A stretch of 64,000 bases of DNA from contig JACKBJ010000002.1 of the NCBI GenBank assembly GCA_020634625.1, positions 158,275-222,274 of the forward strand. Direction: 5' to 3'. A model generated the notes under the pieces. It was not told the DNA's origin and did not search any database. It saw only the letters and a list, made by a program, of their open reading frames with translations. This document shows positions 1 through 64,000 of the stretch, piece by piece; within the stretch, counting starts at the first letter, position 1, and the number at the start of each line of letters is the position of its first letter. The position numbers and the translations under genes were made by a program. The DNA comes from Caldilineae bacterium (lineage in GTDB: Bacteria > Chloroflexota > Anaerolineae > Epilineales > Epilineaceae).

Positions 1-303
1 TACGTGTTGGTCGAGACCCTCGCTCTGATCCAGCGGCGGCTGGGCATGGAGGCCTTCCGTGTCTTTCATACCGACATCCATCCCCTGGTGGATGTGATCT
101 GGGTCGAGGGCGAACTGCATCGATCGGCGGCGGAGCAGGTGCTGACGGCCAATCAGCGCCGGCTCAGCCTCGTGGACTGCAGCAGCTTCGTCGTGCTCCA
201 AGCTGGCGAGGCGGATCTCGTCTTCGCCTTCGACCGCCACTTCGACGAGCGAGGCTATCCCTGCCTACCCTCGCCACGCATCGCGGGGACCACCGAGGGC
301 TGA
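1..303 (+). CDS. C-terminal fragment of a PIN-domain (VapC-like) protein, truncated by the window edge
   Basis: The C-terminal motif LVDCSSFVVLQAGEADLVFAFDRHF resembles the last conserved acidic block of PIN domains. The ORF is open to the window start. Confidence 0.4.
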   Translation, partial: YVLVETLALIQRRLGMEAFRVFHTDIHPLVDVIWVEGELHRSAAEQVLTANQRRLSLVDCSSFVVLQAGEADLVFAFDRHFDERGYPCLPSPRIAGTTEG

Positions 304-356
304 GCCCGAGCCTCGGACCGCCGCGGCGGCCGTAACGAAGCGCTGGCGCGCGCGTC

Positions 357-3300
357 ATGAGTTCGTGCATGCCTCGATCCCCCGCCGGCAACCCTATCCA
401 GGCGACGCGGCCGCGCCTCGGCCCGTCCCGGACGGCCATCCTGTTGGCCGTCGGCTTCGCGTTGGGAGGCCTCCTGGTCCTTGCGGCGGCCGCTGCGCGC
501 GCCCGGGCCGTCGGGCCGGCGGCCTTCGATTCGAGCGCCTCGGATCCGACGGGGCTCGACGCCGGCCTCGCCGGCCTCGCCGCGGCCCCCGCCGGCCTCG
601 ACGACACCCCCACCGACTCCGCCGCCCCCGCCAGCCTCGCGCAGGAGCCACTTCCCGGTGCCTTGCCCGAGCGCTACGCCCTGGCCACCAGCTGGCCCAG
701 CGACCTGCCCTATGCCGGCGTCCATCAGCCCGAAGGCCTGGACATCGCCGAGGACGGCATCATCCTGGTCGCCGAGCGGGGCAACCACCGGGTATCGGCC
801 TGGGGCCTGAACAGCGGGCTCAAGGGTCAGATCGGCAGCCTCGGCGCTGGTGAGGGGCAGTTCGACGCGCCCGAGGATGTGGCCATCGTGCCCGGCGGGA
901 GCCGGATCTACGTCGCCGACACCGGCAACCGCCGCGTGGTGGCGCTGCAGCGCGGCTGGGCTGGCTTCGACCTGTCGCTGCGCTGGGTCGCCGCCTGGGA
1001 GGACGTCGGCCTGCCGCGGGGCATCGCCGCCGACCGCGATGGCAGGGTCTACGTCTCGGACGCCGAGGGGCACCGGATCCTCGTCTTCGATGCCGAGGGC
1101 AACCGGCTGGCTGCCTGGGGTGGCTTCGGCCGCGCGCCGGGCGCCCTGGATACGCCGCTGGGCCTCTCGGTCGAGCCGGGCGGGCGGCTGCACATCGCCG
1201 ACAGTGGCAACCAGCGCGTGCTGACCTGGGACCTCGACGGCAACGTCATCTCGATGCTGCGCCTGGACAACGTCGGGCAACCCGGCGGCGTGCCCTACGA
1301 CGTCGGCGTCGACGAGAAGGGCGACACCTACGTGAGCGTGGAACGCGGGGTCCTGCGCTTTCGCGCCGCCACCGGCTACGCCGAGACCCTGTCGCCGCTG
1401 CGCCTGGTCGAACGCGCGGGCTGCCGTTGCTACCAGTGTGGGGGGAACACCAGCCCCCAATGCTGTCCGGCCGAGTACGCGCCGGCGCCGGCCAGCCACG
1501 AGGGCACGCGCCGCCTGGCGGTCCACTTCGAGCACGGCATCTTTTTCAGCTACGCGCCCGAGCTGCGCTTCGACGATCGGATCGTGGCGCTGCCCCGCCG
1601 TGGCTTCGACAGCGCCTTCCCCTTGGCCAGCTGCGCGACCGGTCCAGATTGGCGGAAGGTCTACGACCCGACCCGCATCGACGCCGGCCAGGACCCGGCC
1701 GCCGCTCAGGTGCTCGACACCTCCGGTCTGCTTCGCTTCTACCGTCAGAGCGGCGCCTGGTACGACGGACGCAACATCTTTCGGGGGGGGCCGGGCATCG
1801 ACATCGCCGCCGATCCGGTCGAGGCCGACTACACCTATGTCCTGACCGGCAATCAGGTCCAGGTGTCCTGGCGGCGCTGCTTCCTGGGTTGTCCACCGCA
1901 TCCGACGGAGGCCCTGGACGAACGCCAACGCCAGCGACGCAACGACAAGACCGGCGACCTGGAGCCCGACTTCCGTTGGTGGCTGACAGCCTTGGCCTCG
2001 GGAGCGGGCAAGCAATGGGCGGTCCTGGATGCCGGGCTCCAGCGCGTGATCCTGCGCGGTCCCTGGCGGGTGCAACAACCCATTACTGGCGCCTTCTGCG
2101 ACGGCGCCGCCAACTGCCAGCTGCTGCCGATGGCCTGGCTGGAAGCGCCGCTCGTCGCCGCGGTCTCGCTCAACCGACCCAGCGCCCCCTTCCGCGCCTT
2201 TCGCGACCTGGCCTACGACAGCCGCGGCAACCTGCGGGTGCTGACCGCCGACGGCGAGGTCCAGACCTTCGATGCGCGCGGCCGCGATGCCGAGCCGATC
2301 CAGCTGGCGGGCCTGCGCGGCCGGGCGCTCGAGGCCCTGGCCGCCGGCTTCGACGAGAACGGGGTGACCCTCTTCACGCTCTCGGCCGACGGCTGGGCCT
2401 TCAAGCACGATGCCGCCGGCCGCATGCTGGCGGCCTGGGAGCTGGAGGCGGAGGCTGGCCCCGGCCGCTACCGCGACCTGACGGTCGACGGCCTCGGCCG
2501 GGTGCTGATCCCCGACGGCGATGCCAACCGCATCCTCGTCTTCGACCGCCTGCCCACCCAGCCCAGCGAGGCACCGCCCGACCCGCGCGGCGAGGCCTGC
2601 CGGATCACCACCAGCAAGGGCGCCACCCCCGGCCGCCTGGCACTCGGCGAGACCACCGAGGTCCGCCTCTCCCTGGCCGCCGACTGCGGCCCGGCCTGGG
2701 ATGCCCTGGACGTCGTGCTCAGCATCGACCAGAGCTGCCAGATGGGCGGCGAGCGCCTGGCCGCCGCCCGCGCCGCCGGCAACGCCCTCATCGACGCCCT
2801 GCGCGTCGAGGCCGACCGCCTGGCCCTGGTCGGCTTCAACGACGAAGCCGATGGCGCCCGACTGCTGGTCCCGCTCACCGACGACAAGCAGGCCCTGCGC
2901 GAGGCCTTGGCCAGCCTCTCGACCGAATGCCTGCCGCCGATCTTCTACCCCGAGCGCCGCTACGACGCGCGCAACGCCGCCGGCCTGCGCGCCGGCGGCG
3001 AGGCCCTCTTCGGCCCGGCGGGCCGACCCGCGGCCGGCAAGGTGCTGGTCCTGGTCTCGGCCAGCAGCATCGACCGCGAGCAGGCCGAGCGCCTCTTCGG
3101 TCGCAGCCTGCCCGGCAGCCTCGCCGCGCCGGTCAGCGATCGCGAGCACGCGCTCTGGGAGGCCTGGCGGCTCTGGGCCAGGGGTGCCCGCATCTACAGC
3201 GTCGGCGTCGGCCTGCCCGCCCAGCGCCTCGGCATGCCGGCGCCGCCAGCGCCCGACCTGCAGTCCAGCCAGCCGCCCGACGAGGGCCTGCTGGCCGCCC

Positions 3301-4421
3301 TGGCCAACCCGCCATCCGGCTACCGCAAGGCCGAGTCCCCGGCCGACCTGGCCGGCATCGCCAACGACATCGGCCTGACCCTGTCCGACCGACGCCTGTT
3401 CCAGTCCCTGGTCATCACCGACCGTGTGCCGATCAACATGCGCCTGCTTCCGGGCAGCATCAGCCCGCCGGCGACCCTCATCCCCGATCCCGACCCCGCC
3501 TCGAGCGCCCTCTTGCGCTGGGACCTCGGTCCCGTCGCCCTCGGTGCCGCGCCCCCCAGCCTGTCCTACCTCCTCGAGCCCTTGCAGTCCGGCCGCCACC
3601 CGACCAACGTCGAGGCCCTCGCCAGCTATACGGATGGCCTCGACTACGCTGGCCGGGCTCGTTTTCCCGTGCCCGAGGTCGAGGTCATCGGCGCCACCGA
3701 GACGCCTAGCCCCTCGCCTTCGCCCGAAGCCTCCGCGACGCCCCGCGATACGGGCACCTCGACGCCGACCGGGACGCTGCCGCCCTCGCCGACCCGACCC
3801 AGCGCCACCCCGCGACCGACCGGCCCGCCGCGGCCGATCCACCTGCCCATCCTCTTCCGCGAGCAATGCGTGCCCAAGGCGCGGCCGGTCGATGTGGCGC
3901 TGGTCATCGACACCTCCTCCTCGATGAACGGCGCCAAGCTCGCGGCCGCGCGATCGGCCGGGCGCAGCTTCGTGGCCCTGCTCGACCCGAGCCGCGATCG
4001 GGCCAGCATCGTCGGCTTCGACAACGAGGCCCGGCTGGCCCAGCCGCTGACCGGTGACCAGGCCGCCCTGGGCCGGGCCCTGGATGGGCTGGCGACGGCG
4101 GTGGGCACGCGAATCGATCTGGGCCTCTGGACGGCGCTGGGCGAGCTCACCGGCGCCAACCGTCGGGCCGAGGCCGACCGGGTCATCGTCCTGCTCACCG
4201 ACGGCCGGCCCCAGCTGGGCACCGAGCCGGCCATGCGGGCCGCCGCCCAGCTGGCCCGCGACGTGGGCGTGGCCACCTACGTCATCGGCCTCGGCGAGGA
4301 CGTGCTGCCCGAAGTCCTGCGCGAGATCGCCGGCGCCGAATCGCGCGTCTACCTGGCCCCGGACGGGGCCGCCCTCTCCGCCATCTACCGCGACATCGCC
4401 CGACTGATCCCCTGCCGCTAG
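357..4421 (+). CDS. Large secreted/surface protein with an N-terminal signal or TM segment, NHL beta-propeller repeats, a Cys-rich segment, two von Willebrand factor A domains and a Pro/Thr/Ser linker
   Basis: At least four NHL-type repeats are present (GNHRVSAW, GNRRVVALQ, EGHRILVFD, GNQRVLTWD). Two vWA-like blocks are visible (DVVLSIDQSCQMGGERLAAARAAGNALIDAL...VGFNDEA and DVALVIDTSSSMNGAKLAAARSAG...VIVLLTDGRPQ). A PT-rich linker reads TETPSPSPSPEASATPRDTGTSTPTGTLPPSPTRPSATPRP. The 1395-aa ORF on the opposite strand is low-complexity R/G/A translation and is taken as a shadow. Confidence 0.8.
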   Translation: MSSCMPRSPAGNPIQATRPRLGPSRTAILLAVGFALGGLLVLAAAAARARAVGPAAFDSSASDPTGLDAGLAGLAAAPAGLDDTPTDSAAPASLAQEPLPGALPERYALATSWPSDLPYAGVHQPEGLDIAEDGIILVAERGNHRVSAWGLNSGLKGQIGSLGAGEGQFDAPEDVAIVPGGSRIYVADTGNRRVVALQRGWAGFDLSLRWVAAWEDVGLPRGIAADRDGRVYVSDAEGHRILVFDAEGNRLAAWGGFGRAPGALDTPLGLSVEPGGRLHIADSGNQRVLTWDLDGNVISMLRLDNVGQPGGVPYDVGVDEKGDTYVSVERGVLRFRAATGYAETLSPLRLVERAGCRCYQCGGNTSPQCCPAEYAPAPASHEGTRRLAVHFEHGIFFSYAPELRFDDRIVALPRRGFDSAFPLASCATGPDWRKVYDPTRIDAGQDPAAAQVLDTSGLLRFYRQSGAWYDGRNIFRGGPGIDIAADPVEADYTYVLTGNQVQVSWRRCFLGCPPHPTEALDERQRQRRNDKTGDLEPDFRWWLTALASGAGKQWAVLDAGLQRVILRGPWRVQQPITGAFCDGAANCQLLPMAWLEAPLVAAVSLNRPSAPFRAFRDLAYDSRGNLRVLTADGEVQTFDARGRDAEPIQLAGLRGRALEALAAGFDENGVTLFTLSADGWAFKHDAAGRMLAAWELEAEAGPGRYRDLTVDGLGRVLIPDGDANRILVFDRLPTQPSEAPPDPRGEACRITTSKGATPGRLALGETTEVRLSLAADCGPAWDALDVVLSIDQSCQMGGERLAAARAAGNALIDALRVEADRLALVGFNDEADGARLLVPLTDDKQALREALASLSTECLPPIFYPERRYDARNAAGLRAGGEALFGPAGRPAAGKVLVLVSASSIDREQAERLFGRSLPGSLAAPVSDREHALWEAWRLWARGARIYSVGVGLPAQRLGMPAPPAPDLQSSQPPDEGLLAALANPPSGYRKAESPADLAGIANDIGLTLSDRRLFQSLVITDRVPINMRLLPGSISPPATLIPDPDPASSALLRWDLGPVALGAAPPSLSYLLEPLQSGRHPTNVEALASYTDGLDYAGRARFPVPEVEVIGATETPSPSPSPEASATPRDTGTSTPTGTLPPSPTRPSATPRPTGPPRPIHLPILFREQCVPKARPVDVALVIDTSSSMNGAKLAAARSAGRSFVALLDPSRDRASIVGFDNEARLAQPLTGDQAALGRALDGLATAVGTRIDLGLWTALGELTGANRRAEADRVIVLLTDGRPQLGTEPAMRAAAQLARDVGVATYVIGLGEDVLPEVLREIAGAESRVYLAPDGAALSAIYRDIARLIPCR

Positions 4422-4594
4422 CCCGACGCTGCATGCCGGCACTCGGCCTCGGGCCCGGACCGGTCGCCCCCGCGGGTCACTTTTGCGTTAATTGTCCACC
4501 ACCGCGTCCACGGCCAGGTAAGAACCTGGACAGAAGCGGCGCCTGACCCCTCGATTGCTGAACAATACCTTCTCACTACCTGAACGGAGGCACC

Positions 4595-7129
4595 ATGAAG
4601 CAACGCTTTGCCCTGATCGGCGCCCTGGCCCTTTTGGTGGCCGTGGCCGCTCCGAGCCCCCGCCTGCTCCAGGCCGACGCGTCCTCGGAGCTGGCACGCC
4701 TGCGCGTCGCGCATGCTTCGCCCGATGCGCCGGCCGTCGACATCCTGGTCGACGACGCGCTCGCCTTCGCCAACATCGACTTCGAGGATCTGACCGACTA
4801 CGCCATCCTGCCCGCCGGCACCCACACCATCAAGGTCGTTCCGACCGGCGCCACCGAGCCGGTGGTGATCGAGGCCGAGCTGACCCTGGCGGCCGAGACC
4901 GACTACACCGTCGCCGCCGCCGGCCTGCTGGCCGAGATCGCGCCGGTGGTCTTCGTCGACGACAACCGGCTGCCCGAGCCGGGCAAGGCGCACCTGCGCT
5001 TCGTCCACCTGTCGCCCGATGCGCCGGCCGTCGACATCGGCGTCAAGGACGGGCCGACGCTCTTCGAGAACGTGGCCTTCCCCGAAGCCGGCGCCTACGT
5101 CCCGGTCGACGCGGGCCGCTACACCCTCGAGGTCAGCCCGAGCGGTATGCCCGTGGTGGCGCTGGAGGTGCCCGACGTCGCGCTCGAGGCGGGTACCGTC
5201 TACACCGTCTTTGCCATGGGCCGCCTGGCGGACATGTCGCTGGAGCCGGTGATCGCTGTCGACGCCACGACGCCGGATCCGGGTCGGGCCCGCGTCCGGG
5301 TCGCGCATGCCTCGCCCGACGCGCCGGCCGTCGACATCCTGGTCGACGACGCGCTGGCCTTCTCGAACGCGTCCTTCGGCGCCATCACCGACTACGCCGA
5401 GCTGCCCGCCGGCACCCACACCATCAAGGTCGTTCCGACCGGCGCCACCGAGCCGGTGGTCATCGAGGCCGAGCTGACCCTGGCGGCCGAGACCGACTAC
5501 ACTGTCGCCGCCGCCGGCCTGCTGGCCGAGATCGCGCCGGTGGTCTTCGTCGACGACAACCGGCTGCCCGAGCCGGGCAAGGCGCACCTGCGCTTCGTCC
5601 ACCTGTCGCCCGATGCGCCGGCGGTCGACATCGGCGTCAAGGACGGGCCGACGCTCTTCGAGAACGTGGCCTTCCCCGAGGCCGGCGCCTACGTCCCGGT
5701 CGACGCGGGCCGCTACACCCTCGAGGTCAGCCCGAGCGGTATGCCCGTGGTGGCGCTGGAGGTGCCCGACGTCGCGCTCGAGGCGGGTACCGTCTACACC
5801 GTCTTTGCCATGGGCCGCCTGGCGGACATGTCGCTGGAGCCGGTGATCGCTGTCGACGCCACGACGCCGGATCCGGGTCGGGCCCGCGTCCGGGTCGCGC
5901 ATGCCTCGCCCGACGCGCCGGCCGTCGACATCCTGGTCGACGACGCGCTGGCCTTCTCGAACGCGGCCTTCGGCGCCATCACCGACTACGCCGAGCTGCC
6001 CGCCGGCACCCACACCATCAAGGTCGTTCCGACCGGCGCCACCGAGCCGGTGGTCATCGAGGCCGAGCTGACCCTGGCGGCCGAGACCGACTACACCGTC
6101 GCCGCCGCCGGCCTGCTGGCCGAGATCGCGCCGGTGGTCTTCGTCGACGACAACCGGCTGCCCGAGCCGGGCAAGGCGCACTTGCGCTTCGTCCACCTCT
6201 CGCCCGATGCGCCGGCGGTCGACATCGGCGTCAAGGACGGCCCGACGCTCTTCGAGAACGTGGCCTTCCCCGAGGCCGGCGCCTACGTCGCGGTCGACGC
6301 GGGCCGCTACACCCTCGAGGTCAGCCCGAGCGGTATGCCCGTGGTGGCGCTGGAGGTGCCCGACGTCGCGCTCGAGGCGGGTACCGTCTACACCGTCTTT
6401 GCCATGGGCCGCCTGGCGGACATGTCGCTGGAGCCGGTGATCGCTGTCGACGCCACGACGCCGGATCCGGGTCGGGCCCGCGTCCGGGTTGCGCATGCCT
6501 CGCCCGACGCGCCGGCCGTCGACATCCTGGTCGACGACGCGCTGGCCTTCTCGAACGCGGCCTTCGGCGCCATCACCGACTACGCCGAGCTGCCCGCCGG
6601 CACCCACACCATCAAGGTCGTTCCGACCGGCGCCGCCGAGCCGGTGGTCATCGAGGCCGAGCTGACCCTGGCGGCCGAGACCGACTACACCGTCGCCGCC
6701 GCCGGCCTGCTGGCCGAGATCGCTCCGCTGGTCCTGGTGGACGACAACCGCCAGCCGGCAGCCGGCCAGGCGCATGTACGCTTCGTGCACGCCTCGCCCG
6801 ATGCCCCGGCGGTGGACATCGCCGTCGCCGACGGCGGCCCGGTCCTCTTCGCGAACATCGCCTTCGGCGAGGTCGGCGCCTATCTGCCGGTCGGCGCGAA
6901 CCGCTACGACCTGGAGGTGCGCCTGGCCGGCACCGACACGGTTGCCCTGACGGTGCCCGGCCTGAAGCTGGAGGCGGGCAAGGTCTACACCGTCTTCGCC
7001 ATGGGGCTCGCCGGCGGCGAGCCCAGCCTGCGCGCCGTCGCGACCGTCGACGCCAGCTACCCCGACCTCACGCCACCGACGCCCGACGTCAACACGATCT
7101 ACCTGCCGGCCCTCATGAAGTCGTACTGA
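4595..7129 (+). CDS. Secreted repeat protein built from eight or more DUF4397-like modules
   Basis: There is an RBS (ggagg) 5 nt upstream of the ATG and a signal peptide (MKQRFALIGALALLVAVAAP). The motif R[VL]xVAHASPDAPAVDI alternating with LRFVHLSPDAPAVDIGV recurs throughout. The gene is followed by a strong hairpin. Confidence 0.75.
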   Translation: MKQRFALIGALALLVAVAAPSPRLLQADASSELARLRVAHASPDAPAVDILVDDALAFANIDFEDLTDYAILPAGTHTIKVVPTGATEPVVIEAELTLAAETDYTVAAAGLLAEIAPVVFVDDNRLPEPGKAHLRFVHLSPDAPAVDIGVKDGPTLFENVAFPEAGAYVPVDAGRYTLEVSPSGMPVVALEVPDVALEAGTVYTVFAMGRLADMSLEPVIAVDATTPDPGRARVRVAHASPDAPAVDILVDDALAFSNASFGAITDYAELPAGTHTIKVVPTGATEPVVIEAELTLAAETDYTVAAAGLLAEIAPVVFVDDNRLPEPGKAHLRFVHLSPDAPAVDIGVKDGPTLFENVAFPEAGAYVPVDAGRYTLEVSPSGMPVVALEVPDVALEAGTVYTVFAMGRLADMSLEPVIAVDATTPDPGRARVRVAHASPDAPAVDILVDDALAFSNAAFGAITDYAELPAGTHTIKVVPTGATEPVVIEAELTLAAETDYTVAAAGLLAEIAPVVFVDDNRLPEPGKAHLRFVHLSPDAPAVDIGVKDGPTLFENVAFPEAGAYVAVDAGRYTLEVSPSGMPVVALEVPDVALEAGTVYTVFAMGRLADMSLEPVIAVDATTPDPGRARVRVAHASPDAPAVDILVDDALAFSNAAFGAITDYAELPAGTHTIKVVPTGAAEPVVIEAELTLAAETDYTVAAAGLLAEIAPLVLVDDNRQPAAGQAHVRFVHASPDAPAVDIAVADGGPVLFANIAFGEVGAYLPVGANRYDLEVRLAGTDTVALTVPGLKLEAGKVYTVFAMGLAGGEPSLRAVATVDASYPDLTPPTPDVNTIYLPALMKSY
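4690..6730. repeat. Tandem direct repeat, 594-bp unit, about 3.4 copies, nearly identical at the nucleotide level, inside the DUF4397-like gene
   Basis: Identical shadow ORFs recur at 5019, 5613 and 6207 on the plus strand and at 5200, 5794 and 6388 on the minus strand, giving a period of 594. The protein copies differ by only one or two residues (NASFGA versus NAAFGA, YVPVD versus YVAVD). The first and last copies are more diverged. Confidence 0.85.
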
Positions 7130-7178
7130 TCGAAGCCTCCGTCCATCGTTGAACGAACGCTGAGCCCATCCGCAATCC

Positions 7179-7212
7179 GGCCGCGGCGCCCCACCCCGGG
7201 GGCGCCGCGGCC
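7179..7212. terminator. GC-rich hairpin (14-bp perfect stem, 6-nt loop) between convergent genes, likely a bidirectional terminator
   Basis: ggccgcggcgcccc-acccc g-ggggcgccgcggcc. It sits 50 nt after the DUF4397-like stop codon. Confidence 0.55.
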
Positions 7213-7539
7213 AGTTCAAGCACCGGAGGCAGGTGCTGCCCCCGGTCGCCGCTGTCTCCTTCCGCCCTACTCCCCCTCGCCACCCGACGAGGTGGGCGTG
7301 CCCTGGGGCGCGATCACGCCTGTCCGAGGCTCAGACCGCCGCCCCGAGCGACGAAAGGCCGCATGAGGGCGCCTGCGGCCCTACGTCACGCCATCCGCCC
7401 ACCGAGTTCGTGAGCGCGCCCCAGGGCATGCCCGCCTCGTCGCGACCCCGGTCGTCGCACCATCCTTCCGCCTTTCTGCCGCCTCAACGCCCTGCCGCCT
7501 CATCGCCCTGCCGCCCCGCCACCCCGCCACCCACCAAGC

Positions 7540-8874
7540 TCACGGCGCCGCCTCCGCCGCCGCCTCCGCCATGATCAAGTACAGCCCCTGCCCATACGGC
7601 TTGATCGCATCGAACGGCACCTGGCCGTAAACCTCGATCGAAGGCGCCACCCCGGTACCCGTCGACACCCGCGTCAGCGTCCCGTCCTCGGCCACCAGCG
7701 CGTCCACCGCCCGGGCCGCCGTCAACCCGACCGATCGCAGCCGCCCATCGACCCAGCCGGCCTCGCTCGCGCGCAGCATCGCCGCCGCGATCGCCGCGCT
7801 GCCGGAGCTCTCTTCGTAGAAATCGTTGCGCGTCACGACCGTATGCCACAACCCGGACCGCGCCTGAAGCACCGCCAGCCCGGTCAGCTGCCGCTCCAGG
7901 CGCGCCCGCAGCTGGGCCTGCCAATAGCCGTCCTCCGGCAGCCAGCGCAGCGCCTCCGTCGTCGCCAGCGCCGCCCAGCCGTTGCCGCGGGCCCACTGCG
8001 CCGCCGACAGATGCGGCTGCAGCCCGGCCCGGAAGTCCGACAGGTCCCAGCCGTGGAACCAGCGCCCGCTGGCCGGATCCTGAAGCCGTCGCGCGTGCGC
8101 CAACAGCTCGTCGACCGCCAGGCTCAGACAGCTGGCGCAGCCCTGCTGGGCGCCGTAGCGCGCCAGGAGCGGCACGCTCACGATCAGCGTGTCGTCCCAG
8201 AGCTGGTCGTCATAGTGGGCCAGCGTGCCGTGGACCCGCGGCGCTCGGTTCATCAGGTAGTCCACCGATCGGCGGGCGACCGCCAGGTAGCGTGGGTCCG
8301 GGCGCAGCTCGTAGAGCATGAGCGCCGCCCAGGCCGGCGTCGCCTGGTTTGGATGCGACAGGACCGGATCCGTCACCAGACGGGCGTCGAACCAGGCCGC
8401 CACCGCATCGAGCAGCGCCGGGTCCTCGGTCTGCCGGTAGGCCTGCATCAGGCCGGCCATGGCCACGCCGGCCTCCCAGTCCCAGACGTTGATCGCCGCG
8501 TCGGGCGCCTCGGTCATCGCCAGCGTGCGCGCCGCCACCCGCAGGCTGCGCTCGCGGGCGGCCGATTGGTCGATGACGCCGACCGCCGCCGGAGCTGGCG
8601 CGGCGCCCGAGGCTCCCGCGGCCTGCGCCGCTTCCGTCGGCCCCGCCGCGCGGGACGGAATCGTCGTGGCGGCGCCCGCCGCAGCCGCCACGACCCGCAC
8701 GCTCGGGATCTCCAGGGCCGCCCGCGGGGCGAGCGGCCGGCTCGAACCGGCCAGCGGCAGCGCCCCGAGCAAAAACGCCACGAGCGGCGGCACCGCGAGT
8801 CGAAGGGCATGCCGGTCGCGGCATCCGCCGGCAACCTGGCGTCTCGCGTCCCGATCGGCTCTCGGATCGTGCAT
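7540..8874 (-). CDS. Glycoside hydrolase family 88/105 (unsaturated glucuronyl / rhamnogalacturonyl hydrolase, YteR-like), secreted
   Basis: Family motifs are present: VWDWEAGVAMAGLMQAY, DDTLIVSVPLLARYG and RGNGWAALATTEAL. The protein has an N-terminal hydrophobic signal region. Confidence 0.7.
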   Translation of the reverse strand: MHDPRADRDARRQVAGGCRDRHALRLAVPPLVAFLLGALPLAGSSRPLAPRAALEIPSVRVVAAAAGAATTIPSRAAGPTEAAQAAGASGAAPAPAAVGVIDQSAARERSLRVAARTLAMTEAPDAAINVWDWEAGVAMAGLMQAYRQTEDPALLDAVAAWFDARLVTDPVLSHPNQATPAWAALMLYELRPDPRYLAVARRSVDYLMNRAPRVHGTLAHYDDQLWDDTLIVSVPLLARYGAQQGCASCLSLAVDELLAHARRLQDPASGRWFHGWDLSDFRAGLQPHLSAAQWARGNGWAALATTEALRWLPEDGYWQAQLRARLERQLTGLAVLQARSGLWHTVVTRNDFYEESSGSAAIAAAMLRASEAGWVDGRLRSVGLTAARAVDALVAEDGTLTRVSTGTGVAPSIEVYGQVPFDAIKPYGQGLYLIMAEAAAEAAP

Positions 8875-8968
8875 GGCCCAACTTTACAGGAAGCGGGACT
8901 GAACGGCCCCGCGCGAGCCGGTTGGAGACATGACGCAGGACCGCGAGGCTGGCTTGCAGTGGCGCCAT

Positions 8969-9013
8969 GCAAACGAGCAGCCCACGCGCCGAAGCGGTGG
9001 GCTGCTCGTTTGC
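8969..9013. terminator. 17-bp perfect-stem hairpin immediately 3' of tRNA-Ala (GCAAACGAGCAGCCCAC / GTGGGCTGCTCGTTTGC)
   Basis: Perfect inverted repeat with an 11-nt loop. It lies 10 nt downstream of the tRNA 3' end on the minus strand. Confidence 0.6.
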
Positions 9014-9023
9014 GAGGCATCAG

Positions 9024-9096
<73 letters not shown>

Positions 9097-9107
9097 GGAA
9101 GACCGAT

Positions 9108-9113
9108 ATTATA
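9108..9113 (-). promoter_or_regulatory. -10 element (TATAAT) for tRNA-Ala
   Basis: The minus strand reads cctataatatcggtcttcc followed by the tRNA +1. Confidence 0.5.
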
Positions 9114-9185
9114 GGACGGTGCCGCCGGCGAGGTCAACCATGACGCAGGGCTTCGGTCGGTCGCCGCTCGGCGCCTGGCTGCCGC

Positions 9186-9545
9186 TCACGCCAGGCGCTG
9201 GATGATCTGCAGCGCGTTCCCGTCCGGGTCGGTGAAGCTGCCGAAGACGGCGTTGGGGGTGCGGTTCTCGAAGCTGAACGCGACGCCGCGGGTCTCGAGC
9301 TCGGCCTTGGCCGCGGCGTAGTCGGCCACGCCCAGCACCGGGGTCGCGCCGAAGCGCCGGCCCTCCGGCCCGGCTTCGACCCCTTCGCCGCCGTGCAGCG
9401 ACAGCGTCAGGTTCCCGGCGCCGAGCACCGCGAAGTCGCCATGCTGGAAGCGCGGCTCCAGGCCGAGCACGTCGTGATACCAGGCGACGCTGCGGGCGAC
9501 GTCCGAAGACCAGAGCATGATCGAATCGACGTTCTGGATCTGCAT
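9186..9545 (-). CDS. Glyoxalase/bleomycin-resistance/VOC-family protein (119 aa)
   Basis: It occupies the C-terminal frame of the 771-aa track ORF and begins at MQIQNVDSIMLWSSDVARSVAWYHDVLGLE. The size and the pattern of His/Glu ligands are typical of VOC proteins. Confidence 0.65.
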   Translation of the reverse strand: MQIQNVDSIMLWSSDVARSVAWYHDVLGLEPRFQHGDFAVLGAGNLTLSLHGGEGVEAGPEGRRFGATPVLGVADYAAAKAELETRGVAFSFENRTPNAVFGSFTDPDGNALQIIQRLA

Positions 9546-9634
9546 GGAAGGGCTCCTGGAAAGGGTGATGGCGCCGCGTCGAGCGGGGTCGAGCGGGCGG
9601 TCGAGGGGGCGGGCGGGTCCATCGGCAGGGCAGG

Positions 9635-10153
9635 CTACCAGTCGCCGGCGTAGCCCGGGTCGTAGGGCGCCGCGTGCTCGCCCAGCCAGTGATGCTGCAG
9701 CTCGGTCAGCTGTCGGATGTGCAGGAGGTCGTGCTCCAGCCAGGCGTGCAGCAGGCTGCCGGCCGACATCGCGCCGAAGACCGGATGCACGTTCTCGGCC
9801 GACCAATCCGGTGCCGCGAGCCGGCGGAGCCAGGCGAGCGACCGGTCCCGCTCGGCGCTGAAACGGGCCAGCGCCTCGTCCAGGTCCTGCTCGGCATAGG
9901 CCCGATCCCGCACCCAGCCCTGCGGGTCGATCGACGGCCAGGCGGTGCCCGGCTGGTGCAGGGTCAGGTCGAGCCGGGTGCGGAAGTCCTCGACCTCCTC
10001 GTCGGCCAGGTGGCAGACCACCTCCAGGAGCGACCAGGCCTCGGGTGCCGGCCGCCAGCCGGCCTGCTCGGCCGAGACCCCGTCGACCAGGCCGCGGATC
10101 ACGATCCGATTCGCTTCGAGCCGGGCCAGGGCTTGGTCCTTCGCGATCGCCAT
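9635..10153 (-). CDS. DinB-family (DinB_2 / YfiT-like) putative metal-dependent protein
   Basis: Histidine-containing blocks are present: HLADEEVEDFRTRLD and HAWLEHDLLHIRQL. The length is 172 aa. Confidence 0.65.
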   Translation of the reverse strand: MAIAKDQALARLEANRIVIRGLVDGVSAEQAGWRPAPEAWSLLEVVCHLADEEVEDFRTRLDLTLHQPGTAWPSIDPQGWVRDRAYAEQDLDEALARFSAERDRSLAWLRRLAAPDWSAENVHPVFGAMSAGSLLHAWLEHDLLHIRQLTELQHHWLGEHAAPYDPGYAGDW

Positions 10154-10267
10154 GGGTATCGATGCTCCTTGATTCCGTGCGTTCGATTCGCTCCGGCGCG
10201 CGTGAGCATGATCGTCGCGCGCGGGATGGGGCGTGATCCGGTCCGTTGACTCGGGCGCTTCCCGGGC

Positions 10268-11578
10268 TCAGTCGGTCCAGTAGACCGCCCAGCTGTCCTC
10301 GGGCAGGGTCCAGCCGAGGGTGCCGCGGGCGCTGCCATCCAGGGCATGCACCACCAGGCGGGTCCAGCCCGGGCTGAAGCTGTCGTCGGTCTCGCCGACC
10401 AGGAGGTAGCGCCCGTCGGGCGAGAAGGCCAGCGGCGCCGCGTCCTGGCCCGTGATCGGCAGGCGCTGCGTGGCGCCGGCCGCTTCGACGTCGGCCCAGC
10501 CGATGCCCAGCGCGATCGGCGCGCCGTCCGCGCCGGTCGGGAGCGGCGCCTGGGTCCAGGCCGCTCGCTTCCCCGCCGCGTCCCAGAGCAGGCGCCGTGC
10601 CTGGCTGCCCTCGTCCAGCGCCAGGTCCGACTGTCGGCCGGCCGCAAGGTCGATCCGGTGCAGGTGGGCCTCGGACTCGCCGGCCTCGGCCAGCAGCAGC
10701 AGGCGGCCGCTCGGCGCGGTCCGGGCTTCGGCCCAGGTCTGGGTTCCGGCGCGCGTCTCCAGCTCGGCCAGCCGGTCCCCGGAGCGGGTGTCGATCAGCT
10801 GGACGCCGGCCAGCATGCCGCTGTCGGCCGCCTGTTCCAACAGCGCCGCGCGTCCGCTCTCGGGGTCCCAGGCCAAGAGCGAGAGCGGCCGACCGGGCGA
10901 GACCGCCTGGCTCTGCCAGAGCACGCGCTCGTCCACCGTCGGGCCGGCATCGCCACCGACCGCGACGGCGTGCAGCGCCCAGACCGCGGGCCGCGCGGCC
11001 AACGCCGGCTCCTGGCCGGGCAGGCCGCCGGTTTGCCGTCCGTAGGCCAGGCTGCTGCCATCGGGCGACCAGGCGAAGCCGACCAGGCGTGCCAGCGCGG
11101 TGTCGGCGCTGGCGACGATGCGCGGTCTGGCCTCGGGCGTCAGGTCCTGGACCACCAGCTGCTCGTCGGCGATGGCCGGCTCGCCCGGGGCCCGCTGGAT
11201 AGCGCGATAGGCCACCTGGTCGCGCTTGGGCGAGAGGGTCCAGTCGGAGATGTTGGCCCCGTCGGTGGTGACCCACAGCGTCTCGCGTCGGCCATCGACC
11301 AGGCCGAAGCGGTTGGCGCGGTTGGAGACGCCGGCCGGCGAGGCCGTCAGCGCCACCAGCGCGCCGGCAAGGGTTGATGGATCGAGCGCGGCGGCCGGCG
11401 CGGCCGGGGCCGCGGCATCCGAGGGCCCGGCGCCGGTCGCGGCCTGGCTCGCGCTGCGGTCGGTCTCGGGCCCGGGCGGCGGCGTCGAGCCCTCGCGACA
11501 CGCGGCGATCGACCCGCCCAGGATCAGCGCGGCAAGAAACGGCAGCCGGCGGCTTCGGATGGCGCGCAAGGCTGGCAT
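10268..11578 (-). CDS. Lipoprotein with TolB/PD40-like beta-propeller repeats
   Basis: The lipobox signal is LILGGSIAAC. PD40-like repeats are WSPDGSSLAY and FSPDGRYLLV. Confidence 0.6.
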   Translation of the reverse strand: MPALRAIRSRRLPFLAALILGGSIAACREGSTPPPGPETDRSASQAATGAGPSDAAAPAAPAAALDPSTLAGALVALTASPAGVSNRANRFGLVDGRRETLWVTTDGANISDWTLSPKRDQVAYRAIQRAPGEPAIADEQLVVQDLTPEARPRIVASADTALARLVGFAWSPDGSSLAYGRQTGGLPGQEPALAARPAVWALHAVAVGGDAGPTVDERVLWQSQAVSPGRPLSLLAWDPESGRAALLEQAADSGMLAGVQLIDTRSGDRLAELETRAGTQTWAEARTAPSGRLLLLAEAGESEAHLHRIDLAAGRQSDLALDEGSQARRLLWDAAGKRAAWTQAPLPTGADGAPIALGIGWADVEAAGATQRLPITGQDAAPLAFSPDGRYLLVGETDDSFSPGWTRLVVHALDGSARGTLGWTLPEDSWAVYWTD

Positions 11579-11744
11579 GGCATCACCTCCACATGGGTGC
11601 CGATACCCGATTATAGGCCGCCCGGCGTCGCTGGCATCGCTTCCAGGCCCGGTTTATACTCAGCGTGGCGGGCTCCGGGGTCCGGCGGGCCCCGCCTGTG
11701 CGCCCAACCGATCTCAACCATCCGGCCTGGAGCTCGTCGCGGTC

Positions 11745-12829
11745 ATGCCCCAGCCTCCGCCTCCGCCGCGCCTCGTCGTCTTCGGGCTGAGCCTGGCCCT
11801 CGGGCTCTGGCCGGCTGCCTGCCAGGGGCCGAGCCCCACGCCGGAGCCCATCGAGGCGGGGCCGATCGCGCTGGTCGCCCCACCCGGCGCGCTGCCCGAG
11901 GCGCTGCTGGACGGGTTCACGCGCGCCACCGGCATCTCGGTCGCGCTGCGCGAGTCGGTCGAGGTCGAAGCCCTGCTGCGCGCCGGCGAGCCGATCGATC
12001 TGGCCCTGCTGCCCACCGAGGCCCTGCCCGGCCTGATCGAGGACGGTCTGCTGGCGCCCATCGACCACAGCCGCCTGCCGGGCTTCCGGCGCGTGCCCTA
12101 CAGCTTTCGCGACCTGGCCTACGACCCGGGCAATCGCTACTCGGTGCCGCTGCGCTACGGCATCTCGGGGCTGATCCTGCGCCTCGGAGCGGTCGAGGCC
12201 TTCCCCCGCAGCTGGGCCGAGCTCCTGTCCCCCGGCCCGGGCGGGCGGCTGATCCTGCCCCGACGCCCACGCGAGGTGATCGGCGCGGCCCTGCTGGCCG
12301 GCGGACACGACGCCAACGCCGAGGATCCCGCGGCCCTGGCGGCGGCGCTGGAGCGCTGGCGGGCTCTGGGCCCGCGGCGCTTGCAGGTCCTCTCCCCCGG
12401 CGAGTCGGGCGCCGAGGCGCTGGCCCGGCCCGGGGCGGCCGGTCTGATCGGCCGCGCGGCCGACCTGTCGGCCGCCCGCGCGGCCGGCCTGGATGTCAGC
12501 TTCGTCGTGCCGGTCGAGGGTGGGCTGCTGTGGATCGAGCACCTGGTGCTGCCGGAGGCCGGAACCCGGCCGGCGAGCGCCCTGCGACTGGTCGAGCACC
12601 TGCTGCGGCCGGACGTGGCGGCCGAGCTGGCCCGATCCGGCTCGGTGGCGCTGGCCAACACGGCCTTGCCCGACGCGCTGGCGCCGGACCTGCTGGCCGA
12701 CCGCGCGGTCTGGCCGGAGCTGCGGGTCCTGCGCCGATCGGGCATGCTGCTGCCCCTGAGCCCCGCTGGCCGCGCCCTCCACGCCTCGATCTGGGAGCAG
12801 CTGTTGGCGCTCTTGGGCGGAGCCGGCTC

Positions 12830-12833
<4 letters not shown>
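11745..12833 (+). CDS. ABC-type periplasmic substrate-binding protein, PotD/PotF (polyamine) family
   Basis: A signal-peptide-like N-terminus precedes a PotD-like block (IDLALLPTEALPGLIEDGLLAPIDHSRLPGF). The true ATG at 11745 was chosen over the long N-terminal extension in the track. A TATACT -10 lies upstream. Confidence 0.65.
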
Positions 12834-14677
<1,844 letters not shown>

Positions 14678-14842
14678 AACGGCCTGGCCCTACGGGCCCG
14701 TTCGAGGGCGAGGCGGCGTCGACCGGCCAGGGGCCTTGGTGCGCGTGCCGCGGCCCGGTATACTGAGCGCCGATGCACCGACGCTGGACTCCTCGGGCGG
14801 CGCCCCTCCCCGCGCCCCCTGCCCCCCGTTTCGCGAGGCCGC

Positions 14843-15610
14843 ATGCGACGCCCGTTGATCGCCGGCAACTGGAAGATGCACAAGACCGCGGCCGAGGCCC
14901 GTGAGCTGGCCCGAGCCGTCGCCCTGGGCTGCGCGGGCCAGGATGGCTTGGACGTGCTCCTGGCGCCGCCCTACACCGCCCTGTCGGCCGTGGCCGAGAT
15001 CGCCCGGCCGGCCGGCCTGCTGCTGGCCGCGCAGGACATGCACTGGGCCGAGCAGGGCGCCTTCACCGGCGCCATCAGCCCGGGCATGGTGGCCGAGTGG
15101 GCCAGCCACGTCATCCTGGGCCACAGCGAACGGCGGGCCCTCTTCGGCGAGACCGACATCGAGGTCAACCGCAAGCTGCACGCCGCCTTCGCCCAGGGCC
15201 TGCTGCCCATCATCTGCGTCGGCGAGAGCGCGGAGCAACGCGATGCGGGTCAGGCCGACGCGGTGGTGGCGGCGCAGGTCGTGGCCGCCTTCGAGGGCAT
15301 TCCGGCCGACGAGGCCGCCCGCGCCATCCTGGCCTACGAGCCGGTCTGGGCCATCGGCAGCGGGCGCGCCTGCGATCCGGCCGAGGCCGCTCGGATGATG
15401 GCCCGGCTGCGTGCCGGGCTGGCCGAGCGCTTCGACGCCCGAACCGCCCAGGCGATGCGCCTGCTCTACGGCGGCTCGGTCAAGCCCGACAACATCCGCG
15501 ACTACCTGGCCGCCGCCGACATCGACGGCGCGCTGGTCGGCGGCGCCTCGCTGGGCGCCGAATCCTTCAACACGCTGCTGCGCCTGAGCGCCTCGGCCCC
15601 TCCGGGCTGA
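14843..15610 (+). CDS. tpiA: Triosephosphate isomerase
   Basis: MRRPLIAGNWKMHKT, plus an active-site region (ILGHSERR) and GGASL near the C-terminus. Confidence 0.93.
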   Translation: MRRPLIAGNWKMHKTAAEARELARAVALGCAGQDGLDVLLAPPYTALSAVAEIARPAGLLLAAQDMHWAEQGAFTGAISPGMVAEWASHVILGHSERRALFGETDIEVNRKLHAAFAQGLLPIICVGESAEQRDAGQADAVVAAQVVAAFEGIPADEAARAILAYEPVWAIGSGRACDPAEAARMMARLRAGLAERFDARTAQAMRLLYGGSVKPDNIRDYLAAADIDGALVGGASLGAESFNTLLRLSASAPPG

Positions 15611-15659
15611 GGCCGGGCCGGCGCTCCGTTCCGATGCAACCCCACAGGAAGGACCTTCC

Positions 15660-17300
15660 TTGAACGAGAAGCTGAAGATCATCCCGCTCGGCGGCCTGGG
15701 CGAGGTCGGCCGCAACATGACCGTCATCCAATACGGCGACGCCATGATCGTGATCGACTGTGGCTTGATGTTCCCCGAGAGCGACATGCCGGGCGTCGAC
15801 CTGGTCCTGCCGAACTTCACCTACCTGGCCGAGAACGTCGAGCACCTGCTGGGCTACTTCATCACCCACGGGCACGAGGACCATCACGGTGCGCTGGGGC
15901 ACGTGCTGCCGCAGGCGCCGGCGCCGATCTACGCCACGCGGCTGACCCGCGGCCTGATCGAGGTGCGGCTCAAGGAGCACAAGCTCCTGGACTCGGCCGT
16001 GATCCATACCGTGGAGCACGACGACGTGATCGAGATCGGCCCCTTCCGGATCGAGCCGATCCGGGTGGCGCACTCGATTCCGGACGCCGTCGGCTACGCC
16101 GTCCACACGCCGCTGGGCACGGTCGTGCACAGCGCCGAGTACAAGTTCGACCTCACGCCGGTGATGGGCAACACCACCGACATCCACAAGCTGGCCCGGT
16201 TGGGCGAGGCGGGCGTGCTGGCCCTGCTCTCGGACAGCACCAACGCCGAGCGCGCCGGCTGGACCCCCTCCGAGTCGATCGTCCGCGAGACCCTCGAACG
16301 GGTCTTCGAGCGCGCCGAGGGACGCATCATCATCGCCACCTTCGCCTCGAACATCTCGCGGGTCCAGGAGGTGATCAACGTGGCCGAGGAGTTCGAGCGG
16401 CGCGTGGGCCTGGTGGGCCGCTCGATGGAGAACAACGGCGAGATGGCGCACAAGCTGGGCTATCTCGAGAGCGAGCCGGGCACCCTGGCCTCGATCGGCG
16501 AGCTGGACGGCCTGCCGGATGACGAGGTCGTGATCTGCTGCACCGGCACCCAGGGCGAGCCGACCAGCGCCCTGGTGCGCATGGCCGACGGCCGGCATCC
16601 ACGCATCAAGCTGCGGCCGGGCGATACGGTGGTGCTCTCGGCCTCGCCCATCCCCGGCAACGAGGAGCTGGTGCACCGGACCCTGGACAACCTCTTCCGG
16701 CAGGGCGCCCACGTGCTGTACCAGGCCCTGGCGCCGGTGCACGTCTCGGGCCATGCCAGCCGCGAGGAGCTCAAGCTGATGCTCAAGCTCACCTCGCCGC
16801 GCTACTTCATCCCCTCGGGCGGCGAGTACCGCATGCTGGCGCTGCACAAGGAGCTGGCCGAGGAGCTGGGCATGCCCAGCGAGAACATCTTCGTCATCGA
16901 GAGCGGGCAGGTGCTCGAGTTCGACGCCAACGGCGTGCGGCACGGCGACAGCGTGCCCGGCGGCTACATCTTCGTCGACGGCTCCGGGATCGGCGACATC
17001 GGCGAGGCGGTGCTGCGCGAGCGCCGCTCGCTGTCCTTCGCCGGCTTCGTGATCGTCAACCTGGTCGTCGACGCCCAGAGCGGCGAGGTCAAGGACCTCG
17101 AGCTGATGACGCGCGGCTGGGTCTATCGACCGGAGTCCGAGGCCGTCCTGTCCGAGCTCGAGGACTTCGTGCGGCGCATGGTCCGCGGCGCCGAGCCCGG
17201 CGGCAACCTCTCGGAGCTGCTGCGCAAGCGCGTCGGCGACCTGGTCTACGAGCGCACGCGGCGACGCCCGATGGTCATGGTCAGCGTGCTGGAAGCCTGA
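15660..17300 (+). CDS. rnj: Ribonuclease J (metallo-beta-lactamase / beta-CASP)
   Basis: KLKIIPLGGLGEVGRNMTVIQYGDAMIVIDCG, the HGHEDHHGAL motif and a beta-CASP region. TTG start with an aggaagga RBS. Confidence 0.9.
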   Translation: MNEKLKIIPLGGLGEVGRNMTVIQYGDAMIVIDCGLMFPESDMPGVDLVLPNFTYLAENVEHLLGYFITHGHEDHHGALGHVLPQAPAPIYATRLTRGLIEVRLKEHKLLDSAVIHTVEHDDVIEIGPFRIEPIRVAHSIPDAVGYAVHTPLGTVVHSAEYKFDLTPVMGNTTDIHKLARLGEAGVLALLSDSTNAERAGWTPSESIVRETLERVFERAEGRIIIATFASNISRVQEVINVAEEFERRVGLVGRSMENNGEMAHKLGYLESEPGTLASIGELDGLPDDEVVICCTGTQGEPTSALVRMADGRHPRIKLRPGDTVVLSASPIPGNEELVHRTLDNLFRQGAHVLYQALAPVHVSGHASREELKLMLKLTSPRYFIPSGGEYRMLALHKELAEELGMPSENIFVIESGQVLEFDANGVRHGDSVPGGYIFVDGSGIGDIGEAVLRERRSLSFAGFVIVNLVVDAQSGEVKDLELMTRGWVYRPESEAVLSELEDFVRRMVRGAEPGGNLSELLRKRVGDLVYERTRRRPMVMVSVLEA

Positions 17301-17333
17301 GCCGCGATCCGGGTCGAGCCGGGCCCGTCGACG

Positions 17334-18767
17334 TCAAGGCGCGGCTTCCGGCTCGATCTCGACCGCGCGCATCCCCAAGCCCAGGATCAGCCACATCAGG
17401 GCGAAGGCGTGGGGGTAGGTGAAGAAGTAGTGGTCGACCAGGCCGGTGGTCAGCGCCGTGGCCAGCGCGGCCAGGCAGCCGAGCACCAGGGCGCGCTGGC
17501 CGCCGGCCGGCATGCCGTGCCAGGCCAGGAGCAGGCGCAGGGTCGCCGTGGCCATCAGGCCCAGGAAGGCCGTCAGGCCGATCAGGCCCATGGTCTCGGC
17601 GATGATCAGGTAGAGGCTCGAGACGCCGCGATAGAGGTCGATGTCGCGCGGGCTGCCGAAGCCGACGCCGAACCAGGGATAGCGCTCGATCAGCCGAAGG
17701 GCGTCCTTGTACTCGCCGAAGCGCATGACCGTGGCGCGGTCCCGGCCGGCCAGGCCGGCCAGAAAGTGCTCGACATAAGCATGGGTCCAGGGCAGGACCT
17801 GGGCCAGGGCCAGCAGGCCCAGCCCGGCCACCAGGCCGAGCGCCAGCATGCGCCGATCGCGGACCAGGCCGATGACGCCCAGCGCCGCGACGAAGCCCAC
17901 CAGCGAGCCGCGCGAGACGGTCGCCAGCAGGGCCAGGCTCATCAGCGCGACGGCGGGCAGCACCAGCCGGCGGTCGATCAGCGGGCGGCGGCTGATGGCC
18001 TGCGGCAGCAGCAGCGCGGTCATCACCCCCAGCATGCCGCCGAAGGAGTTGGGGTCGATCGAGGTGCCGGTGGCGCGCTGCAGACGTCCGGGATCGTCGT
18101 TGAGGAAGCGCAGCACGCCCGGGCCGCTGGGGTAGTCCAGCACCGAGAGGGTCGACAGCAAGCGCACCTGCAGCCCGTCGGGCAGCAGGTAGAGCGCCAG
18201 GCCGATGCATGCCGCGGCGAAGCCGAAGCCGACCAGGGCCAGGAAGATGCGGCGCAGGCGCTGGCGGTCCTCGATCAGGTTGGCCACCACGAAGAACAGG
18301 CCGGCGCCCAGCAGGAGCTCGGCGAAGCCGCGGATCTGGTTGCGGCCGGGCATGCCGTTGGCGCTGCCGGCCAGGAGCGCGGCGACCATCAGGCCCATGA
18401 ACAGCAGCACGCCGCCCGAAAGGGGCGGCAGGTGGACCCGGGCCTGGTCGCGCAGCACCAGGCGCATCAGGAAGATCAGGTAGACCGTGCCCAGGGCCAG
18501 GTCGAGCAGGGTCGGGTTGAAGCCGATGCCGAAGGGCAGGGCGGCGAAGGGCAGCAGCGTGATGACGGCGACCAGGGCCAGGAAGGCCAGGTCGATGTCG
18601 CGCATCACGAAGGGCGCGGCGGCCAGTGCCAGGAGGCAGGCCAGCGCCGCCAGCGGGTGGACGAAGACCGCCAGCGCGGCGCCGAGCAGGGTCGCCAGGA
18701 CGGCGCCGGCCAGGACGATGCGGACGCGGGCGCGCGGGTCGTCGATGCGCAGGCGGGCGAGGAGCAT
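17334..18767 (-). CDS. O-antigen ligase / Wzy_C-family polytopic membrane protein
   Basis: Multiple TM helices and a Wzy_C-like block (SRGSLVGFVAALGVIGLV). The start was chosen at the internal ATG (MLLARLRIDD), after an R/P-rich shadow extension. Confidence 0.6.
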   Translation of the reverse strand: MLLARLRIDDPRARVRIVLAGAVLATLLGAALAVFVHPLAALACLLALAAAPFVMRDIDLAFLALVAVITLLPFAALPFGIGFNPTLLDLALGTVYLIFLMRLVLRDQARVHLPPLSGGVLLFMGLMVAALLAGSANGMPGRNQIRGFAELLLGAGLFFVVANLIEDRQRLRRIFLALVGFGFAAACIGLALYLLPDGLQVRLLSTLSVLDYPSGPGVLRFLNDDPGRLQRATGTSIDPNSFGGMLGVMTALLLPQAISRRPLIDRRLVLPAVALMSLALLATVSRGSLVGFVAALGVIGLVRDRRMLALGLVAGLGLLALAQVLPWTHAYVEHFLAGLAGRDRATVMRFGEYKDALRLIERYPWFGVGFGSPRDIDLYRGVSSLYLIIAETMGLIGLTAFLGLMATATLRLLLAWHGMPAGGQRALVLGCLAALATALTTGLVDHYFFTYPHAFALMWLILGLGMRAVEIEPEAAP

Positions 18768-18922
18768 GGGCGCAATCCTAGGCCGGCGGGCCGATGGGTC
18801 AAGCCCCGGCTGCCGCCCGGCCGGGACCGATCGGGCGCGCGATTGACCGCCGGCCGTACGCGTTGCAGGATTGAGGCCCCCGCGCGCGCTGCTTCCGCGC
18901 GCGACCGAGCCAGGAGGTACCG

Positions 18923-19864
18923 GTGCACCATCCATCCGACCCGTCGTCCGGGCTCGCTCGCCGCCAGGGTCCCGCCGGCCGTCCAGGCCCGACCGAGCCC
19001 TCCGGTCCGCCCGGCCGCTTCGGCGCCCTTGGCCGGCTGACGTTGTTGGGGCTCCTGCTTCTGGCCGGCTGTCGCGGCGATCCGGCCGCCGCGCCGTTCG
19101 TCGATCTGGCCGACGCCGACTTCGAGGTCGGCGTGACCCCGCTGCCGCTGCGGGTCGAGGTCCTGGCCAGCCATCCGCACGATCCGTCGGCCTTCACCCA
19201 GGGCCTGATCGACTACGGCGGCAAGCTCTACGAGAGCACCGGGCTCAACGGCCGTTCCAGCCTGCGCCGGGTGGACATCGAGACTGGCGCCGTCGAGCTG
19301 CAGGTGCCGGTCGACGAGGCCTACTTCGCCGAGGGGCTGGAGCGGGTGGACCAGCGCCTGATCCAGCTGACCTGGCAGTCCGGCAAGGCCTTCGTCTACG
19401 ATCTGGACAGCTTCGAGCTGCTGGCCGAGCTCGACTACGCGACGGAGGGCTGGGGCCTGTGCCTGGCCGAGGCCGCCGGGCACCTGGTGATGAGCGACGG
19501 CAGCGACCAGCTCTACTTCCGCGACCCGGAGACCTTCGCGGAGCTGGGCCGGGTCGCGGTCACGCGGGCCGGCCAGCCGCAGACCATGCTCAACGAGCTG
19601 GAGTGCGTCGGCCAGGTGGTCTACGCCAACGTTTGGCAGACCGACGAGATCGTGGTCATCGACCCCGATACGGGCGCCATCGGAGCGGTCATCGACACCG
19701 CGGCCCCCGGCTCCGACCCGCTGTTGACGCCGGAGGAGCGCGCCTCGGCCGACGTCCTCAACGGCATCGTCTGGCTGGAGGACGCCGACCGCTTCCTGAT
19801 CACCGGCAAGCTCTGGCCGAGGCTCTTCGAGGTCGGATTCCAGCCGGCGGAGCCAGGCGGATGA
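18923..19864 (+). CDS. Glutaminyl-peptide cyclotransferase (plant/bacterial five-blade propeller type), lipoprotein
   Basis: The protein is collinear with Xanthomonas-type QC: SHPHDPSAFTQGL...YESTGLNGRSSLRRVDIETG...NELECVGQVVYANVWQTDEIVVIDPDTG...DVLNGIV...ITGKLWPRLFEV. The lipobox is LLLAGC. Confidence 0.85.
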   Translation: MHHPSDPSSGLARRQGPAGRPGPTEPSGPPGRFGALGRLTLLGLLLLAGCRGDPAAAPFVDLADADFEVGVTPLPLRVEVLASHPHDPSAFTQGLIDYGGKLYESTGLNGRSSLRRVDIETGAVELQVPVDEAYFAEGLERVDQRLIQLTWQSGKAFVYDLDSFELLAELDYATEGWGLCLAEAAGHLVMSDGSDQLYFRDPETFAELGRVAVTRAGQPQTMLNELECVGQVVYANVWQTDEIVVIDPDTGAIGAVIDTAAPGSDPLLTPEERASADVLNGIVWLEDADRFLITGKLWPRLFEVGFQPAEPGG

Positions 19865-21660
19865 GCCGGCACCGCTCGAGCCCTTCGGCCCCGCCCGCCG
19901 CCCGCCGCCCGCTCGTCGTGCCGAGCCGGCCCCGCCGACCCGCCGCGGCCCTGCTCGCCGGCCTGCAGGGCGGCCTGGCCGCGCTGGCCCTGCTGGCCGG
20001 GCCAGCGCCGCCGGCGACCCGCGCCCAGCCGGGGGTCGAGCGCCTGAAGCTGGAGCTGCTGGCCGAGCACCCGCACGACCCGCTGGCGCATACCCAAGGC
20101 CTGCTGTTCCACGATGGCCGGCTCTACGAGAGCGAGGGCAAGGACTACGCGCCCTTCGGCGCCGGCCAGCCCGACTACCGCTCCTCGCTGCGTCAGGTCG
20201 ACCCGAGCAGCGGCGAGGTCCTGCGCCGGGTCGACCGCAGCGACTACTGGGCCGAGGGCCTGGCACGGGTCGACAGGCGCCTGGTGCAGATCAGCTACCT
20301 GGCGCGCCGGGCCACCTTCTACGACCTCGACAGCTTCGCGGAGCTGGCTGGGGTCGACTACGAGGTCGAGGAGGGCTGGGGCCTCTGCCACGACGCGCCC
20401 CGTGATCGCCTGCTGATGAGCGACGGCTCGAGCCGGCTCTACCTGCGCGACCCGCGGAGCTTCGCGCCGCTCGGCAGCCTGACGGTGACCCTGGCGGGTC
20501 GCCCGCTGGCCAAGCTCAACGAGCTGGAGTGCGTCGGCGACCGCGTCTACGCCAACCTCTTCCCCGACATCGGGCGCCCCGACCTCTACGACACCATCGC
20601 GCGCATCGATGCCCGGACCGGGGTCGTCGACGGGCTGATCGACGCCGGCGGCCTGCTGAGCGCCGCCGAGATGGCCGAGTTCGGCGTGGCCGAGCTCAAC
20701 GGCATCGCGGCCGATCCGGAGCGCCAGGTCTTCTACCTCACCGGCAAGCTCTGGCCCAAGCTCTTCGAGGTGCGCCTGGTGCCCGACGATTCGCGCGGGA
20801 CGGTCACGCCCGAGCTCTCGCCCTCGCCGGAGCCCAGCGCCAGCCCCTCGAGCGGCCCCAGCGCCACGCCGACGGCCGCGCCCACCCGGCCCCCGGCGCC
20901 GCCCGAACGGCTGCGCGTGCAGGTGCTCGAGCGCCTGCCCCACGATTCGACCATCTACACCCAGGGCCTGCTGCTCCACGAAGGCATCCTCTACGAGACC
21001 TCGGGTCACCCGTCGGCGGCCACCGGCGGCCCGGTGCGGCTCTCCGCGCTGCGGGCGCTGGTGCCCGAGACGGGCGAGCAGCTGCGCATCACCGAGCTCG
21101 ACGACCGCTATTACGGCGAAGGCCTGGCCTTGCTGGCCGACCGGCTCTTCTGGATCACCTGGCAGGACGGCCTGGCCTTCGAGTTCGATCGCGACAGCTT
21201 CGAGCGCCTGGAGGTGCACAGCTATGCCGGCGAGGGCTGGGGCCTCTGCTCGGACGGCCACGACTTGTTCATGAGCGACGGCTCGGCCCGCATCACCCGC
21301 CGCGATCCCGAGGACTTCAGCGTCCTGGGTCAGGTCGAGGTGCGCGACATGGGCCAGCCGGTAGCCCGGCTCAACGAGCTCGAATGCGTGGACGACCAGG
21401 TCTACGCCAACGTCTGGAAGACCGACGAGATCCTGCGCATCGACCGCCGCAGCGGCAACGTGCTGGCTCGGATCGACGCCAGCGGCCTTCGGCCGGCCAG
21501 CGCCACCAACCGCGAGGCCGTGCTCAACGGCATCGCCTGGGATGCGGCCAGCCAGACCTTCCTGATCACCGGCAAGTGGTGGGACCTGATGTACCGCGTC
21601 CGCTTCGTGCCCGCGTCCGCCGCGCCGATCTATCTGCCGCTGCTGCGGCAGGGTGGCTGA
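19861..21660 (+). CDS. Tandem double glutaminyl cyclase: two QC propeller domains joined by a Pro/Ser linker
   Basis: Both QC domains are complete (HPHDPLAHTQGLL...NELECVGDRVYANLF...GKLWPKLFEV and LPHDSTIYTQGLL...NELECVDDQVYANVW...GKWWDLMYRV). The ATG overlaps the upstream stop (ATGA). Confidence 0.85.
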   Translation: MSRHRSSPSAPPAARRPLVVPSRPRRPAAALLAGLQGGLAALALLAGPAPPATRAQPGVERLKLELLAEHPHDPLAHTQGLLFHDGRLYESEGKDYAPFGAGQPDYRSSLRQVDPSSGEVLRRVDRSDYWAEGLARVDRRLVQISYLARRATFYDLDSFAELAGVDYEVEEGWGLCHDAPRDRLLMSDGSSRLYLRDPRSFAPLGSLTVTLAGRPLAKLNELECVGDRVYANLFPDIGRPDLYDTIARIDARTGVVDGLIDAGGLLSAAEMAEFGVAELNGIAADPERQVFYLTGKLWPKLFEVRLVPDDSRGTVTPELSPSPEPSASPSSGPSATPTAAPTRPPAPPERLRVQVLERLPHDSTIYTQGLLLHEGILYETSGHPSAATGGPVRLSALRALVPETGEQLRITELDDRYYGEGLALLADRLFWITWQDGLAFEFDRDSFERLEVHSYAGEGWGLCSDGHDLFMSDGSARITRRDPEDFSVLGQVEVRDMGQPVARLNELECVDDQVYANVWKTDEILRIDRRSGNVLARIDASGLRPASATNREAVLNGIAWDAASQTFLITGKWWDLMYRVRFVPASAAPIYLPLLRQGG

Positions 21661-21665
21661 GCCGC

Positions 21666-22286
21666 ATGGCCTGGATCGAGACCGTTCCACCGCGTGACGC
21701 GACCGGACGCTTGGGGCGCATCTACGCCCAGGCCATCGCCCGGGCCGGGAAGGTCTTCCAGATCCTGCAGATCCAGAGCCCGAACCCGGCCGTGCTCCAG
21801 GGCAGCATGCAGCTCTACACCGCCAGCATGATGGGCGCGTCGCCCCTCTCGCGGGCCGAACGCGAGGCGCTGGCCACCACCGTCAGCCGCCTCAACGCCT
21901 GCCACTACTGAACCCAGGCCCATGCGGCGGACTTCCGGTCGGAGGTCGAGGCGGAGATCGCTGCCGGCACCTGGCCCGGCCCCGGCGACGTCGGGGCGAT
22001 GGTCGACGCCTTGATCCACGACGATGCGCGCGTCGCCTGGTCGCCCCGTCTGCGCGCCCTGCTCGACTATGCCGCGACGCTGACGCGCCGCCCCGCCAGC
22101 GTCGATTCCGCCGATCTCGACGCGCTGCGCGCCCAGGGCCTCGGCGACCGCGCCATCCACGACGCGGCCCAGGTCATCGCCTACTTCAACTACATCAACC
22201 GCGTCGCCGACGGCCTGGGCGTCGATCTCGAGCCGGACATGCCGCCTCGGCCGCTGCATTCCCAGGTCGCGCCGCAGGAGCCCTAG
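21666..22286 (+). CDS. AhpD/carboxymuconolactone-decarboxylase-family 'peroxidase-related' protein with an in-frame TGA (selenocysteine candidate, CxxU), or a nonsense-disrupted pseudogene
   Basis: The two track ORFs (ending 21911, starting 21999) share one frame with no other stop between them. The TGA at 21909-21911 falls exactly where the second Cys of the family motif belongs (VSRLNACHY-U-TQAHAA versus the family VSxxNGCxYCxxxH). A hairpin with a GGUC loop lies 19-37 nt downstream. Confidence 0.5.
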
Positions 22287-22288
22287 CC

Positions 22289-23149
22289 ATGAGCCGCGCC
22301 GATGGTCTTGCCTCAGCCGAGCCATTCCGCATCTCGCCGATCCGCGCCGGCCTGGGCGCCCGCATCGAGGGCCTCGACCTTTCGGCCCCGCTGGATGAGA
22401 CGACCTTCGAGGCCATCCGGCGCGCCTTCTTCGAGCACCACATTCTGGCCATTCCCGGCCAGGACATCTCCGCCGCCGACCTGGTTCGCTTCAGCAAGCG
22501 CTTCGGTGAGCTCGAGCCGCACCTGCTCGACCAGTTCCACCATCCCGACTTTCCCGAGATCCTGATGCTCTCCACCGTGGTCGAGGACGGTCGGCCGCTG
22601 GGCTTCGCCACCCCGCCCGACCCGGCCTTCCACTCCGACCTCTCCTACCGACCCCTACCCAGCCGCGTCACCCTCCTCTACGCGCTGGAGGTGCCGACCG
22701 ACGGTAGCGGCGACACCCGCTTCATCGACACCGTGGCGGCCTACGAGGCCCTGCCTGCCGAGATCCAGAGATCGATCGGCCATCTCCGGGCGGTCCACAA
22801 CTACGCCTACCGCTACGGCGACCGTCTGACGCCCGAGCAGTTGGCCAGGACCGAGGATGTCGTGCACCCCGTCGTGCGCCGCATCCCCGAGACGGGCCAG
22901 CGGTCGCTCTTCGTGAACCCCAGCTTCACCGGGCGCATCGAGGATCTGCCGGAGCGGGCCAGCCAGAACCTCCTAAGCCAACTCTTCGAGCATTGCGAGC
23001 AGGAGCGTTTCGGTCTGACCTACGCCTGGACCGCCGGCGACCTCGTCTTCTGGGACAACGCGGCCACGATGCACGCCGCGACGGCGCTGCCGGAGGGGGC
23101 GCGGCGAACCTTGATGCGGACGACGGTGATCGGAGAGGTTCCGATCTGA
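22289..23149 (+). CDS. TauD/TfdA-family Fe(II)/2-oxoglutarate-dependent dioxygenase
   Basis: Family-typical blocks are HSDLSYRPLPSRVTLLYALEVP, GDTRFID and DLVFWDNAATMHAA. The ATG lies 2 nt after the upstream stop. Confidence 0.85.
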   Translation: MSRADGLASAEPFRISPIRAGLGARIEGLDLSAPLDETTFEAIRRAFFEHHILAIPGQDISAADLVRFSKRFGELEPHLLDQFHHPDFPEILMLSTVVEDGRPLGFATPPDPAFHSDLSYRPLPSRVTLLYALEVPTDGSGDTRFIDTVAAYEALPAEIQRSIGHLRAVHNYAYRYGDRLTPEQLARTEDVVHPVVRRIPETGQRSLFVNPSFTGRIEDLPERASQNLLSQLFEHCEQERFGLTYAWTAGDLVFWDNAATMHAATALPEGARRTLMRTTVIGEVPI

Positions 23150-23534
23150 GAGCCTGTCCGAGCAGAGACCTCGGTGGGCAAGCGCGTATCGAGGTCGTCT
23201 GTGTCCGACTACGTGAACACAGTCGCCTGGAAGCGTCCGGTTCTGGTGGCCGAGCTCGGGTGACTCCGCCTGCGAGCCTATCTCGCCGGCAGCCCGATAT
23301 GAAGTTCCCCGGTGGACTCGTGCTGACAGGCGATCCGGCCTGGCCGTGGAGGAAGGCTTGCGGTAAGCAGCGCCCTGCCGTCTCCGAAGCGGGTTGTCCG
23401 AAGTCTTCCAGCCCTACCGGTCTCTACTTTCCGTCGAAAGACGACAGGGGCACCCGCTTGGACACCCCTGTTCATTCACGTTCATTCACGTTCAGCGCAC
23501 GCTCGCGCCCGAGGCCAGCCGACGTGGACGGAGG

Positions 23535-24758
23535 CTAGGACTCCACCACCGCCATCGCCGCCTCGCGTAGCGCAGCTGCCCGGTCGGTCCGCTCCCAGGG
23601 CAGGTCCAGGTCGTCGCGGCCGAAGTGCCCGTAGGCCGCCGTCTGGCGGAAGATCGGCCGGCGCAGCTTCAGGTCGCGGATGATGGCGCCCGGCCGCAGG
23701 TCGAAGTGCGCCTGCACCAGCTCGCGGATGCGCTCGGGGTCGATCGTCTCGGTGCCGAAGGTGTCGATGTTCAGCGAGAGCGGCTCGGCCACGCCGATGG
23801 CGTAGGCCAGCTGGATCTCGACCCGCGTGCAGAGCCCGGCCGCGACCAGGTTCTTGGCCACCCAGCGCGCCGCGTAGGCGCCCGAGCGGTCGACCTTGGT
23901 GGCGTCCTTGCCGCTGAAGGCCCCGCCGCCGTGGCTGGCCATGCCGCCATAGGTGTCGACGATGATCTTGCGGCCGGTCAGGCCGCAGTCGCCCTGAGGG
24001 CCGCCGATGACGAAGCGCCCGGTCGGGTTGGTCAGGATGCGCGTCTCGGCGTCCATCAGCTCGGCCGGCATGACCGGCTTGATCACGTGCTCGATCAGGT
24101 CGCGGCGAATCTGCTCCTGGCTCGCGTCCGGGTCGTGCTGGGTCGAGATGAGCACGGTCGTGACGCGCTTGGGCTTGCCGTAGGCGTACTCGACCGAGAC
24201 CTGGCTCTTGCCGTCCGGGCGCAGGTACTTCAGGGTCGAGTTCTTGCGCACGTAGGCCAGCCGGCGGGTCAGCTGGTGCGCCAGGTGGATCGGCAGCGGC
24301 ATCAGCTCGTCGGTCTCGTCGCAGGCGAAGCCGATCATCATGCCCTGGTCGCCGGCGCCGATGGCCTCGACCTCGGCGTCGCTCATCGCGCCTTCCTTGT
24401 GCTCCAGCGCCTCGTCGACGCCCATCGCGATGTCGGCCGACTGCTTGTTGATGGCCGTGATCACGCCGCAGGTGTCGGCTGCGATGCCGTAGGCGGCGTC
24501 GGTATAGCCCGTGGCGCGGATGGCGTCGCGGATCACCTGCGGGTAGTCGACCGTCGCGCTGGTGGTGATCTCGCCGGTGACCAGGGCCAGGCCGGTGGTC
24601 ACCACCGTCTCGCAGGCCACCCGGCCGCGCGGGTCCTGCTCCAGAATGGCGTCCAGGATGGCGTCCGAGATCTGGTCGCAGAGCTTGTCCGGGTGGCCCT
24701 CGGTCACCGATTCGCTGGTGAACAGGAATCGGGGCGAGGACATGAACGAGGTCGTCAT
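23535..24758 (-). CDS. metK: S-adenosylmethionine synthetase
   Basis: [34 protein letters not shown] and the full MAT signature. An alternative start is the ATG 15 nt downstream (MSSPRF). Confidence 0.95.
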
Positions 24759-24760
24759 CG

Positions 24761-25768
24761 TCAGGCTCCTTGATGCCGGCCGGCATGGCGGCCATGCTGG
24801 TGCGCGCGGTTCAGGGCGTCCACGAGCGCGTCGGGGATGTCGCCGAAGTGCTCGGCATAGCGCTTGGTGAAGCTGGGGATGGTGTAGCGGTGGGCCTGGG
24901 TCCCCAGCGATTCCAGGGCGTAGGTGGCGGCCAGCGCGCCGGCGCGGCCGGCCACCGGCCAGGGCAGACCGTGCAGCAGCCCGAACATGATGCCCGAGCG
25001 GTAGGCGTCGCCGATGCCGGTGGGATCGACCTGGCGCGTGGCGGGCACGGCCGGGATGACGTGCGTCTCACCGCCGGCGCGGATCACCGAGCCCTTCTCG
25101 CCGTGGGTGATCACCACCACGTCGGTCATGCCGACGATGGCATCCTCGGTCAGGCCGGTCTTCTCGTGCACCAGCTCGAACTCGTACTCGTTGGCCACGA
25201 AGCAGGTGCAGCCCTCGATGCCGGCCACCAGCGCCTCGCCCGACAGCCGCACGATCTGCTGGCTGGGGTCGTAGACGTAGGGGATCTCGAGGTCCCGGCA
25301 CTCCTGGACGTACTTGACCATCGCCTCGGGCGCGTTGGGCGCGATCACGGCCAGCTCGATCGAGGCCGCGTCGAGGTCGTGGAAGGACAGCTGCGTGGCC
25401 GAACCCATCGCGCCGACGTAGAAGCTGGCGATCTGGCGGTTCTTGCGGTCGGTCGAGACGAAGAAGCTCGAGGTGCTCTCGTCCGGCAGGACCCGGGTCA
25501 GGGACATGTCCACGCCGTGCTGCTCGAGGCGCTCGTGGTCGTAGGCGAAGTCGGCGCCGACGGTGGCCATGACGTGCGGGCATTCGCCGAGCAGGGCCAG
25601 GTTGTAGGCGATGTTGGCCGCGCAGCCGCCCGGCTCGCGACGCAGGCTGTCGACCAGGAAGCTGACCGAGAGCACGTCGATCTTGTCGGGCAGGATGTGC
25701 TCGCTGAAATCGCCCGGAAAGGACATGATGTAGTCGTAGGCGACCGATCCGGTGATGATGATGCGCAT
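24761..25768 (-). CDS. PfkB-family carbohydrate/nucleoside kinase (adenosine kinase, or 5-deoxyribose / methylthioribose-type kinase)
   Basis: Ribokinase fold motifs are present: the GG motif ([16 protein letters not shown]) and the anion-hole [12 protein letters not shown]. It is sandwiched between mtnA and metK in one operon. Confidence 0.75.
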
Positions 25769-25792
25769 GGCGTTGCTCCTGGGTCGCTGGGG

Positions 25793-26878
25793 CTAGGACG
25801 CGGGCACCGGGCTGGCGGCGGCCTCGACCGCCGCGCGCAGGCCGGCTTCGAAGGGTGGGCGCAGCACGCCTGCCTCGGTCACGATGGCGCTGATGTAGCG
25901 GGCCGGCGTCAGGTCGAAGGCCGGGTTGGCGGCCGTGACCCCGGCCGGCGGGATGCGCCGACCGGCGATCTCGGTGACCTCGGTCGGGTCGCGCAGCTCG
26001 ATCGGGATTTCGGCGCCGCTGGGGCAGCCCAGGTCGATGGTCGAGCTCGGGGCGACGACGTACACCGGCACGCCGTTCTCGCGGGCGACCACGGCCAGCG
26101 GATAGGTGCCGACCTTGTTGGCCACGTCGCCGTTGGCCGCGATCCGATCGGCGCCGACCAGCACGGCGTCGACCTCGCCCCGCTGCAGATAGTAGCCGGC
26201 CGCTCCGTCGACGATCAGGGTCTGCGGCACGCCCAGCCGCGCCAGCTCCCAGGTGGTCAGCCGCGCGCCCTGCAAGCGCGGCCGCGTCTCGTCCACCAGG
26301 ACCCGGATTCGCTTGCCCTGCTCGTGCGCGGCCCGGATCACGCCCAGGGCGGTGCCGTAGTCGACCGTGGCCAGCGCGCCGGTGTTGCAGTGGTGGATCA
26401 CGGTGCAGCGCTCGGGCAGGAGCGCCGCGCCATGGGCGCCCATGCGCCGGTTGGTGGCCAGGTCCTCGTCGGCGATGCGCTCGGCCTCGGCCAGCGCCAG
26501 CGTGCGCAGGGCGGTCGGCTCGGTCTCGCCGGCCGCGATCTCGGCGTCGAGTCGACCGAGCACGCGGCGCAGGGCCCAGGCCAGGTTGGAGGCGGTCGGC
26601 CGGGCCGCCAGGAGCGTCTCGGCGTCGATGGCCAGATCGGCGCGCAGGCCGGCGGCCGTCGACGCCGTCGACCCCTGGGCACCGAGGGCCAGGCCGTAGG
26701 CCGCCGTGGCGCCGATGGCCGGGGCGCCGCGCACGGCCATGTCGCGGATGGCCTCGGCCAGACTGGCCACGTCGTCCAGGACCAGCGTCGACTCCCGCTC
26801 GGGGAGCAGGCGCTGGTCGATCATGCAGACGCGCGCGTCGCGCCAATAGACGGTTCGTGTCGGGCTCATCGCCTTCAT
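25793..26878 (-). CDS. mtnA: Methylthioribose-1-phosphate isomerase family (MtnA/DrdI, eIF-2B-like)
   Basis: [19 protein letters not shown] and [15 protein letters not shown]. The start was set to the ATG (MKAMSPT) because the TTG at 26911 would overlap the riboswitch terminator. Confidence 0.85.
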
Positions 26879-26900
26879 CGCATGCCTGCCCTGCCGTGGC

Positions 26901-26941
26901 ACCAAAAACAAACGACGTCTCGCCGCAGGCGCAGAGACGTC
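26901..26941 (-). terminator. Intrinsic terminator forming the riboswitch expression platform
   Basis: The minus strand reads GACGUCUC-ugcgccugcggc-GAGACGUC followed by GUUUGUUUUUGG. Confidence 0.7.
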
Positions 26942-26950
26942 GGGGAGAAC

Positions 26951-27062
26951 CTCTCATCTCTCGATCCGCGCTGTCGCGCGAGCCGGCGGACTTGGCACCG
27001 TGGCCTTGGCCTGGTTGCCGGGGTTTCGTCGGGCCGTTCCCTCCACCCCTCTCGATAAGATC
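26951..27062 (-). promoter_or_regulatory. SAM-I (S-box) riboswitch aptamer
   Basis: The minus strand reads UCUUAUCGAGAGGGGUGGAGGGAACGGCCCGACGAAACCCCGGCAACCAGGCC...GGUGCCAAGUCCGCC...GAUCGAGAGAUGAGAGG. This matches the S-box consensus blocks (UCUUAUCaAGAG, GGAGGGA, GGCCCgAUGAA, GCAACC, GGUGCnAAnUCC, closing AGAUGAGAG). The P1 helix is UCUUAUC/GAUGAGA. Confidence 0.85.
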
Positions 27063-27181
27063 ACGGACTGTGAAATTGTCGGCCAGATTGTACAACAGGC
27101 CCGCCGCCCGACAAAAAGCCGGGCTCGCCGCGCCCAGCGCGCGGGCCGACGCGGATGATTGTCGCAAGGCCGGGCCGGCTG

Positions 27182-27190
27182 TGCTAGCCT
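27182..27190 (+). promoter_or_regulatory. Extended -10 (TGcTAGCCT) 9 nt before the MscS ATG; implies a leaderless mRNA
   Basis: ctgTGcTAGCCTggacgggcgATG. Confidence 0.35.
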
Positions 27191-27199
27191 GGACGGGCG

Positions 27200-28036
27200 A
27201 TGGATCTCCTGGAACTCCTATCCGGCACGATGGGCGAGGGCATGCGCAGCGATGGGCTGGGCTCGCTGCCCCAACGGCTCGTCCTGCTGGCGGGCCTGCT
27301 GCTGGCCGTCTGGATCGGCCGGCGCCTCTCCTGGCCTCTGGCCTGGCGCCTGGTGCGGCTGTCGCGCTACGCGCACCGCGCCCGGGCGCATCGGCCGGAG
27401 CGCCAGACCACGCTGCAGGGTCTGATCGCCGACCTGATCGGCTTCGCGGTGCTGATCGTGGCCTTCATCGTCGGCGTGGTGCAGCTGGTCGGTGTCGACG
27501 TCGACACGGTCGTCTGGACGGTCGGCTTGCTCAGCGCCGGCTTCGGCCTGGGGGCGCGACCGATCATCAGCGACATCCTGGCCGGCATCAGCTACGTCTT
27601 CGAGGACGCCTTCTCGGTGGGCGAGAAGGTGCTCTTCGCCGAGGTCGAGGGCGTGATCGAGCAGGTCAACCTCCGCACGACCCACATCCGGGCGCCCTCG
27701 GGCGAGCTCTGCATCGTGCCCAACGGCGAGATCCGGGTGATGCGCAACTTCAGCCGCGGACGCTTCTCGACCGCCAACGTCACCCTGTCGGTGGCCAGCA
27801 GCGACCTCGGCCGCGCGCTCGAGATCCTCGAAGACCTCGGGCCCGCGGCGGCGGAGGCCTTGCCCGACCTGAACCTGCCCTGGCAGCTGATCAGCAAATC
27901 GGGCGAGCTGGGGACGCGGATGGAGCTGACCCTCCTGGCCCGCACCCGCTTCGGGACCGGCGCGGAGCTTCGACCCCGGCTGATGGCCCTGGTGCACGAG
28001 CGGTTGAGCGCGGCGGGGATCGATTTCGATGCCTGA
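27200..28036 (+). CDS. Small-conductance mechanosensitive channel (MscS family)
   Basis: TM helices are followed by the MscS beta-domain (VGEKVLFAEVEGVIEQVNLRTTHIRAPSGELCIVPNGEI). Confidence 0.85.
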   Translation: MDLLELLSGTMGEGMRSDGLGSLPQRLVLLAGLLLAVWIGRRLSWPLAWRLVRLSRYAHRARAHRPERQTTLQGLIADLIGFAVLIVAFIVGVVQLVGVDVDTVVWTVGLLSAGFGLGARPIISDILAGISYVFEDAFSVGEKVLFAEVEGVIEQVNLRTTHIRAPSGELCIVPNGEIRVMRNFSRGRFSTANVTLSVASSDLGRALEILEDLGPAAAEALPDLNLPWQLISKSGELGTRMELTLLARTRFGTGAELRPRLMALVHERLSAAGIDFDA

Positions 28037-28628
28037 GCGCGCGCCGAATCGGCGCTCGATCGGCTGCGCCCGCGGGCGGCGCGGCCGCGCGCTGGCCCTT
28101 GGCTGGGCGCTCGTCGCCGGACTGTTGCTGGCGCCGGTCGGGCGGGGAACGACCCGGCCCCCATCGGCCGCGGCCCAGGCTTCGGTCCTGGACATCGACG
28201 TGACCGTGCGCGGCATCGCGCGGCTCTACGCCGCCGAGATCGGCCTGCGCTTCGACCCGACGCAGGTGACGCCGGTCGACGCGATGCCGTCGCGGCCCGG
28301 GCTGCAGCTGGCGGCCGGCAGTGGCTGGGGCGGCAGCCCCTTCACCCTGGTCAACGCGATCGATGCCGACGCGGGAACGGCCCGCTTCGCGGCGACCCTG
28401 CTCGCGCCCGCGCCGGCGCTGACCGGTGACCGCGTGCTGGTCACCCTGCGTCTCAGCCCGCGCCGCCTGGAGCCAGAGGATGCCTGGGGGCTGACCGACG
28501 TCCGGCTCGTCGATCGACGGGGTCAGGTCCTGGAGGCGGTCTGGGAGGGCGTCGAGATCCGTCCGGTCATCGCCTGGACCCGTCTGGAGCCCGGCGCCTT
28601 TCTGCCCTGGACGGCGTCGGGGCCCTGA
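28029..28628 (+). CDS. Secreted protein with a cohesin-like beta-sandwich domain
   Basis: A signal peptide is present, and the ATG overlaps the MscS stop. Pattern VLDIDVTVRGIARLYAAEIGLRFDPTQVTPVD...GTARFAATL...DRVLVTLRL resembles cohesin domains. This is motif-level only. Confidence 0.4.
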   Translation: MPERAPNRRSIGCARGRRGRALALGWALVAGLLLAPVGRGTTRPPSAAAQASVLDIDVTVRGIARLYAAEIGLRFDPTQVTPVDAMPSRPGLQLAAGSGWGGSPFTLVNAIDADAGTARFAATLLAPAPALTGDRVLVTLRLSPRRLEPEDAWGLTDVRLVDRRGQVLEAVWEGVEIRPVIAWTRLEPGAFLPWTASGP

Positions 28629-28646
28629 GGGGGTCGGTCCCGCGGT

Positions 28647-29810
28647 TCACGGCAGCTTGCTTTGGGCAGCGCCGGGAGGCGGCGACGCCAGGTGCGCGGC
28701 GATCCGGGTCAGGCCGGCCCGCTCGGCCAGCGCATGGGCTTCGCTTCGGAGCAGGTCGCCGTGAGCGGCGTCCGAGCCCTGCTGCGCGAGGAGCCTGGCC
28801 TTGGCCGCCAGCAGATCGATGTGGTCGATCACGCTCGGCGCGTCCCCGTCGGCGATATGGCCGGCGCGTTCCCGCAGCGCAAGCGCCGCGTGATCCGGTA
28901 GGGCTCGCGCCAGGTAGAGCTCGACCCAGCGGATCCCGAGCCGAAGGCAGAGCGGCGGCGCATCGGGACCGAGCAGCGCCTCGGCGCGCTCGAGCAAGGA
29001 CTCGACCTCGCGGACCGAGAAGCGCGGTCGGGCGACCTGCAGGCGGGCCTGGGTCACGGCCAGCCGAGGCAGCCAGAGGCGTTGCAGACCCAGGCGGACC
29101 GCGGTCTCGGCCGCGCGGTCCAAGTGCTGCTGCGCCGGCCGCGACTGCCCCAGCTCGACATAGATCCGCCCCAGCAGCTCGGCGCAGGACAGGTCCAGCA
29201 TGTCGATGCGGCTTCGGGTCCCCCGGTGGGCCGGTCGATCCAGGAGCCCGAGCTGCGCCTCGGCCAGGTGGGCGCGGAAGATCGCCATCGAGTGATGGCC
29301 CCGCAGCATCAGGCATTCGGCCAGGCAGAGGCTGTAGCGGATGTAGGCCAGCGGATGGCTGCGTGGGCCGACCTGGCCCAAGCCGATCTCGCACATGCGC
29401 ATCACCAGATCCGTGGCGTGGCGCAGCTCATCGGGATGCGGCGTCGACTGCGCTCGGGCGAGCAGGTCCTCGGCGACCGCGACGAGCGCCGTGCAGGCCT
29501 CCGCATCCGGGGTCCGGAGGGTGGCGGGCCTGGCGCGGTGCGCGGCGAGCATGTGCTCGAGCAGGTCGCCGCGCTCGGCGGCCGCGAGCGGAAGGTGTCG
29601 GGCGATGCGCCGCGCCAGCGCCGGGCTCGGCGAGCGCTCCTCGCCGGCTTCGTCCGACTGCGCCAGCAGGTAGCTCAGGTGCTGGGGCGTGATGTCCAGC
29701 TGCCTGGCGAAGCGACGCTTGCTGCCCGGCTTGTCGAGGCAGCGGTTGATGATGGCGATATAGGCGGCGCGGTGCGCCCGCAAGCTCTCGACGCGCATGC
29801 CCTTCTGCAT
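28647..29810 (-). CDS. HTH (XRE-like) transcriptional regulator with a helical repeat (TPR-like) C-terminal domain
   Basis: N-terminal HTH (RFARQLDITPQHLSYLLAQ) and a long alpha-helical Leu/Ala/Arg-rich remainder. Confidence 0.5.
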   Translation of the reverse strand: MQKGMRVESLRAHRAAYIAIINRCLDKPGSKRRFARQLDITPQHLSYLLAQSDEAGEERSPSPALARRIARHLPLAAAERGDLLEHMLAAHRARPATLRTPDAEACTALVAVAEDLLARAQSTPHPDELRHATDLVMRMCEIGLGQVGPRSHPLAYIRYSLCLAECLMLRGHHSMAIFRAHLAEAQLGLLDRPAHRGTRSRIDMLDLSCAELLGRIYVELGQSRPAQQHLDRAAETAVRLGLQRLWLPRLAVTQARLQVARPRFSVREVESLLERAEALLGPDAPPLCLRLGIRWVELYLARALPDHAALALRERAGHIADGDAPSVIDHIDLLAAKARLLAQQGSDAAHGDLLRSEAHALAERAGLTRIAAHLASPPPGAAQSKLP

Positions 29811-29974
29811 GGTGACCCCCTATTCCTTCGACCGGCGCCGGCTCCGGCAAGACGGGCCTAATCCAAGCCGGCGCGCAATTAACCTCGTCTGACGGAGCGC
29901 ATCGGTTAGCCTGGGCGCGCATGTATCCGGCGCCATGCGGGCGCACGTGAACAGCCCAATGAGAGACCTCGACC

Positions 29975-30409
29975 ATGAAGCGCTCGATCCTGGCCAGTCT
30001 GTTGCTCCTCGCCGTCGCTCGGCACGCGGGTCCGCCCGTGTCGCGGGTGGCGCTTGCCGACAGTGATCCCTGCGCGGCGGTGGCCGGTCTGCCGGCGCCT
30101 CCCGGTGGCCATCCTCGACCCACCATCGGCGGCCGCGTGACCGACGCGACCCTCGGCCTCGGCATCGAGGGCGTGTCGGTCGAGCTGCATCGATGCTCGG
30201 GAACCCGGTCCGTCCCGCTCGCCAACACGAAGACCGCCTCGGACGGCGTCTACGCCTTCGAGGGCCTGGCGTCGGGGGTGTACTACTTCATCGCTGTGCC
30301 CCTGTCGGGGCCGCTCACCGGCATGACTCCGGCGAACGGTGTCGCGGCGCTCTCGGAACTCCTCGGGCTTGGAGAGAGCATCTCCGGTCTGGACTTCGCA
30401 TTCGAGTGA
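29975..30409 (+). CDS. Small secreted protein with a Cna-B / carboxypeptidase-regulatory-like domain
   Basis: Signal peptide (MKRSILASLLLLAVA). GGRVTDATLGLGIEGVSVEL...DGVYAFEGLASGVYY is typical of SdrD-B/CarboxypepD_reg folds. Confidence 0.45.
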   Translation: MKRSILASLLLLAVARHAGPPVSRVALADSDPCAAVAGLPAPPGGHPRPTIGGRVTDATLGLGIEGVSVELHRCSGTRSVPLANTKTASDGVYAFEGLASGVYYFIAVPLSGPLTGMTPANGVAALSELLGLGESISGLDFAFE

Positions 30410-30507
30410 TGCCGTCGTAGACACCGAAGGGCGGTGGGGTGTCGGCCCCGCCGCCCTGTTTTACGTTCGACCCGGGTTCCGGTTACGTCTGCTTCCCGCC
30501 AAGGCAC

Positions 30508-32226
30508 CTAGGCCTTGGCGGGGCCCTCCAGCACGCGCTGCCAATGCGCGTCGTGCAGGGCGCGGTAGAGATCGCGGCTCATCGCGCGACTGCGTTCGGC
30601 AGCCTCGGCATCGCCGAGGTCCTGCAGCAGCGCCGAACGATAGAAGCTGACCTCGGCCACGCCGCGCATGTGTCCGATCGCACGGAAGGCGAGCTCGCTC
30701 TGCCGAAAGTGTTCGAGCGCCGCGTCGAGCTCGCCGGCCTGATGCGCCAGGTAGCCGCAGACCTCGAGGCAATAGGCATGGCCGGCGGGGTCGGCGACGT
30801 CCTGGTAGATCTCGAGCGCCTGCTTGGCCAGCGCTCGCGCTTCCGGCCAGCGCCCGAGGTTCTGATAGACGGTGCTGAGATCCACCCGCAAGCTGGCGAT
30901 CGCCGCGCCGTCCTCGGAGGCGATCGCGATCTGTAGGGCTTCGTCGAGCAGGGTCTCGGCGCTGGGGTACCGGCCGAGCGCCATCTCGGTCAGCGCGGCG
31001 TTCTTGAGCGCGATGGCGGTCAGGGCCGAGCGGTTCAACCCGCGCAGCAGGGTCAGGCTCTCGGCGTGCCACTCGGCCGAGCGCGTGAGGTCTCGCTCGC
31101 GGAAGGCGATGACGCCGAGGCTGCCCAGGGCGCGCGCCAGCCACTCCCGGTTGCCGATCGTCTGCCAGATCCGCAACGCCGACTCGAGGCGTTCGCGAGC
31201 GATGCCCAGATCGTCCTGCTGCAAGGCCAGGATGCCCGAGCCGTGCAGCACCTTGGCGTACACCGCGCTCGTGCCGGGCTTGAGGGCGAGCAGCACGCGG
31301 TCCATGCACACACGCCCGCGATCGACCTGCGGATGATCGACCCAGATCGGCCAGATCGCGCCCGCCAGACGAGCGACGGGATCCAGCTCCTCGGCGGCCA
31401 GGCCGAGCTCCATGCACTCGAGAATCGCCGTCAGGTTGGCCTCGATCACGCGCAGCCAGCGCTCGCGCTCGGGCCCCCAGATCTCGAGGCTGGCCTCTTC
31501 GACCAGGGTGACGTAGCCCGTCAAGCGGTCGCGCCAGCCCGGCGCCCGCGACGGGGGTTCCGCGACGGCCGGTGGGGGGGCCGGGCCGATGTCCGGGCGA
31601 TCCTTCGCGTACGACGGCAGACGATCGGCGTCGATCGCCGGGGGCCGATCCGCGGTCGACCAGCCTGCCGGCGCCCGCGACGTCACCGCCTGTCCCGCGA
31701 ACGCCAGCTCGACCACCGATTCGGTCTGCCGCAGGGCCGCGGCCTGCAGGGCGGCGAAGCGGCGGCGTTCGCGCACCGCCCATTCGTCGGTGAAGAGCGG
31801 CAGGAGGCCGATGCCGTAGACCTCGGCCAGCGATGCGCGGAGCGCTGGCGCTTGCGACGGCTCGCGCAGATCGCCGGCCCTGGCCAGCAGCGCGGCATGC
31901 GCCTGCACGTCGGTCGCGATCGACGGGTTGAGCTGGATCACGCCGCGCGGGCTCAGCACGGTCTCTTCCGGCATGCCCAGCTCGGCCAGCATCCGACGCA
32001 GGCGCACCAGCACCTCGGTCAGTCGGTTGGTGGCCAACGCCTCGGGCTTGCCGGGCCACAGCTCGGCCGCGATCTCGCTGCGGGCGACGGCCGCGCCGCC
32101 ATGCACCACCAGGAGCGCAAGCAGCGCTTCCTGGCGCCGATTCTCGAAGCGGTGGGTGACGCGACCCTCGACCTCGACACGATAGGTGTCGAAGACGCAG
32201 ATGCGCCAGGGATAACGATCCAGCAT
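30508..32226 (-). CDS. SARP/AfsR-type regulator: OmpR-like winged helix, BTAD and TPR repeats
   Basis: wHTH (WRICVFDTYRVEVEGRVTHRFENRRQEALLALLVVH), BTAD (LPLFTDEWAVRERRRFAALQAAAL) and C-terminal TPRs. The overlapping 591-aa same-strand ORF is R/G-rich junk. The start was placed at MLDRYPWRI. Confidence 0.7.
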   Translation of the reverse strand: MLDRYPWRICVFDTYRVEVEGRVTHRFENRRQEALLALLVVHGGAAVARSEIAAELWPGKPEALATNRLTEVLVRLRRMLAELGMPEETVLSPRGVIQLNPSIATDVQAHAALLARAGDLREPSQAPALRASLAEVYGIGLLPLFTDEWAVRERRRFAALQAAALRQTESVVELAFAGQAVTSRAPAGWSTADRPPAIDADRLPSYAKDRPDIGPAPPPAVAEPPSRAPGWRDRLTGYVTLVEEASLEIWGPERERWLRVIEANLTAILECMELGLAAEELDPVARLAGAIWPIWVDHPQVDRGRVCMDRVLLALKPGTSAVYAKVLHGSGILALQQDDLGIARERLESALRIWQTIGNREWLARALGSLGVIAFRERDLTRSAEWHAESLTLLRGLNRSALTAIALKNAALTEMALGRYPSAETLLDEALQIAIASEDGAAIASLRVDLSTVYQNLGRWPEARALAKQALEIYQDVADPAGHAYCLEVCGYLAHQAGELDAALEHFRQSELAFRAIGHMRGVAEVSFYRSALLQDLGDAEAAERSRAMSRDLYRALHDAHWQRVLEGPAKA

Positions 32227-32429
32227 GGCAGTCCATCTCGCTCGGGCGCCGGCACTTGACGACGCATAGGGCGCGTCAAGTCTCGTCAAGAGCATACAGC
32301 AGGGACGCGTCGGGTGCGAATGGGTCTCGCCCTGCCTTTCGCGCGACGCCGGGCGGCGCTAGAATCCCACTCAGGCCGCGCTCGAAGCCGCGGCCCAGCG
32401 TCTCGACCGACCGCAGGAGGACCCAGCCC

Positions 32430-33536
32430 TTGAAGCGCACTCCGCTGTTCGAAGCCCATCTGGCGCTCGGTGCCCGCATGGTCGAGTTCGGTGGCTGGGA
32501 GATGCCGGTCTGGTACGCCGGCATCCAGGCCGAGCACAATGCCGTGCGCGAGCGCGTCGGCCTCTTCGACGTCAGCCACATGGGCGAGTTCGTGGTCTAC
32601 GAGCGGGGCGCTACCGACTTCCTGCGCCGCGTCCTGAGCAACGATGTGGCCGAGCTGGCGCCGGGTCAGGCCCAGTACACCTTGATGCCCAACGCCGAGG
32701 GTGGCACCGTCGACGACCTGCTGGCCTATCGGCTGCCGGACGGCAAGAGCGGTCATCCGGTCTACCTTCTGGTGGTCAACGCCGGCAACCTCGAGAAGGA
32801 TTGGGCCTGGCTGGCCTCGCAGCGCCGCGAGGGCGAGCCGGTCGGCCTGGACGACCACTCCGAGAGCAAGGGGCTGGTGGCGTTGCAGGGGCCGCGCGCC
32901 GCGATGGTGCTCAACGAGGTCTGCCGGCTGCCGATCTTCCACATGCCCTATTACGGCTTCGAGCGGGGCGAGGTGGCCGGCGTGCAGGCCCTGGTCTCGC
33001 GCACCGGCTATACGGGCGAGGACGGCTTCGAGATCATGACCGAGGCCGACGAGATCGAGGTCGTCTGGGATGCCCTGCTGGACGCTGGCGCGGCCCACGA
33101 GATCCAGCCCTGTGGCCTGGGCGCGCGCGACAGCCTGCGCATCGAGGCCAGCATGCCGCTCTACGGCCACGAGCTCGGCGACGACATCAGCGCCGTCGAG
33201 GCCGGTCTGGGCTACTTTCTCGAGCTGGACAAGCCCGAGCAGGTCGGCGGCGAGCGGCTGCGCCGCGAGAAGGTGGAGGGCCGGTCGCGCAAGCTGATCT
33301 GCTTCAAGATGACCGGCCGCGGCATCCCGCGCCAGGGCTATCCGATCCGCGTGGGCGGCGAGACCGTCGGCGCCGTGACCAGCGGCTTGCAGTCACCGAC
33401 CCTGGGCGAAGCCATCGGCATGGGCTTCATCCCCGAGGCTGCGGCCAAGCTGGGCGATGCCATCGAGGTCGAGGTGCGCGGTCGTTCCGTGCCGGCCGAG
33501 GTCTGCCGGCGCCCCTTCTACAAGCGGCCGCACTGA
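32430..33536 (+). CDS. gcvT: Glycine cleavage system T protein (aminomethyltransferase)
   Basis: LFEAHLALGARMVEFGGWEMPVWYAGIQAEHNAVRERVGLFDVSHMGEF. TTG start with an aggagga RBS. The 5' extension in the track was rejected. Confidence 0.9.
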   Translation: MKRTPLFEAHLALGARMVEFGGWEMPVWYAGIQAEHNAVRERVGLFDVSHMGEFVVYERGATDFLRRVLSNDVAELAPGQAQYTLMPNAEGGTVDDLLAYRLPDGKSGHPVYLLVVNAGNLEKDWAWLASQRREGEPVGLDDHSESKGLVALQGPRAAMVLNEVCRLPIFHMPYYGFERGEVAGVQALVSRTGYTGEDGFEIMTEADEIEVVWDALLDAGAAHEIQPCGLGARDSLRIEASMPLYGHELGDDISAVEAGLGYFLELDKPEQVGGERLRREKVEGRSRKLICFKMTGRGIPRQGYPIRVGGETVGAVTSGLQSPTLGEAIGMGFIPEAAAKLGDAIEVEVRGRSVPAEVCRRPFYKRPH

Positions 33537-33618
33537 ACGCCGACGGCTCGCGCGATCCCATGACCCCTCCGCCGCTTCGGACCGGCCGGCGGTCTCACTG
33601 CCTGGAGGATCGGGCGCG

Positions 33619-34263
33619 ATGATCGGGGGCCACGCGGCGACGCGCCTGGTCGGGCAGCGGGTTGCCTTGCGACCCTATTCCGAGGGCTTCGATGAGGCCG
33701 AGCTGCGCGCGCTCTACCGCTGGGCCCGAGACCCCGAGCTGCTCCGCCTGACCGGCGGGCTGCCGCTCGACCTGTCCTTCGCGCGCTTTCGCGAGGTCTT
33801 CCGGGACAAGCTGACCCGGCTCGACCCGACGCGCGAGCTGCTCTACGCGTTGCTGGACGAGCAGGGCCACCTGATCGGCCGCATCGGCCTCTTCGCCTTG
33901 GACCCGGCCGCCGGCAGCGCCGAGCTCGGGATCGTGCTCGGCGAGCGCGCCAGCTGGGGCCGTGCGCGCGGCCGCGAGGCCATCGGCCTGCTGGCGGGCC
34001 ATGCCTTCGGCGAGCTGAAGCTGTCGCGCATCCTGCTGCACACCTATCCCGAGAACACGCGCGCCCAGCGGGCCTTCGCGGCCGCCGGCTTCCGAGAGAC
34101 GCGCCGGTTGCGCCGCTTCTCGCTCGACCGCGGCACGCATGACGAGATCGAGATGCAGCTGGTGCCGGCCGACCTCGAACGGGTCCAGTCGCTGGCCGCG
34201 CTGTTGCGCTGGCGTGAGTCCGAGTCCCGGCCGGACCGCGATGCCGCGGCCGGTGAGGGCTGA
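33619..34263 (+). CDS. GNAT-family N-acetyltransferase (RimJ/RimL-like)
   Basis: GNAT motif A region (RIGLFALDPAAGSAELGIVLGERASWGRARGREA) and HTYPENTRAQRAFAAAGF. Confidence 0.7.
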   Translation: MIGGHAATRLVGQRVALRPYSEGFDEAELRALYRWARDPELLRLTGGLPLDLSFARFREVFRDKLTRLDPTRELLYALLDEQGHLIGRIGLFALDPAAGSAELGIVLGERASWGRARGREAIGLLAGHAFGELKLSRILLHTYPENTRAQRAFAAAGFRETRRLRRFSLDRGTHDEIEMQLVPADLERVQSLAALLRWRESESRPDRDAAAGEG

Positions 34264-34329
34264 CCGGCCGCGCCGGTCACCTCGCGTTGCGGCAGCCGAA
34301 TCCGCGGCAGCCGTCGAGCGCGGACCGGT

Positions 34330-36306
34330 TCAGCGACGCCAGGCCTGTCCGAGCAGCGGCACGAAGACCCGCTGGCGCGGTTCGACCACCCGGTAGCGGG
34401 CCACGGCCGGCCGGCCGCCGGCCAGCCAGACCGTGATGTCGCGCTTGTCGGGATCCAGGCGGAGGGCGCGCACCCGCCGCGGCTCGATCGAGGCGCCGAG
34501 CGGCGACAGGATGTGGTACTCCCAGGTCAGGCCGTTCCAGTGCAGCAGGCCGTTGGCGTCCACCAGCACCCAGGCCGTCCCCGGCGCCGGCGAGTCGACG
34601 TCCAGCAGCCCGATGGCTTCGGGGATCGGCAGCTCGACCGGCGTCCAGGTCTGCCCATCGAAGCGAAGCAGCCGATCGGCCTCGGTGCCGCTCCGCGCCC
34701 GCGCGATGGCCCAGCCCTCGTTGGCCGTGCTGACCACGAGGCGCGGCACCCAGTAGCCCTCGCCGATGGCCTGGGCGGTCCAGAGGCCGTCGGCCAGATG
34801 CAGGATCTCACCCTCGGCGCCGAACCAGCCCTCGGGCTCGACTCCGCCCCGGAGCATCGAGAAGGCGCCAAAGCGGGCGCTGAACGGCGCCCCTTCCACC
34901 TGCTGCCAGTCGCTGCCGTCCCAGCGGGCCACGACGTTGCTGCCCGTGAGCCAGGCCTCCTGCTCGGAGATGGCCTGCACCGCGTACAGATCCCAGGTCT
35001 TTTCGACCGGCCAGGCGCGCCAGGCCGCGCCGTCCCAGCGCCAGGCCAGGGCTTCGGGCGGGCTGCCCGGCGCGCTGCCGACCGCCCAGCCTTCGCGCTC
35101 GCTGGCCAGGTCGAGGTCGGTCACCCGCGTGCCAGCGGGCATGGCCTGGGCCAGCCGCCAAGGGCCGTCGCTGGCACCGACCATGCCGGCGCTGACGGCC
35201 AGGCCGCCGGCCCAGCCGAAGTCATCCGAAACGGCATCGAGCGCTTCGAGGGGATTGGCCTGCGGCCACAGGGATTCGGCGGCCTGGCCGTCTCGCACGC
35301 GCAGCACCTCGCCCTGCGTGCCCAGGGCGAAGAAGCCGTCTTGGCCCGGCGCCAGGCCGCTGACGACCGAGCCGGTCGGAAGCTCCACCGGCGACCAGTC
35401 GAGCGCGGCGTAGCGATAGACCTTTTCGCCGACCAGGACGTAGGCGGTCGATCCGCGCCAGACCGCGTCATGGTAGACGAGATCGTCCGGACCGGCCTCG
35501 CGCCAGACGCCGTCGGCGAGCTCCCAGGCGCCGGCGCCGAGGAAGAGCCCCCGGCCCTCGGCCGAGAATGCGATGGCCGCCGGGCGTCGAATCCGCGGTG
35601 CGGTGGCGTCGATCTGCCAGCCCGTGCCATCGTTGACCAGGACCTCGCCGCTGGCCGCCATGGCGTAGGCTCGCCCGCCTCCAGCGCTGGCCACCGCGCG
35701 GATATCGACCAGACGCAGCGCGTCGGGCACCGCCGTCGGTCGCCAGATGCCGCCGTCCCAGTAGAGGATGGTGCCGCGCGTGCCGGCCGCCCAGCCGTCG
35801 GCGGGCCCGGCGAGGTCGAGGCTGGACAGGCTGCTGCCGGTCGGTGACGGGTAGCGCAGCCAGCTGGATCCGATCAGGCGAAAGATCGCTCCGCCGTCGC
35901 CGACCGCGAAGCCGGTCGAACCGACGATCGCGATGCGCGAGAGGCTGACGTCGTTGACGATCTGAGCGCTGCGCCAGACCCCGGCCTCCCAGCGCACGAA
36001 GCTGGTCTGGTCCCGAGTGTCGCGGCCAGCCACGAAGGCGGAGCGATCGAGACCCCAGGCCGAATCGGCAGCCACGAGCGCCAGATCGTCGACCTGGCGA
36101 AAGCCACCGTAGAGCAGCTCCCAGCTCGGAACCCAATCGCCGCGTGGCAGCATGGCCTGGGCCCGGGCCACCGGGCCGCCCGAGCCTCCGAGGATCAAGG
36201 CCGCGGCGAGCGCGGTGGCCAGCCGCCCGGCCCGACCAGGCTGGGATCGACGCAGGGGTGTGAGCATTCGGAGCCTCCCGTGACGCGTGCCGAAGCGCCA
36301 GCGCAT
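34330..36306 (-). CDS. Secreted BNR/Ycf48-like beta-propeller repeat protein
   Basis: Signal peptide present. Blades of the form GWAxG...W(D/N)G..W recur many times (GWAAGTRGTILYWDGGIWRP, EAWLTGSNVVARWDGSDWQQV, GTAWVLVDANGLLHWNGLTWEY). Confidence 0.55.
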   Translation of the reverse strand: MRWRFGTRHGRLRMLTPLRRSQPGRAGRLATALAAALILGGSGGPVARAQAMLPRGDWVPSWELLYGGFRQVDDLALVAADSAWGLDRSAFVAGRDTRDQTSFVRWEAGVWRSAQIVNDVSLSRIAIVGSTGFAVGDGGAIFRLIGSSWLRYPSPTGSSLSSLDLAGPADGWAAGTRGTILYWDGGIWRPTAVPDALRLVDIRAVASAGGGRAYAMAASGEVLVNDGTGWQIDATAPRIRRPAAIAFSAEGRGLFLGAGAWELADGVWREAGPDDLVYHDAVWRGSTAYVLVGEKVYRYAALDWSPVELPTGSVVSGLAPGQDGFFALGTQGEVLRVRDGQAAESLWPQANPLEALDAVSDDFGWAGGLAVSAGMVGASDGPWRLAQAMPAGTRVTDLDLASEREGWAVGSAPGSPPEALAWRWDGAAWRAWPVEKTWDLYAVQAISEQEAWLTGSNVVARWDGSDWQQVEGAPFSARFGAFSMLRGGVEPEGWFGAEGEILHLADGLWTAQAIGEGYWVPRLVVSTANEGWAIARARSGTEADRLLRFDGQTWTPVELPIPEAIGLLDVDSPAPGTAWVLVDANGLLHWNGLTWEYHILSPLGASIEPRRVRALRLDPDKRDITVWLAGGRPAVARYRVVEPRQRVFVPLLGQAWRR

Positions 36307-36418
36307 GATGCGGAAGCAGGGGTCGTCGAGTCAAGCCGAGCCCGAGCGTCCGCGCGGCCGATGGCGCTCCGGCATCGGCCGGCGTCGCAAATCGGTCGGA
36401 TCGAGCATAGAACATTTG

Positions 36419-36427
36419 TGCTATACT
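36419..36427 (+). promoter_or_regulatory. Extended -10 (TGcTATACT) for the M23 peptidase transcript
   Basis: catttgTGcTATACTccgcac, about 80 nt upstream of an aaaggag RBS. Confidence 0.4.
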
Positions 36428-36506
36428 CCGCACTCGAGAGGCTCGGTCCCGGGCTCCCCCCGGGGTTCGGCCGAAGCGGCCGACGACGAAAGGAGATGAC
36501 GAAGCC

Positions 36507-38408
36507 ATGCTCGGGCGAGCGACACGACACGATTCCCACCGAAGCGCGATCCGCCGCGAGGTTGCCGGATCGGGCACGGGTCGGCGTATCTCGACGGTCT
36601 GGCTGCTGGTCGGCTTGCTGGTCAGCCTGCTGATCCTGTCCCAGCTGGGTCGGGGCGGGCGCCTCGAAGCGCGCGCACGCGCGGTCCCGGCACCGCTCGG
36701 GTCGCCGGCCGAGCCGCTCGCCCCAGGGCTCGCGGACTTCGTCCGCGGCCCGGAGCAGCTGCTCCAGGATGCGGAGCTCGTCTTCGGCGCTGGCGCCGGA
36801 CGCTTCGACACGGCGGCCTTCCTGGCAGGCCGGCCCGAGCTGCTGCCCGGGCCGCCGGCCGCGACGGCCGCCGCCATCGACGGGGTGGCGCGGCGGCACG
36901 CCATCGATCCGCGCCTGCTGCTCAGCCTGCTGAGCCTGGATCCGGCTGGGGAAGGCGTCGACACCGCCGACCGCGCGGCGCGCATCGCCGTCTGGCTGGC
37001 CGACGGCTACTACGGGCTCAAGCTCCGCGGCGAGGCCGATCTGATCTTCGCCGACGGCAGCCGCCAGCGAGGACCGGTCGAGGGCGGCGCCGCGCACTTC
37101 GCCGTCGCGCGCTATCTGGCCCGTCAGGGGACGGCCGTCGAGCAGCCAGCGCGACAGGCCCGTTTCGCCGAGCGCTACGCCGAGCTCTTCGGTGCTGCGC
37201 CCCGTCTGGAGGCACCGGTGCCGGATGGGTTGCGGCAGCCGCCCCTCCTGCTGCCCTGGGCCGAAGGGCAGCGCTGGCACTACACCGGCGGTCCACATGG
37301 CGCCTGGGGCGTGGCCTCGGCCTGGGGTGCGGTCGACTTCGCCCCGCCCTCGCTCGTCGGCTGCCGGGCCGCTCCGGAATGGACCCTCGCCGCGGCGCCC
37401 GGACGGGTCACCTGGTCGGACACGGGTCTGGTGCTGGTCGACCTGGACGGCGATGGCAACGAAGGCACGGGCTGGGTGCTGGCCTACCTGCACATGGCCA
37501 GCGAGGGCCGGGTCGCGGTCGGCCGATGGCTGGAGGCGGGCGAGCCGCTGGGGCACCCCTCCTGCGAGGGCGGTGTGGCCGACGGCGCGCATCTCCACTT
37601 CGCGCGGCGCTACAACGGGGAGTGGCTCCCGGCCGCCGGTGGGCCGGTGCCGATGGAGCTCTCCGGCTGGCGCTTCAGCTCCCTGGGCGGGGAGTATGAC
37701 GGCAGCATGCAGCATCCCGAGCAGGGCGAGCGGATGGCCGTTACCAGCCGCCGCGGCGGCGCATCCGACCTGGTCAGCGATAACGGGCCGGCGCGCCGTG
37801 AGGCCCTCGCCAGCGCCTGGGCGGCGCTGTCCGCCGGCGCGCCGGCCCGACTCGAAGACGCCGACTCGGGGCTGTCGCGCGCGCCCGAACCGATGACCGA
37901 AGCGGCGCGTCCCGCCGCGCCGGCGACTGCGGCCGCTGCCATGTCGGCGGCCGGCGGCGCCACGGGCGCGGCCACGATCGCCGTCCGAATCGCCCTCGAA
38001 GGCCGGGATGACGCGTCCACGCCGGTCGTGCTCGGCCTGGTCGGCGCCGCCGCGCCGCCACTGGTGTTGATGGCGCGCACCAACGCGGCCGGTGAGACCG
38101 GCGCCATCGCGCTTCCGGACGAGGCCCGCGGGATCTACGATCTGACCCTACGAGCGCCGGGCTTCGCGCCCGCCTTCGTGCTGGGTGTGACGATCGGCGA
38201 GCCGGGCCTCGAGATCGACCTCAGCGCCGGCGGACGGCTGCGCCTGGCTGCCGGCGAGCTCAACGGCGATGACGTGATCGACGGGCGTGACCTCGGCGCC
38301 TGGCTGACGCATTGGCGCGCCGGGCGTCCACTCGCCGATCTGGACGGCGATGGCTGGGCCGGACCGGGTGATCTCTGGCGGGCCATGAACGCCGCCGCGG
38401 GACGCTGA
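36507..38408 (+). CDS. M23-family (LytM-like) metallopeptidase with a C-terminal dockerin-type Ca-binding module
   Basis: The M23 core is GGPHGAWG...WGAVDFAP...GWVLAYLHM...HPSCEGGVADGAHLHF. The C-terminal dockerin-like repeats are LNGDDVIDGRDLGAWL and DLDGDGWAGPGDLWRAM. Confidence 0.75.
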   Translation: MLGRATRHDSHRSAIRREVAGSGTGRRISTVWLLVGLLVSLLILSQLGRGGRLEARARAVPAPLGSPAEPLAPGLADFVRGPEQLLQDAELVFGAGAGRFDTAAFLAGRPELLPGPPAATAAAIDGVARRHAIDPRLLLSLLSLDPAGEGVDTADRAARIAVWLADGYYGLKLRGEADLIFADGSRQRGPVEGGAAHFAVARYLARQGTAVEQPARQARFAERYAELFGAAPRLEAPVPDGLRQPPLLLPWAEGQRWHYTGGPHGAWGVASAWGAVDFAPPSLVGCRAAPEWTLAAAPGRVTWSDTGLVLVDLDGDGNEGTGWVLAYLHMASEGRVAVGRWLEAGEPLGHPSCEGGVADGAHLHFARRYNGEWLPAAGGPVPMELSGWRFSSLGGEYDGSMQHPEQGERMAVTSRRGGASDLVSDNGPARREALASAWAALSAGAPARLEDADSGLSRAPEPMTEAARPAAPATAAAAMSAAGGATGAATIAVRIALEGRDDASTPVVLGLVGAAAPPLVLMARTNAAGETGAIALPDEARGIYDLTLRAPGFAPAFVLGVTIGEPGLEIDLSAGGRLRLAAGELNGDDVIDGRDLGAWLTHWRAGRPLADLDGDGWAGPGDLWRAMNAAAGR

Positions 38409-38471
38409 GGGGCTTCGGCCCGCCATCTGCGCTCGTCTCGGCGTCCCGTCGGTGCAGGATGGCGACCCAGG

Positions 38472-38480
38472 TGCTACAAT
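38472..38480 (+). promoter_or_regulatory. Extended -10 (TGcTACAAT) 9 nt before the ATG; implies a leaderless mRNA
   Basis: gTGcTACAATcggcgcctcATG. Confidence 0.4.
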
Positions 38481-38489
38481 CGGCGCCTC

Positions 38490-40757
38490 ATGTCACCCCT
38501 GCTAGCCCTCGCATCTCCGGTCTCGCTGGCGCTCGCCGCCCTTGCGAGCCTCGTTCCCGCCTCGAGGCAGCGCTTCCGACCGCGACTGCTGCTGCCGCTG
38601 CTGGCGCTCGTCGCGCTCGGCGCCGCGGTGACGCAGCTGGCCATGCTCTGGGACGGCACGCGGGCGAGCCTGGGCGTGACGCTCTCGCCCTGGACCGCGC
38701 GCCTGTTCACCGTCGGGCCGCGTCTCGAGGTCGATGCCTTGGCGGCCTACGGCGTCCTCCTGGTCTGCCTGGCGAGCCTGGTGGCGCTGCTGCATGGCCT
38801 GCGGGATGAGTCCCTGGCGATCGAGTCGCTGGCCGGCCCCTTGGCGGTGGCCAGCAGCGCCACGCTGTTCTGTGCCGCCACGCGTTCGCCCCTCGGGCTG
38901 GTGTCGAGCTGGCTCTTGATGGACCTGGCGCTCTTCTTCGGCGCCGGCGTTCGCCGGCGTGGCCTCCTGGCTGGCCAGCTCGGACTGCTCTTCATCCTGG
39001 CCGGCCTCATGGGCCTGGCCGACCCGAGCCTGGTCGGCGGCGAGCTTGGCAGCTGGCCGCGCCTCTGGCTGCTGGCCGCGGCCGGCATCCGGATGGGGAC
39101 CTATCCCTTCTCCTGGGCCCTGCCGCGGACTCGGATGGACGGTGTCTGGCGGGCCGGCATCCTGCGTCTCGGACCCGCGGTCGCCGGTGCCACGTTGGCC
39201 ATCCGGGCTGGCGCGAGCCTCGGCTCGGGCAACGGGGTCGATCCGCTGTCGCTGCTGCCCGGCGCGCTCGCCATGCTCTTCGGCGGCCTCCTGGCCTGGC
39301 TCTCGGCGGAGCGCGGCACCGCGCTCGACTGGGCGTTCACCGCCGGAGCGGGCCTGCTGCTGACCGCTGCGGCCCTCGGAAGTCCGGTCGGCACGACGGT
39401 CGCGGCCCTGCTGCTGGCGGACCTGGTGCTCGGCCGCCTGGCGCAATACCTGGCCGAGGATACCCCCGGTCAAGCGCCGCGCCTTGCCTGGGGACTGTCG
39501 GCAGCCAGCCTGGCCGGCCTGCCGCCCTTGCTGGGCTTCTTCGCGCGCGTGCTGCTCTACCGGGCCCTGCTCGATGGCGGACATGGTTGGGTGCTGCTCA
39601 CGGCGGCCCTGTCGACGGCGCTGACGGCGGCCCCCTTCGGTCGGCTGCCCGCCCTGTCTCCCAGGACCGAGGGCCCGAGCGCCTGGCAGCTGCTGCCGCT
39701 CGGCCCGGCGCTTCCGCTGGTCCTGCTCGGTCTGCTGTCCGGCTGGCTGCCGTTCGCCCTGTCCGGCGCCGAGTGGTCGCCGATGGCGGGGAGCGCGCGC
39801 GCCTTGCTCGGCCTGGATTGGCGCCTGATCTCGGCCTTGCTGGTGCCGCCGCTGCTGGGCTTCGCGATTCACCGCAGCGGATGGGGCAGCCGGCGGCCGC
39901 CCGTCGATGCGCCCCGCCGGCGTGTCAGCCGATTGCTGCGCCTGACCGAGCTCTTCGACGGCATGCGGACGGCCTTGATCCAGACGGGCCGGATGATCCA
40001 TCGCAGCCTCGGGCTGGTCGAGGGGCATCGCACCATGGCGTTGACCCTGCTGGCGGCCGTGGGCGTGGGCCTGACGGTCCTGGCCGGCGCCGGTCCCCTG
40101 CCCGATCCGGTCGGACCGGGTCTCGACGGGGTGGGCATGATCCTCTGGGGCGTGGCGACGCTCATCGCGGTGGTCAACCTGCTCGTCACCCGGCGCCTGG
40201 TCACCCTGATCATCCTGTGGGTCAGCTACCTGCTCGTCGCGGCGGTGCTGCTGGTCAGCGGCGGCACGCCGACGCCGGCGGCGCTGGTCGTCAGCGCCCT
40301 GGTCAAGGGACTGGCCGGCATCGTCGTCGTGGCGATCCTGTCCATCAGCGTGGTTCAGCTCGGTGCGGACGGCGCGGCGGGGGCGGCGCGTCGCGCCCCG
40401 CTGTTGGCGGCCGAGCCGAGCGATCGCAACGAGACCCCCTTGCGCCTCCTGGCCCTGTGCATCGCCGTGCTCCTCACCGGCAGCCTGCATGCCACCACCC
40501 TGCAGCCGACGCTGCCGGACATGGTCCTGCGCCCGGCCCTGACCCTGATCGTCGGCGGGGTCTTGACCGCCATCTTCGCGCGCAGCCCGCTGCGGCTCGC
40601 CGTGTCGGTGCTGGTCGCCCTGTGCGGCTTCGAGCTGATCTATGCTCGGCTCGATCCGGGGCTGTTCATGACCGGTAGCCTGGCCGCGTTCCACATCCTC
40701 TTCGCCATCCTGGCCTCGCTCTATGTCGGGCTGGCCTTGGACCCCGAAACGGCATGA
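38490..40757 (+). CDS. Highly divergent NuoL/M/N-like (PF00361, complex I/Mrp antiporter-like) polytopic membrane protein, 755 aa
   Basis: About 20 predicted TM helices. A degenerate core (GTYPFSWALP...AGATLAIRAG) aligns to FPLHTWLPDA...AATMVTAGVYLLIR, and AYSSIAHMG corresponds to AFTAGAGLLLTAAALG. The antisense 730-aa ORF is a shadow. Confidence 0.5.
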   Translation: MSPLLALASPVSLALAALASLVPASRQRFRPRLLLPLLALVALGAAVTQLAMLWDGTRASLGVTLSPWTARLFTVGPRLEVDALAAYGVLLVCLASLVALLHGLRDESLAIESLAGPLAVASSATLFCAATRSPLGLVSSWLLMDLALFFGAGVRRRGLLAGQLGLLFILAGLMGLADPSLVGGELGSWPRLWLLAAAGIRMGTYPFSWALPRTRMDGVWRAGILRLGPAVAGATLAIRAGASLGSGNGVDPLSLLPGALAMLFGGLLAWLSAERGTALDWAFTAGAGLLLTAAALGSPVGTTVAALLLADLVLGRLAQYLAEDTPGQAPRLAWGLSAASLAGLPPLLGFFARVLLYRALLDGGHGWVLLTAALSTALTAAPFGRLPALSPRTEGPSAWQLLPLGPALPLVLLGLLSGWLPFALSGAEWSPMAGSARALLGLDWRLISALLVPPLLGFAIHRSGWGSRRPPVDAPRRRVSRLLRLTELFDGMRTALIQTGRMIHRSLGLVEGHRTMALTLLAAVGVGLTVLAGAGPLPDPVGPGLDGVGMILWGVATLIAVVNLLVTRRLVTLIILWVSYLLVAAVLLVSGGTPTPAALVVSALVKGLAGIVVVAILSISVVQLGADGAAGAARRAPLLAAEPSDRNETPLRLLALCIAVLLTGSLHATTLQPTLPDMVLRPALTLIVGGVLTAIFARSPLRLAVSVLVALCGFELIYARLDPGLFMTGSLAAFHILFAILASLYVGLALDPETA

Positions 40758-42076
40758 TCGCCACCAGCCTTCTCCTGGCGCTGGCCCTGCTGCCCCTGTG
40801 TGCGGCGCTGCTCTGCATCTGGTTGGCGCCGCGCGATCCCGAGAAGTCCCTGAAGCTTTCCTATGGGGCGGCGCTGCTGCTCGTGCTGCTGGTCTCGCTC
40901 TCGGTGGTGGATGCCCGGATCGGGCTCTTCGCCGGGCGTGCCTTGGAGCTGCAGCCCATCGCCCAGCTGGGCGTTCAGCTGCTGGGTCTGGCGATGTTGG
41001 GCTTCCTGCTCTCGCTCAATCGGGCGCAGGCCCAGTGGCTGGAGGCCTGGCTGCCCCTGGCCTGGCTGAGCCTCTTCGGCCTGATCCTGTCGCTGCTCAT
41101 CTCCTCGCTGCCGGTCGCCCTGCTCATCTTCCTCGGCGCGGCCCTGCTCTGGGCCTTCGCGCTGCCGCCCTCGGCGCGGGCGAGCTCGGCCGGGGTGACC
41201 ATGCGCTTCGCGGCGCTGATCTCGCTGACGCTGCCCCTGCTCCTGATCGCCTTCCGGCTTGCCGAGGAGCGCGCCGCAAACGACTCGGTCGAGCGGCTGG
41301 TCCTGGCCTTGGCCGTGCCGGCCTTCGGGCTCATCCTGGGCCTGATCCCCCTGCATGCCTGGACCCTGACCCTCGCCGGCGGCACGCCGCGCGCGATGGT
41401 GTTCGGCGTCATCTCCCTGGTGCAGACCACGGGCTTCATGCTCCTCCTGCGCACATTGGCCGAGTACCCCTGGGCGACCGAAGTGGCCCGTGGCACGCTG
41501 GTGGCGGCCGGCGCCCTGTCCGCCCTCGTCGGCGGTTGGATGGCGCTCTCGGCCCGCCGCGACGATCCCGACGACTGGCTGGTCTACGCCGCCATCGCCA
41601 ACAGCGGCATGCTCCTGGCCGGGCTCGGCACCCAATCCGAGGTGGCCGGGGCCGGCGTGGCGCTGCTGCTCTTCGCCCGCGTCCTGGCGCTGGTCTTGCT
41701 CGACCTGGCGCCCCGGGTGCCGCGGCTGCTGCGGCGACTGGCCTATGCGGCCGGTACGCTCGCCCTGGCGGGAACGCCCGGCCTGGCCGGTTTCCCCGGC
41801 CTGTGGCTGATCCTGCTCAAGCTGCAGGCGGGTCAGAACGGGGTGGCGAAGCCGGCCATCCTGGCCGGCAGCGGACTGCTCTTCGCGACGGCCGTGCGCC
41901 GCTGGCGGGCCGACACGGTCATCGAGGATGCGACCTGGATCGACGTGCCCGACCCGGGCGCGCGCCGAGCCGCGCTGATCCTGCTGGCGCTGCTCGTGTT
42001 GCTGGGCATCGCGCCCCAGATCGTCGCGCCCGCCTTCGGCATCGCCCTGCGCGACATCTTCTTCTCGCTTCCTTGA
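40754..42076 (+). CDS. Divergent NuoM/N-like (PF00361) membrane protein, 440 aa
   Basis: LIPLHAWTLTLAGGTPRAMVFGVISLVQTTGFMLLLR aligns with FPLHxWLPDAhxGAPTPVSALLHAATMVTAGVYLLIR. AYSSIAHMG corresponds to YAAIANSGMLLAGLG. The start overlaps the upstream stop by 4 bp. Confidence 0.6.
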   Translation: MIATSLLLALALLPLCAALLCIWLAPRDPEKSLKLSYGAALLLVLLVSLSVVDARIGLFAGRALELQPIAQLGVQLLGLAMLGFLLSLNRAQAQWLEAWLPLAWLSLFGLILSLLISSLPVALLIFLGAALLWAFALPPSARASSAGVTMRFAALISLTLPLLLIAFRLAEERAANDSVERLVLALAVPAFGLILGLIPLHAWTLTLAGGTPRAMVFGVISLVQTTGFMLLLRTLAEYPWATEVARGTLVAAGALSALVGGWMALSARRDDPDDWLVYAAIANSGMLLAGLGTQSEVAGAGVALLLFARVLALVLLDLAPRVPRLLRRLAYAAGTLALAGTPGLAGFPGLWLILLKLQAGQNGVAKPAILAGSGLLFATAVRRWRADTVIEDATWIDVPDPGARRAALILLALLVLLGIAPQIVAPAFGIALRDIFFSLP

Positions 42077-42113
42077 GCCCCGCGGCCAGCACGTGCCGTG
42101 GCGGGTAGGGTGC

Positions 42114-42142
42114 TTGACTCCACCCTGGCGAGTCGCTTTAAT
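42114..42142 (+). promoter_or_regulatory. Sigma70-type promoter: TTGACT, 17-nt spacer, TTTAAT
   Basis: gtgcTTGACTccaccctggcgagtcgcTTTAATc, about 100 nt upstream of the S1-domain gene in a locally AT-richer segment. Confidence 0.55.
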
Positions 42143-42237
42143 CTTCCTTTAAGGCTCGTCGGCTGCCTGCCAGCCGGTCGTGGCCTGCCGAAGCGCCGGC
42201 CAGCCCGAGGGCGAGCCGGCGGGAGTCGCCGAACGAA

Positions 42238-43236
42238 ATGTTGAACGGGGACGGAGACATGGGCACACAACCGCAAGAGCTGCCGCATGCCGAGTTCAGC
42301 GAGGACTATTGGAAAGCCCTGCTGGAGCAGGGTGAGGGTTCGGCCGAGATCCCGATCGGACCGGTCGAGGCCTTCGAGCCCGGCGACCTGGGAGCCGGCT
42401 ACGCCAATGGGGCGCCCCGCGCCGTCAACCGGCGCGAGCCGGAGAAGTGGGACCAGCTGGATGAATGGCACGACGCTGGCAAGGAGTTCGTGGCGCCGGT
42501 GATCGGCTGCAACAAGGGCGGTCTGCTCGTGCGGGTCTGCGAGGGGCTTGGATTCGTGCCGGCCTCACAGCTGGTGGATCTGCCGCATTCGCTCGGCACG
42601 CCCGACCTGCGCTCCGATCTGGAGAAGATGGTCGGCCACGAGATCACGCTGCGTCTGATCGAGATCGATCGCGACCGCGATCGGGTGATCTGTTCTGAGC
42701 GCGCCACGCGCTGGCACGGCGGTGATGCGGACGCGCGCCTGGCCAGCCTGCAGGAGCGCATCGGCGAGGACATCGAGGGCACCGTGCGCAGCGTCTGCGA
42801 CTTCGGCGTCTTCGTCGACCTGGGCGGGATCGACGGATTGATCCACATCTCGGAGCTCAGCTGGCAGCGGGTGAGCCATCCCTCCGACGTGGTGGCCCTC
42901 GACGAGCGTCTGCGGGTGCGCATCCTGAACGTCGACCTCGAGGGACGCCGCGTGGGGCTCAGCCTCAAGCGGCTGCGCGACGACCCCTGGCAACGGGTGG
43001 CCGACCGCTATGCCGTCGGCGACGTCATCGAGGCCAAGGTCACGAACGTGGTTCATTTCGGCGCCTTCGCGCAGGTGGACGAAGGCGTCGAGGGGCTCAT
43101 CCACATCTCCGAGCTGTCGGACACCCCCTTTCTGTACGCCCAGCAGGTCGTCAGCGAAGGCCAGGTGGTGAAGGTGCGCGTCCTGCACATCGATCCAGGG
43201 TCCCGCCGTCTCGGCTTGAGCATTCGTCAGGCCTGA
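42238..43236 (+). CDS. S1 RNA-binding domain protein (truncated ribosomal protein S1-like, three S1 domains)
   Basis: Three S1 OB folds are present (GDIEGTVRSVCDFGVFVDLGGIDGLIHISELSW and GDVIEAKVTNVVHFGAFAQVDEGVEGLIHISELS). Confidence 0.8.
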   Translation: MLNGDGDMGTQPQELPHAEFSEDYWKALLEQGEGSAEIPIGPVEAFEPGDLGAGYANGAPRAVNRREPEKWDQLDEWHDAGKEFVAPVIGCNKGGLLVRVCEGLGFVPASQLVDLPHSLGTPDLRSDLEKMVGHEITLRLIEIDRDRDRVICSERATRWHGGDADARLASLQERIGEDIEGTVRSVCDFGVFVDLGGIDGLIHISELSWQRVSHPSDVVALDERLRVRILNVDLEGRRVGLSLKRLRDDPWQRVADRYAVGDVIEAKVTNVVHFGAFAQVDEGVEGLIHISELSDTPFLYAQQVVSEGQVVKVRVLHIDPGSRRLGLSIRQA

Positions 43237-43253
43237 GGCGAGGGACGCCGGCC

Positions 43254-45500
43254 ATGGCCGCCAACACGGGCTGGCGTCCGGTCCCCGCGTTGGGCTGCGC
43301 CTCGCTCGGCGTCGGCGGCCTGGCGCTGGTCGCGCTCGGCTTTGGCGAGGGCATCGCCTTCAGCGTGCTCGGCCGTCGTCCCCTGGCCGGTCTGGGCGAG
43401 CTCTGGTGGCGGCTGCTCGGTTGGGGCGCCTGGCCTTGCGCCCTGCTCCTGGCGCTGGCCGGAGTCGGGCTGCTGGCGCGGGCCGACGAGCTGCCCTGGC
43501 GCCTGCCCTGGGGCCGAGCCCTGGCGGTGGAGACCCTGCTCGCGGCGCTCTTGACGCTCATCGGCCTGGCGCGTGGCGCTGCAACGGCGGCCGATGCCGG
43601 GCCGGAAGGTCAGCTTGGCTGGGCGCTCGCCGCCGTTTCGCGCGAGGCCCTGGGCAGCACCTCGGCCTTCCTGCTCTGGCTCGCGGCGGCCCTGCTGGGC
43701 GGGCTCTCGACCCTGCGGATCGGCGGGGCGCGCCTGGCCGCCGGCCTCGAAGCCCTGGCCGACGCCTTGGCCATGGAAGTGCCGCCGCCGCCCGATCCCG
43801 ACACGCTCGCGCCGCCATCGCGGCCGGTCGTGCGGGCTTCCGCCCAGCCGCCCGCCAGCGCCGCGCAGAGCGCGACGGTCGGAGCCCTGCGTCACCGCGG
43901 CCAGGCCCCCATGCCTCCCGCGGAATCGGGCATCGACCGCGAGACGACCTCTGCCGGGCCAGCGCCGGCCCCGACCCTGCCCGGACCGCGGGACCCCGCC
44001 GCCGACGATGCGCGTCGGCGCCCGCCGCCGGTCCGTGACGCGTCCCGCCCCTCGGGCGCCAAGCCGCGCGCGGGTCGTCGCTCGACGCTCCTGCCCGGCC
44101 TGGACCTGTTCGACCCGGCGCCCGCGGGCGAGGCGCGGGTGGAGGATGGCGCGTTGCAGGCGGTCGGCCGTCGGATCGAGGAGACCTTGGCCGGCTTCGG
44201 CGTGCCGGTGCAGGTCGTGGAGATCGAGCGCGGGCCCACCTTCACCCGCTTCGGGCTCCGGCCGGGCTACGTGATGCGCGGCGACCAGCGCCTGCGGGTG
44301 AAGGTGTCGCGCATCACCGCGTTGCAGCAGGACCTGGCCCTGGCCCTGGCCGCGCCGACGGTGCGCATCGAGGCGCCCGTGCCGGGTCGCCCGATCGTCG
44401 GCATCGAGGTGCCCAACCCGGATTCGACCGCGGTCGGGTTGCGCGCGATGCTCGAGGATCCCGCCTTCCGCCGCGTCGCGCGTGCCGGCGGTCTGGCTCT
44501 GGCGATGGGGCGCGAGGTCACCGGTGAGACCGTGGTGGCCGACCTGGCGCGCATGCCGCACCTGCTGGTGGCCGGCGCGACCGGCAGCGGCAAGAGCGTC
44601 TTCCTGAACGTGCTGTTGGCCAGCCTGCTCTTCCAGCACACGCCGGACGACCTGCGGCTGATCCTGATCGATCCGAAGCGGGTCGAGCTCGGTCGCTTCG
44701 GCACGCTGCCGCACTTGATCGCCGGGGTGGTGACCGACCCGGCCGAGGCGGTCGGCGCCCTGCGCTGGCTGGTGGCCGAGATGGAGCGTCGCTACCAGGT
44801 CTTCTCGGAACGGGGCGCACGCGACCGGGCTGGCTTCAACGCCCAGTCGCCAGCCGGCGAAGCGCCCTTGCCGGCCCTGGTCGTGGTCATCGACGAGCTG
44901 GCCGACCTGATGATGACGGCTCCGGAAGAGGTCGAGCCGCTCCTGACGCGCCTGGCCCAGATGGGCCGCGCCACCGGCATCCACCTGGTGGTCGCCACGC
45001 AGCGGCCGTCGACCGACGTGGTCACCGGCCTCATCAAGGCCAACTTCCCGGCGCGAGCGGCCTTCGCCGTCTCCAGCGGGATCGACTCGCGGGTGATCCT
45101 GGACCAGATGGGCGCCGAGAGCCTGCTCGGCCGCGGCGACATGCTCTTCCAGCCGCCCGACCGGCCGCATGCGCGCCGCCTGCAGGGTGCGTTGGTCGCG
45201 GACGCCGAGCTCGACCGGCTGATCGACTTCTGGCGCGGCTCGCACTGGGACGCACCGCGCCGGCTGCCGCCCTGGGAGGATCTGGTGCCTTCCGGCGATC
45301 CCGACGCCGAGCTGCTCGACCAGGCCCGGGCGATCGCCCAGGAGGGGCGCGAGCTGAGCGCCTCGCTGCTGCAGCGCCGCCTGCGCATCGGCTACTCTCG
45401 GGCGCGCAAGCTCTACGACCGGCTGTCCGAGGAAGGCCTGGTCGCCGGCAGCCGCGACAGCGAGGGCTTCGACTGGGTCGACGACGAGTTCGACCGCTAG
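43254..45500 (+). CDS. ftsK: DNA translocase FtsK/SpoIIIE
   Basis: N-terminal TM region. The motor has Walker A (VAGATGSGKSVFLNV) and Walker B (VVVIDELADLM), plus a C-terminal gamma winged helix (RIGYSRARKLYDRLSEEGLV). Confidence 0.9.
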   Translation: MAANTGWRPVPALGCASLGVGGLALVALGFGEGIAFSVLGRRPLAGLGELWWRLLGWGAWPCALLLALAGVGLLARADELPWRLPWGRALAVETLLAALLTLIGLARGAATAADAGPEGQLGWALAAVSREALGSTSAFLLWLAAALLGGLSTLRIGGARLAAGLEALADALAMEVPPPPDPDTLAPPSRPVVRASAQPPASAAQSATVGALRHRGQAPMPPAESGIDRETTSAGPAPAPTLPGPRDPAADDARRRPPPVRDASRPSGAKPRAGRRSTLLPGLDLFDPAPAGEARVEDGALQAVGRRIEETLAGFGVPVQVVEIERGPTFTRFGLRPGYVMRGDQRLRVKVSRITALQQDLALALAAPTVRIEAPVPGRPIVGIEVPNPDSTAVGLRAMLEDPAFRRVARAGGLALAMGREVTGETVVADLARMPHLLVAGATGSGKSVFLNVLLASLLFQHTPDDLRLILIDPKRVELGRFGTLPHLIAGVVTDPAEAVGALRWLVAEMERRYQVFSERGARDRAGFNAQSPAGEAPLPALVVVIDELADLMMTAPEEVEPLLTRLAQMGRATGIHLVVATQRPSTDVVTGLIKANFPARAAFAVSSGIDSRVILDQMGAESLLGRGDMLFQPPDRPHARRLQGALVADAELDRLIDFWRGSHWDAPRRLPPWEDLVPSGDPDAELLDQARAIAQEGRELSASLLQRRLRIGYSRARKLYDRLSEEGLVAGSRDSEGFDWVDDEFDR

Positions 45501-45512
45501 CGCGGATCCGTC

Positions 45513-45538
45513 GCGGCCGAGACGCGGCGCTCGGCCGC
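45513..45538 (+). terminator. Hairpin after ftsK (9-bp stem GCGGCCGAG/CTCGGCCGC, 8-nt loop)
   Basis: Inverted repeat 13 nt after the ftsK stop. Confidence 0.4.
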
Positions 45539-45575
45539 CCGCGTCGGGCCGCGCCGCCGAGGCGGCCGGATCGCT

Positions 45576-45584
45576 GTGCTATAA
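45576..45584 (+). promoter_or_regulatory. Extended -10 (TGcTATAAT) upstream of yebC
   Basis: cgcTGTGcTATAATcgcccgg. Confidence 0.5.
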
Positions 45585-45649
45585 TCGCCCGGTCACCCTG
45601 ACGCGCACCTGCGCCGGCCCCGGCCGGCATGGACGAGACGAGGATAGTC

Positions 45650-46402
45650 ATGGCCGGTCACTCCAAATGGGCCAACATCAAGCATCGCAAGGCCGCCGTC
45701 GACAAGAAGCGCGGCGCCTTGTTCACCAAGCTGGCGCGCGCCATCACCTCGGCCGCACGCGAAGGCGGGCCCGATGTCGAGATGAACTTCTCGCTGCGCC
45801 TGGCCGTCGACAAGGCCCGCGCGGCCAACATGCCCAAGGACAACATCGAGCGCGCCATCCAGCGCGGCGCCGGTGGTGCCGAGGGTGAGTCGCTCGAGAC
45901 GGTGACCTACGAGGGCTATGGCCCGGGCGGCGTGGCCATCATGGTCGTCGCCACCACCGACAACCGCAACCGGACGGCCGGTCAAGTGCGCAGCAGCTTC
46001 AGCAAGCATGGCGGCAACCTGGGCGAGAGCGGCGTGGTGGCCTGGCAGTTCGACCAGCGCGGCACCATCAACATTCCGGCCGCCGACGTCGACTCCGAGC
46101 TGCTGGCGCTGGAGGCGATCGACGCCGGCGCCCTGGACGTCGAGGTCGACAGCGAGCTGGTGGTGGTCTACACCGAGGTGTCCGACTTCCAGCGGGTCAA
46201 GCTTGCCCTCGACGCGGCGGGCTACGACACCAGCGAAGCCGAGCTGGCCATGATCCCCTCGGTGCAGATGGCGGTCGAGGACAAGCAGGCCCTGAAGGTG
46301 CTCCGGCTGGTCGAGGTGCTCGAGGACTTCGACGACGTCGACCAGGTCTGGAGCAACCTCGAGCTCTCCGACGAGCTGATGGCGCAGCTGGAAGCCGACT
46401 GA
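45650..46402 (+). CDS. yebC: YebC/PmpR-family transcriptional regulator
   Basis: MAGHSKWANIKHRKAAVDKKRGALFTKLAR. Confidence 0.93.
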   Translation: MAGHSKWANIKHRKAAVDKKRGALFTKLARAITSAAREGGPDVEMNFSLRLAVDKARAANMPKDNIERAIQRGAGGAEGESLETVTYEGYGPGGVAIMVVATTDNRNRTAGQVRSSFSKHGGNLGESGVVAWQFDQRGTINIPAADVDSELLALEAIDAGALDVEVDSELVVVYTEVSDFQRVKLALDAAGYDTSEAELAMIPSVQMAVEDKQALKVLRLVEVLEDFDDVDQVWSNLELSDELMAQLEAD

Positions 46403-46431
46403 GCTTCGGTCGGCCGGGGACGGGCGTCGGC

Positions 46432-46923
46432 ATGCGGGTGCTGGGCATCGATCCCGGGACGGCGACGACCGGCTTCGGCTTGATCGAGGGCCTGCCGGGC
46501 AGCGCCGACGCGCTGCGCTTGTTGGACTACGGAACCGTGCGCACCGCGCCGGAGACCCCGATGCCGCTGCGCCTGGTCGAGCTCCACGAGGGCATCGCCG
46601 GCCTGATCCGCGATCTGGCGCCGGACGAGCTGGCGGTCGAAGAGCTCTTCTTCTCGACCAACGTGTCGACCGCCATCAGCGTCGGACAGGCTCGCGGCGT
46701 CATCCTGCTGGCCGGGGCGCAGGCCGGCCTGCCCATCGGCGAGCACAAGCCGATGCAGGTCAAGCAGGCCCTGACGGGCTATGGCGGGGCCGACAAGCGT
46801 CAGGTGCAGGACATGCTGCTGCGCCTCTTGCACCTGGATCGCGTGCCGCGCCCAGACGACGCCGCCGATGCCATCGCGATCGCCATCTGTCACCTGCAGA
46901 CGGCCCGGCTGCGCGGGCTCTAG
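46432..46923 (+). CDS. ruvC: Crossover junction endodeoxyribonuclease RuvC
   Basis: MRVLGIDPGTATTGFGLIE and DAADAIAIAICH. Confidence 0.92.
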   Translation: MRVLGIDPGTATTGFGLIEGLPGSADALRLLDYGTVRTAPETPMPLRLVELHEGIAGLIRDLAPDELAVEELFFSTNVSTAISVGQARGVILLAGAQAGLPIGEHKPMQVKQALTGYGGADKRQVQDMLLRLLHLDRVPRPDDAADAIAIAICHLQTARLRGL

Positions 46924-46952
46924 GGCGCGCAGCCGGGCATCGTTCGGGCCGG

Positions 46953-49031
46953 TTAGTGCTCTTCCTCGGCCACCTTCTGCACCTGGGCGATGATGCCGGG
47001 CATCAGCTGCTGGGGCACCGGCGCGAAGTGTGAGAACTCGGCGGTGTAGTAGCCCCGGCCCTGGGTCATCGAGCGCAGGTCGGTCGAGTAGCGCTGCATC
47101 TCGGCCAGCGGGACGTGGGCCGAGACGACGGCCTTGCCGGCGATCTGCTCGGTGCCCTGGACCATGCCGCGCCGCGTGTTGAGGTCGCCCAGCACGTCGC
47201 CCATCTGGCTGTTGGGCACGATGACGCGAACGTTCAGGATCGGCTCGAGCAGGGTCGGGCCGGCGTCCTGCATGGCCTTCTTGAAGGCTTCGCGTCCGGC
47301 GATCTGGAAGGCGATGTCCTTGGAGTCGACCGGATGCTCCTTGCCGTCGTAGACCACGGCGCGCACGTCGACCACCGGGCAGTGCGCGATGACGCCTTCC
47401 TGCAGCATCTGCCGCACGCCCTTCTCGATCGAGCTGATGAATTGGCTCGAGATCGCGCCGCCGAAGACCTCGCTGGCGTACTCGAAGCCGCTGCCGCTCT
47501 CGAGCGGCTCGAGGCGCAGGTGCACCTCGGCGAACTGACCGGCGCCACCGGTCTGCTTCTTGTGGCGGTACTGGGCCGAGGCCTTGCGGGTCACGGTCTC
47601 GCGGTAGGGAATGCGCGGCGTGGCCGTATGGACGTGGACGCCGTACTTCTCCTCGAGGTGGTGCACCGCCACGTCGATGTGGGCGTTGCCCATGCCCGAC
47701 AGGATCAGCTCGTGCGTGGCGTCCTCGAAGTGCGACTGCAGGGTCGGGTCTTCCTCGACGATCTTGTGCAGGGCCTGGCCCAGCTTGGCGCCGTCGGCCT
47801 GGCTGGACGGGACCACCGCCACCGAGTAGAGCGGCTGGGGGTAGACGAAGGGGCGGAGCTCGAAGGGATGCTCCTTGTCGGCCAGGGTGTCGCCCGTCTG
47901 GCTGTGGTGCAGCTTGGCGACGGCGCCGATGTCGCCGGCATGCAGGTGTCCGACCGTGATCTGCTCCTTGCCGCGCAGGACGTAGAGCGGCCCGACCCGC
48001 TCCTCCTCGTTGTGGTTGACGTTCAGCACCCGCGAGTCGGCCTGGAAGCTGCCGGAGATGACGCGCAGGTACTGCAGCTTGCCCACATAGGGATCGGCCT
48101 GCGTCTTGAAGATGCGCAGCACCAGCGGGCCCCCGTCCTCGGTGACGAGCTCGACCGTCTCGTTGCTGCGCTTGTCGATCGCCGTGCGCGACACGCTCTC
48201 GGCCGGCGACGGCGCCAGCAGCTTGATCGAGCCGAGCAGGGCATGGATGCCGATGCAGTCGGTGGCGGCGGTGAAGAGCACCGGCACGTAGGCGTTCTTG
48301 CGGCCGCCGGCCAGGAGGCCTTCGCGCACCTCGTCCGGGGTCAGGTCGCCCTCGTCGAAGTACTTCATCATCAGCGCATCGTCCGACTCGGCGGCCGCCT
48401 CGACCAGGGCCTCGCGGTAGTCGTCGGCCTCGGCCAGGATCTCGGCCGGCGCCTCGCCCGGTTTGCCTTCGGGGCCGAGGCTGGTCGTGCCCGTGTTGAG
48501 CCGGTAGATGCCCTTGAAGGCGTCGGCCTTGCCGATCGGCAGCTGCAGCGGGGCGAAGCGGGTGTCGGGGAAGGCCTCGCGCAGCTCGCCCATGACGCGG
48601 GTCCAGTTGGCGTTGTCACGGTCCATCTTGTTGATGACCACCATCCGCGGCAGGTTCAGCTCGTCCAGGTACTGCCAGGCGATCTCGGTGCCCACTTCGA
48701 CGCCGGCCACGGAGTCGACCACCACCAGCGCACAGTCCACCGCCTTGAGCGCGGCCATCACCTCGCCCACGAAGTCGGCGTAGCCGGGCGTGTCGATGAA
48801 GTTGATCTTGTAGCCCTCCCATTCGACCGGGATCAGGCTGCTCGAGATCGAGATGCTCCGGCGGTGCTCCTCTTCGTGGAAGTCGGAGACCGTGTTGCCC
48901 TCCTCGGTCTTGCCCATGCGGGTGATGACCTTGGTGGCGTAGAGCGCCGCCTCGGCGATGGCGGTCTTGCCGGCGCCGCTGTGGCCGACAATTGCGACGT
49001 TGTGGATCTTGTCGGTGCTGTATTCCTTCAT
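46953..49031 (-). CDS. Elongation factor G paralog (EF-G2-like translational GTPase)
   Basis: G-domain motifs are IHNVAIVGHSGAGKT, DTPGYADF and NKMD. EF-G domains II-V are present. Start at ATG 49031 (MKEYSTDKIH). The antisense 647-aa ORF is a shadow. Confidence 0.85.
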   Translation of the reverse strand: MKEYSTDKIHNVAIVGHSGAGKTAIAEAALYATKVITRMGKTEEGNTVSDFHEEEHRRSISISSSLIPVEWEGYKINFIDTPGYADFVGEVMAALKAVDCALVVVDSVAGVEVGTEIAWQYLDELNLPRMVVINKMDRDNANWTRVMGELREAFPDTRFAPLQLPIGKADAFKGIYRLNTGTTSLGPEGKPGEAPAEILAEADDYREALVEAAAESDDALMMKYFDEGDLTPDEVREGLLAGGRKNAYVPVLFTAATDCIGIHALLGSIKLLAPSPAESVSRTAIDKRSNETVELVTEDGGPLVLRIFKTQADPYVGKLQYLRVISGSFQADSRVLNVNHNEEERVGPLYVLRGKEQITVGHLHAGDIGAVAKLHHSQTGDTLADKEHPFELRPFVYPQPLYSVAVVPSSQADGAKLGQALHKIVEEDPTLQSHFEDATHELILSGMGNAHIDVAVHHLEEKYGVHVHTATPRIPYRETVTRKASAQYRHKKQTGGAGQFAEVHLRLEPLESGSGFEYASEVFGGAISSQFISSIEKGVRQMLQEGVIAHCPVVDVRAVVYDGKEHPVDSKDIAFQIAGREAFKKAMQDAGPTLLEPILNVRVIVPNSQMGDVLGDLNTRRGMVQGTEQIAGKAVVSAHVPLAEMQRYSTDLRSMTQGRGYYTAEFSHFAPVPQQLMPGIIAQVQKVAEEEH

Positions 49032-49315
49032 CTGGACACACGTTTCCCTGGTGGCTGACCGGGCCGGTCGGGGTGTGGCCCGGATCGGGTGGATGACCGG
49101 TATGTACAGGTGCCCCAGACCGAGGACCGGGGCACGGATGCGCGGAATTCGAGCTTGCTCCAGAGCCATCGAGTATAGACCCGAAGCCGGGAGCGGGCCA
49201 GCGTGTTTCGGCCGCTGCCGAGCGGGCGGGCGCTCCGGGTCGCGCCGCGCCTGCCGGGGCGCGGAAGCGGCCGCCGCGGGGCTCGCGCCCGCCAGGCTGC
49301 GGGTGACGCGAGGCG

Positions 49316-49920
49316 CTAGGGGGCGGTCGGGCTGGCCGGTTCCAGCGCGGCCAGCCCGGATGCGGCGCGGTCGCGGGCGGCTTCGGCCAGGCGGAGCAGG
49401 TGCTCGGCGTCGTCGGCTCGGTTGGTTCCGACCAGGATGAGCGCGTCGTCGATGCGGAAGGAGGCGGCCTGATAGACGCCCGAGACCCAGCGCCGGCCTT
49501 CGGTGACGCCGTCGAGCGCCAGCGCTTCGCTCTGGAGGCCGAGGGCCGAGCCAAGCAGGGGCGCGGCGGCGGCGTCGAGCGCGCGGGCCTCGTCGGCGCT
49601 GGCGAAGAGGAGCGCGGCGCTGCTGATCTCCTCGCCGGTGCTGGCATCGCGCCAGGTCACGAGCTCGCGGCTGGCCGGCAGCGCGAGGCGGCCCAAGGTG
49701 GCGCCGCTGGCCATGCGCTCGGCCTGGCGCAGATCGATCGGCGGGCTGCTGCGCTGCAGCGGGCCGATGGGGAGGGTGGCCGAGATGTCGTCGCCGCTCA
49801 GGGTCAGGCGGGCGGCGCGGTCGTCGGCGGGGGCGGCCGGGGGAGCGAGGCAGCGGTTGATGGACAGGGTGGCGATGGCCAGGGCGGCCAGGGCCAGGAG
49901 GAGCGGGCGGCGTCGGCGGG
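49316..49920 (-). CDS. Hypothetical protein with an N-terminal Arg-rich / TM anchor (RRRRPLLLALAALAIATL)
   Basis: The ORF continues into the C-rich strand of the G-run region, which is probably not coding. The true start is uncertain. Confidence 0.3.
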
Positions 49921-50064
49921 GTGGGGGGGGGGTGTGGATCGTGGGGGGGGCGTCGAGCGGGGAGGCGGTGGGGAGGCGGAAGGCGATGGGGATCCAGTGG
50001 GGGGTTGCGTGTTCATGCTGGGGATTATAGCGGGGGGAGCACGTATAATCGGGGGGGTGTGGCG

Positions 50065-50211
50065 GGGCGGGGCCTGCCGTGGAGCGGGGCATCGGAACTC
50101 GGGGGGCGGCTGGGGCGGGGGCGGGGCAGGGCGCGCGGCGGTGGATGGGGCGGTGGGCGGGTCAGATCGCCCTCGGACGGTCAATGCCCCGCTCCACGGC
50201 AGGCCCCGCCC
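50065..50211 (+). repeat. 28-bp perfect inverted repeat flanking a 91-nt G-rich spacer, in the leader of the Sua5-like gene
   Basis: 50065-50092 is GGGCGGGGCCTGCCGTGGAGCGGGGCAT, and 50184-50211 is its exact reverse complement. TATAAT-like boxes lie just upstream at about 50025-50048. Confidence 0.8.
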
Positions 50212-50330
50212 TGGTGGACCGGGAAGCGTTGAGGATGGAGCGGGGGAGTTGGTTGGAATCGGGAGAGCTGGATGAGGAGCTCCCATGGCTGGGTGAAGGG
50301 GGAGGGGAGATCGGGGTGAGGGCGCGGGTG

Positions 50331-51497
50331 ATGTGGGTGGTGGAGGGGGCCGCGTTGGTGGAGGCGCTGGCGCCGGCGGCGGCGTTGTTGCGGGCGGGCG
50401 GGTTGGTGGCCTTTCCGACCGAGACCGTCTATGGGTTGGGCGCGAACGCGCTGGACGCGGTGGCGGTACGGCGCATCTTCGAGGCCAAGGGGCGGCCGGC
50501 GGAGGATCCGCTGATCGTGCACGTGCTGGGGCTGGCGGAGGCGCAGGCGTTGTCGCCGGGCTTTCCCGAGCTGGCGCGGCGGCTGGCCGAGGCCTTCTGG
50601 CCCGGCCCGCTGACCCTGGTGGTGCCGCGTGGCCCGTCCCTGCCGGCGGCGGTCAGCGCGGGGCTGGACAGCGTGGCGCTGCGGGCGCCGTCGCACCCGG
50701 TGGCCCGGGCCCTGCTGCGCGCGGCGGGCGTTCCGGTGGCGGCGCCCAGCGCCAACCCCTTCGGCCGCATCAGCCCGACCCGGGCCGAGCACGTGCTGGC
50801 CGACCTGGGCGATCGCATCGACCTGGTGATCGACGGGGGACCGGCCGAAGTCGGCGTCGAGTCGACGGTGGTGGACTGTCGCGGTGAGCAGGCGCTGCTG
50901 CTGCGGCCGGGTGGGGTGTCGCTGGAGGCGCTGCGGGCGGTGGTCGGGGAGGTCCGGCTGGCGGGGGCGGGTGAAGCGGAGGCGGGGATGGGGCCGCAGC
51001 GGTCGCCGGGGACGATGCTGCGGCACTATGCGCCGCGGGCGCGGCTGGTGCTGGTGGTCGGTGAGGCGGAGCAGGTGGGCGAGGCGATCGGCCAGGCGGC
51101 GCTCGGGCTGGCGGCGAAGGGCCGGCGGGTGGGGCTCTTGCTGGCCGAGGAAGATCGGGCGCGCTGGGCCGGGGAGGAAGACGGGCAGGCTGCGGGAGGC
51201 GGGTCGGGGCCGGCGCCGGAGCAGACCGCCGGGCCGCCGGGCGGGCCGCGATGGCGGGTGCTCGGGAGCCTGAGGGACCTGGAGGCGGTGGCGCGGGCCC
51301 TGTTCGGGGCGCTGCGCGAGCTGGACGCGGCGGGGGTCGACTGCATCCTCGCGCGGGACTTCGGCGGGCAGGGGATGGGGCTGGCGCTGCGGGATCGGCT
51401 GAGCCGGGCGGCCGAGGGGCGGGTGCTCAGGCTGGAGTCGCAGGAAGGGCCCTCGGCCGCCGCGGCTCGGATCGAGCGGGCGGTCGAGGGCCCTTGA
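50331..51497 (+). CDS. L-threonylcarbamoyladenylate synthase (Sua5/YciO/YrdC family, YrdC domain plus Sua5 C-terminal domain)
   Basis: LRAGGLVAFPTETVYGLGANALDAVAVRRIFEAKGRPAEDPLIVHV. The start was set at MWVVEG; the upstream G-rich extension in the track is judged non-coding. Confidence 0.8.
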   Translation: MWVVEGAALVEALAPAAALLRAGGLVAFPTETVYGLGANALDAVAVRRIFEAKGRPAEDPLIVHVLGLAEAQALSPGFPELARRLAEAFWPGPLTLVVPRGPSLPAAVSAGLDSVALRAPSHPVARALLRAAGVPVAAPSANPFGRISPTRAEHVLADLGDRIDLVIDGGPAEVGVESTVVDCRGEQALLLRPGGVSLEALRAVVGEVRLAGAGEAEAGMGPQRSPGTMLRHYAPRARLVLVVGEAEQVGEAIGQAALGLAAKGRRVGLLLAEEDRARWAGEEDGQAAGGGSGPAPEQTAGPPGGPRWRVLGSLRDLEAVARALFGALRELDAAGVDCILARDFGGQGMGLALRDRLSRAAEGRVLRLESQEGPSAAAARIERAVEGP

Positions 51498-51518
51498 GCG
51501 GCCGCGGGCGGTTCCGGG

Positions 51519-52922
51519 CTACTTGCGCTCGGCGACCGTGACGCGTTCCGTGACCTCCTCGCCGCCGCGCAGGAGCTTGAGCTCGACGGTCTGGCCGGGC
51601 TCGGTGCGGATGGCGATGTAGGCCAGGAGGTCGTCGAAGGATTGGACCGGCTGATCGTCGATGCCGATGATGATGTCGCCGCCGAGCGGCAGCTGCTGGG
51701 CGTTGGAGGCGGGCTCGTCGATGCCTCGCAGGATGCCGGCGGAGGGTCCGTCGGCCGGCACGCCCAGGATGTAGGCGCCGATCGGCTCGCTCAGGCCGTT
51801 GGCCTTGGCCACCTCGACCGTGAAGCGATCCTCCGGCAGGCCCGAGACGCCCAGGAAGGACCAGGTCATCTTGCCGGTCTCGATCAGCGCGGGCGCGACC
51901 TTGGCCACGATCGAGGCGGGGATCGAGAAGCCGACGCCCGAGTTGCCGGGCACGCCGCCAGCCTGGTTCGTGGTGTTGATCTGGGCGTTGATGCCGATGA
52001 CCTCGCCCGAGAGGTTGAGCAGCGGGCCACCCGAGTTGCCCGGGTTGATGGCCGCATCGGTCTGGATCGTCTGTGGGATGCCGTAGCCCGGCTGGCCCGG
52101 GTCGAGGTCGGCCGGGATCGTGCGGCCGAGCGCGCTGAGGATGCCGTAGGTCATCGAGTTGGCGCGGCCGAAGGGCGCGCCGATGGCCACGGCCGGCTGG
52201 CCGACCTTCAGCGAGCCAAAATCGTCCTCGAGGGGCAGCGCGCGGGCGCTGGCGGGCATCTCGTCGACCGCCACCACCGCCAGGTCGCTGTAGGCGTCGG
52301 CGCCGACCACGCGGCCCTCGCGCCGACTGCCGTCGAAGAAGACGACCTCGATGCTGTCGGCGCCGTCGATCACGTGGTTGTTGGTGATCAGGTGCGAGCC
52401 GTCGTAGACGAAGCCCGATCCGCCACCGGTCTGGCTGAACTCCTGGTTGCCCATCGTCACGGACTGCTGGACCAGGATGCTGACCACGCCCGGGTTGACC
52501 TGCTCGTAGAGTCGCGTGAGCACCCCATCGCCTTCGACGGCCACGCCGCGCAGCGGCAAGGGTTCGCGCGGGCTGGAGTCGACGTTGCGCTCGAGGGTGC
52601 GCAGCTGGCTCGGCAGGCCGGTGCCCGAGCCGTCGCGTGCCCGACTCTGCTCGCGGGCGGGGGCCGTCGTGTCGCCCGGACTGGCATCCTCGGCAGCGGC
52701 CGGCTGCTCGCCCGCGGCCGGGGCAGTGCGGGCTTCCGCGCCCGCCGCCGGCGCGGCGTCGGGGGCCTGCGCGACGCTGCCTCGGATGCGCTCGAGGCCG
52801 TTGGTCAGGTTCGCGGTCTGGCCGGTCGTGACCAGCCAGAGGCCGCCAGCCGAGGCCATGCAGAGCATGACCACCGCGCCGAGGCAGCCCAATCCGATCA
52901 TGAGGCGTTCGCTGCGTGTCAT
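51519..52922 (-). CDS. HtrA/DegP-family serine protease (S1C) with a PDZ domain and an N-terminal membrane anchor
   Basis: Catalytic blocks are ITNNHVIDGADS, DLAVVAVD and GNSGGPLLNLSGEVIGINAQI. Confidence 0.9.
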   Translation of the reverse strand: MTRSERLMIGLGCLGAVVMLCMASAGGLWLVTTGQTANLTNGLERIRGSVAQAPDAAPAAGAEARTAPAAGEQPAAAEDASPGDTTAPAREQSRARDGSGTGLPSQLRTLERNVDSSPREPLPLRGVAVEGDGVLTRLYEQVNPGVVSILVQQSVTMGNQEFSQTGGGSGFVYDGSHLITNNHVIDGADSIEVVFFDGSRREGRVVGADAYSDLAVVAVDEMPASARALPLEDDFGSLKVGQPAVAIGAPFGRANSMTYGILSALGRTIPADLDPGQPGYGIPQTIQTDAAINPGNSGGPLLNLSGEVIGINAQINTTNQAGGVPGNSGVGFSIPASIVAKVAPALIETGKMTWSFLGVSGLPEDRFTVEVAKANGLSEPIGAYILGVPADGPSAGILRGIDEPASNAQQLPLGGDIIIGIDDQPVQSFDDLLAYIAIRTEPGQTVELKLLRGGEEVTERVTVAERK

Positions 52923-53290
52923 CTGGGTTCATCTCCTCGAGCAAGATGGGCTCTCGGGCTCGTCGGCAAGAGTCGACCATGGGGCTTGCGCGGCGGGCGA
53001 CGGTTTCAAGGATCGTTCAAGGTGCCATTCATCATACATCAGCCTTCGAACGGCGAGGATAGGCCGGCGGGCTGAGCCGGGGCTGAGCGATGGCTTAGGG
53101 CTCGCTCACCTTCGCCGGCCTGGCGCGGCCGGGACCGGGAATGGAACCAAATCGGTTGGGCCGACGTTCTATAGGTGTCCCGGATGCCGGCACGGGCTTG
53201 GCCCAGGTCGGGGCAGGGGTCCATCATGAACGGGTCGAGGTCGCGGCGGGCCCTCGGGGGCCGGCCGATAGCACGGAGGCAAGAAACGTC

Positions 53291-56200
53291 ATGCGCACGA
53301 TGTTGCGGGTCCTGCTGGTCACGAGCGCGCTGCTGGCGGTCACCGCTGGCTGCACGAAGAAGGAGACGCCGGTGTCGCCGTCGGGCGAGGGGCAGGGGCC
53401 AGGCGATGGCGCCGGCGGACGGCCCTTGGCCGCGCCCGAGCCCACGCCCGGGATCTACTTCCGCCTGTCCGACGCAGGGGCCGGTGGCGCCGAGGACGCT
53501 GCCGCGGTGACGCCGGCCGAGGCGGCGCCGCTGAGCGGGGCGGAGCTGGCGGCCATCCTGGGCCGGCTGCCCGCGATGCCGGAGGGCAGCTCGGTGCAGG
53601 CCGACTTCGCGCTGCAGCCCGGCCCCAAGCCGCCGGCCGTCGCCGGCGAGACCCGGCCCCAGGCCTTCCCGCCCGTCGACGAGCGGGGCGATCCGCCGCC
53701 GAGCGTCGAGGCCGGGCCCCTGACGGTGCTGCGCTTCGGGCCGGAGGGCGAGCTGGACTCCGCGCCGCGGCTCTCGATCACCTTCTCCAAGGCGATGGTG
53801 CCCCTGACCTCGCAGGCCGCCTTGGCCGCGGCCGAGGTGCCGGTGACGCTGGAGCCCCAGCCGGCCGGCCTCTGGCGCTGGGTGGGCACCCGGACCCTGA
53901 TCTTCGAGCCCGAGGGCGAACGCTTTCCCAAGGCCACCGACTACACCGTCACGGCGCCGGCGGGGTTGAAGGCCGCCGACGGCGAGGCCCTGGCCGAGGC
54001 GGTCAGCTGGCGCTTCGGCACGCCGCCGGTGAGCCTGAGCGTGTTCCACCCGGACGACTATCCGCCCGCTGATCGGTTGCCGCTGCTCTTCCTCGGCTTC
54101 GACCAGGCCGTCTCGGTCGAGGCGCTGCTGCCCTTCGTCGAGCTTCGCGCGGCGGGCCAGTCCTTTGGGCTGCGCCCGGCGACGCCGGCCGAGATCGCCG
54201 ACGACCGCGAGGTCGCGGGACTGGTCGAGGACTGGTCGGCGGCGCCGCGCGCCGATCGCTGGATCGTGCTGCGGCCGGAGCGCGAGCTGCCCCTGGGCGC
54301 CAAGGCGGAGCTTCGCCTCGCCAAGGGCCTGCCTTCGGCCGAGGGACCGCGGACGACGAGCCGGGTCCAGAACCGCGACTTCGAGGTCTATGGCCCGCTG
54401 CGCGTGACCCGGATCAGCTGCTCGGGCGACGACTACCAGGAGAAGGTGCTGCGCGAGGACACGCGTCGGGCGAGCCTGGGCAAGTGCGCACCCTTCGGGT
54501 ACTGGAGCATCGAGCTGAGCAATCCGCTGGCGCTCGAGACGGTCGACGCCGAAGCCATCGACATCGAGCCGGCTCTGCCGGGCCGGCGGGTGACGGTCGG
54601 CGAGGGCAGCATCCAGATCGGCGGCGCCTCGGCCGGTCGTAGCCGCTACACCGTCACGTTGCCGGGCGACATCCAGGACGTCCACGGTCAGCGCCTGGAG
54701 GAGGGCTTCGCGCTGCGTTTCGAGACCGGCGACATGCGGCCGGCGTTGGCGGTACCGGGTGACGAGATGCAGCTGCTCGACCCGGATGCCGGCGGCAAGC
54801 TGCAGGTCTACAGCATCAACAACGACGGGCTGCGGGCCAGCCTGTATCGGGTCGGACCCGAGGACTGGAGCGCCTACCAGATCGCGCGCAACGCGATCGC
54901 TGCCGAACAGCCGCTGGATCCGCCCGGCGAGCGGGTCTGGCAGGGGGATCTGCGGCCGAAGGGCGATCGCGATGCGGTGGCGACGGCCCAGCTGGACCTG
55001 GCGCCGGGCCTGGATGCCGAGGGCCATGGGCAGCTGATCGCCGTGATCGAGCCCGCCAAGTGGAGCCCGCGCGACGAGAATTGGTCCAACCGCCCGCAGT
55101 GGCGCTGGGTCCAGGTCAGCGCGCTCGGCCTGGACGCCTTCGGCGAGGCCGAGGGCGTCACCGCCCGCGTGACCGATCTGGCGGACGGCGCGCCGCGCGC
55201 CGAGGTCGATCTGGAGCTCTACCGCTTGCCACGCATCGCGTGGCGCGGCGGGGAGACCCTGGCGTCGGCGCCGGTCTCGGCGGCCCGTGGCCGCACGGAC
55301 CGCGACGGACTGGCCCTGCTCGCGGTGCCGGCCGTCACGGACGGCGAGCCGAGCGAGACGATGCTGGTCGCGCGTGCCGGTGGCGACACGGCCATGCTGC
55401 CCTACGGCGTCCTGGGCTGGCGGGCCGGCGGTGAGCAGCTGGCCTGGCAGGTCTTCGACGATCGCGGCCTGTACAAGCCGGGCGAGGTCGCCAGCGTCAA
55501 GGGTTGGGTGCGGCGCCTGGACCTGGGCAAGGGCGGTGACGTCGGGGCCTTGGAGGACTGGCCCGAGCGCATCGACTGGAGCTTGCGGGCGCCCAACGGT
55601 GAGGAGGCCGGCAGCGGCAGCTTCGCGGTGACGCCGCTGGGCGGCTTCGCCGGTCAGGTGCCCATTCCGGAGGGCAGCGAGCTGGGCGAGGCCTGGCTGC
55701 AGCTGCGGGCCGTGGGTGGCCGCCTGCCGGCCGACGGCCGCGAGAGCGGCCTCGGGTTGCAGATCGCCGAGTTCCGACGGCCCGAGTTCGAGGTGACGAC
55801 GCGCCTGGACGAGCCGAGCCTGATCTTCGGCGACACGGCGCGGGTGACGGCCAAGGCCGAGTATTACGCCGGCGGCCCGCTGCCCGGCGCCGAGGTGGAC
55901 TGGATGGTCCGTGCCGAGCCGAGCGCGTACAGCCCGCCCGGCCACGACGACTTCGTCTTCGGCACCTGGCGACCCGGCTGGGGCTTCTGGGAACAGCCGG
56001 GCGGCCAGGGCGGCGAGCAGTCGCATCAGGGCCGTACCGACGCGGTGGGCGAGCACGGCCTGGCCGTGGCCCTCGAGGGCGCGGTCCCGGTCGGACCGGC
56101 CAGCTTCCTGGCCCAGGCCACCGTCATGGACGTCAACCGCCAGGCTTGGACCAGCTCCACGAGCTTCCTGGTCCACCCGGCCCGTGACTACGTCGGCCTG

Positions 56201-59200
56201 CGCTTGGACCGCTGGTTCACCGATCCGGGCCAGCCGATCACGGTCGAAGCCATCGTGGCCGACATCGACGGCGCTCTGGTCAGCGGCCGGGCGATCGAGC
56301 TGGTCGCCGAGCGGGTGGAGGGCCGCTGGCAAGGCGAGCGCTGGGTCGAGGAGACCCTGCCCGCCGGCGACTGCAGCCTGACCAGCGCCGAGGAGCCGGT
56401 CGCCTGCGCGCTGCGCTTCGAGACCGGCGGCATGTACCGTCTGACGGCCGAGGTGGCCGACGCCCAGGGCCGGCCCAACATGAGCCAGCTGACGCTCTGG
56501 GTCTCGGGCGGCGCGCCGAGCCTGCCGCGGGGCGATGGCCTCGAGGAGGCGTCGGTCACGCTGATCCCCGACGCCGACAGCTACCAGCCCGGCGATACGG
56601 CCCGGGTCCTGGTCCAGGCGCCCTTCGCCCCGGCCGCGGGCCTCTGGAGCCTGCGACGATCGGGCCTGGTCGAGCGCCGCGCCTTCCAGATCGACGAGAG
56701 CGGCTCGGCCGTCCTGGAGATTCCGATCACCGAGGACTACCTGCCGGGCATCCAGCTGCAGGTGGACCTGACCGGTCGCGCGCCGCGCGCTGGCGCCGCG
56801 CCCGACGCCCAGCTGCCGCCGCGGCCGGCCTATGCCAGCGGCCAGCTGAAGCTCGAGGTGCCGCCGGAGTCCCGGCGGCTGAAGGTCGAGGCGCTCGCCC
56901 GCGAGGCCGCCATCGCGCCCGGCGGCAAGACGACGGTCGACATCCGAGTGCGCGATGCCGAGGGCCGGCCGTTGGCCGACGCCGAGCTGGCCCTGATCGT
57001 GGTCGACGAGGCGGTCCTGGCCCTGACCGGCCACGACATCGGCGACCCCATGGCCGCCTTCTACCCCGAGCGCGATCCGGGCGTCCGCGACGAGCGCCTG
57101 CGCCGCTGGCTTCAGCTGGCCGATCCGGGCCTGATCGGGGCGGCCGGGAACCTGGCGAACAGCGGCCGCCAGGATCGGATGGGCGCCGAGCCGATGTCCG
57201 GCGCGCTGCCGCCCGGCGCCAGCCTCGATCCGGGCGCTGCCGAAATGGAGATGGCCGCCGACGCGGCCGACGAGTCGGCGGGGGCCGACCGGATGTACAG
57301 CATGGCCGCGACTCCGGGGCTGCCCCCGCCGCTCACCGGCGGCGGCGCCGAGCCACCGACCATCGTCGAGCGCAGCAACCTCGATCCGCTGGCCGCCTTC
57401 CTGCCCGATCTGCGAACGGATGGCGAGGGCAAGCTGGCGGCCGAGATCACGCTGCCCGACACCGTGACGCGCTACCGGATCTGGGCGGTGGCCAGCGACG
57501 GCGGGGCCCGCTTCGGAAAGGCCGATAGCAGCCTGACCGCGCGACTGCCGCTGATCGTGCGCCCGTCCGCGCCGCGCTTCCTGAACTTCGGCGACCGCTT
57601 CGAGCTGCCGGTGGTGGTGCAGAATCAGACCGACGCGGACCTCGAGGTGTCGGTGGTGGTTCGGGCGGCGAACCTGGATCTGGGCGCAGGGCCCGGCGCG
57701 GGTACCGGGACGGCCGACGAAGCGAGTGCCGATGCGGAGGCACCGGCGGCTGCGCCGGACGCGGCCGGTGCCGCGGATCTCGCGACGGCCGGCCTGCGGG
57801 CGACGATCCCCGCCGGCGACCGGCGCGAGCTGCGCTTCCCGGCCGCCGCCCGCCTGCCTGGCACGGCCGCCTTCCAGGCGGTGGTCGTCAGCGGCGACCT
57901 GAGCGATGCGCAGCGGGTGACGCTGCCGGTCTGGACGCCGGCCACCACCGAAGCCTTCGCCACCTACGGCGAGATCGACGCGGGCGCCATCGCCCAGCCG
58001 GTCGAGCGCCCGCCGGAGGTCGTCGCGGGCTTCGGCGGCCTGGAGCTGACGACCAGCTCGACCGCGCTCAGCGCCCTGACCGATGCCTTCCTCTACCTGG
58101 ACAGCTACCCCTTCGAGCACGAGGAGGCGACCGCCTCGCGGCTCCTGGCCAGCGTGGCCCTGGTGGACGTGCTCGAGGCCTTCGGGGCCGAGGGCATGCC
58201 CGATCGGCCGACGGTCGAGGCGCGCATCGCCGCCGACATCGACCGGCTCGCCGGCCGTCAGAACGGCGATGGCGGCTGGGGCTGGTGGCCGAGCGAGGGC
58301 CGGTCGGCGCCCTTCGGGTCGCTGCACGTGATGCACGCGCTGGCCCGGGCCAGCGCCAAGGACTACCCGGTGCCGGAGGAGACCCTGGCGCGGGGCCGAG
58401 ACTACCTCCAGGCCGTCGATGACCATGCATCGGCTTTCGACTATGCCGCCGACGTCCGCCTCGGCCTGCGGGCCTACGCGCTCTACGTGCGCGCGCTGAC
58501 GGGCGACCTCGACGCGACCGAGGCGCGGGCGCTCTACGCCGAGCGCGACCGGCTGGGCATCGACGGCGAGGCCTGGCTCCTGACGGTGATGGCCGGCGGC
58601 GAGGGCTTCGACGCCGAGCGCACCGAGCTGCGCCGCGCGCTCGGGAACGCCGCCATCGAGGAGGCCGGCACGGCCCAGATCACGACCGGCTACGAAGAGA
58701 CCGCCTCGGCCCTCCTCCTGGCCAGCGATCGGCGCACCGACGCCCTCGCCGTCGAGGCCCTGATGGCCGACCAGCCCGAGAGCGACCTGATCCCCAAGCT
58801 GGTGCGCGGCCTCCTGGCCCATCGGGTCAAGGGTCGCTGGGGCTCGACCCAGGAATGCGCCTGGGTGCTCCTGGCCCTGGACGGCTACTTCCGGGCCTAC
58901 GAGGCCGAGACGCCGAGCTTCGAGGCCAGCGCCTGGCTGGGCGCGGACTTCCTGGGTCGCTCGCGCTTCGAGGGCCGCAGCCCGGACCGAGCGCTGACCG
59001 AGGTCCCGATGGCCTTCCTGCCGGCCGATGCGCCGGCCGACCTGGTGTTGAGCAAGACCGGGCCGGGGCGGCTCTACTACCGCCTGGGCCTGCGCTACGC
59101 GCCGAGCGACCTCGATCTGGCGCCGCTGGAGCGCGGGTTCAGCGTCGAGCGCCGCTACGAGGCGGTCGACGATCCGGACGACGTTCGCCGAACCGCCGAC

Positions 59201-59623
59201 GGTGGCTGGGAGGTGAAGGCCGGCGCACGGGTGCGGGTACGCCTGGGCCTGGTGGCGCCGGCGCGGCGCTACCACGTGGCATTGGTCGACCCGCTGCCTG
59301 CCGGACTCGAGGCGCTCAACCCGGAGCTGGCGACGACCGGCGAGCTGCCGCGGGACCCCGCGGACCTCGAGGTGGAAGACGGCGGCTTCGACGGCTGGCC
59401 CTGGTGGCGTTGGTGGACCTGGTACGAGCACGAGGCCTTCCGCGACGCGCGGGTCGAGGTCTTCAGCAGCCTGCTCTGGGACGGCGTCTACGACTACAGC
59501 TACATCGCGCGGGCGACGACGCCCGGCGACTTCGTCGTCCCGCCGGCCAAGGCCGAGGAGCTGTTCCAGCCCGAGACCTTCGGCCGCAGCGGCAGCGACC
59601 GGCTGCGGGTGGTGCTGCCCTAG
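53291..59623 (+). CDS. Bacterial alpha-2-macroglobulin-family lipoprotein lacking the thioester motif
   Basis: Lipobox LLAVTAGC. MG domains run throughout. The thioester site reads YPFEHEEATAS instead of YP(F/Y)GC(L/T)EQT. The C-terminal domain is conserved (LPAGLEALNPEL...WWRWWTWYEHEAFRDARVEVF). Confidence 0.8.
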   Translation: MRTMLRVLLVTSALLAVTAGCTKKETPVSPSGEGQGPGDGAGGRPLAAPEPTPGIYFRLSDAGAGGAEDAAAVTPAEAAPLSGAELAAILGRLPAMPEGSSVQADFALQPGPKPPAVAGETRPQAFPPVDERGDPPPSVEAGPLTVLRFGPEGELDSAPRLSITFSKAMVPLTSQAALAAAEVPVTLEPQPAGLWRWVGTRTLIFEPEGERFPKATDYTVTAPAGLKAADGEALAEAVSWRFGTPPVSLSVFHPDDYPPADRLPLLFLGFDQAVSVEALLPFVELRAAGQSFGLRPATPAEIADDREVAGLVEDWSAAPRADRWIVLRPERELPLGAKAELRLAKGLPSAEGPRTTSRVQNRDFEVYGPLRVTRISCSGDDYQEKVLREDTRRASLGKCAPFGYWSIELSNPLALETVDAEAIDIEPALPGRRVTVGEGSIQIGGASAGRSRYTVTLPGDIQDVHGQRLEEGFALRFETGDMRPALAVPGDEMQLLDPDAGGKLQVYSINNDGLRASLYRVGPEDWSAYQIARNAIAAEQPLDPPGERVWQGDLRPKGDRDAVATAQLDLAPGLDAEGHGQLIAVIEPAKWSPRDENWSNRPQWRWVQVSALGLDAFGEAEGVTARVTDLADGAPRAEVDLELYRLPRIAWRGGETLASAPVSAARGRTDRDGLALLAVPAVTDGEPSETMLVARAGGDTAMLPYGVLGWRAGGEQLAWQVFDDRGLYKPGEVASVKGWVRRLDLGKGGDVGALEDWPERIDWSLRAPNGEEAGSGSFAVTPLGGFAGQVPIPEGSELGEAWLQLRAVGGRLPADGRESGLGLQIAEFRRPEFEVTTRLDEPSLIFGDTARVTAKAEYYAGGPLPGAEVDWMVRAEPSAYSPPGHDDFVFGTWRPGWGFWEQPGGQGGEQSHQGRTDAVGEHGLAVALEGAVPVGPASFLAQATVMDVNRQAWTSSTSFLVHPARDYVGLRLDRWFTDPGQPITVEAIVADIDGALVSGRAIELVAERVEGRWQGERWVEETLPAGDCSLTSAEEPVACALRFETGGMYRLTAEVADAQGRPNMSQLTLWVSGGAPSLPRGDGLEEASVTLIPDADSYQPGDTARVLVQAPFAPAAGLWSLRRSGLVERRAFQIDESGSAVLEIPITEDYLPGIQLQVDLTGRAPRAGAAPDAQLPPRPAYASGQLKLEVPPESRRLKVEALAREAAIAPGGKTTVDIRVRDAEGRPLADAELALIVVDEAVLALTGHDIGDPMAAFYPERDPGVRDERLRRWLQLADPGLIGAAGNLANSGRQDRMGAEPMSGALPPGASLDPGAAEMEMAADAADESAGADRMYSMAATPGLPPPLTGGGAEPPTIVERSNLDPLAAFLPDLRTDGEGKLAAEITLPDTVTRYRIWAVASDGGARFGKADSSLTARLPLIVRPSAPRFLNFGDRFELPVVVQNQTDADLEVSVVVRAANLDLGAGPGAGTGTADEASADAEAPAAAPDAAGAADLATAGLRATIPAGDRRELRFPAAARLPGTAAFQAVVVSGDLSDAQRVTLPVWTPATTEAFATYGEIDAGAIAQPVERPPEVVAGFGGLELTTSSTALSALTDAFLYLDSYPFEHEEATASRLLASVALVDVLEAFGAEGMPDRPTVEARIAADIDRLAGRQNGDGGWGWWPSEGRSAPFGSLHVMHALARASAKDYPVPEETLARGRDYLQAVDDHASAFDYAADVRLGLRAYALYVRALTGDLDATEARALYAERDRLGIDGEAWLLTVMAGGEGFDAERTELRRALGNAAIEEAGTAQITTGYEETASALLLASDRRTDALAVEALMADQPESDLIPKLVRGLLAHRVKGRWGSTQECAWVLLALDGYFRAYEAETPSFEASAWLGADFLGRSRFEGRSPDRALTEVPMAFLPADAPADLVLSKTGPGRLYYRLGLRYAPSDLDLAPLERGFSVERRYEAVDDPDDVRRTADGGWEVKAGARVRVRLGLVAPARRYHVALVDPLPAGLEALNPELATTGELPRDPADLEVEDGGFDGWPWWRWWTWYEHEAFRDARVEVFSSLLWDGVYDYSYIARATTPGDFVVPPAKAEELFQPETFGRSGSDRLRVVLP

Positions 59624-59628
59624 CCCGA

Positions 59629-59663
59629 GGGCCCGGCCACCGCGCCGAGCGGTGGCCGGGCCC
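59629..59663 (+). terminator. 14-bp perfect-stem hairpin (7-nt loop) 6 nt after the A2M stop
   Basis: GGGCCCGGCCACCG-cgccgag-CGGTGGCCGGGCCC. Confidence 0.6.
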
Positions 59664-59839
59664 CGGCGCTTGCCGAGCCCGCCGCGCGCCGATGGACGGG
59701 ATGCGGCGGCGCCCCTCCCCCGCCGCCGATCGACGGCGGGGCGAGGGCATGCCGCGAGGCTCTGCGCTATCCTCTTCCCGCCGGCCGCGTTGAGCCTGGC
59801 AAGCGCTCCGGTCCGCGGAGCGTCCTTCAGGAGTCGATC

Positions 59840-62296
59840 ATGCCGCTGCACATCCCCACCCAGCAGTCCCGATCGCGCCGGCGACTGGCGCCCTTCCTGG
59901 CGCTGGTCGCTCTCGGCGTCGGCTCGGTAGCCAGCTCGGTCGGCGCGCAGAACCCACCCGATCCCGAGCTCTTCGACACCGGCGTCCTGCGCGACTTCGA
60001 CATCGACTTCGACGCCGCCGATTGGCTGGCGCGGATCGAGCGGGGCGAGACGGTGACGGCCGACCTGCGGGTCGAGGGCGAGACCTATGCCGATGTGGGC
60101 ATCAGCGAGAAGGGGAACAGCTCGGCCCGGGTCTCGGGCGCCAAGCAGCCCATGAACGTCACCCTGGACGCGACGGTCAAGGGCCAGCGCCTGATGGGCT
60201 ACGACGTGATCAACCTCAACAACGGCTTCATGAACCCGACCTTCACCCGCGAGGTGCTGACCCTGCGCAGCCTGGCCGAGCACATGCCGATGCCCCAGGG
60301 CGCCTGGGCTCGCGTGAAGGTCGGCGGGGAGTACTTCGGCCTCTACGTGCTGGTCGAGCAGATCGAGGGCACCTTCCTCAAGCGTTGGTTCCGCGGCAAC
60401 GGTGGCTGGCTCTTTAAGGCCGACGCGCCGGATGGTGCCGGGGGACCGGTCGGACCGGGCCCGGGTCCGCGTCCCTTGGCCGAGCGGGCGACCCTGGGGG
60501 CGCCGGCGGCGCTCTCGGCCGGCTCGCTGGCCTTGACGCGACCGGCGGCCCTCGGAGCGGCCGTCGGCGGCCTCCGCTCCGGGCCGGCTCCGCTCGCGCC
60601 CGATCAGGGTGGCGGCGGCGGTTTTCGCTCGGCGCTGCAGTGGCAGGGCGAGGACCTGGCTGCCTACCAGGCCAGCTACGACCTCAAGTCGACCGCGACC
60701 GACGACGCGCCCTGGCAGGCCCTGCGCGAGCTGACGCGGGTGCTCGACGCCAGCGAGGCCGAAGGCGGCCCCAGCCCCGAGGCCTTCCCGGAGGCGATCC
60801 GCCAGGTGCTCGACGTGGATGGCGTGCTCTGGTACCTGGCCGGCATGAACCTCTTCACCAACTTCGACAGCTACTACTCCGGTCACAACTTCTACCTCTA
60901 CCGGGCCGAGGAGGACGGGCGCTGGCATGTCCTGGCCTGGGACGTCAACGAAGCCTTCGGGCTCTTTCCCGGCGCCGGCATCGATCCGAGCGACTCGACG
61001 GCCGTGGCACGGACCGATCCCTTTCTGATGGCCGAGGGCCAGTCGGCCGCCAGCCGGCCCTTGATCCGCAAGCTGCTGGCCGTGCCGGCCTTCCGGGCCG
61101 ACTACCTGGCCCACTACCGCACGCTGCGCGAGACGGTCTTCGAGCCGGTCGGCCTCGCGCAGCGCATCGCGGCCTATCAGGACCTGATCCGCGAGGCCGC
61201 CGAGACCGACCCCAACCGGCTCTATCCCTTCGATCTGTTCGCGCGGAACGTCGACGAGGACGTGCGCGCCAACGGCCGGGCGATTCCAGGCATCCTCGGC
61301 GTGGCCGAGGCGCGCCAGGCCTGGCTGGGTGCGCGGGCCGACCTTCAGGCGCCGGACCTGAGCCTGGCCGAGCGGCAGCTCCTGCCGGCCACCCCGGTCG
61401 CCGGCGAGCCGGCCGCGCTGCGCCTGCGGCTCGATGGGGCCGATCAGCCGCGCTCGCTGACCCTGGTCTATCGCGTGAACGACGGCGCGCCGCAGCGCGA
61501 GACCATGGCCATCGGGCGGGACGGCGATTGGCTGGCTTCGCTGCCGCTGCTCGACCGGGACGACCGGGTGAGCTACTTCGTCCGGGCCGAGCTGAGCGAC
61601 GGTCGGGCCGACTTCTTCCCGGCCTCCAACCTGCTGCACCCCTGGACCTATCGGGTGGCCGGCGCCAGCCTGCCCAACCAGCTGGGCGGGCCACTGGTCA
61701 TCAACGAGGTGCTGGCCGACAACGGCAGCATCCTGGCCGACCCCGCCGGCGAGTTCGACGATTGGGTCGAGCTCTACAACCGCGGCGACGTGCCGATCCA
61801 GCTGGCCGGCTACCACCTGTCGGACGATCCGGAGGACCCGCTGGCCTATGCGCTGCCCGAGCTGAGCCTGGCACCGGGCGGCCACTACCTGGTCTGGTGC
61901 GACAACGACCCCGACCAGGGGCCCGACCATGCCGGGTTCCGGCTGGCCAAGGGCGGCGAGACGCTGATCCTTTCGACCGAGACCGGCACCGTCGATCGGA
62001 TCGATTTCGGCGAGCAGACCACCGACGTCAGCCTGGCGCGCCTGCCGGACGGCGCCGAGCTCTGGCGCGATTGCCGCGAGCCCTCGCCGCTGGCGGTCAA
62101 CGCCTGCAGCGGCGAGCCGAGCGTGACGGTGATGCCCGGTCCGACCCCGAGCGCCGAGCCGACCGAGCCGGGCGGGACGCCGACCGAGCCGACCGCCACC
62201 CGCGAGCCCGGTCCGGGGCCGAGCGAGACCGCCGGGCCGACGACCTCGCCTGGCGGGCCGGGCCGGGTCTATCTGCCCGTCCTGCGACGAAGCTAG
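59840..62296 (+). CDS. CotH-family (atypical kinase fold) secreted protein with a C-terminal lamin-tail domain
   Basis: The CotH core is NNGFMNPTFTREVLTLRSLAEH...VGGEYFGLYVLVEQIEGTFLKRWF. The LTD is PLVINEVLADNG...DWVELYNRGD...GYHLSDD. A PT-rich tail follows. Confidence 0.8.
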   Translation: MPLHIPTQQSRSRRRLAPFLALVALGVGSVASSVGAQNPPDPELFDTGVLRDFDIDFDAADWLARIERGETVTADLRVEGETYADVGISEKGNSSARVSGAKQPMNVTLDATVKGQRLMGYDVINLNNGFMNPTFTREVLTLRSLAEHMPMPQGAWARVKVGGEYFGLYVLVEQIEGTFLKRWFRGNGGWLFKADAPDGAGGPVGPGPGPRPLAERATLGAPAALSAGSLALTRPAALGAAVGGLRSGPAPLAPDQGGGGGFRSALQWQGEDLAAYQASYDLKSTATDDAPWQALRELTRVLDASEAEGGPSPEAFPEAIRQVLDVDGVLWYLAGMNLFTNFDSYYSGHNFYLYRAEEDGRWHVLAWDVNEAFGLFPGAGIDPSDSTAVARTDPFLMAEGQSAASRPLIRKLLAVPAFRADYLAHYRTLRETVFEPVGLAQRIAAYQDLIREAAETDPNRLYPFDLFARNVDEDVRANGRAIPGILGVAEARQAWLGARADLQAPDLSLAERQLLPATPVAGEPAALRLRLDGADQPRSLTLVYRVNDGAPQRETMAIGRDGDWLASLPLLDRDDRVSYFVRAELSDGRADFFPASNLLHPWTYRVAGASLPNQLGGPLVINEVLADNGSILADPAGEFDDWVELYNRGDVPIQLAGYHLSDDPEDPLAYALPELSLAPGGHYLVWCDNDPDQGPDHAGFRLAKGGETLILSTETGTVDRIDFGEQTTDVSLARLPDGAELWRDCREPSPLAVNACSGEPSVTVMPGPTPSAEPTEPGGTPTEPTATREPGPGPSETAGPTTSPGGPGRVYLPVLRRS

Positions 62297-62394
62297 GGCC
62301 TGTCTGCAAGTCCGTTTCGAGCGAAGGCGAGCGACCCACGCAGCCAGACCGTTCAGCAGATGCGTGCAGCCGAGGGCGGGTCTGCGGTCATGCC

Positions 62395-63672
62395 CTAGGG
62401 GCGGCCCGGAGCGGTCGGGACGGCGCGCGTCTGCGAGGTCAGCGTGCCGAAGTCGCTGCCGGTGGGGCTCTGGAAGACCTTGAGGTCGAACTCGGGCACC
62501 GTCGCCAGCAGGTGGTCGAAGATGTCGGCCTGGATGGCCTCGTAGCGCTCCCAGACGGTCTCGGTGCAGAAGACGTAGACCTGGATCGGCAGGCCGAGCT
62601 CGGTGGGCGGGAGCTGCCGCACCAGGAACGACATCTCCGGGTCGATCATCGGATGCCGTCGCAGGTAGGCCGCGACGTAGGCCCGGAAGGTGCCGACGTT
62701 CGTCAGCCGGCGGCCGTTGATCGGCAGCGAGCCGGCTTCGAGCACCCCGTTGTGACGCGCGATCTCGTCGCGCTTGCGTTGCATGTACTCGGCCAGCAGG
62801 TCGATCCGGGCATAGCGCTCGACCATCGCTTCCGTGCAGAACCGGATCGAGTTGATGTCGAGGTGGATGGCGCGCATGATCCGGCGCCCTCCGCTCTCCG
62901 ACATGCCGCGCCAGTTCTTGAAGGACTCGCTGATGAGCGCGTGGGTTGGGACCATCGTGATCGTGTTGTCGAAGTTCCGGACTTTGACCGTCGTGAGGCC
63001 CACCTCGATGACGTCCCCGTCGGCGTCGTAGGAGGGCATCTCGATCCAGTCGCCTGGCGCCACCATCTCGTTCGAGACCAGGTGGATGCCGGCGACGAAG
63101 CCCAGGATCGGGTCCCTGAAGACCAGCATGAGCACCGCGCCCAGGGCGCCCAGGCCGGTCAGCAGGACCATCGGTGACTGGTCGAGCAGGATCGCGCCGA
63201 CGAGGAGCGCGCCGACCAGGGCGACGACCAGCTTGGCGGCCTGGATCGGGCCGCGGATCGGCATCTCGGCCTTCGCGTCCAGCATGGCGTAGATGTCGTA
63301 GGCGGCGCTGAGCAGCGCCTGGAGCACCCAGACGCCGATCATCACGACGGCCACCTCGACCGCGCTCCGCACGAAGGCGACGATCTCGCCCTGGCCATCG
63401 AGCAGCCACGGCGACAGCAGGTAGGCCGCCAGCGCGGGCGCGAGGTAGGACAGTCGGTGGATCACCCGGTGCGCGATCAGGGCATCGTCCCAGCGGATCG
63501 AGGATCGCTCGGCCCAGTGGATCAGCTGCGACAGGATGATTCGCGAGCACAGCAGATAGAGCAGGATGCTCGGCACGAGGACGGCCAGCACGCCGATCCA
63601 CGGCGTCAGCGCGACGGCGCTGGCGTCGCTCAGTCCGGCCGCCGTGAGCCACAAGCGAAAGGTGTCCGACAT
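62395..63672 (-). CDS. Mechanosensitive channel, MscS family (YbdG/MscM-like)
   Basis: N-terminal TM helices. The MscS core is LGFVAGIHLVSNEMVAPGDWIEMPSYDADGDVIEVGLTTVKVRNFDNTITMVPT. Confidence 0.85.
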   Translation of the reverse strand: MSDTFRLWLTAAGLSDASAVALTPWIGVLAVLVPSILLYLLCSRIILSQLIHWAERSSIRWDDALIAHRVIHRLSYLAPALAAYLLSPWLLDGQGEIVAFVRSAVEVAVVMIGVWVLQALLSAAYDIYAMLDAKAEMPIRGPIQAAKLVVALVGALLVGAILLDQSPMVLLTGLGALGAVLMLVFRDPILGFVAGIHLVSNEMVAPGDWIEMPSYDADGDVIEVGLTTVKVRNFDNTITMVPTHALISESFKNWRGMSESGGRRIMRAIHLDINSIRFCTEAMVERYARIDLLAEYMQRKRDEIARHNGVLEAGSLPINGRRLTNVGTFRAYVAAYLRRHPMIDPEMSFLVRQLPPTELGLPIQVYVFCTETVWERYEAIQADIFDHLLATVPEFDLKVFQSPTGSDFGTLTSQTRAVPTAPGRP

Positions 63673-63731
63673 GACCGACTCCTGGTGGACGTTGGACGGT
63701 AGGTCGCGAACGACGCCGGCGGGTCCGGCGC

Positions 63732-63977
63732 TCAGCCGTCCGCGGCGATCAGCTGCCAGCGATCGCTGGCAGGGTCGTAGCGCAGGTCGATCTCGCGCTC
63801 CTCGCGTCGGGCGGCCACCTGCAGGCTGTAGTTGAAGTCCATCATGTGCAGCCGCAGCTGCGGGCCGGCACCGAAGCGCAGGCGGCGCGGCGTCGCGAGC
63901 CCGCCGCGCACCTGATCGGCCAACGAGAGCTCCAGGCGCGGCGCACCGACGAAGGCGCCCGTCGCGTCCAGCGCCAC
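63732..63977 (-). CDS. Small hypothetical ORF; possibly the C-terminal part of a gene that extends beyond the window
   Basis: No recognisable motif; codon usage was not assessed. Confidence 0.2.
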   Translation of the reverse strand: MALDATGAFVGAPRLELSLADQVRGGLATPRRLRFGAGPQLRLHMMDFNYSLQVAARREEREIDLRYDPASDRWQLIAADG

Positions 63978-64000
63978 GCTGTGCAGCTCGGGGCTGCGGG

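Follow-up and report, generated by a model that had tools for sequence, protein, structure and literature searches.

Plant-type (type I) glutaminyl cyclases (QCs) have been described from Carica papaya (2IWA/2FAW), Xanthomonas campestris (3MBR), Zymomonas mobilis (3NOL) and Myxococcus xanthus (3NOK). The cyclases encoded in the stretch of DNA analyzed here (the window, 64 kb from the metagenome-assembled genome of a Caldilineae bacterium, Chloroflexota) have the same propeller fold and share 30-50% sequence identity with them. The window differs from these known cases in that two neighboring genes together encode three propellers, with a disordered Pro/Ser/Thr linker joining two of these in one polypeptide, and no tandem plant-type cyclase was found described in the literature searched. 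In the 'Q-rule' system of Bacteroidetes, a membrane-associated lipoprotein QC acts on signal peptidase I products (PMC5837995, PMC10653852). Similarly, QC1 of the window is a predicted outward-facing lipoprotein, and some predicted secreted window proteins, including QC2, would begin with Gln after signal-peptide cleavage. However, only three or four such Gln-start proteins were picked out by eye across the 64 kb, the window comes from another phylum with a probably single-membrane envelope, and the Porphyromonas enzyme is animal-type and unrelated to the window cyclases.

The two genes that follow the cyclases also belong to described families. AhpD-like proteins with a CxxU motif (TIGR01926/COG2128; Zhang, Fomenko and Gladyshev 2005 and later catalogues) are listed as selenoproteins (PMC1088965, PMC2398784, PMC13188914), and their Cys homologues are widespread. 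The window protein very probably has selenocysteine (Sec) at the second motif position, with a downstream SECIS-like hairpin whose apical loop contains G. Nothing essential sets it apart from the family, this copy being located in Chloroflexota and behind cyclase genes. TauD/TfdA dioxygenases include the taurine dioxygenases of E. coli and P. putida, AtsK and RdpA/SdpA; the window protein has this family's HxD...H iron triad along with both C-terminal Arg.

Organization of the cluster

Four genes lie nearly end to end on the + strand, as originally predicted, and Pfam and NCBIfam profile matches confirm the identities that had been assigned to them. They are listed here with the divergent gene upstream of QC1, which is given for context only.

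17334..18767, - strand: Wzy_C (O-antigen-ligase-like) membrane protein (PF04932, E 1.1e-14)
18923..19864, + strand: QC1, predicted plant-type glutaminyl cyclase lipoprotein, 313 aa, one propeller (PF05096)
19861..21660, + strand: QC2, predicted secreted tandem glutaminyl cyclase, 599 aa, two propellers (PF05096 x2)
21666..22286, + strand: predicted AhpD-like selenoprotein, 206 aa, redox motif C79-H-Y-U82 (PF02627 (CMD), TIGR01926)
22289..23149, + strand: TauD/TfdA Fe(II)/2-oxoglutarate dioxygenase, 286 aa (PF02668)

The junctions had been described as ATGA overlaps or gaps of 6 and 2 nt. QC1 and QC2 indeed share a single ATGA overlap (19861-19864) and 2 nt separate the AhpD-like gene from TauD (22287-22288), but the QC2/AhpD gap measures 5 nt (21661-21665); the AhpD ATG is at 21666 and the gene calls of the source contig concur. 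A search for terminator-like sites inside the cluster found none. Co-transcription of the four genes is plausible from this layout, and gaps as short as 5 and 2 nt point to translational coupling in the source species. Such tight junctions do not single out the cluster, because they are normal for this compact genome and other gene pairs on one strand of the window show them too (a gap of 2 nt in pfkB/metK; an overlap of 4 nt at 40754-40757). Identical DNA, including the in-frame TGA of the AhpD-like gene, is present in six independent assemblies, and the TGA is thus not an assembly error.

Three glutaminyl cyclase propellers

QC1 begins with a GTG preceded by AGGAGG 7-12 nt upstream and carries a canonical lipobox L-A-G-C at 19061-19072. 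Its single PF05096 domain (E 4.5e-84) spans profile positions 23-248 of 249, and the protein matches PDB entry 3NOL at E 1.6e-55. QC2 contains two PF05096 domains (E 4.7e-147; the better stretch spans profile positions 18-249 of 249), and the profile match is full-length for each of the three cyclase domains. The parts of QC2 are as follows.

aa ~1-55: predicted signal peptide
aa 57-312, nt 20029-20796: N-propeller
aa 313-342: Pro/Ser/Thr linker
aa 343-594, nt 20887-21642: C-propeller

In the AlphaFold model of QC2 the block-mean pLDDT is mostly >85 in both domains and <50 in the linker. The best Foldseek matches of the model are 3MBR, 3NOL, 2IWA and 3NOK (target TM-score 0.86-0.93, rmsd 1.6-2.2 Å), which gives both QC2 domains a five-bladed β-propeller fold. 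The tandem had been called unusual and is indeed rare, with about 15 of 641 homologue clusters covering both propellers. Fusions of a cyclase with signal peptidase I are also present among the homologues.

As active-site reference we used the papaya QC residues F22, Q24, F67, E69, W83, W110, N155, W169 and K225 (PMC9436314), with residue roles taken from PMC5837995. QC1 is identical to the papaya enzyme at 9/9 of these positions. The C-propeller of QC2 retains seven of the nine (pattern Y-Q-Y-E-W-W-N-W-K, with F22Y and F67Y). The N-propeller retains five (pattern H-Q-W-E-Y-W-N-F-K), with H22, W67, Y83 and F169 replacing F, F, W and W; Y83 and F169 are also present in the active Plasmodium enzyme (PMC9436314). 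The aromatic pocket therefore differs among the three propellers, and the N- and C-patterns of QC2 are each conserved in orthologues. Q24, E69, N155 and K225 are retained in all three, which agrees with the original prediction of three complete propellers; by sequence alignment, no propeller has lost this polar catalytic set.

A TauD/TfdA dioxygenase

TauD matches PF02668 over profile positions 2-267 of 267 (E 1.5e-63), and P. putida TauD (3PVJ) is its best hit in the PDB at E 1.3e-43. Ligand positions follow the E. coli TauD numbering. Aligned with P. putida TauD, H115-x-D117, H262, R273 and R277 fall on the Fe and 2OG/anion ligands, so that the family match is accompanied by an Fe(II) facial triad and a 2OG-binding Arg. 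No substrate can be named for the protein, which falls short of all NCBIfam equivalog cut-offs; taurine dioxygenase proper was considered and rejected (NF007104, 182.4 bits versus a cut-off of 313). A sulfonate or another small anionic compound would be a reasonable guess. The window gene has no adjacent tauABC-type transporter, whereas a homologous locus (L098) has one.

Gene neighborhoods in relatives

Neighborhoods were compared for the loci among the matches listed, using phmmer and profile HMMs on the ORFs within 8 kb of AhpD-Sec. None of the 80 AhpD-Sec loci of other genomes among these matches has a QC or TauD ORF within that distance, and none of 80 metagenomic loci with other cyclases, likewise among the matches listed, has an AhpD or TauD gene. 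No neighbor family is common to more than 9 of the 80 AhpD-Sec loci, the most frequent identifiable ones being selB (9/80) and selA (6/80), and elsewhere members of the AhpD-Sec family stand alone, in surroundings that vary.

The QC1-QC2 pair recurs in five other genomes among the matches listed (L087, L089, L091, L092 and L093). Its commonest companion in relatives is the Wzy_C gene, which in L087, L089, L090 and L093 lies upstream in the opposite orientation. The tandem QC stands alone in L090 and L152, where it abuts a convergent metK operon, as in the window, without AhpD or TauD; these two genes therefore look like insertions in the window lineage. The order QC1-QC2-AhpD(Sec) is kept in only three relatives among the matches listed, namely L087 (QC2 71% and AhpD 78% identical to the window), L089 (50% and 60%) and L092 (51% and 62%). 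Adjacency of AhpD(Sec) and TauD is kept in one relative, L095, whose upstream side ends at the contig end. TauD as last gene behind the pair and AhpD-Sec is thus confined to the source species and possibly one more (L095), and the full four-gene order was found in the source species only, among the matches listed. We consider it likely that the locus is a compact, probably co-transcribed and evolutionarily composite cluster, in which AhpD-Sec and TauD were added to a cyclase pair with no pathway shared between them.

An unlikely alternative, though one with some evidence in its favor, is that QC1, QC2 and the AhpD-like selenoprotein form a functional module of the Caldilineae clade with TauD as a later passenger. 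Here the selenoprotein might handle an oxidant or a thiol/selenol substrate tied to secreted-protein maturation. The trio occurs in the window, L087, L089 and L092, four distinct genomes in all, the AhpD genes next to QCs are more closely related to one another than to any others, and the QC2-AhpD adjacency persists at 50% (QC2) and 60% (AhpD) identity though the flanks change in L089 and L092, which could reflect selection for linkage. However, the pattern also fits one ancestral juxtaposition and vertical inheritance. The gaps grow to ~140 nt in L089 and to 51 nt in L092, no AhpD gene is present in L090, L091 and L093, whose QC2 has 41-47% identity, and the 80 other AhpD-Sec genes among the matches listed all lack a nearby QC. 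Moreover, judged by eye from the N-terminal sequences, both cyclases carry export signals and neither the AhpD-like protein nor TauD has a signal peptide, which would place these two proteins on the other side of the membrane from the cyclases.

The same compartments weigh on the original prediction that all four genes serve one pathway, cyclizing and then oxidatively tailoring a peptide or protein N-terminus in the periplasm, outside the cytoplasm. Shared strand, overlaps or gaps of ≤5 nt, the lack of an internal terminator-like site and the intact catalytic residues of the cyclases and TauD all speak for it, but no precursor-peptide ORF, transporter or protease gene lies inside the cluster. 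TauD relatives at 56-67% identity are found in unrelated contexts, next to an ABC transporter, next to GNAT/NUDIX genes, or alone. Chloroflexota are generally regarded as single-membrane bacteria and would thus have no true periplasm. The prediction had named a neighborhood conserved in no relative as the result that would speak against it, and this is largely what was found among the matches listed, with the quartet in the source species only, partial orders in close relatives and the partners absent from both sets of 80 loci. We consider a single pathway very improbable.

The AhpD-like gene as a very probable selenoprotein gene

Whichever its partners, the third gene would encode a selenoprotein, provided that its in-frame TGA is read through. 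With U read as C in the query, the protein scores 120.3 bits against TIGR01926 'peroxidase-related enzyme' (cut-off 81.8). Its PDB relatives (2PFX, 3C1L, 6K40 and 2OYO) are structural-genomics 'peroxidase-related' proteins. Two features within the gene bear on decoding.

21909..21911, + strand: in-frame UGA (putative Sec codon), within C-H-Y-TGA-T-Q-A-H, second position of the CxxC-type motif
21930..21947, + strand: SECIS-like hairpin GACUUCC-GGUC-GGAGGUC, 7-bp stem and 4-nt G-containing loop, beginning 18 nt after the UGA

TGA occupies the Sec codon in 81/81 aligned loci as well as in L087, L089, L092 and L095, that is, in 85/85 examined. These loci span four or more phyla (Planctomycetota, Acidobacteriota, Chloroflexota and Actinomycetota), and strong in-frame protein conservation continues 3' of the TGA across them. 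Distant homologues (P0023, P0031, P0032 and P0076) have Cys at this position, with motifs such as CDYC, CTYC and CEYC. In the same window, QC1, QC2 and TauD use TGA as their ordinary stop. As in bacterial SECIS elements, the hairpin follows soon after the UGA and its small apical loop includes a G; in the predicted fold this hairpin forms the centroid structure. Over the 81 loci, pairing is preserved in 77.9% of cells versus 34-46% with the partner slid, and 18 compensatory cells were observed versus 5.4 in shuffles, with 0/500 shuffles reaching the observed value. U-A pair variants of the hairpin are found in L089 and L092. Shuffled sequences reach a single-sequence folding energy as good as that of the region, a measure that is uninformative in this GC-rich DNA.

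The in-frame TGA is thus very probably a selenocysteine codon, and the predicted Sec/Cys AhpD-like protein is borne out. It is hardly credible that translation truly stops here and that the gene is a pseudogene, or a pair of short ORFs, from which no selenoprotein arises. Public gene callers do report two ORFs, of 81 and 91-95 aa, the single-sequence folding energy does not stand out, and selA, selB, selD and selC (tRNA-Sec) are all absent from the 64 kb, but the shared codon with conservation beyond it, the Cys homologues, the compensatory changes, the selB and selA genes adjoining the gene in several other genomes and the cataloguing of the family as selenoprotein (PMC13188914) stand against this.

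A probable lineage-specific mosaic

In the composite cluster that we favor, the conserved core would be the pair of exported plant-type cyclases. QC1 would be lipid-anchored on the outer face of the cell membrane and QC2 secreted, its two independent five-bladed propellers joined by a flexible linker. All three propellers keep the Glu that shuttles protons and the Asn and Lys of the oxyanion site. They most likely turn N-terminal Gln (Glu more slowly) of exported proteins or peptides into pyroglutamate, and their differing, orthologue-conserved aromatic pockets suggest three substrate preferences. The downstream gene would encode a cytoplasmic AhpD-like thiol/selenol oxidoreductase whose UGA is decoded as Sec via the hairpin within the coding sequence, and the last gene a presumably cytoplasmic TauD/TfdA dioxygenase. 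Both probably joined the cyclase pair during the history of the window lineage and would share with it at most a transcript, not a pathway. The cluster is probably a lineage-specific and ordinary mosaic of known families rather than a conserved pathway.

Gene organization and public annotation

The cluster consists of four genes arranged head to tail on the forward strand, in a window with a G+C content of 70-75%:

18923-19864 (+), QC1, lipoprotein plant-type glutaminyl cyclase with one propeller, 313 aa
19861-21660 (+), QC2, secreted tandem cyclase with an N- and a C-propeller, 599 aa
21666-22286 (+), AhpD-Sec, AhpD-like gene of 206 codons with an in-frame TGA at 21909-21911
22289-23149 (+), TauD-family dioxygenase gene, 286 aa

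QC1 and QC2 share one ATGA overlap, QC2 and the AhpD-like gene are separated by 5 nt, and 2 nt precede TauD. The original prediction had the overlap and the last gap right, while the gap it gave as 6 nt is 5 nt. A Shine-Dalgarno-like purine run lies ahead of all four starts and forms a strong ribosome-binding site for QC1. No terminator-like site was found inside the cluster and no promoter-like site upstream of QC1, and an Rfam scan of 18400-23700 at a permissive threshold returned no relevant match. The tight junctions are consistent with an operon, yet they are unexceptional for the window, where such junctions are frequent (e.g., pfkB/metK and an overlap at 40754-40757). ATGA overlaps and gaps of 2-5 nt are evidence of co-transcription at most.

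The same DNA, including the TGA, is found in six independent assemblies. On the source MAG contig (L001), identical to the window in DNA, public genes are called at 6818-7576, 8383-9372, 9378-9623 and 9723-9998. The public calls (MAG GCA_020434045.1) shorten QC1 to 252 aa with loss of the lipoprotein signal, represent QC2 by its C-terminal propeller alone (329 aa) and give the selenoprotein as two separate hypothetical ORFs (81 and 91 aa). Re-reading the cluster mends three of the four public gene models.

Elsewhere in the window, 34333-42073 and especially 38000-42000 hold four consecutive long ORFs without a Pfam match, at least two of which resemble polytopic membrane proteins; the AT skew of this region is strongly negative (-0.34 to -0.36), unlike the rest of the window. 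A 2160-aa bacterial alpha-2-macroglobulin-like lipoprotein is encoded at 53141-59623 (+; domains A2M, bMG10 and MG2), and after it, at 59840-62296 (+), comes a CotH kinase-family protein that has a lamin-tail domain.

Three cyclase propellers with distinct active sites

PF05096 is found once in QC1 and twice in QC2. QC1 displays a canonical lipobox (LLLLAG-C50). Its orthologs have a lipobox or else an N-terminal membrane anchor, and the QC1-type protein is accordingly predicted to be tethered to the membrane and to face outward. The N-terminus of QC2 is a signal sequence. In the AlphaFold model of QC2, which used 13 sequences, aa 57-312 and aa 343-594 each form a confident all-beta domain, with a disordered Pro/Ser/Thr linker (313-342) in between; the top structural matches of the model are four solved plant-type cyclases with target TM-scores of 0.86-0.93 and rmsd of 1.6-2.2 Å. 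QC1 shares ~47% identity with the N-propeller of QC2. The nine active-site residues that PMC9436314 gives for the papaya enzyme were placed on the three propellers.

Active-site residues of the papaya cyclase and the three propellers, in the same order
Papaya reference: F22 Q24 F67 E69 W83 W110 N155 W169 K225
QC1: F Q F E W W N W K
QC2, C-propeller: Y Q Y E W W N W K
QC2, N-propeller: H Q W E Y W N F K

Q24, E69, N155 and K225 are present in all three propellers, which answers the concern of the original prediction that the domains might have lost catalytic residues. E69 is considered to shuttle the proton, and N155 and K225 to stabilize the oxyanion; their retention in plant-type enzymes is taken to point strongly to activity (PMC5837995). 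The three residue patterns each recur in the orthologs from L087, L089 and L092 and largely in those from L091 and L093 (loci in other genomes); the propellers are therefore stable, distinct paralogs and not decaying copies.

Three propellers in two adjacent genes, with a tandem among them, had been called unusual. The tandem cyclase is rare but not unique, with both propellers spanned by ~15 of 641 homolog clusters. A metagenome scan with the tandem-QC alignment, used as negative control rather than to supply close relatives, detected mainly single-domain cyclases; among the matches listed only L102, L103 and L152 are tandem. The tandem cyclase and the three-paralog set represent, for a known enzyme, an undescribed arrangement of domains, no account of it having been found in the literature searched. 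In some homologs the plant-type cyclase domain is fused to signal peptidase I, PF10502 (P0151, P0171, P0172, P0192, P0203), consistent with a function immediately following removal of the signal peptide. A larger group combines it with a PAF-acetylhydrolase-like alpha/beta hydrolase, PF03403 (P0160, P0164, P0179, P0211 and others).

The third gene very probably encodes an AhpD-like selenoprotein

The third protein matches PF02627 (CMD) and falls into NCBIfam TIGR01926 'peroxidase-related enzyme' with 120.3 bits (cut-off 81.8). Its TGA, in the context C-H-Y-TGA-T-Q-A-H, occupies the second Cys position of the AhpD-type CxxC motif. Farther full-length homologs have Cys at this position, while the nearest protein-database relatives (50-60% identity) are C-terminal fragments starting just past the TGA codon. 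Three full-length JGI homologs (P0001-P0003) show W instead (CFYW, CYYW, CHYW), probably because the annotation pipeline read TGA under a TGA=Trp code. Because QC1, QC2 and TauD all terminate with TGA, reassignment of this codon (TGA = Trp or Gly) was rejected.

Scanning GTDB species representatives yielded 80 listed AhpD-Sec loci from Planctomycetota, Acidobacteriota, Chloroflexota and Actinomycetota. Without exception these 80 and the window carry TGA at the Sec codon with the frame kept on either side, as do four more relatives. A SECIS-like hairpin, GACUUCC-GGUC-GGAGGUC (21930-21947, +), begins 18 nt past the UGA; a small apical loop containing G is the hallmark of bacterial SECIS elements (PMC1088965). 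Folded as a single sequence the post-UGA region was no better than shuffles (z-scores +1.2 and +1.7), and for this reason we dropped thermodynamics as evidence in favor of the 81-locus alignment. Here the hairpin positions pair in 77.9% of cells compared with 34-46% for slid partners, and 18 cells are compensatory against 5.4 expected, a value matched in 0 of 500 shuffles. Compensatory variants include GAU...AUC (L011, L018, L044) and CUU...AAG (L016, L037, L089, L092). With the codon and reading frame retained at every locus examined, it is extremely improbable that the TGA is a true stop.

No Sec machinery gene lies within the window. Among the 80 loci listed, selB adjoins AhpD-Sec in nine and selA in six; in Actinomycetota genomes (Gaiellales/Thermoleophilia) selB and selA are located 2-3 kb away from it on the opposite strand (L053, L057, L065, L074, L078, L080, L086 and others). 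The family was first described in PMC1088965, is abundant in PMC2398784 and is catalogued as 'AhpD-like protein, TIGR01926, CxxU' (PMC13188914); the window protein is a new member of this family. Solved relatives are structural-genomics 'peroxidase-related' proteins and the D. radiodurans AhpD-like 6K40. Some homologs carry a C-terminal rubredoxin-like CxxC...CxxC tail, PF21349/PF23458 (P0056, P0058, P0068, P0120), others a C-terminal GNAT acetyltransferase domain (P0087, P0099).

The fourth gene is a TauD-family dioxygenase

The fourth protein matches PF02668 (TauD) but stays under every NCBIfam equivalog threshold. It aligns end to end with the taurine dioxygenases of P. putida (E 1e-43) and E. 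coli (2e-40). In the alignment H115-x-D117, H262, R273 and R277 are found at the iron, 2-oxoglutarate and anion-binding positions, labeled by the residue roles in the E. coli enzyme.

Conservation of the neighborhood

The original prediction asked whether cyclase, AhpD and TauD genes form a conserved neighborhood; among the loci listed they largely do not. A cyclase or TauD-family ORF within 8 kb was found at none of the 80 AhpD-Sec loci listed, whether by phmmer or by profile HMMs (made with 105 cyclases and 120 TauD homologs). An AhpD or TauD partner was found at none of 80 further metagenomic cyclase loci listed. With out-of-frame artefacts removed, the commonest neighbor family around AhpD-Sec occurs at no more than 9 of the 80. 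An apparent 46-locus family was false, being chained through out-of-frame AhpD translations, and disappeared once ORFs were clipped off the gene. Immediately outside the source species the neighbors of the cluster differ.

Loci related to the cluster (identity of QC2, gene order, presence of AhpD-Sec and TauD)
L087: 71%; Wzy_C (divergent), QC1, QC2, AhpD-Sec, then glyoxalase gene; AhpD-Sec yes, TauD no
L089: 50%; QC1, QC2, AhpD-Sec, other flanks; AhpD-Sec yes, TauD no
L092: 51%; QC1, QC2, AhpD-Sec, other flanks; AhpD-Sec yes, TauD no
L091: 42%; QC1, QC2; AhpD-Sec no, TauD no
L093: 47%; QC1, QC2; AhpD-Sec no, TauD no
L090: 41%; tandem QC abutting convergent metK-pfkB-mtnA operon; AhpD-Sec no, TauD no

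The layout of the window is that of L090 except for the intervening AhpD and TauD genes, and in L152, too, the tandem cyclase directly meets the convergent metK operon with neither AhpD nor TauD. The closest TauD relative considered (L095, 74% identity) follows AhpD-Sec on a contig that stops within the AhpD gene; among those at 56-67%, L098 has an ABC transporter ahead of the gene, L096 has GNAT and NUDIX genes next to it, and in L100 it stands alone. AhpD proteins encoded behind cyclases are mutual nearest relatives, sharing 78, 77, 62 and 60% identity with the window protein (all others at most 58%), which fits a single ancestral juxtaposition and vertical inheritance.

Downstream, an operon converges on TauD:

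26951-27061 (-), SAM riboswitch (RF00162, 77 bits) heading the operon
25793-26911 (-), mtnA (IF-2B family)
24761-25768 (-), pfkB kinase
23535-24758 (-), metK
23150-23534, 385-nt non-coding gap between TauD and metK, with a short tandem GTTCATTCAC x2 near the metK end

The gap yielded no Rfam match and no terminator-like site.

A probable mosaic built on a durable cyclase pair

What has endured is the pairing of QC1 with QC2, often next to a divergent Wzy_C gene. The selenoprotein gene would have been added to it in one sub-clade and TauD only at the tip. Sequence inspection indicates export for the cyclases and shows no signal peptide in the selenoprotein or TauD, and no precursor peptide, transporter or protease gene was found within the cluster. 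Since the pair alone is durable, export differs and these genes are missing, the cluster is likely a mosaic, possibly on one transcript, and not one pathway. The main rival, a genuine link between cyclases and AhpD in this clade, draws on the persistence of the trio despite changed flanks; against the 80 AhpD-Sec loci lacking a cyclase we consider it rather unlikely. The single modification or tailoring system of four genes proposed originally does not exist as a conserved entity among the loci listed, and a full four-gene pathway is highly improbable.

A further, decidedly speculative reading is that QC1 and tandem QC2, with their three diverged sites, may form a dedicated Caldilineae/Anaerolineae system for secretome pyroglutamylation, to which AhpD-Sec could perhaps be functionally tied in the sub-clade. 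Signal-peptidase cleavage is predicted by eye to leave N-terminal Gln on four proteins:

19861-20030 (+), QC2, TRA↓QPG (probable site)
34333-36306 (-), 658-aa secreted protein, ARA↓QAM
59840-62296 (+), CotH protein, VGA↓QNP
L087 8001-8130, QC2 ortholog, ALA↓QPG

Together with the cyclase-signal peptidase I fusions, these cases are hints of a regime resembling the 'Q-rule' of Bacteroidetes, in which a lipoprotein cyclase caps the N-terminal Gln of signal-peptidase-I products. If true, N-terminal capping of the 'Q-rule' kind would extend beyond Bacteroidota.

All components of the cluster fall into described families, and the results open no long-standing question. The TIGR01926 selenoprotein contributes a well-supported SECIS alignment spanning four phyla, and the three conserved cyclase propellers, each with a pocket of its own, offer a tidy, testable case of paralog specialization.

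Follow-up and report, generated by a model that had tools for sequence, protein, structure and literature searches.

The window, i.e., the whole 64-kb stretch of Caldilineae DNA analysed here, carries on its forward strand a gene at positions 21666–22286 that contains an in-frame TGA. The gene comprises 206 codons, of which 81 are sense codons upstream of the UGA (codon 82) and 124 are sense codons downstream of it, followed by a TAG. Its translation begins at the ATG at 21666 with MAWIETVPP, runs to VSRLNACHY immediately before the TGA at 21909–21911, and continues through TQAHAADFRSEV and, further on, YFNYINRVADGLGVDLEPDM to the TAG at 22284–22286. A first-pass annotation of this DNA had pointed out the in-frame TGA in VSRLNACHY*TQAHAADFRSEV and the frame that stays open to the TAG, both of which are seen in the translation, but its lengths for the two parts (82 and 125) are each one too high by our count of sense codons. 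The start MAWI agrees with the ortholog consensus, and AGGGUGG at 21650–21656 (+ strand), 9 nt 5′ of the ATG, is a possible Shine–Dalgarno sequence as read from the letters. The terminator of the gene is TAG, whereas most of the genes checked in the window (15 of 23) stop at TGA.

The gene is tightly flanked on both sides. Upstream lies a glutamine cyclotransferase paralog (PF05096; 20671–21660, + strand), which is called in the identical loci L001 and L003 and whose TGA stop is 5 nt 5′ of the ATG at 21666. Downstream lies a TauD/TfdA-family dioxygenase (22289–23149, + strand), named as such by NCBI and matched by Pfam TauD with 215.6 bits, whose ATG is 2 nt 3′ of the TAG. These short distances suggest that the gene is probably co-transcribed with both neighbours. 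When the ORFs within 4.5 kb of the orthologous genes were clustered, no conserved operon partner emerged; any neighbour recurred in at most 10 of the 82 loci, as lineage synteny only, and thus the gene context gives no clue to the substrate. The upstream neighbour is itself the second of two tandem PF05096 paralogs (18875–19864 and 20671–21660, + strand), with ~800 bp between them.

With Cys substituted for the Sec/stop position, as in all of the family scoring, the window protein matches the TIGR01926 model ("peroxidase-related enzyme") with 120.3 bits against a cutoff of 81.8, residues 3–190 aligning to profile positions 2–177 of 178. The Pfam CMD match (36 bits, residues 41–91) is at the superfamily level only. 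Proteins of known structure also align across the TGA, over query residues 13–190 and with E values from 3e-20 to 3e-12, namely the Cys-containing "uncharacterized peroxidase-related proteins" 2PFX, 3C1L (Mlr4105), 2OYO and 2PRR and the AhpD 6K40. Their N-x-C-x-Y-C-x-x-A-H aligns with NACHYUTQAH of the window protein, and all of them have Cys where the window has UGA. It is highly likely that 21666–22286 is one gene, encoding an AhpD-like (TIGR01926, COG2128) thiol/selenol oxidoreductase of ~205–206 residues with the motif C79-H-Y-U82.

The active-site helix-turn-helix segment with its proton-relay residues is encoded at 21864–21923 (+ strand), with E67 at 21864–21866, C79 at 21900–21902, Y81 at 21906–21908, U82 at 21909–21911 and H86 at 21921–21923. 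The sequence reads E67-x11-C79-H-Y81-U82-x3-H86, which matches the relay signature E-x11-C-x-x-[C/U]-x3-H and bears out the earlier placement of the TGA at the second Cys of the AhpD family signature. The alignments show little or no variation at R66, E67, C79, Y81 and H86. The proton relays of Pseudomonas aeruginosa PA0269 (Glu36/Cys48/Tyr50/Cys51/His55) and of Mycobacterium tuberculosis AhpD (Glu118/Cys130/His132/Cys133/His137) have been described (PMC3141380), and the spacing of E67, C79, Y81, U82 and H86 is identical to both. PA0269 (2O4D) shares with the window protein the spacing and the third-position Tyr, with weak overall similarity (E 5e-3), whereas M. tuberculosis AhpD has His at the position of Tyr81 and carries its motif near the C-terminus of a larger fold (PMC3141380).

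Three neighbouring classes were considered for this protein and rejected. Canonical AhpD, the AhpC adaptor, is represented by TIGR00778, against which the window protein scores 25.0 bits, below the cutoff of 27.8, and none of the 33 scanned window ORFs matches peroxiredoxin. A gamma-carboxymuconolactone decarboxylase (PcaC) is disfavoured by the superfamily-level nature of the CMD match and by the presence of the CxxU relay, and no pca genes were seen nearby by Pfam; CMD enzymes are without a CxxC/CxxU relay (PMC3141380). The NF041238 family (AhpD_rel_CFYUT) has a related domain with a C-x-Y-U-T motif, which in the window is CHYUT. However, NF041238 describes a longer two-domain (seleno)protein, the "hypothetical protein 1" of the Sargasso Sea survey, and the window protein reaches only 74.3 bits against its cutoff of 175, over positions 151–339 of the 357-position model.

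The UGA at 21909–21911 (+ strand), which is read here as selenocysteine (U82) in place of the second Cys of CxxC, was then compared with the corresponding codon in other genomes. The ortholog scan used one genome per GTDB species and gave 514 relatives, from which the best 80 (45–59% identity) were kept; together with one further MAG (L004) and the window these make 82 distinct orthologs. All 82, i.e., the best 80 of the 514 relatives plus L004 and the window, have TGA at the U82 codon, across about six phyla, so the alignment that had been proposed as a check returns TGA rather than TGC throughout. The taxa of the best 80, as named in their records, include Planctomycetota (Phycisphaerae), Acidobacteriota, Gemmatimonadota, Chloroflexota, Actinomycetota (Gaiellales/Thermoleophilia) and others. 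The choice of orthologs was not biased toward TGA, since tblastn counts a stop as a mismatch. More distant homologs, at 35–45% identity, have CxYC at this site, and 79 Cys-type genes collected from metagenomes have TGC (61 genes) or TGT (18 genes) at the codon. Thus, one whole subclade of TIGR01926 has UGA in every case examined, which covers at least 80 GTDB species and about six phyla.

Some further relatives show other changes in this protein. In L167/L168 (P0006) the Sec codon has become AGA (Arg) by one base, and in L170 (P0014) it has become GGA (Gly) by one base, in each case with the downstream hairpin intact; the AGA form occurs in two assemblies. A recent loss of Sec or an error in sequencing may account for these homologs. 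Four relatives (P0056, P0058, P0068 and P0120) have a C-terminal rubredoxin-like zinc-ribbon extension (CPRC...CxxC; PF21349/PF23458), which might be a built-in electron-transfer module, and a GNAT acetyltransferase domain is fused to the relatives P0087 and P0099.

A bacterial SECIS-type hairpin lies within the coding sequence downstream of the UGA, at 21930–21947 (+ strand). It consists of a 5′ arm GACUUCC (21930–21936), an apical loop GGUC (21937–21940) and a 3′ arm GGAGGUC (21941–21947). This is the 7-bp hairpin with a GGUC loop of the first-pass annotation, and it is present in both the MFE and the centroid folds of 21900–21980. The hairpin alone has a folding energy of −8.9 kcal/mol. However, the 81-nt region 21900–21980 folds no better than shuffled sequences (z = 0.58), so that the single-sequence fold is weak evidence, and the support has to come from the comparison across genomes. 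An Rfam search of 21880–22000 with permissive settings returned only a chance miRNA match (E = 3.4) and thus no usable model for the hairpin.

[quoted passage not shown] The hairpin at 21930–21947 agrees with this model on all four criteria, with a 4-nt loop starting with GG, a 7-bp stem, a spacing of 25 nt and −8.9 kcal/mol, which answers the earlier call for a SECIS prediction. The same test, in a simple perfect-stem implementation, is passed by 69 of 82 Sec-type genes versus 2 of 79 Cys-type genes, a gap that is explained in part by the lower GC of the Cys set. The hairpin also resembles the fdhF-type SECIS of Escherichia coli, in which a stem-loop with a small G-G/U loop stands right downstream of the UGA within the ORF, although a bulged U or an extended lower stem is not evident in the window. 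GGUC is also the loop sequence of fdhF.

The pairing itself is retained in the orthologs. When columns are counted from the T of the TGA, the helix (termed H1) pairs columns 22–28 with columns 33–39, and across 62 orthologs 87% of the cells are paired, versus 32–48% when the 3′ partners are slid by 1–3 columns. Compensatory CG→UA changes are found at two H1 pairs (in 6 and 2 sequences), e.g., GAU...AUC in L010, L018, L059, L072 and L073, and RNAalifold returned the core of the H1 helix as its only consensus structure. The covariation is nevertheless modest, as most pairs are invariant and the arms also encode a conserved peptide, D-[LF]-R-x-E-[VI]. The Cys-type genes of TIGR01926, in the metagenome sample, are without both the downstream hairpin and this peptide.

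Codon choice is the test least confounded by this protein conservation. CTC is almost the only codon for Leu90 (74 of 76 sequences; 0.2 bit), while the codon entropy at six other conserved Leu columns is 1.9–2.1 bits, with CTG preferred. At Arg91, 78 of 81 sequences have CGT or CGG, unlike the other conserved Arg columns, in each of which CGC predominates. The start of the loop behaves in the same manner: at least 90% of the orthologs have G in column 29, and in 78 of 81 sequences G or T stands in column 30, the second loop position, which is the last base of the Arg91 codon. The hairpin thus freezes synonymous sites, and what had been set out as a check, i.e., a hairpin conserved among orthologs, is borne out by the retained pairing, by some compensatory changes and by the constrained synonymous positions.

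The orthologs do not all place the hairpin in the same register. The H1 register, at columns 22–39 after the UGA, is found in Planctomycetota, Chloroflexota, Gemmatimonadota and the window. Seventeen sequences without H1, mostly from Acidobacteriota, carry a second helix (H2), CACGGrGA-GGA-UCUCCGUG, in which columns 13–20 pair with columns 24–31; this helix has 8 bp, begins 9 nt after the UGA, is 93% paired and is nearly invariant, including its third codon positions. Its members are L021, L025, L034, L036, L040, L041, L045, L053–L056, L061, L062, L066–L068 and L078, and also L169. It is conceivable, at somewhat less than even chances, that H1 and H2 are mutually exclusive SECIS registers, that the element has moved at least once without loss of Sec, and that the RNA, not the function of the enzyme, imposes the peptide D-[LF]-R-x-E-[VI]. 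If this is true, the AhpD-like family would show a natural case of a SECIS that has changed its place inside a reading frame.

The machinery for selenocysteine insertion was searched for in the window and around the orthologs. Neither ARAGORN nor Rfam found a tRNA-Sec in the 64-kb window, and none was found in the regions flanking the gene at 60 ortholog loci. The window also gave no selA, selB or selD, by Pfam on 33 ORFs or by tblastn with E. coli SelA, SelB and SelD, the only tblastn match there being a weak SelB match on the EF-G gene. These searches agree with the earlier statement that the insertion factors are not in the window. However, selB and selA stand directly beside the orthologous UGA gene in two other loci, at 7567–10877 (− strand) of L074, a Thermoleophilia MAG, and at 10640–13699 (− strand) of L080, a Gaiella MAG, with 32–45% identity to the E. 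coli proteins. In those lineages, the family is therefore physically tied to the Sec machinery. When the window was scanned for in-frame TGAs flanked on either side by coding-like GC3, no convincing selenoprotein candidate besides 21909 emerged, and nothing specific on selenocysteine in Caldilineae was found in the literature.

Public records of this locus and of its relatives reflect the UGA in two ways. The locus is annotated as two short ORFs of 81 aa and 91–95 aa that bear no selenoprotein label, and the NCBI label for the 81-aa fragment is "hypothetical protein". Similarly, the closest matches in protein searches (55–60% identity) are fragments of 113–176 aa that start exactly one residue past the TGA position (M[LQHK]AH..DFRSEV). 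Splitting at the UGA thus causes one conserved redox enzyme to be counted as two hypothetical fragments. Most of the full-length metagenome matches (collection entries P0001–P0018), by comparison, show a W at the UGA position. The DNA of P0001 has TGA there, and its translation with table 11 does not give the stored protein, showing that the W is a gene-caller artefact; the callers presumably translated P0001 with a code in which TGA is Trp, e.g., table 4. As a result, the public collection has both full-length entries with a false CxYW motif and entries cut off at that same site.

Taken with the TIGR01926 score (120 bits vs. 81.8), the conserved TGA, the conserved hairpin and the identical copies of the gene in other assemblies support the selenocysteine reading of the first-pass annotation, and the TGA at 21909–21911 very probably does encode selenocysteine, in an AhpD-like active site. 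Four other explanations of the TGA have to be weighed against this reading.

The one that survives best, though it is quite improbable, is that the UGA is recoded to something other than Sec, either to Cys by a tRNA-Sec-like tRNA(Cys) with a UCA anticodon or to Trp or Gly by near-cognate read-through or an altered code. tRNA-Sec-like tRNAs with other identities have reportedly been described in bacteria, and some metagenome callers print W at the site. That W is, however, the artefact described above for P0001, and an altered code is at odds with the use of TGA as the usual terminator in the window: it ends 15 of 23 Pfam-supported genes, including both neighbours of the selenoprotein gene, so that the genetic code in the window is standard. 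A tRNA of another identity would also leave aside that the hairpin fits the SelB-type SECIS model and that selA adjoins two of the orthologs (L074 and L080).

A slightly less probable explanation is a split gene, in which the ribosome terminates at the UGA, re-initiation yields the C-terminal part and the two polypeptides assemble. A start codon (ATG or GTG) directly follows the TGA in 16 of the 82 orthologs, e.g., as TGAATG in L004, and gene callers do report C-terminal ORFs. In the other 66 orthologs, however, the first in-frame start is 5–85 codons downstream with no preferred position, and in the window it is 30 codons past the TGA, beyond His86. Such scattered starts argue against re-initiation. 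Moreover, such a split would interrupt the catalytic helix between C79 and H86, a helix that runs unbroken in every homolog of known structure.

The first-pass annotation had itself named the two remaining alternatives. One of them, that the gene is a pseudogene in which an ordinary Cys-type AhpD-like gene has suffered a TGC-to-TGA nonsense mutation, draws on the single base that separates the two codons and on the two short hypothetical ORFs of the public annotation, and it is very improbable. The same TGA is present in all 82 orthologs of about six phyla, and the conserved hairpin is specific to the TGA-bearing clade. Moreover, the codon-position entropies downstream of the TGA (0.80/0.73/1.41 bits) match those upstream (0.88/0.71/1.41 bits), indicating that both halves are under equal protein-level selection, i.e., purifying selection is equal on either side of the TGA and the downstream frame is not neutral. 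The other, a sequencing or assembly error producing the A at 21911, has in its favour only the prior that MAGs contain errors and is ruled out for practical purposes, because three further assemblies, from different runs, carry the 621-bp gene with its TGA letter for letter (Logan SRR23924736 and SRR14234133, and NCBI GCA_020434045.1), the exact 81-aa truncated product is called on 19 contigs, and the TGA is common to all 82 orthologs.

SelB/SECIS-dependent insertion of Sec at U82 is thus the mechanism that the evidence from these sequences best supports. According to this mechanism, a ribosome arriving at the UGA at 21909–21911 would have the hairpin at 21930–21947 positioned 25 nt downstream and in frame, and the G-G apical loop would bring in the SelB-GTP-Sec-tRNA(Sec) complex, by which Sec would be inserted and termination avoided. 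After Sec insertion, translation would run on to the TAG at 22284–22286. We infer both the actual insertion of Sec in the source organism and the interaction of the candidate SECIS with SelB.

In the folded protein, U82 would be placed with C79, Y81, H86 and E67 in the proton-relay arrangement of AhpD. By analogy with the AhpD relay, the selenolate of U82 would be the reactive nucleophile, and C79 would be the resolving thiol that clears the intermediate as a selenenyl-sulfide. The putative substrate attacked by the selenolate would be a peroxide, or an oxidised partner protein or disulfide.

AhpD-like proteins (COG2128, CxxU) were introduced as a new selenoprotein family with 27 sequences in the Sargasso Sea survey (Zhang, Fomenko & Gladyshev 2005; PMC1088965). 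In the subsequent GOS survey, AhpD-like 1 was the fourth most numerous selenoprotein family, with 299 sequences (PMC2398784), so that the earlier description of AhpD-like proteins as a known bacterial selenoprotein family holds, but the qualification "rare" does not. A 2026 review lists TIGR01926 as a CxxU selenoprotein family (PMC13188914). By every testable criterion of membership, the window gene belongs to this family: it shares TIGR01926, the CxxU motif with Sec in the second position, and a downstream bSECIS with G in the loop. Nothing essential is different, apart from the origin of the window copy, which comes from a Caldilineae MAG of 72% GC as compared with the marine surveys. The window gene is thus an unannotated member of a selenoprotein family that has been well known since 2005.

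The comparison across genomes takes the AhpD-like family beyond its original marine surveys, and the UGA subclade offers a clean dataset on how an RNA signal constrains the choice of in-frame codons. What is known of selenocysteine decoding and of AhpD chemistry is unchanged, and a specialist would not be surprised. The practical value lies in annotation repair, as the gene is split at the UGA in the record of the Caldilineae MAG and is split there or has its UGA rendered as Trp in many metagenome calls of its relatives.

Other features of the window were noted in the course of the analysis. Rfam at the gathering threshold returned, for the whole window, only a SAM riboswitch and a tRNA-Ala. 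The riboswitch (26951–27061, − strand, 77 bits) heads a string of minus-strand genes at 23535–26953, which consists of an IF-2B-family (MtnA-like) isomerase (25793–26953), a PfkB-family kinase (24761–25792) and the SAM synthetase gene metK (23535–25067), all given as stop-to-stop ORFs on the − strand. This string looks like a SAM-regulated operon for methionine salvage and SAM synthesis. At 4562–7129 (+ strand), an 855-aa ORF is built of eight DUF4397 domains (683 bits); it includes near-identical DNA repeats with a period of 594 bp, so that one peptide context is met again at 5250, 5844 and 6438.

Follow-up and report, generated by a model that had tools for sequence, protein, structure and literature searches.

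The window (the whole stretch of DNA analyzed, 64,000 nucleotides in length) comes from an uncultured member of the Caldilineae (Chloroflexota) and has a GC content of 72.4%. Its minus strand carries three closely spaced genes, preceded by a leader that contains a SAM-I (S-box) riboswitch aptamer. The three genes, and the hairpin that follows them, are listed here from 5’ to 3’ on that strand.

25793 to 26878, minus strand: mtnA, S-methyl-5-thioribose-1-phosphate isomerase
24761 to 25768, minus strand: PfkB-family kinase gene
23535 to 24758, minus strand: metK, S-adenosylmethionine synthetase
23444 to 23471, minus strand: hairpin, possible end of the operon

The mtnA product matches TIGR00512 with 407.9 bits (cut-off 279), NF004326 with 438 bits, and PF01008. 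The kinase matches Pfam PF00294 with 128 bits. The metK product matches TIGR01034 with 582.1 bits (cut-off 309.4), and all three S-AdoMet_synt Pfam domains (N-terminal, central, and C-terminal) were found in it. The spacing between mtnA and the kinase gene is 24 nucleotides, and the start of metK overlaps the stop of the kinase gene by 4 nucleotides. Due to this tight packing, a single transcript is likely. An mtnA-PfkB kinase-metK operon had been proposed in the initial annotation of this DNA, and it is borne out by the TIGR00512, PF00294, and TIGR01034 matches and by the packing of the genes.

Upstream of the leader, an MscS-like channel gene diverges from position 27200. The next gene after metK encodes a TauD-family dioxygenase and is convergent. 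The hairpin listed above lies in the 385-nucleotide gap before this gene, approximately 64 nucleotides past the metK stop. It has a perfect 12-base-pair stem with ∆G of −17.4 kcal/mol and a weak U-tail (CGUCUUUCG). It was not flagged by the generic terminator scan and is tentatively labeled here as the operon end; it may terminate transcription from both directions. None of mtnP, mtnN, mtnK, mtnB, mtnD, and ahcY was identified among the 26 predicted proteins spanning 14.8 to 50 kb of the window. In an ENA contig of the same species (k141_864843, locus L082, positions 2908 to 4131), metK is called as two fragments of 213 and 178 amino acids. Because the window and the NCBI contig carry the intact gene, this split is probably an assembly frameshift.

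The aptamer and its helices are as follows. Their anatomy is the Rfam consensus structure mapped onto the 111-nucleotide sequence.

26951 to 27061, minus strand: SAM-I (S-box) aptamer, 111 nucleotides, a minimal form without P3 or P4 extensions
27054 to 27060, minus strand: P1 5’ strand, UCUUAUC, seven canonical pairs with 26952 to 26958
27020 to 27049, minus strand: P2 helix with a K-turn-type GA/GA internal loop, from alignment to the RF00162 consensus
26994 to 27019, minus strand: P3 helix, GGCAACC and GGUGCC pocket strands with a short apical stem
26959 to 26990, minus strand: P4 helix, 9 base pairs with one C-A mismatch, a GACA loop, and a closing U-A pair
26952 to 26958, minus strand: P1 3’ strand, GAUGAGA, common to P1 and the antiterminator

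A minus-strand S-box aptamer had been called from the letters alone, and an RF00162 search had been proposed as a check. When the whole window was compared with Rfam 15 using cmscan, RF00162 (SAM) was matched at 27061 to 26951 on the minus strand with 77.3 bits (E = 2e-16). The gathering score of this family is 44.4 bits, which is exceeded by 33 bits. The match spans positions 1 to 108 of the 108-position model and is not truncated. It is far above chance. The only other Rfam match in the 64-kb window is a single tRNA. This sole tRNA of the window is a tRNA-Ala (anticodon CGC) at 9023 to 9096 on the minus strand.

All four helices, P1 to P4, form around the four-way junction in the window aptamer. 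P1 pairs UCUUAUC with GAUGAGA at 27060 to 27054 and 26958 to 26952, as had been described, and P2, P3, and P4 can each be folded. P2 is composed of a 5-pair P2a and a 3-pair P2b with the internal loop GGA / GACGAA between them. The GGA (positions 18 to 20) and GACGAA (positions 32 to 37) align to the consensus gGA and uaUGAA at the sequence level only, and G19, A20, G35, and A36 are invariant in eight relatives. By its sequence, this loop corresponds to the K-turn of the SAM-I family. The P2 terminal loop AACGG (27038 to 27034) supplies the bases for the pseudoknot. Three pairs between the CGG of this loop and the CCG of J3/4 can form in the window (C26-G75, G27-C74, and G28-C73).

In the J1/2 AGA, the P3 GGCAACC/GGUGCC strands, and the A-U/U-A step of P1, the window agrees with the Rfam consensus, and the clade alignment described below shows no variation at these sites. 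These are presumably, from structural knowledge, the nucleotides that contact SAM. As judged from sequence, the element carries every defining feature of SAM-I that can be tested at that level. SAM-IV (RF00634) and the SAM-I/IV variant (RF01725) were considered as identities and ruled out because the element has P4, the GA/GA loop, and the SAM-I pseudoknot. Where matches of clan CL00012 overlap, RF00162 is the match retained.

Whole-leader folding energy was dropped as a test, as it did not single out the element. The leader has a GC content of 67% and folds no better than shuffled sequence (z = 0.20), and its unconstrained minimum-energy fold does not draw the native P1. The z-score is uninformative here because shuffles with 67% GC fold equally well, and because the native aptamer needs tertiary and ligand contacts.

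Downstream of the aptamer lies the predicted expression platform. Its parts are listed with the promoter-like site that precedes the aptamer.

27087 to 27114, minus strand: promoter-like site, −35 TTGTCG, 16-nucleotide spacer, −10 TACAAT, 9 of 12 consensus matches
26933 to 26961, minus strand: antiterminator helix, AGAGAUG (26961 to 26955) paired with CGUCUCU (26939 to 26933)
26902 to 26942, minus strand: intrinsic terminator, 9-base-pair stem CGACGUCUC / GAGACGUCG, followed by UUUGUUUUUGG (26912 to 26902)

The core arms of the terminator are GACGUCUC at 26941 to 26934 and GAGACGUC at 26921 to 26914. An extra C-G pair (26942 with 26913) lengthens the stem to 9 base pairs, 26942 to 26934 with 26921 to 26913. 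The sequence from 26913 to 26902 on the minus strand is GUUUGUUUUUGG. Direct folding gives a GC-rich hairpin with ∆G of −17.0 kcal/mol; the generic terminator scan gave only the 6-base-pair inner part, so the full stem is taken from direct folding. The U-tract is broken by G (UUUGUUUUUGG). An intrinsic terminator before the ATG had been part of the initial annotation, and the 9-base-pair hairpin (−17 kcal/mol) with UUUGUUUUUGG was recovered at the same place.

The antiterminator was absent from that description. It overlaps both the P1 3’ strand and the terminator 5’ arm, and its formation excludes both P1 and the terminator. Because the P1 3’ strand is common to P1 and the antiterminator, it is the switching sequence. 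In a nascent RNA that ends before the terminator 3’ arm, the antiterminator is the minimum-energy fold at −62.1 kcal/mol, compared with −54.4 kcal/mol when P1 is enforced. In the full leader, P1 plus terminator has ∆G of −69.1 kcal/mol and the antiterminator −67.2 kcal/mol. The full-length ON and OFF states are thus nearly equal, at 1.9 kcal/mol apart. The antiterminator duplex itself has ∆G of −11.6 kcal/mol against a shuffle mean of −6.9, and 5% of shuffled arms are as good. As evidence that the P1 3’ strand complements the terminator 5’ arm, this shuffle statistic is only suggestive and not decisive. In the folding model, alternation of the P1 3’ strand between P1 and a terminator-excluding antiterminator is present as a predicted platform. 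The computed energies fit classic S-box logic, in which the antiterminator wins without ligand and a ligand-stabilized P1 permits the terminator.

The promoter-like site is the sole one of its kind between 22000 and 28000, where shuffles average 0.3. This candidate promoter would probably set the transcription start near 27080, approximately 19 nucleotides before P1. A terminator-like hairpin was also observed at 27118 to 27138 on the minus strand, with a 7-base-pair stem (six GC) followed by TTTTTGTCGG. It overlaps the predicted −35 hexamer. As the neighboring MscS-like gene diverges on the plus strand, no minus-strand gene lies upstream that it could terminate, and it may be a chance match.

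The start codon of mtnA lies downstream of the terminator. The TTG that opens the mechanically called ORF (26911 to 26909) is the first three bases of the U-tract, and because of this it cannot be the mtnA start if the terminator works. In-frame ATGs are located at 26878 and 26869. The ATG at 26883 is out of frame and was ruled out as a start. An AGG (26886 to 26884) lies 6 nucleotides upstream of ATG 26878, and an AAGG lies merely 2 nucleotides upstream of ATG 26869. MtnA proteins of relatives begin MRT[VIL]xW; this start aligns with residues T7 to W12 of the window protein, counted from ATG 26878. The NCBI assembly calls a 358-amino-acid MtnA from ATG 26869 and the ENA assembly a 361-amino-acid MtnA from ATG 26878. 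The mtnA start is one of these two ATGs, and not TTG 26911. The initial annotation had held that the terminator forces re-annotation of this start. A start at the TTG within the U-tract is indeed untenable, but the correction applies solely to the mechanical ORF list, as the public calls are already at ATG 26869 or 26878.

Taken as a whole, the element is very probably a canonical SAM-I riboswitch that acts as a transcriptional OFF switch of the mtnA-PfkB kinase-metK operon in this Caldilineae bacterium. In this proposal SAM binding, the termination event itself, the promoter, and the kinase substrate are parts that we infer from sequence. Transcription would probably start near 27080. At low SAM, the P1 3’ strand (within AGAGAUG, 26961 to 26955) would pair with CGUCUCU (26939 to 26933). 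This antiterminator would block the terminator stem, and polymerase would read into mtnA, the kinase gene, and metK. At high SAM, the ligand would be bound by the four-way-junction aptamer (27061 to 26951) and P1 would be locked. CGUCUCU would then be freed for the 9-base-pair terminator hairpin (26942 to 26913), and transcription would halt in the U-tract (26912 to 26902) before the mtnA start codon. The predicted outcome of such SAM-dependent attenuation is feedback of SAM on its own synthesis by MetK and on the recycling of its by-products. MtnA would handle the methylthioadenosine-derived ribose, and the kinase probably the adenosine released from S-adenosylhomocysteine.

Related leaders were collected from 80 mtnA loci of other species, obtained in a scan in which each GTDB species was represented by one genome. 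Of the 19 closest loci, 7 have an RF00162 match by the Rfam model immediately before mtnA. A clade model (R1) was built from these matches, with apical P3 insertions cut out of its seeds; searches were run on the unedited loci. This model scores the window aptamer at 96.5 bits. With it, the aptamer is found immediately before mtnA in 12 of the 80 loci, all of them Chloroflexota. Roughly 37 of the mtnA loci belong to Chloroflexota, so that about 25 of these are without the aptamer. The distribution is patchy: three close species-level relatives (L001, L004, and L006) do not have the element. No aptamer was identified upstream of mtnA in the Acidobacteriota, cyanobacterial, or proteobacterial loci among the 80.

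Each of the 12 related leaders has its own GC-rich hairpin and U-tract, 29 to 49 nucleotides after P1, with ∆G values of −7.5 to −16.9 kcal/mol. Because the sequences differ among relatives, conservation is at the level of design. The P1 3’ strand is clearly complementary to the terminator 5’ arm in about 6 of 13 leaders; for 7 of 13 the complementarity is not significant.

These hairpins bear on the possibility of a working SAM sensor that regulates mainly at translation, or at both levels, by masking the mtnA ribosome-binding site. Translational platforms are known from some SAM-I riboswitches outside Firmicutes, which gives this reading a precedent, and one minimum-energy fold of the extended leader pairs the region after P1 loosely with sequence near the start codon. 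Nevertheless, translational control is very unlikely here. The candidate Shine-Dalgarno sequence (AGG, 26886 to 26884) and ATGs 26878 and 26869 are at least 16 nucleotides past the U-tract and lie outside both the terminator and the antiterminator, and a strong hairpin with a U-tract is present in the window and in all 12 relatives.

In the leaders of three Caldilineaceae loci (L002, L003, and L005), approximately 40 to 75 nucleotides upstream of mtnA, the terminator 5’ arm CCCCUCUGG complements, by eye, the J1/2-P2 strand CCAGAGNGGGG and not the P1 3’ strand. This sequence pattern suggests that the antiterminator is wired differently in these three loci.

Base pairing was counted on nine relatives that aligned unsplit; split matches, which come from leaders whose P3 insertion exceeds 100 nucleotides, were left out. 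Standard pairs occupy 97.3% of pair cells in the nine relatives, compared with 40 to 49% when the partners are slid by 1 to 3 columns. Seven pairs have changes on both sides, five in P4 and two in P2a. None of 500 shuffles reaches the observed pairing and covariation values, which are to be read with the caveat that the alignment was fitted to the model and this favors structure. Compensatory changes among relatives occur in 5 of the 6 modeled P4 pairs. All six proximal P3 pairs are invariant. The pseudoknot cells are paired in 91.7% of cases across the nine relatives, compared with 8 to 69% when slid; covariation is uninformative for the pseudoknot because its bases hardly vary.

The sequence evidence weighs against a relic or a specificity variant, that is, an aptamer that does not bind SAM, or binds a related ligand, with the hairpin acting as a constitutive attenuator or pause site. 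In its favor are the A-G outermost model pair of P1 in the window and a C-A pair in P4. This reading is nonetheless highly improbable. The J1/2 AGA, the P2 GA/GA loop, GGCAACC/GGUGCC, and the AU/UA step of P1 are all intact, the RF00162 score is 33 bits over threshold, and the helices covary, indicating ongoing selection. It is hardly to be expected that, besides its cis control, the terminated leader (approximately 180 nucleotides) has a second role as a small RNA regulating other genes in trans, like SreA and SreB, which derive from SAM riboswitches in Listeria; apart from this precedent and the stable terminated transcript predicted at high SAM, nothing from the window points to it, and such a role does not compete with transcriptional attenuation as the main mechanism.

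Several related Chloroflexota SAM-I aptamers contain apical P3 insertions of approximately 70 to 115 nucleotides, which roughly double the length of the aptamer. The long aptamers with P3 insertions are listed by locus and position.

L014, 1704 to 1912
L012, 3753 to 3944
L002, 3724 to 3948
L003, 3729 to 3946
L005, 243 to 462
L037, 3734 to 3928

The P3 insertion of L014 is composed of tandem AAAUUAG-like units facing CCAACUU-like units.

The gene content behind the leader also differs among relatives. Locus L007 (5059 to 8675) has the order mtnA-PfkB-ahcY-metK behind the same riboswitch. Loci L076 (6100 to 9059) and L079 have the order mtnA-X-PfkB-metK with a gap of approximately 1.4 kb before metK, and the gap gene was confirmed as ahcY in L076. 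In relatives, ahcY is thus found between the PfkB kinase gene and metK, the two genes that overlap by 4 nucleotides in the window.

The substrate of the kinase can be approached from its matches and its neighbors. Among solved structures, the kinase is closest to the nucleoside kinase 3b1n of Burkholderia thailandensis (9e-71) and the adenosine kinase 2pkf of Mycobacterium tuberculosis, both aligned over the full length; 2pkf and 4o1g each reach 2e-62 across residues 1 to 313. It shares the PfkB fold with 3b1n and with M. tuberculosis Rv2202c (2pkf), but it scores below the cut-off of every NCBIfam equivalog. The best of these is the nucleoside kinase NF041164, with 80 bits against a cut-off of 450. 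Its position next to mtnA is a Chloroflexota feature, unlike Rv2202c and 3b1n. Many homologs of the kinase are labeled ‘adenosine kinase’ by JGI, and it is 100% identical to a protein of the Caldilineae bacterium MAG GCA_020434045.1.

From these matches, the kinase is most likely an adenosine or nucleoside kinase. Its gene adjoins ahcY in relatives, and because adenosine is the AhcY co-product, adenosine kinase is the most economical reading. Both this neighborhood and the JGI label are circumstantial evidence.

A pairing of ribose-1,5-bisphosphate isomerase with a PfkB ribose-1-phosphate kinase, known from the archaeal pentose-bisphosphate pathway, was considered for the two adjacent genes and rejected. 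The ribose-1,5-bisphosphate isomerase model gives 222.6 against a cut-off of 314.1, whereas the MtnA models pass. Both ribose-1-phosphate kinase models are far below their cut-offs, which removes that identity for the kinase.

It is unlikely that the kinase instead phosphorylates 5-methylthioribose (or 5-deoxyribose), having taken the place of the unrelated MtnK in Chloroflexota and supplying MtnA directly. Some room is left for this reading because mtnA and a PfkB gene are adjacent in at least 17 Chloroflexota loci, because no equivalog claims the kinase, and because no mtnK, mtnP, or mtnN was found among the proteins predicted in 14.8 to 50 kb of the window. If it were true, the operon would be a lineage-specific, SAM-sensed salvage module around a new PfkB-family enzyme activity.

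Two further regions of the window are noted in passing. Four consecutive large predicted genes (658, 633, 755, and 440 amino acids) occupy 34330 to 42076 and have a coding-like GC3 of 0.86 to 0.93; none of the four has a Pfam match at E <= 1e-5. A long ORF at 18871 to 21660 on the plus strand contains two tandem glutamine cyclotransferase (PF05096) domains. Its first approximately 300 residues resemble out-of-frame, Arg/Pro-rich sequence, and because of this resemblance its true start is probably further downstream.

With regard to significance, this Caldilineae genome is predicted to use a standard S-box attenuator to control both the synthesis of SAM and the recycling of its by-products. The mtnA start is fixed downstream of the terminator. 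Intrinsic terminators serve as predicted riboswitch platforms in a 72% GC Chloroflexota lineage.

S-box control of metK and methionine-salvage genes is textbook knowledge for Firmicutes, and the closest points of comparison are the SAM-I leaders of Bacillus subtilis metK, yitJ, and mtnKA and the Thermoanaerobacter tengcongensis metF aptamer. The window element has the same P1 to P4 junction, P2 K-turn-type loop, pseudoknot, and pocket strands. As in these systems, the P1 3’ strand is common to an antiterminator that is followed by an intrinsic terminator, and the element is located upstream of SAM synthetase and methionine-salvage genes. It differs in that its host is a 72% GC member of the Chloroflexota and not a Firmicute, and in that the aptamer is a minimal 111 nucleotides. 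It also differs in operon content. B. subtilis metK and mtnKA carry separate S-box leaders, whereas a single leader serves the combined mtnA-PfkB kinase-metK operon in the window.

The SAM-IV (RF00634) family and the SAM-I/IV variant (RF01725) of clan CL00012 have a similar ligand-pocket core and are also common in high-GC bacteria. Neither has a K-turn or the P4 position of SAM-I, and their 3’ pseudoknot hairpin is different.

The gene order mtnA-kinase-metK behind one S-box leader was not found in the literature searched. RF00162 regulons in Chloroflexi have been described from five cultured genomes (RegPrecise), with ‘Methionine & SAM recycling’ as a class of regulated genes (Sun et al. 2013, PMC3766115). 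The window element belongs to the same RNA family, phylum, and functional gene class as those regulons, and the main text of that paper does not mention the order mtnA-kinase-metK. The element is a real and ordinary member of the well-known SAM-I family and is, as such, already known. The placement of mtnA, the kinase gene, and metK behind one leader is a minor variation in operon content and not a new kind of element.

Follow-up and report, generated by a model that had tools for sequence, protein, structure and literature searches.

We describe a pair of overlapping genes, A and B, from an uncultured Chloroflexi bacterium. Sequence profiles and predicted models together place their products unambiguously in the NuoL/M/N-MrpA/D (PF00361) superfamily, from whose other members both diverge strongly. 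The pair is best read as a stand-alone, degenerate Mrp-like module that appears to have lost lysine-relay proton pumping. We give roughly even chances to a more specific proposal, in which A and B would form a self-contained complex made from antiporter modules; this complex would be no lysine-relay pump but would probably have kept the ability to move or gate an ion.

The gene pair and its surroundings

Genes A and B lie in the window, i.e. the whole 64-kb stretch of DNA analysed here, with the following associated features:

38490-40757, + strand: gene A, 755 aa (ORF call)
40754-42076, + strand: gene B, 440 aa (ORF call)
40754-40757, + strand: ATGA, overlap of the A stop and B start codons, a translational coupling arrangement (read directly)
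38472-38480, + strand: extended -10 element TGCTACAAT, ending 9 nt before the gene A ATG
36507-38408, + strand: neighbouring gene for an M23-like metallopeptidase, membrane-anchored and dockerin-like at its C-terminus (below-threshold profile matches)
36419-36427, + strand: extended -10 element of the M23-like gene (motif search)
34330-36306, - strand: divergent neighbouring gene for a secreted, beta-propeller-like repeat protein (no Pfam match)

ORF calls reproduced exactly the gene positions given in a preliminary description of this DNA, and the ATGA coupling proposed there is seen in the sequence. The same description gave A a leaderless-type promoter, which is borne out by the position of the TGCTACAAT element and by a TGnTAnAAT element that ~15 homologous loci carry at an identical distance from the start codon. 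There is no Shine-Dalgarno sequence between the TGCTACAAT element and the A ATG in the sequence read. With both strands counted, the window contains only six TGnTAnAAT-type motifs, and every one of them precedes a gene. The sequence thus supports a leaderless or near-leaderless A/B transcript that would be driven by its own conserved promoter.

The pair is conserved in Anaerolineae-class Chloroflexota. The family comprises 13 species-representative genomes, ~30 clusters at 50% identity and 61 homologues of B, and all members come from MAGs or metagenomes. In every homologous locus A and B either overlap or lie no more than 66 nt apart. Other Anaerolineae carry this module split into AN, AC and B, three genes of which AC and B overlap; this order is that of the MrpA-N, MrpA-C/B/C and MrpD parts of the mrp operon. 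GC3 is 0.90 in the correct frame of both genes, a coding-type composition, and dN/dS is 0.26 for B and 0.46 for A (the latter compared with L011), with S1 (0.21) and FtsK (0.44) as yardsticks. Purifying selection acts on both genes. One could envision A and B as decaying pseudogenes or as an annotation artefact of GC-rich DNA, given the very weak Pfam signal and an Ala/Leu-rich makeup of the kind that spurious ORFs usually show in 72% GC DNA. However, the frame-specific GC3, the dN/dS values, the number of homologues with invariant residues among them (61 for B, ~30 clusters for A), confident AF2 models, and a conserved promoter and start codon all contradict this explanation, which these results already refute.

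Orphan status, the central claim of the preliminary description, stands. A Pfam scan of ~40 ORFs in the window detected no Nuo, Mrp, hydrogenase or DabA families, and no Nuo, Mrp small-subunit, hydrogenase or DabA genes recur in ~25 related fused- and split-family loci. MrpB/C/E/F/G-like Pfam families are absent from the window and the related loci, as is DabA, and neither the window nor the ~25 loci contain nuoA/H/J/K or Q-/N-module genes. NuoH(HycD)-, NuoB-, NuoC- and NuoD/[NiFe]-type genes, present in loci L039 and L069, are absent beside the pair, and closer inspection found no canonical partner subunit adjacent to it. PADLOC models matched neither A, B, the M23-like protein nor the propeller protein.

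A dockerin-bearing M23 peptidase had been placed directly upstream. Its position is correct; the M23-like signal (24.2 bits vs Pfam GA 28.7) and the dockerin-like signal (dockerin_GC, 18.7 vs 29) both fall below threshold. H264...D277 and HLH of this protein are conserved in 9 homologues. The gene lies upstream of A in most fused-family species loci and is missing from several. As a frequent but not universal neighbour with its own promoter, it is, judged by gene context, part of the surroundings and not an established partner of A/B. Homologues of the propeller gene adjoin the pair in 8/13 fused-family species loci. Most loci have an FtsK gene no more than ~3 kb downstream, and so does one split-family locus. 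M23 and propeller genes occur in none of the split-family loci, whose neighbours vary.

Fold and domain architecture

In Pfam scans B passes PF00361 marginally (22.5 bits, GA 21.5), and the split-family relatives also pass. A has no Pfam match, and its sole NCBIfam match is a NuoN fragment at 16 bits. Against the PDB, the best sequence match of the B-family profile is the MBS NuoM-like chain 6u8y_X (1.9e-10), with Nqo14 at 6.5e-4; a profile of the N-terminal part of A matches NuoL (2e-27), MrpA (2.5e-27) and 6u8y_X (2.1e-24). Profile searches also matched E. coli NuoM (1.5e-21). The AF2 model of B (pLDDT 90) matches MrpD, NuoM and NuoN at TM ~0.8 in Foldseek. That of A (pLDDT 81) gives TM 0.5-0.7, and its top matches are the MrpA chains 7d3u_A, 7qru_A and 6z16_A over ~755-780 columns, then NuoL. 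Both models contain the 14-TM fold with discontinuous TM7/TM12 (breaks at 202-220 and 342-347 in A and at 340-345 in B), and comparison of the two proteins shows them to be paralogous. The antiporter-fold motif blocks described earlier are found as IPLHAW (198-203) and YAAIANSGM in B and YPFSWALP (205-212) in A.

On profiles and models together, B is unambiguously an MrpD/NuoM/NuoN-like 14-TM protein, and A is MrpA-like over its full length, then NuoL-like. The idea of a highly divergent PF00361-fold pair therefore holds in HMM, profile and structure tests, and no HMM or profile search assigned either protein to an unrelated transporter family. The original label "NuoL/M/N-like" is right about the fold. 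For A it is incomplete, as this protein is MrpA-like with a lateral helix and an extra 7-TM domain:

38490-39875, + strand: A residues 1-462, 14/15-TM antiporter-like core with discontinuous TM7/TM12 (DSSP of the model)
39894-40007, + strand: A residues 469-506, amphipathic Arg-rich lateral helix, the HL equivalent of NuoL/MrpA (model)
40023-40085, + strand: A residues 512-532, TM16 equivalent (model and alignment)
40122-40754, + strand: A residues ~545-755, family-specific 7-TM C-terminal domain "AC" (helices 547-743 in the model)

The lateral helix, modelled as helices 475-483 and 486-506, is about 32-38 residues long. Its hydrophobic-moment windows (0.55-0.57) are the highest in the protein, its loop contains 10 K/R, and the profile alignment continues through this region of Dietzia MrpA. 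It lies on the predicted cytoplasmic face, and the topology is N-out (K+R 20 vs 5). A conserved GLVEGRR.MAWT junction (R514, T519) precedes the TM16 equivalent. The AC domain aligns with stand-alone AC proteins, which a separate 200-230-aa gene encodes in the split family. Two of its charged residues are well conserved: K606 (40305-40307; 79%) and E715, within GFELIYA (40632-40634; 75% Glu, 86% acidic). No relatives of the domain were found among PDB sequences (E<=10), in Pfam or by comparison with E. coli NuoJ/NuoK. Sequence similarity to MrpA-C, MrpB, MrpC or NuoJ/K is not detectable, and only a low-TM global Foldseek alignment points to homology with MrpA-C, NuoJ, MrpB or MrpC.

In its layout of core, lateral helix, TM16 and extra C-terminal TM domain, A resembles MrpA, and the AN-AC-B order parallels MrpA(N)-MrpA(C)/B/C-MrpD. 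Mrp operons encode six or seven subunits, mrpA-G, generally all needed for activity (PMC5703873). The pair differs in being without MrpB/C/E/F/G genes, and its AC domain has 7 TM helices vs 5 in MrpA-C. With NuoL/M/N of complex I (Nqo12-14, ND5/4/2) the pair shares the fold, the discontinuous TM7/TM12 and the beta-hairpin after TM2. A also has a NuoL-type lateral helix, but its 32-38 residues correspond to one neighbour, whereas that of NuoL corresponds to two; genes for NuoA/H/J/K or the peripheral arm are lacking nearby.

Charged residues along the membrane axis

We mapped residues of A onto E. coli NuoL E144/K229/H254/K342/K399, and compared A and B with NuoL/M/N; conservation counts for A refer to 28 sequences:

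38922-38924, + strand: D145 of A, Asp in 28/28
39090-39092, + strand: R201 of A, TM7 Lys position, Arg in 28/28
39165-39167, + strand: R226 of A, TM8 His/Lys position, Arg in 27/28
39435-39437, + strand: R316 of A, TM11 Lys position, Arg in 16/28
39546-39548, + strand: R353 of A, TM12 Lys position, Arg in 28/28
41678-41680, + strand: R309 of B, mid-TM11, invariant (alignment)

The conserved titratable relay (TM5 Glu, TM7 Lys, TM8 Lys/His, TM12 Lys/Glu) is absent in both proteins. In A, the canonical TM5 Glu (L142) and TM11 His positions are hydrophobic, and D145 lies one helical turn past the lost Glu. Set against NuoL, A is hydrophobic at the equivalents of E144, D178, H334, H338 and D400 and has Arg at those of K229, H254, K342 and K399. 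B has A130, I194, Q224 and L350 at the canonical charge positions and keeps the polar residues Q224, T225 and H201; the one charge left to it mid-membrane is R309. E180 of B is invariant, as are many of its Trp residues. Replacement of the canonical charges by Ala, Leu or Gly, as the preliminary description had it, is accurate for B and not for A, where the basic positions hold Arg.

By this mapping the titratable proton relay is lost from A and B. Under physiological conditions arginine normally keeps its proton. Since the Lys, His and Glu proton carriers are replaced by Arg or uncharged residues, the role of the pair is probably something other than canonical proton pumping; the earlier suggestion that these proteins may not pump canonically agrees with this judgement. 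Antiporter-like subunits of hydrogenase-type complexes, presumably active ones, can likewise have Arg in the TM12 position, so this residue at that single site does not prove inactivity.

Proposed assembly and competing explanations

A and B may derive from the antiporter modules found in Mrp, complex I and group-4 hydrogenases. If they assemble like MrpA-MrpD and NuoL-NuoM, B would sit between the core and the C-terminal domain of A and be clamped by the lateral helix, which would be long enough for a single subunit. We infer that such an assembly would be neither a lysine-relay H+ pump nor a canonical Na+/H+ antiporter, and that the ancestral hydrophilic axis would most likely still serve to move or gate an ion, with Arg providing fixed charges. 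The path could be one for anions or, alternatively, one for cations and water that is gated by salt bridges and in which the K606/E715 pair also takes part. The driving force, as conjectural as the ion itself, could be the membrane potential or a gradient instead of redox chemistry.

One competing explanation, which we consider unlikely, is that A and B alone suffice for Na+(K+)/H+ antiport, as a pared-down Mrp whose Lys/Glu relay has given way to Arg/Asp pairs and water wires. The MrpA/MrpD-like architecture would suit such a role, as would the charged axis of A (D145, R201, R226, R353), the polar Q224/T225/H201 and R309 of B, the housekeeping-type promoter and the strong constraint; the proton normally retained by Arg would not. 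MrpA alone or MrpA/MrpD has been reported to antiport in two species, Methanosarcina acetivorans and Natranaerobius thermophilus (PMC5703873). In Bacillus pseudofirmus, however, a stable MrpABCD subcomplex is inactive, and the substitutions MrpA-E140A and K223A and MrpD-E137A and K219A abolish antiport although the complex is retained (PMC5703873). The equivalent residues are Leu/Arg in A, which is without the canonical Glu, and Ala/Ile in B. The small subunits have no detectable counterpart, and A shows no recognisable equivalents of E706, D792 and E796, the carboxylates of MrpA-C that have been placed on the Na+ path (PMC7419157). That A or B acts as the DabB of a CO2-hydration system of the DAB/MpsAB kind is effectively refuted and looks extremely improbable. 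DabB, too, belongs to PF00361 and functions independently of complex I and Mrp, in a complex of very few subunits, but that system requires the cytoplasmic, beta-carbonic-anhydrase-like DabA (PF10070), and no DabA or carbonic-anhydrase-like gene occurs in the window or related loci. DabB also retains its proton-transfer residues (bioRxiv 10.64898/2026.05.01.722082), which A and B lack.

It is quite doubtful that the two proteins are extra subunits of a respiratory complex (complex I, Mbx/Mbs/Ehr- or hydrogenase-type) whose other genes lie elsewhere. The nearest solved relative by profile is the MBS subunit 6u8y_X, which matches both A and B, and a truncated antiporter-like subunit of ~389 aa in L039/L069 (hydrogenase/FHL-type loci) shares with A the shifted TM5 Asp, 4 residues past the TM5 Trp, and the TM12 Arg in GF..RW. 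Group-4 antiporter-like subunits nevertheless keep the TM7 Lys and TM11 His/Lys, unlike the pair. Their operons contain NuoH/B/C/D-like and hydrogenase large-subunit genes together with formate-dehydrogenase or AFOR genes; the pair has none of these, and NuoH/B/C/D-type genes, always found in hydrogenase-type loci, stand beside it in none of the ~25 independent loci. A lateral helix that spans one subunit, and a terminal domain carried by A itself, rather suggest a closed two-protein unit. There is also some small chance that A and B transport nothing and serve as a membrane scaffold or anchor for envelope or division machinery encoded around them. The M23-like gene directly upstream in most fused-family loci, propeller genes in 8/13 and FtsK within ~3 kb downstream in most are compatible with this role, as is B itself, which is without any canonical charge yet as constrained as S1 and rich in invariant Trp. 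But M23 and propeller genes are absent from several fused-family and all split-family loci, A and the M23-like gene have separate promoters, and S1-FtsK-YebC-RuvC is a housekeeping block, so adjacency to the pair may simply reflect an ancestral arrangement of genes. In a pure scaffold, buried Arg/Asp that never vary and intact TM7/TM12 breaks would be unexpected and costly to keep, and ion transport or gating by the putative A/B complex has thus most likely been retained.

Identity and family of A and B

The preliminary description had reported two translationally coupled, divergent relatives of the PF00361 family. Both open-reading frames and their ATGA overlap were confirmed, and two further genes lie upstream:

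34330-36306 (-): propeller gene, encoding a 658-aa secreted protein with Trp/Gly-rich repeats and a beta-propeller-like look; no Pfam match
36507-38408 (+): M23-like gene
38490-40757 (+): A, 755 aa, MrpA-like
40754-42076 (+): B, 440 aa, MrpD/NuoM/NuoN-like

A and B both have a GC3 of 0.90, in a window of 72% GC. Protein A is identical to the NCBI entry 'MAG: hypothetical protein H6648_02095 [Caldilineae bacterium]', and 'hypothetical protein' is the sole source name recorded for it; B is unnamed in source records or bears generic MnhD/HycC-type names. Library HMMs are nearly blind to the pair. B reaches 22.5 bits against PF00361, whose gathering score is 21.5, and A has no Pfam match and only a 16-bit NuoN fragment in NCBIfam. 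Judged from family profiles and predicted structures, the identity of both proteins is settled: they are relatives of NuoL, MrpA, MrpD, NuoM and NuoN, in keeping with the NuoL/M/N-like identity first proposed. A sequence search returned 61 homologues of B. The B family profile matches the archaeal MBS NuoM-like chain 6u8y_X (1.9e-10) and Thermus Nqo14 (6.5e-4), and its AlphaFold model (pLDDT 90) superposes on MrpD, NuoM and NuoN with a TM score of ~0.8. For A, an exhaustive search of 1.84 billion representatives yielded ~30 full-length relatives and a second tier of ~550-aa proteins that align with residues 1-526 and themselves weakly pass PF00361. A joint profile of the two tiers reaches NuoL at 2e-27 and MrpA at 2.5e-27 and 1.9e-26; the best full-length Foldseek alignments of the A model (pLDDT 81) are to MrpA chains, followed by NuoL. 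A and B are also homologous to each other, by BLAST and by hhalign (probability 92%).

The antiporter-like core of A spans residues 1-462 in the AlphaFold model; a beta-hairpin follows TM2, and TM7 and TM12 are broken helices. No other segment of the protein is as amphipathic as residues ~469-506 (hydrophobic moment 0.55-0.57). The modelled lateral helix, at 32-38 residues, could reach across one neighbouring subunit but not across two, and is followed by a TM16 equivalent (512-532) and seven further helices (547-743). Its loop carries 10 Lys/Arg and lies on the side that holds 20 of all 25 loop Lys/Arg, which argues for a cytoplasmic lateral helix and an external N-terminus, the topology of NuoL and MrpA. 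By analogy with Mrp and complex I structures, B would sit beneath this helix. In the C-terminal domain, K606 is conserved in 79% of sequences, and E715 of the 'GFELIYA' motif is Glu in 75% and acidic in 86%. The domain has no detectable similarity to PDB sequences or Pfam families (both at E<=10), or to E. coli NuoJ, NuoK and NuoH with filters off; a NuoK/MrpC-like unit in the last three helices ('GFELIYA' versus NuoK 'GLEIMINA') is therefore unsupported. In MrpA, TMH17-21 has a NuoJ fold with three essential carboxylates (PMC7419157), of which the domain in A might be a derived form.

Gene A lies directly 5' of B in every locus examined, comprising 13 GTDB species representatives and metagenome contigs, with an overlap or a gap of at most 66 nt. 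All 13 representatives are MAGs labelled Anaerolineae, Anaerolineales, Ardenticatenales or Ca. Epilinea brevis, and every family member comes from a MAG or a metagenome. Other Chloroflexota/Anaerolineae contigs carry a three-gene form: AN (550-580 aa), which ends after the lateral helix and TM16, AC (200-230 aa), a homologue of A's C-terminal domain, and B (455-500 aa), which overlaps AC. The A protein of the window is thus an AN-AC fusion, which argues that the two parts work together. Scanning metagenomes with a DNA pattern written by hand to capture the TM12 motif PPTLGF[VA][AG]RW added only six loci of the module, four of the fused family and two apparently of the split family. Selection on both proteins is purifying: relative to the ortholog at locus L011, B has a dN/dS of 0.26 and A one of 0.46, beside 0.21 (S1) and 0.44 (FtsK) for this pair of genomes, all rough values with dS near saturation.

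At one split-family locus (L029, 11758-13002 (+)), B overlaps by 4 nt with an uncharacterised nucleotidyltransferase gene (PF14907), 3' of which lie DUF1858, DUF2249 and a faint COX1-like protein. These genes are a lineage-specific operon extension.

Promoter and gene neighbourhood

An extended -10 element, TGCTACAAT, is found at 38472-38480 (+); 9 nt separate the end of its hexamer from the start codon of A, and they contain no Shine-Dalgarno sequence. The element, which a simple consensus scan had missed, keeps the same distance from the start codon in ~15 homologous loci whose intergenic sequence is otherwise unconserved, and only six such motifs occur on both strands of the whole window, each 5' of a gene. 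Its conserved position and rarity support the start codon of A, transcription of A-B from a promoter of their own and an mRNA that is leaderless or nearly so, in line with the leaderless-type promoter proposed earlier. An MscS-like gene at 27200-28036 (+) has, like A, a TGnTAnnnT element that ends exactly 9 nt before its ATG; element and ATG together lie at 27182-27202 (+), and those of A at 38472-38492 (+). Taken with A, this suggests that leaderless transcripts are a recurring style in the host genome.

Within the window the pair is indeed an orphan: Pfam scans of ~40 ORFs detected none of the Nuo, Mrp small-subunit, hydrogenase and DabA families, and the gaps between genes in the window contain no hidden small hydrophobic ORFs. 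PADLOC returned no matches. The gene upstream of A had been described as a dockerin-bearing M23 peptidase. It is M23-like, but its M23 and dockerin-like matches both fall below threshold. Residues H264 and D277 and an HLH motif are conserved in nine homologues, and the 13-residue spacing of that His and Asp resembles that of LasA-type M23A enzymes; an active peptidase of the LasA type is the probable identity of the protein. Its other features are a membrane anchor at the N-terminus, a beta-sandwich region of carboxypeptidase-regulatory-like type and a pair of dockerin-like Ca-binding repeats.

In many Anaerolineae loci the propeller gene is conserved and adjoins, in divergent orientation, either the M23 gene or A. 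M23-like and propeller genes lie near the pair at most, not all, fused-family loci and never in the split family, where neighbours vary (DUF4446; thioredoxin; a glycosyltransferase with Ddl and MurF; HMG-CoA reductase). We rejected M23-A-B as a strict operon because A has its own conserved promoter and several loci lack M23. Genes for an S1-domain protein, FtsK, YebC and RuvC recur 3' of the pair in both families, in what looks like an inherited housekeeping gene order. The short S1-domain protein encoded at 42238-43236 (+) (325-332 aa) has an acidic N-terminal extension and scores below every NCBIfam cut-off for ribosomal protein S1; its gene sits between B and ftsK in many fused- and split-family loci.

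Charge axis and function

In complex I, Mrp, membrane-bound hydrogenases and DAB, proton pumping is the work of antiporter-like subunits, and the way in which charge travels along the Lys/His/Glu axis of these subunits remains a matter of debate. We mapped A and B onto E. coli NuoL, NuoM and NuoN via family HMMs and then counted conservation. In A, the equivalents of NuoL K229 (TM7; R201) and K399 (TM12; R353) are Arg in 28/28 sequences, that of H254 (TM8; R226) in 27/28 and that of K342 (TM11; R316) in 16/28, and the equivalents of E144, D178, H334, H338 and D400 are Leu or Val. D145 is invariant, four residues past the invariant TM5 Trp and one turn beyond the lost Glu; position 311 (D311 in A) is acidic in 82% of sequences. 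B has A130 at the TM5 Glu position, I194 at the TM7 Lys position (Leu, Ile or Val in 34/35; Tyr in 1/35), Q224 at the TM8 Lys position (33/35) and L350 at the TM12 Lys/Glu position. R309 in TM11 is its only invariant mid-membrane charge; E180, located at the outer end of TM7, does not vary either. The preliminary view that canonical charges had largely become Ala, Leu or Gly thus holds for B but fails for A, whose basic positions are Arg.

Split-family AN retains the shifted acidic residue and the TM7 and TM12 Arg, and split-family B has His or Arg in TM11, Arg in TM12 and, at the shifted TM5 position, Glu in two and Gln in one of three alignable sequences. With more charged or polar axis residues kept there, the window lineage is the more degenerate. 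The TM12 motif scan mostly recovered group-4 hydrogenase/FHL-type loci, with NuoH-, NuoB-, NuoC- and NuoD/[NiFe]-like genes and formate dehydrogenase or AFOR, and these loci served as controls. They encode an antiporter-like subunit truncated to ~389 aa, which in some cases is part of a fusion with a 620-aa NuoL-like protein (~1015 aa); examples from wetland and peat metagenomes are L039 (5318-8392 (-)), L069 (3514-6572 (+)), L043, L050, L081 and others. This subunit resembles the Chloroflexi proteins in its displaced TM5 Asp and TM12 Arg, but differs in retaining its own TM7 Lys and TM11 His/Lys. Arg at TM12 alone thus need not mean inactivity, and the Chloroflexi module may have descended from such a subunit by progressive loss of titratable residues.

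A and B form a closed, conserved and apparently expressed module of two (or three) proteins with MrpA/MrpD architecture, without recurrent partners and without a lysine/histidine/glutamate relay. We infer that it neither pumps protons nor exchanges Na+ for H+ in the canonical way. In the Mrp complex of Bacillus pseudofirmus, replacing MrpA-E140, MrpA-K223, MrpD-E137 or MrpD-K219 by Ala abolishes antiport and leaves the complex intact (PMC5703873). A true minimal antiporter, for which the activity of MrpA or MrpA/MrpD in two organisms is a precedent (PMC5703873), is in our view unlikely. A DAB-like role is excluded because DabA is absent from the window and the related loci and DabB conserves its proton-transfer residues (bioRxiv 10.64898/2026.05.01.722082). 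The four to five buried charges kept in A (D145, R201, R226, R353 and often D311 and R316) and the R309 kept in B, together with the flexible helix breaks, favour residual ion conduction or gating, which we rank above a pure scaffold. The arginines would act as fixed charges along a putative path, either for an anion or, gated by salt bridges, for a cation or water. To a scaffold for the neighbouring envelope and division proteins we give the same low probability as to the antiporter, and an accessory module of a complex encoded elsewhere in the genome seems less probable than either.

The fold might also have been repurposed for a non-protonic job, with the arginine-only axis as a membrane-potential-responsive anion conduit or a voltage or ion sensor; we hold this to be improbable, less so than the accessory module and more so than the scaffold. 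In the fused family, such a device might couple membrane energisation to the adjoining extracytoplasmic M23 peptidoglycan hydrolase and propeller protein, on the model of FtsEX, which controls EnvC. If true, paired antiporter-like subunits would here be put for the first time to a stand-alone use that is independent of redox chemistry and pumps no protons.

The superfamily and the architectural theme are well known; the stand-alone gene set, the arginine-substituted axis and a new C-terminal domain set the family apart, and our literature search found no paper on it. It is a natural, selected variant in which one subunit has mainly non-titratable arginines on the axis and the other is nearly chargeless, and which has kept the fold, the helix breaks and the proposed lateral-helix clamp and is still under strong purifying selection. 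It shows that the fold needs no redox or small-subunit partner to persist, and the pair offers a compact two-protein test object for the role of the relay residues. It further represents a core-type membrane complex of Anaerolineae that has gone unannotated; these filamentous bacteria are abundant in activated sludge and sponges.

Other features of the window

A 77-bit SAM riboswitch (RF00162), preceded by an extended -10 element, TGTACAAT, at ~27094, leads an ordinary SAM-controlled methionine-salvage/SAM operon:

26951-27061 (-): SAM riboswitch
25793-26911 (-): IF-2B-family (MtnA-type) gene
24761-25768 (-): PfkB kinase
23535-24758 (-): SAM synthetase

The ~2 kb at 19864-21999 yield no convincing gene call and no Rfam or tRNA match; long ORFs overlap there on the two strands, and their codon-position GC is atypical. 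A cluster of very large proteins, secreted or at the surface, is encoded at 357-7129 (+) and 53141-62296 (+): an NHL and VWA protein (1354 aa), a protein with DUF4397 repeated eight times (844 aa), a bacterial alpha-2-macroglobulin (2160 aa) and a CotH kinase with a lamin-tail domain (818 aa).
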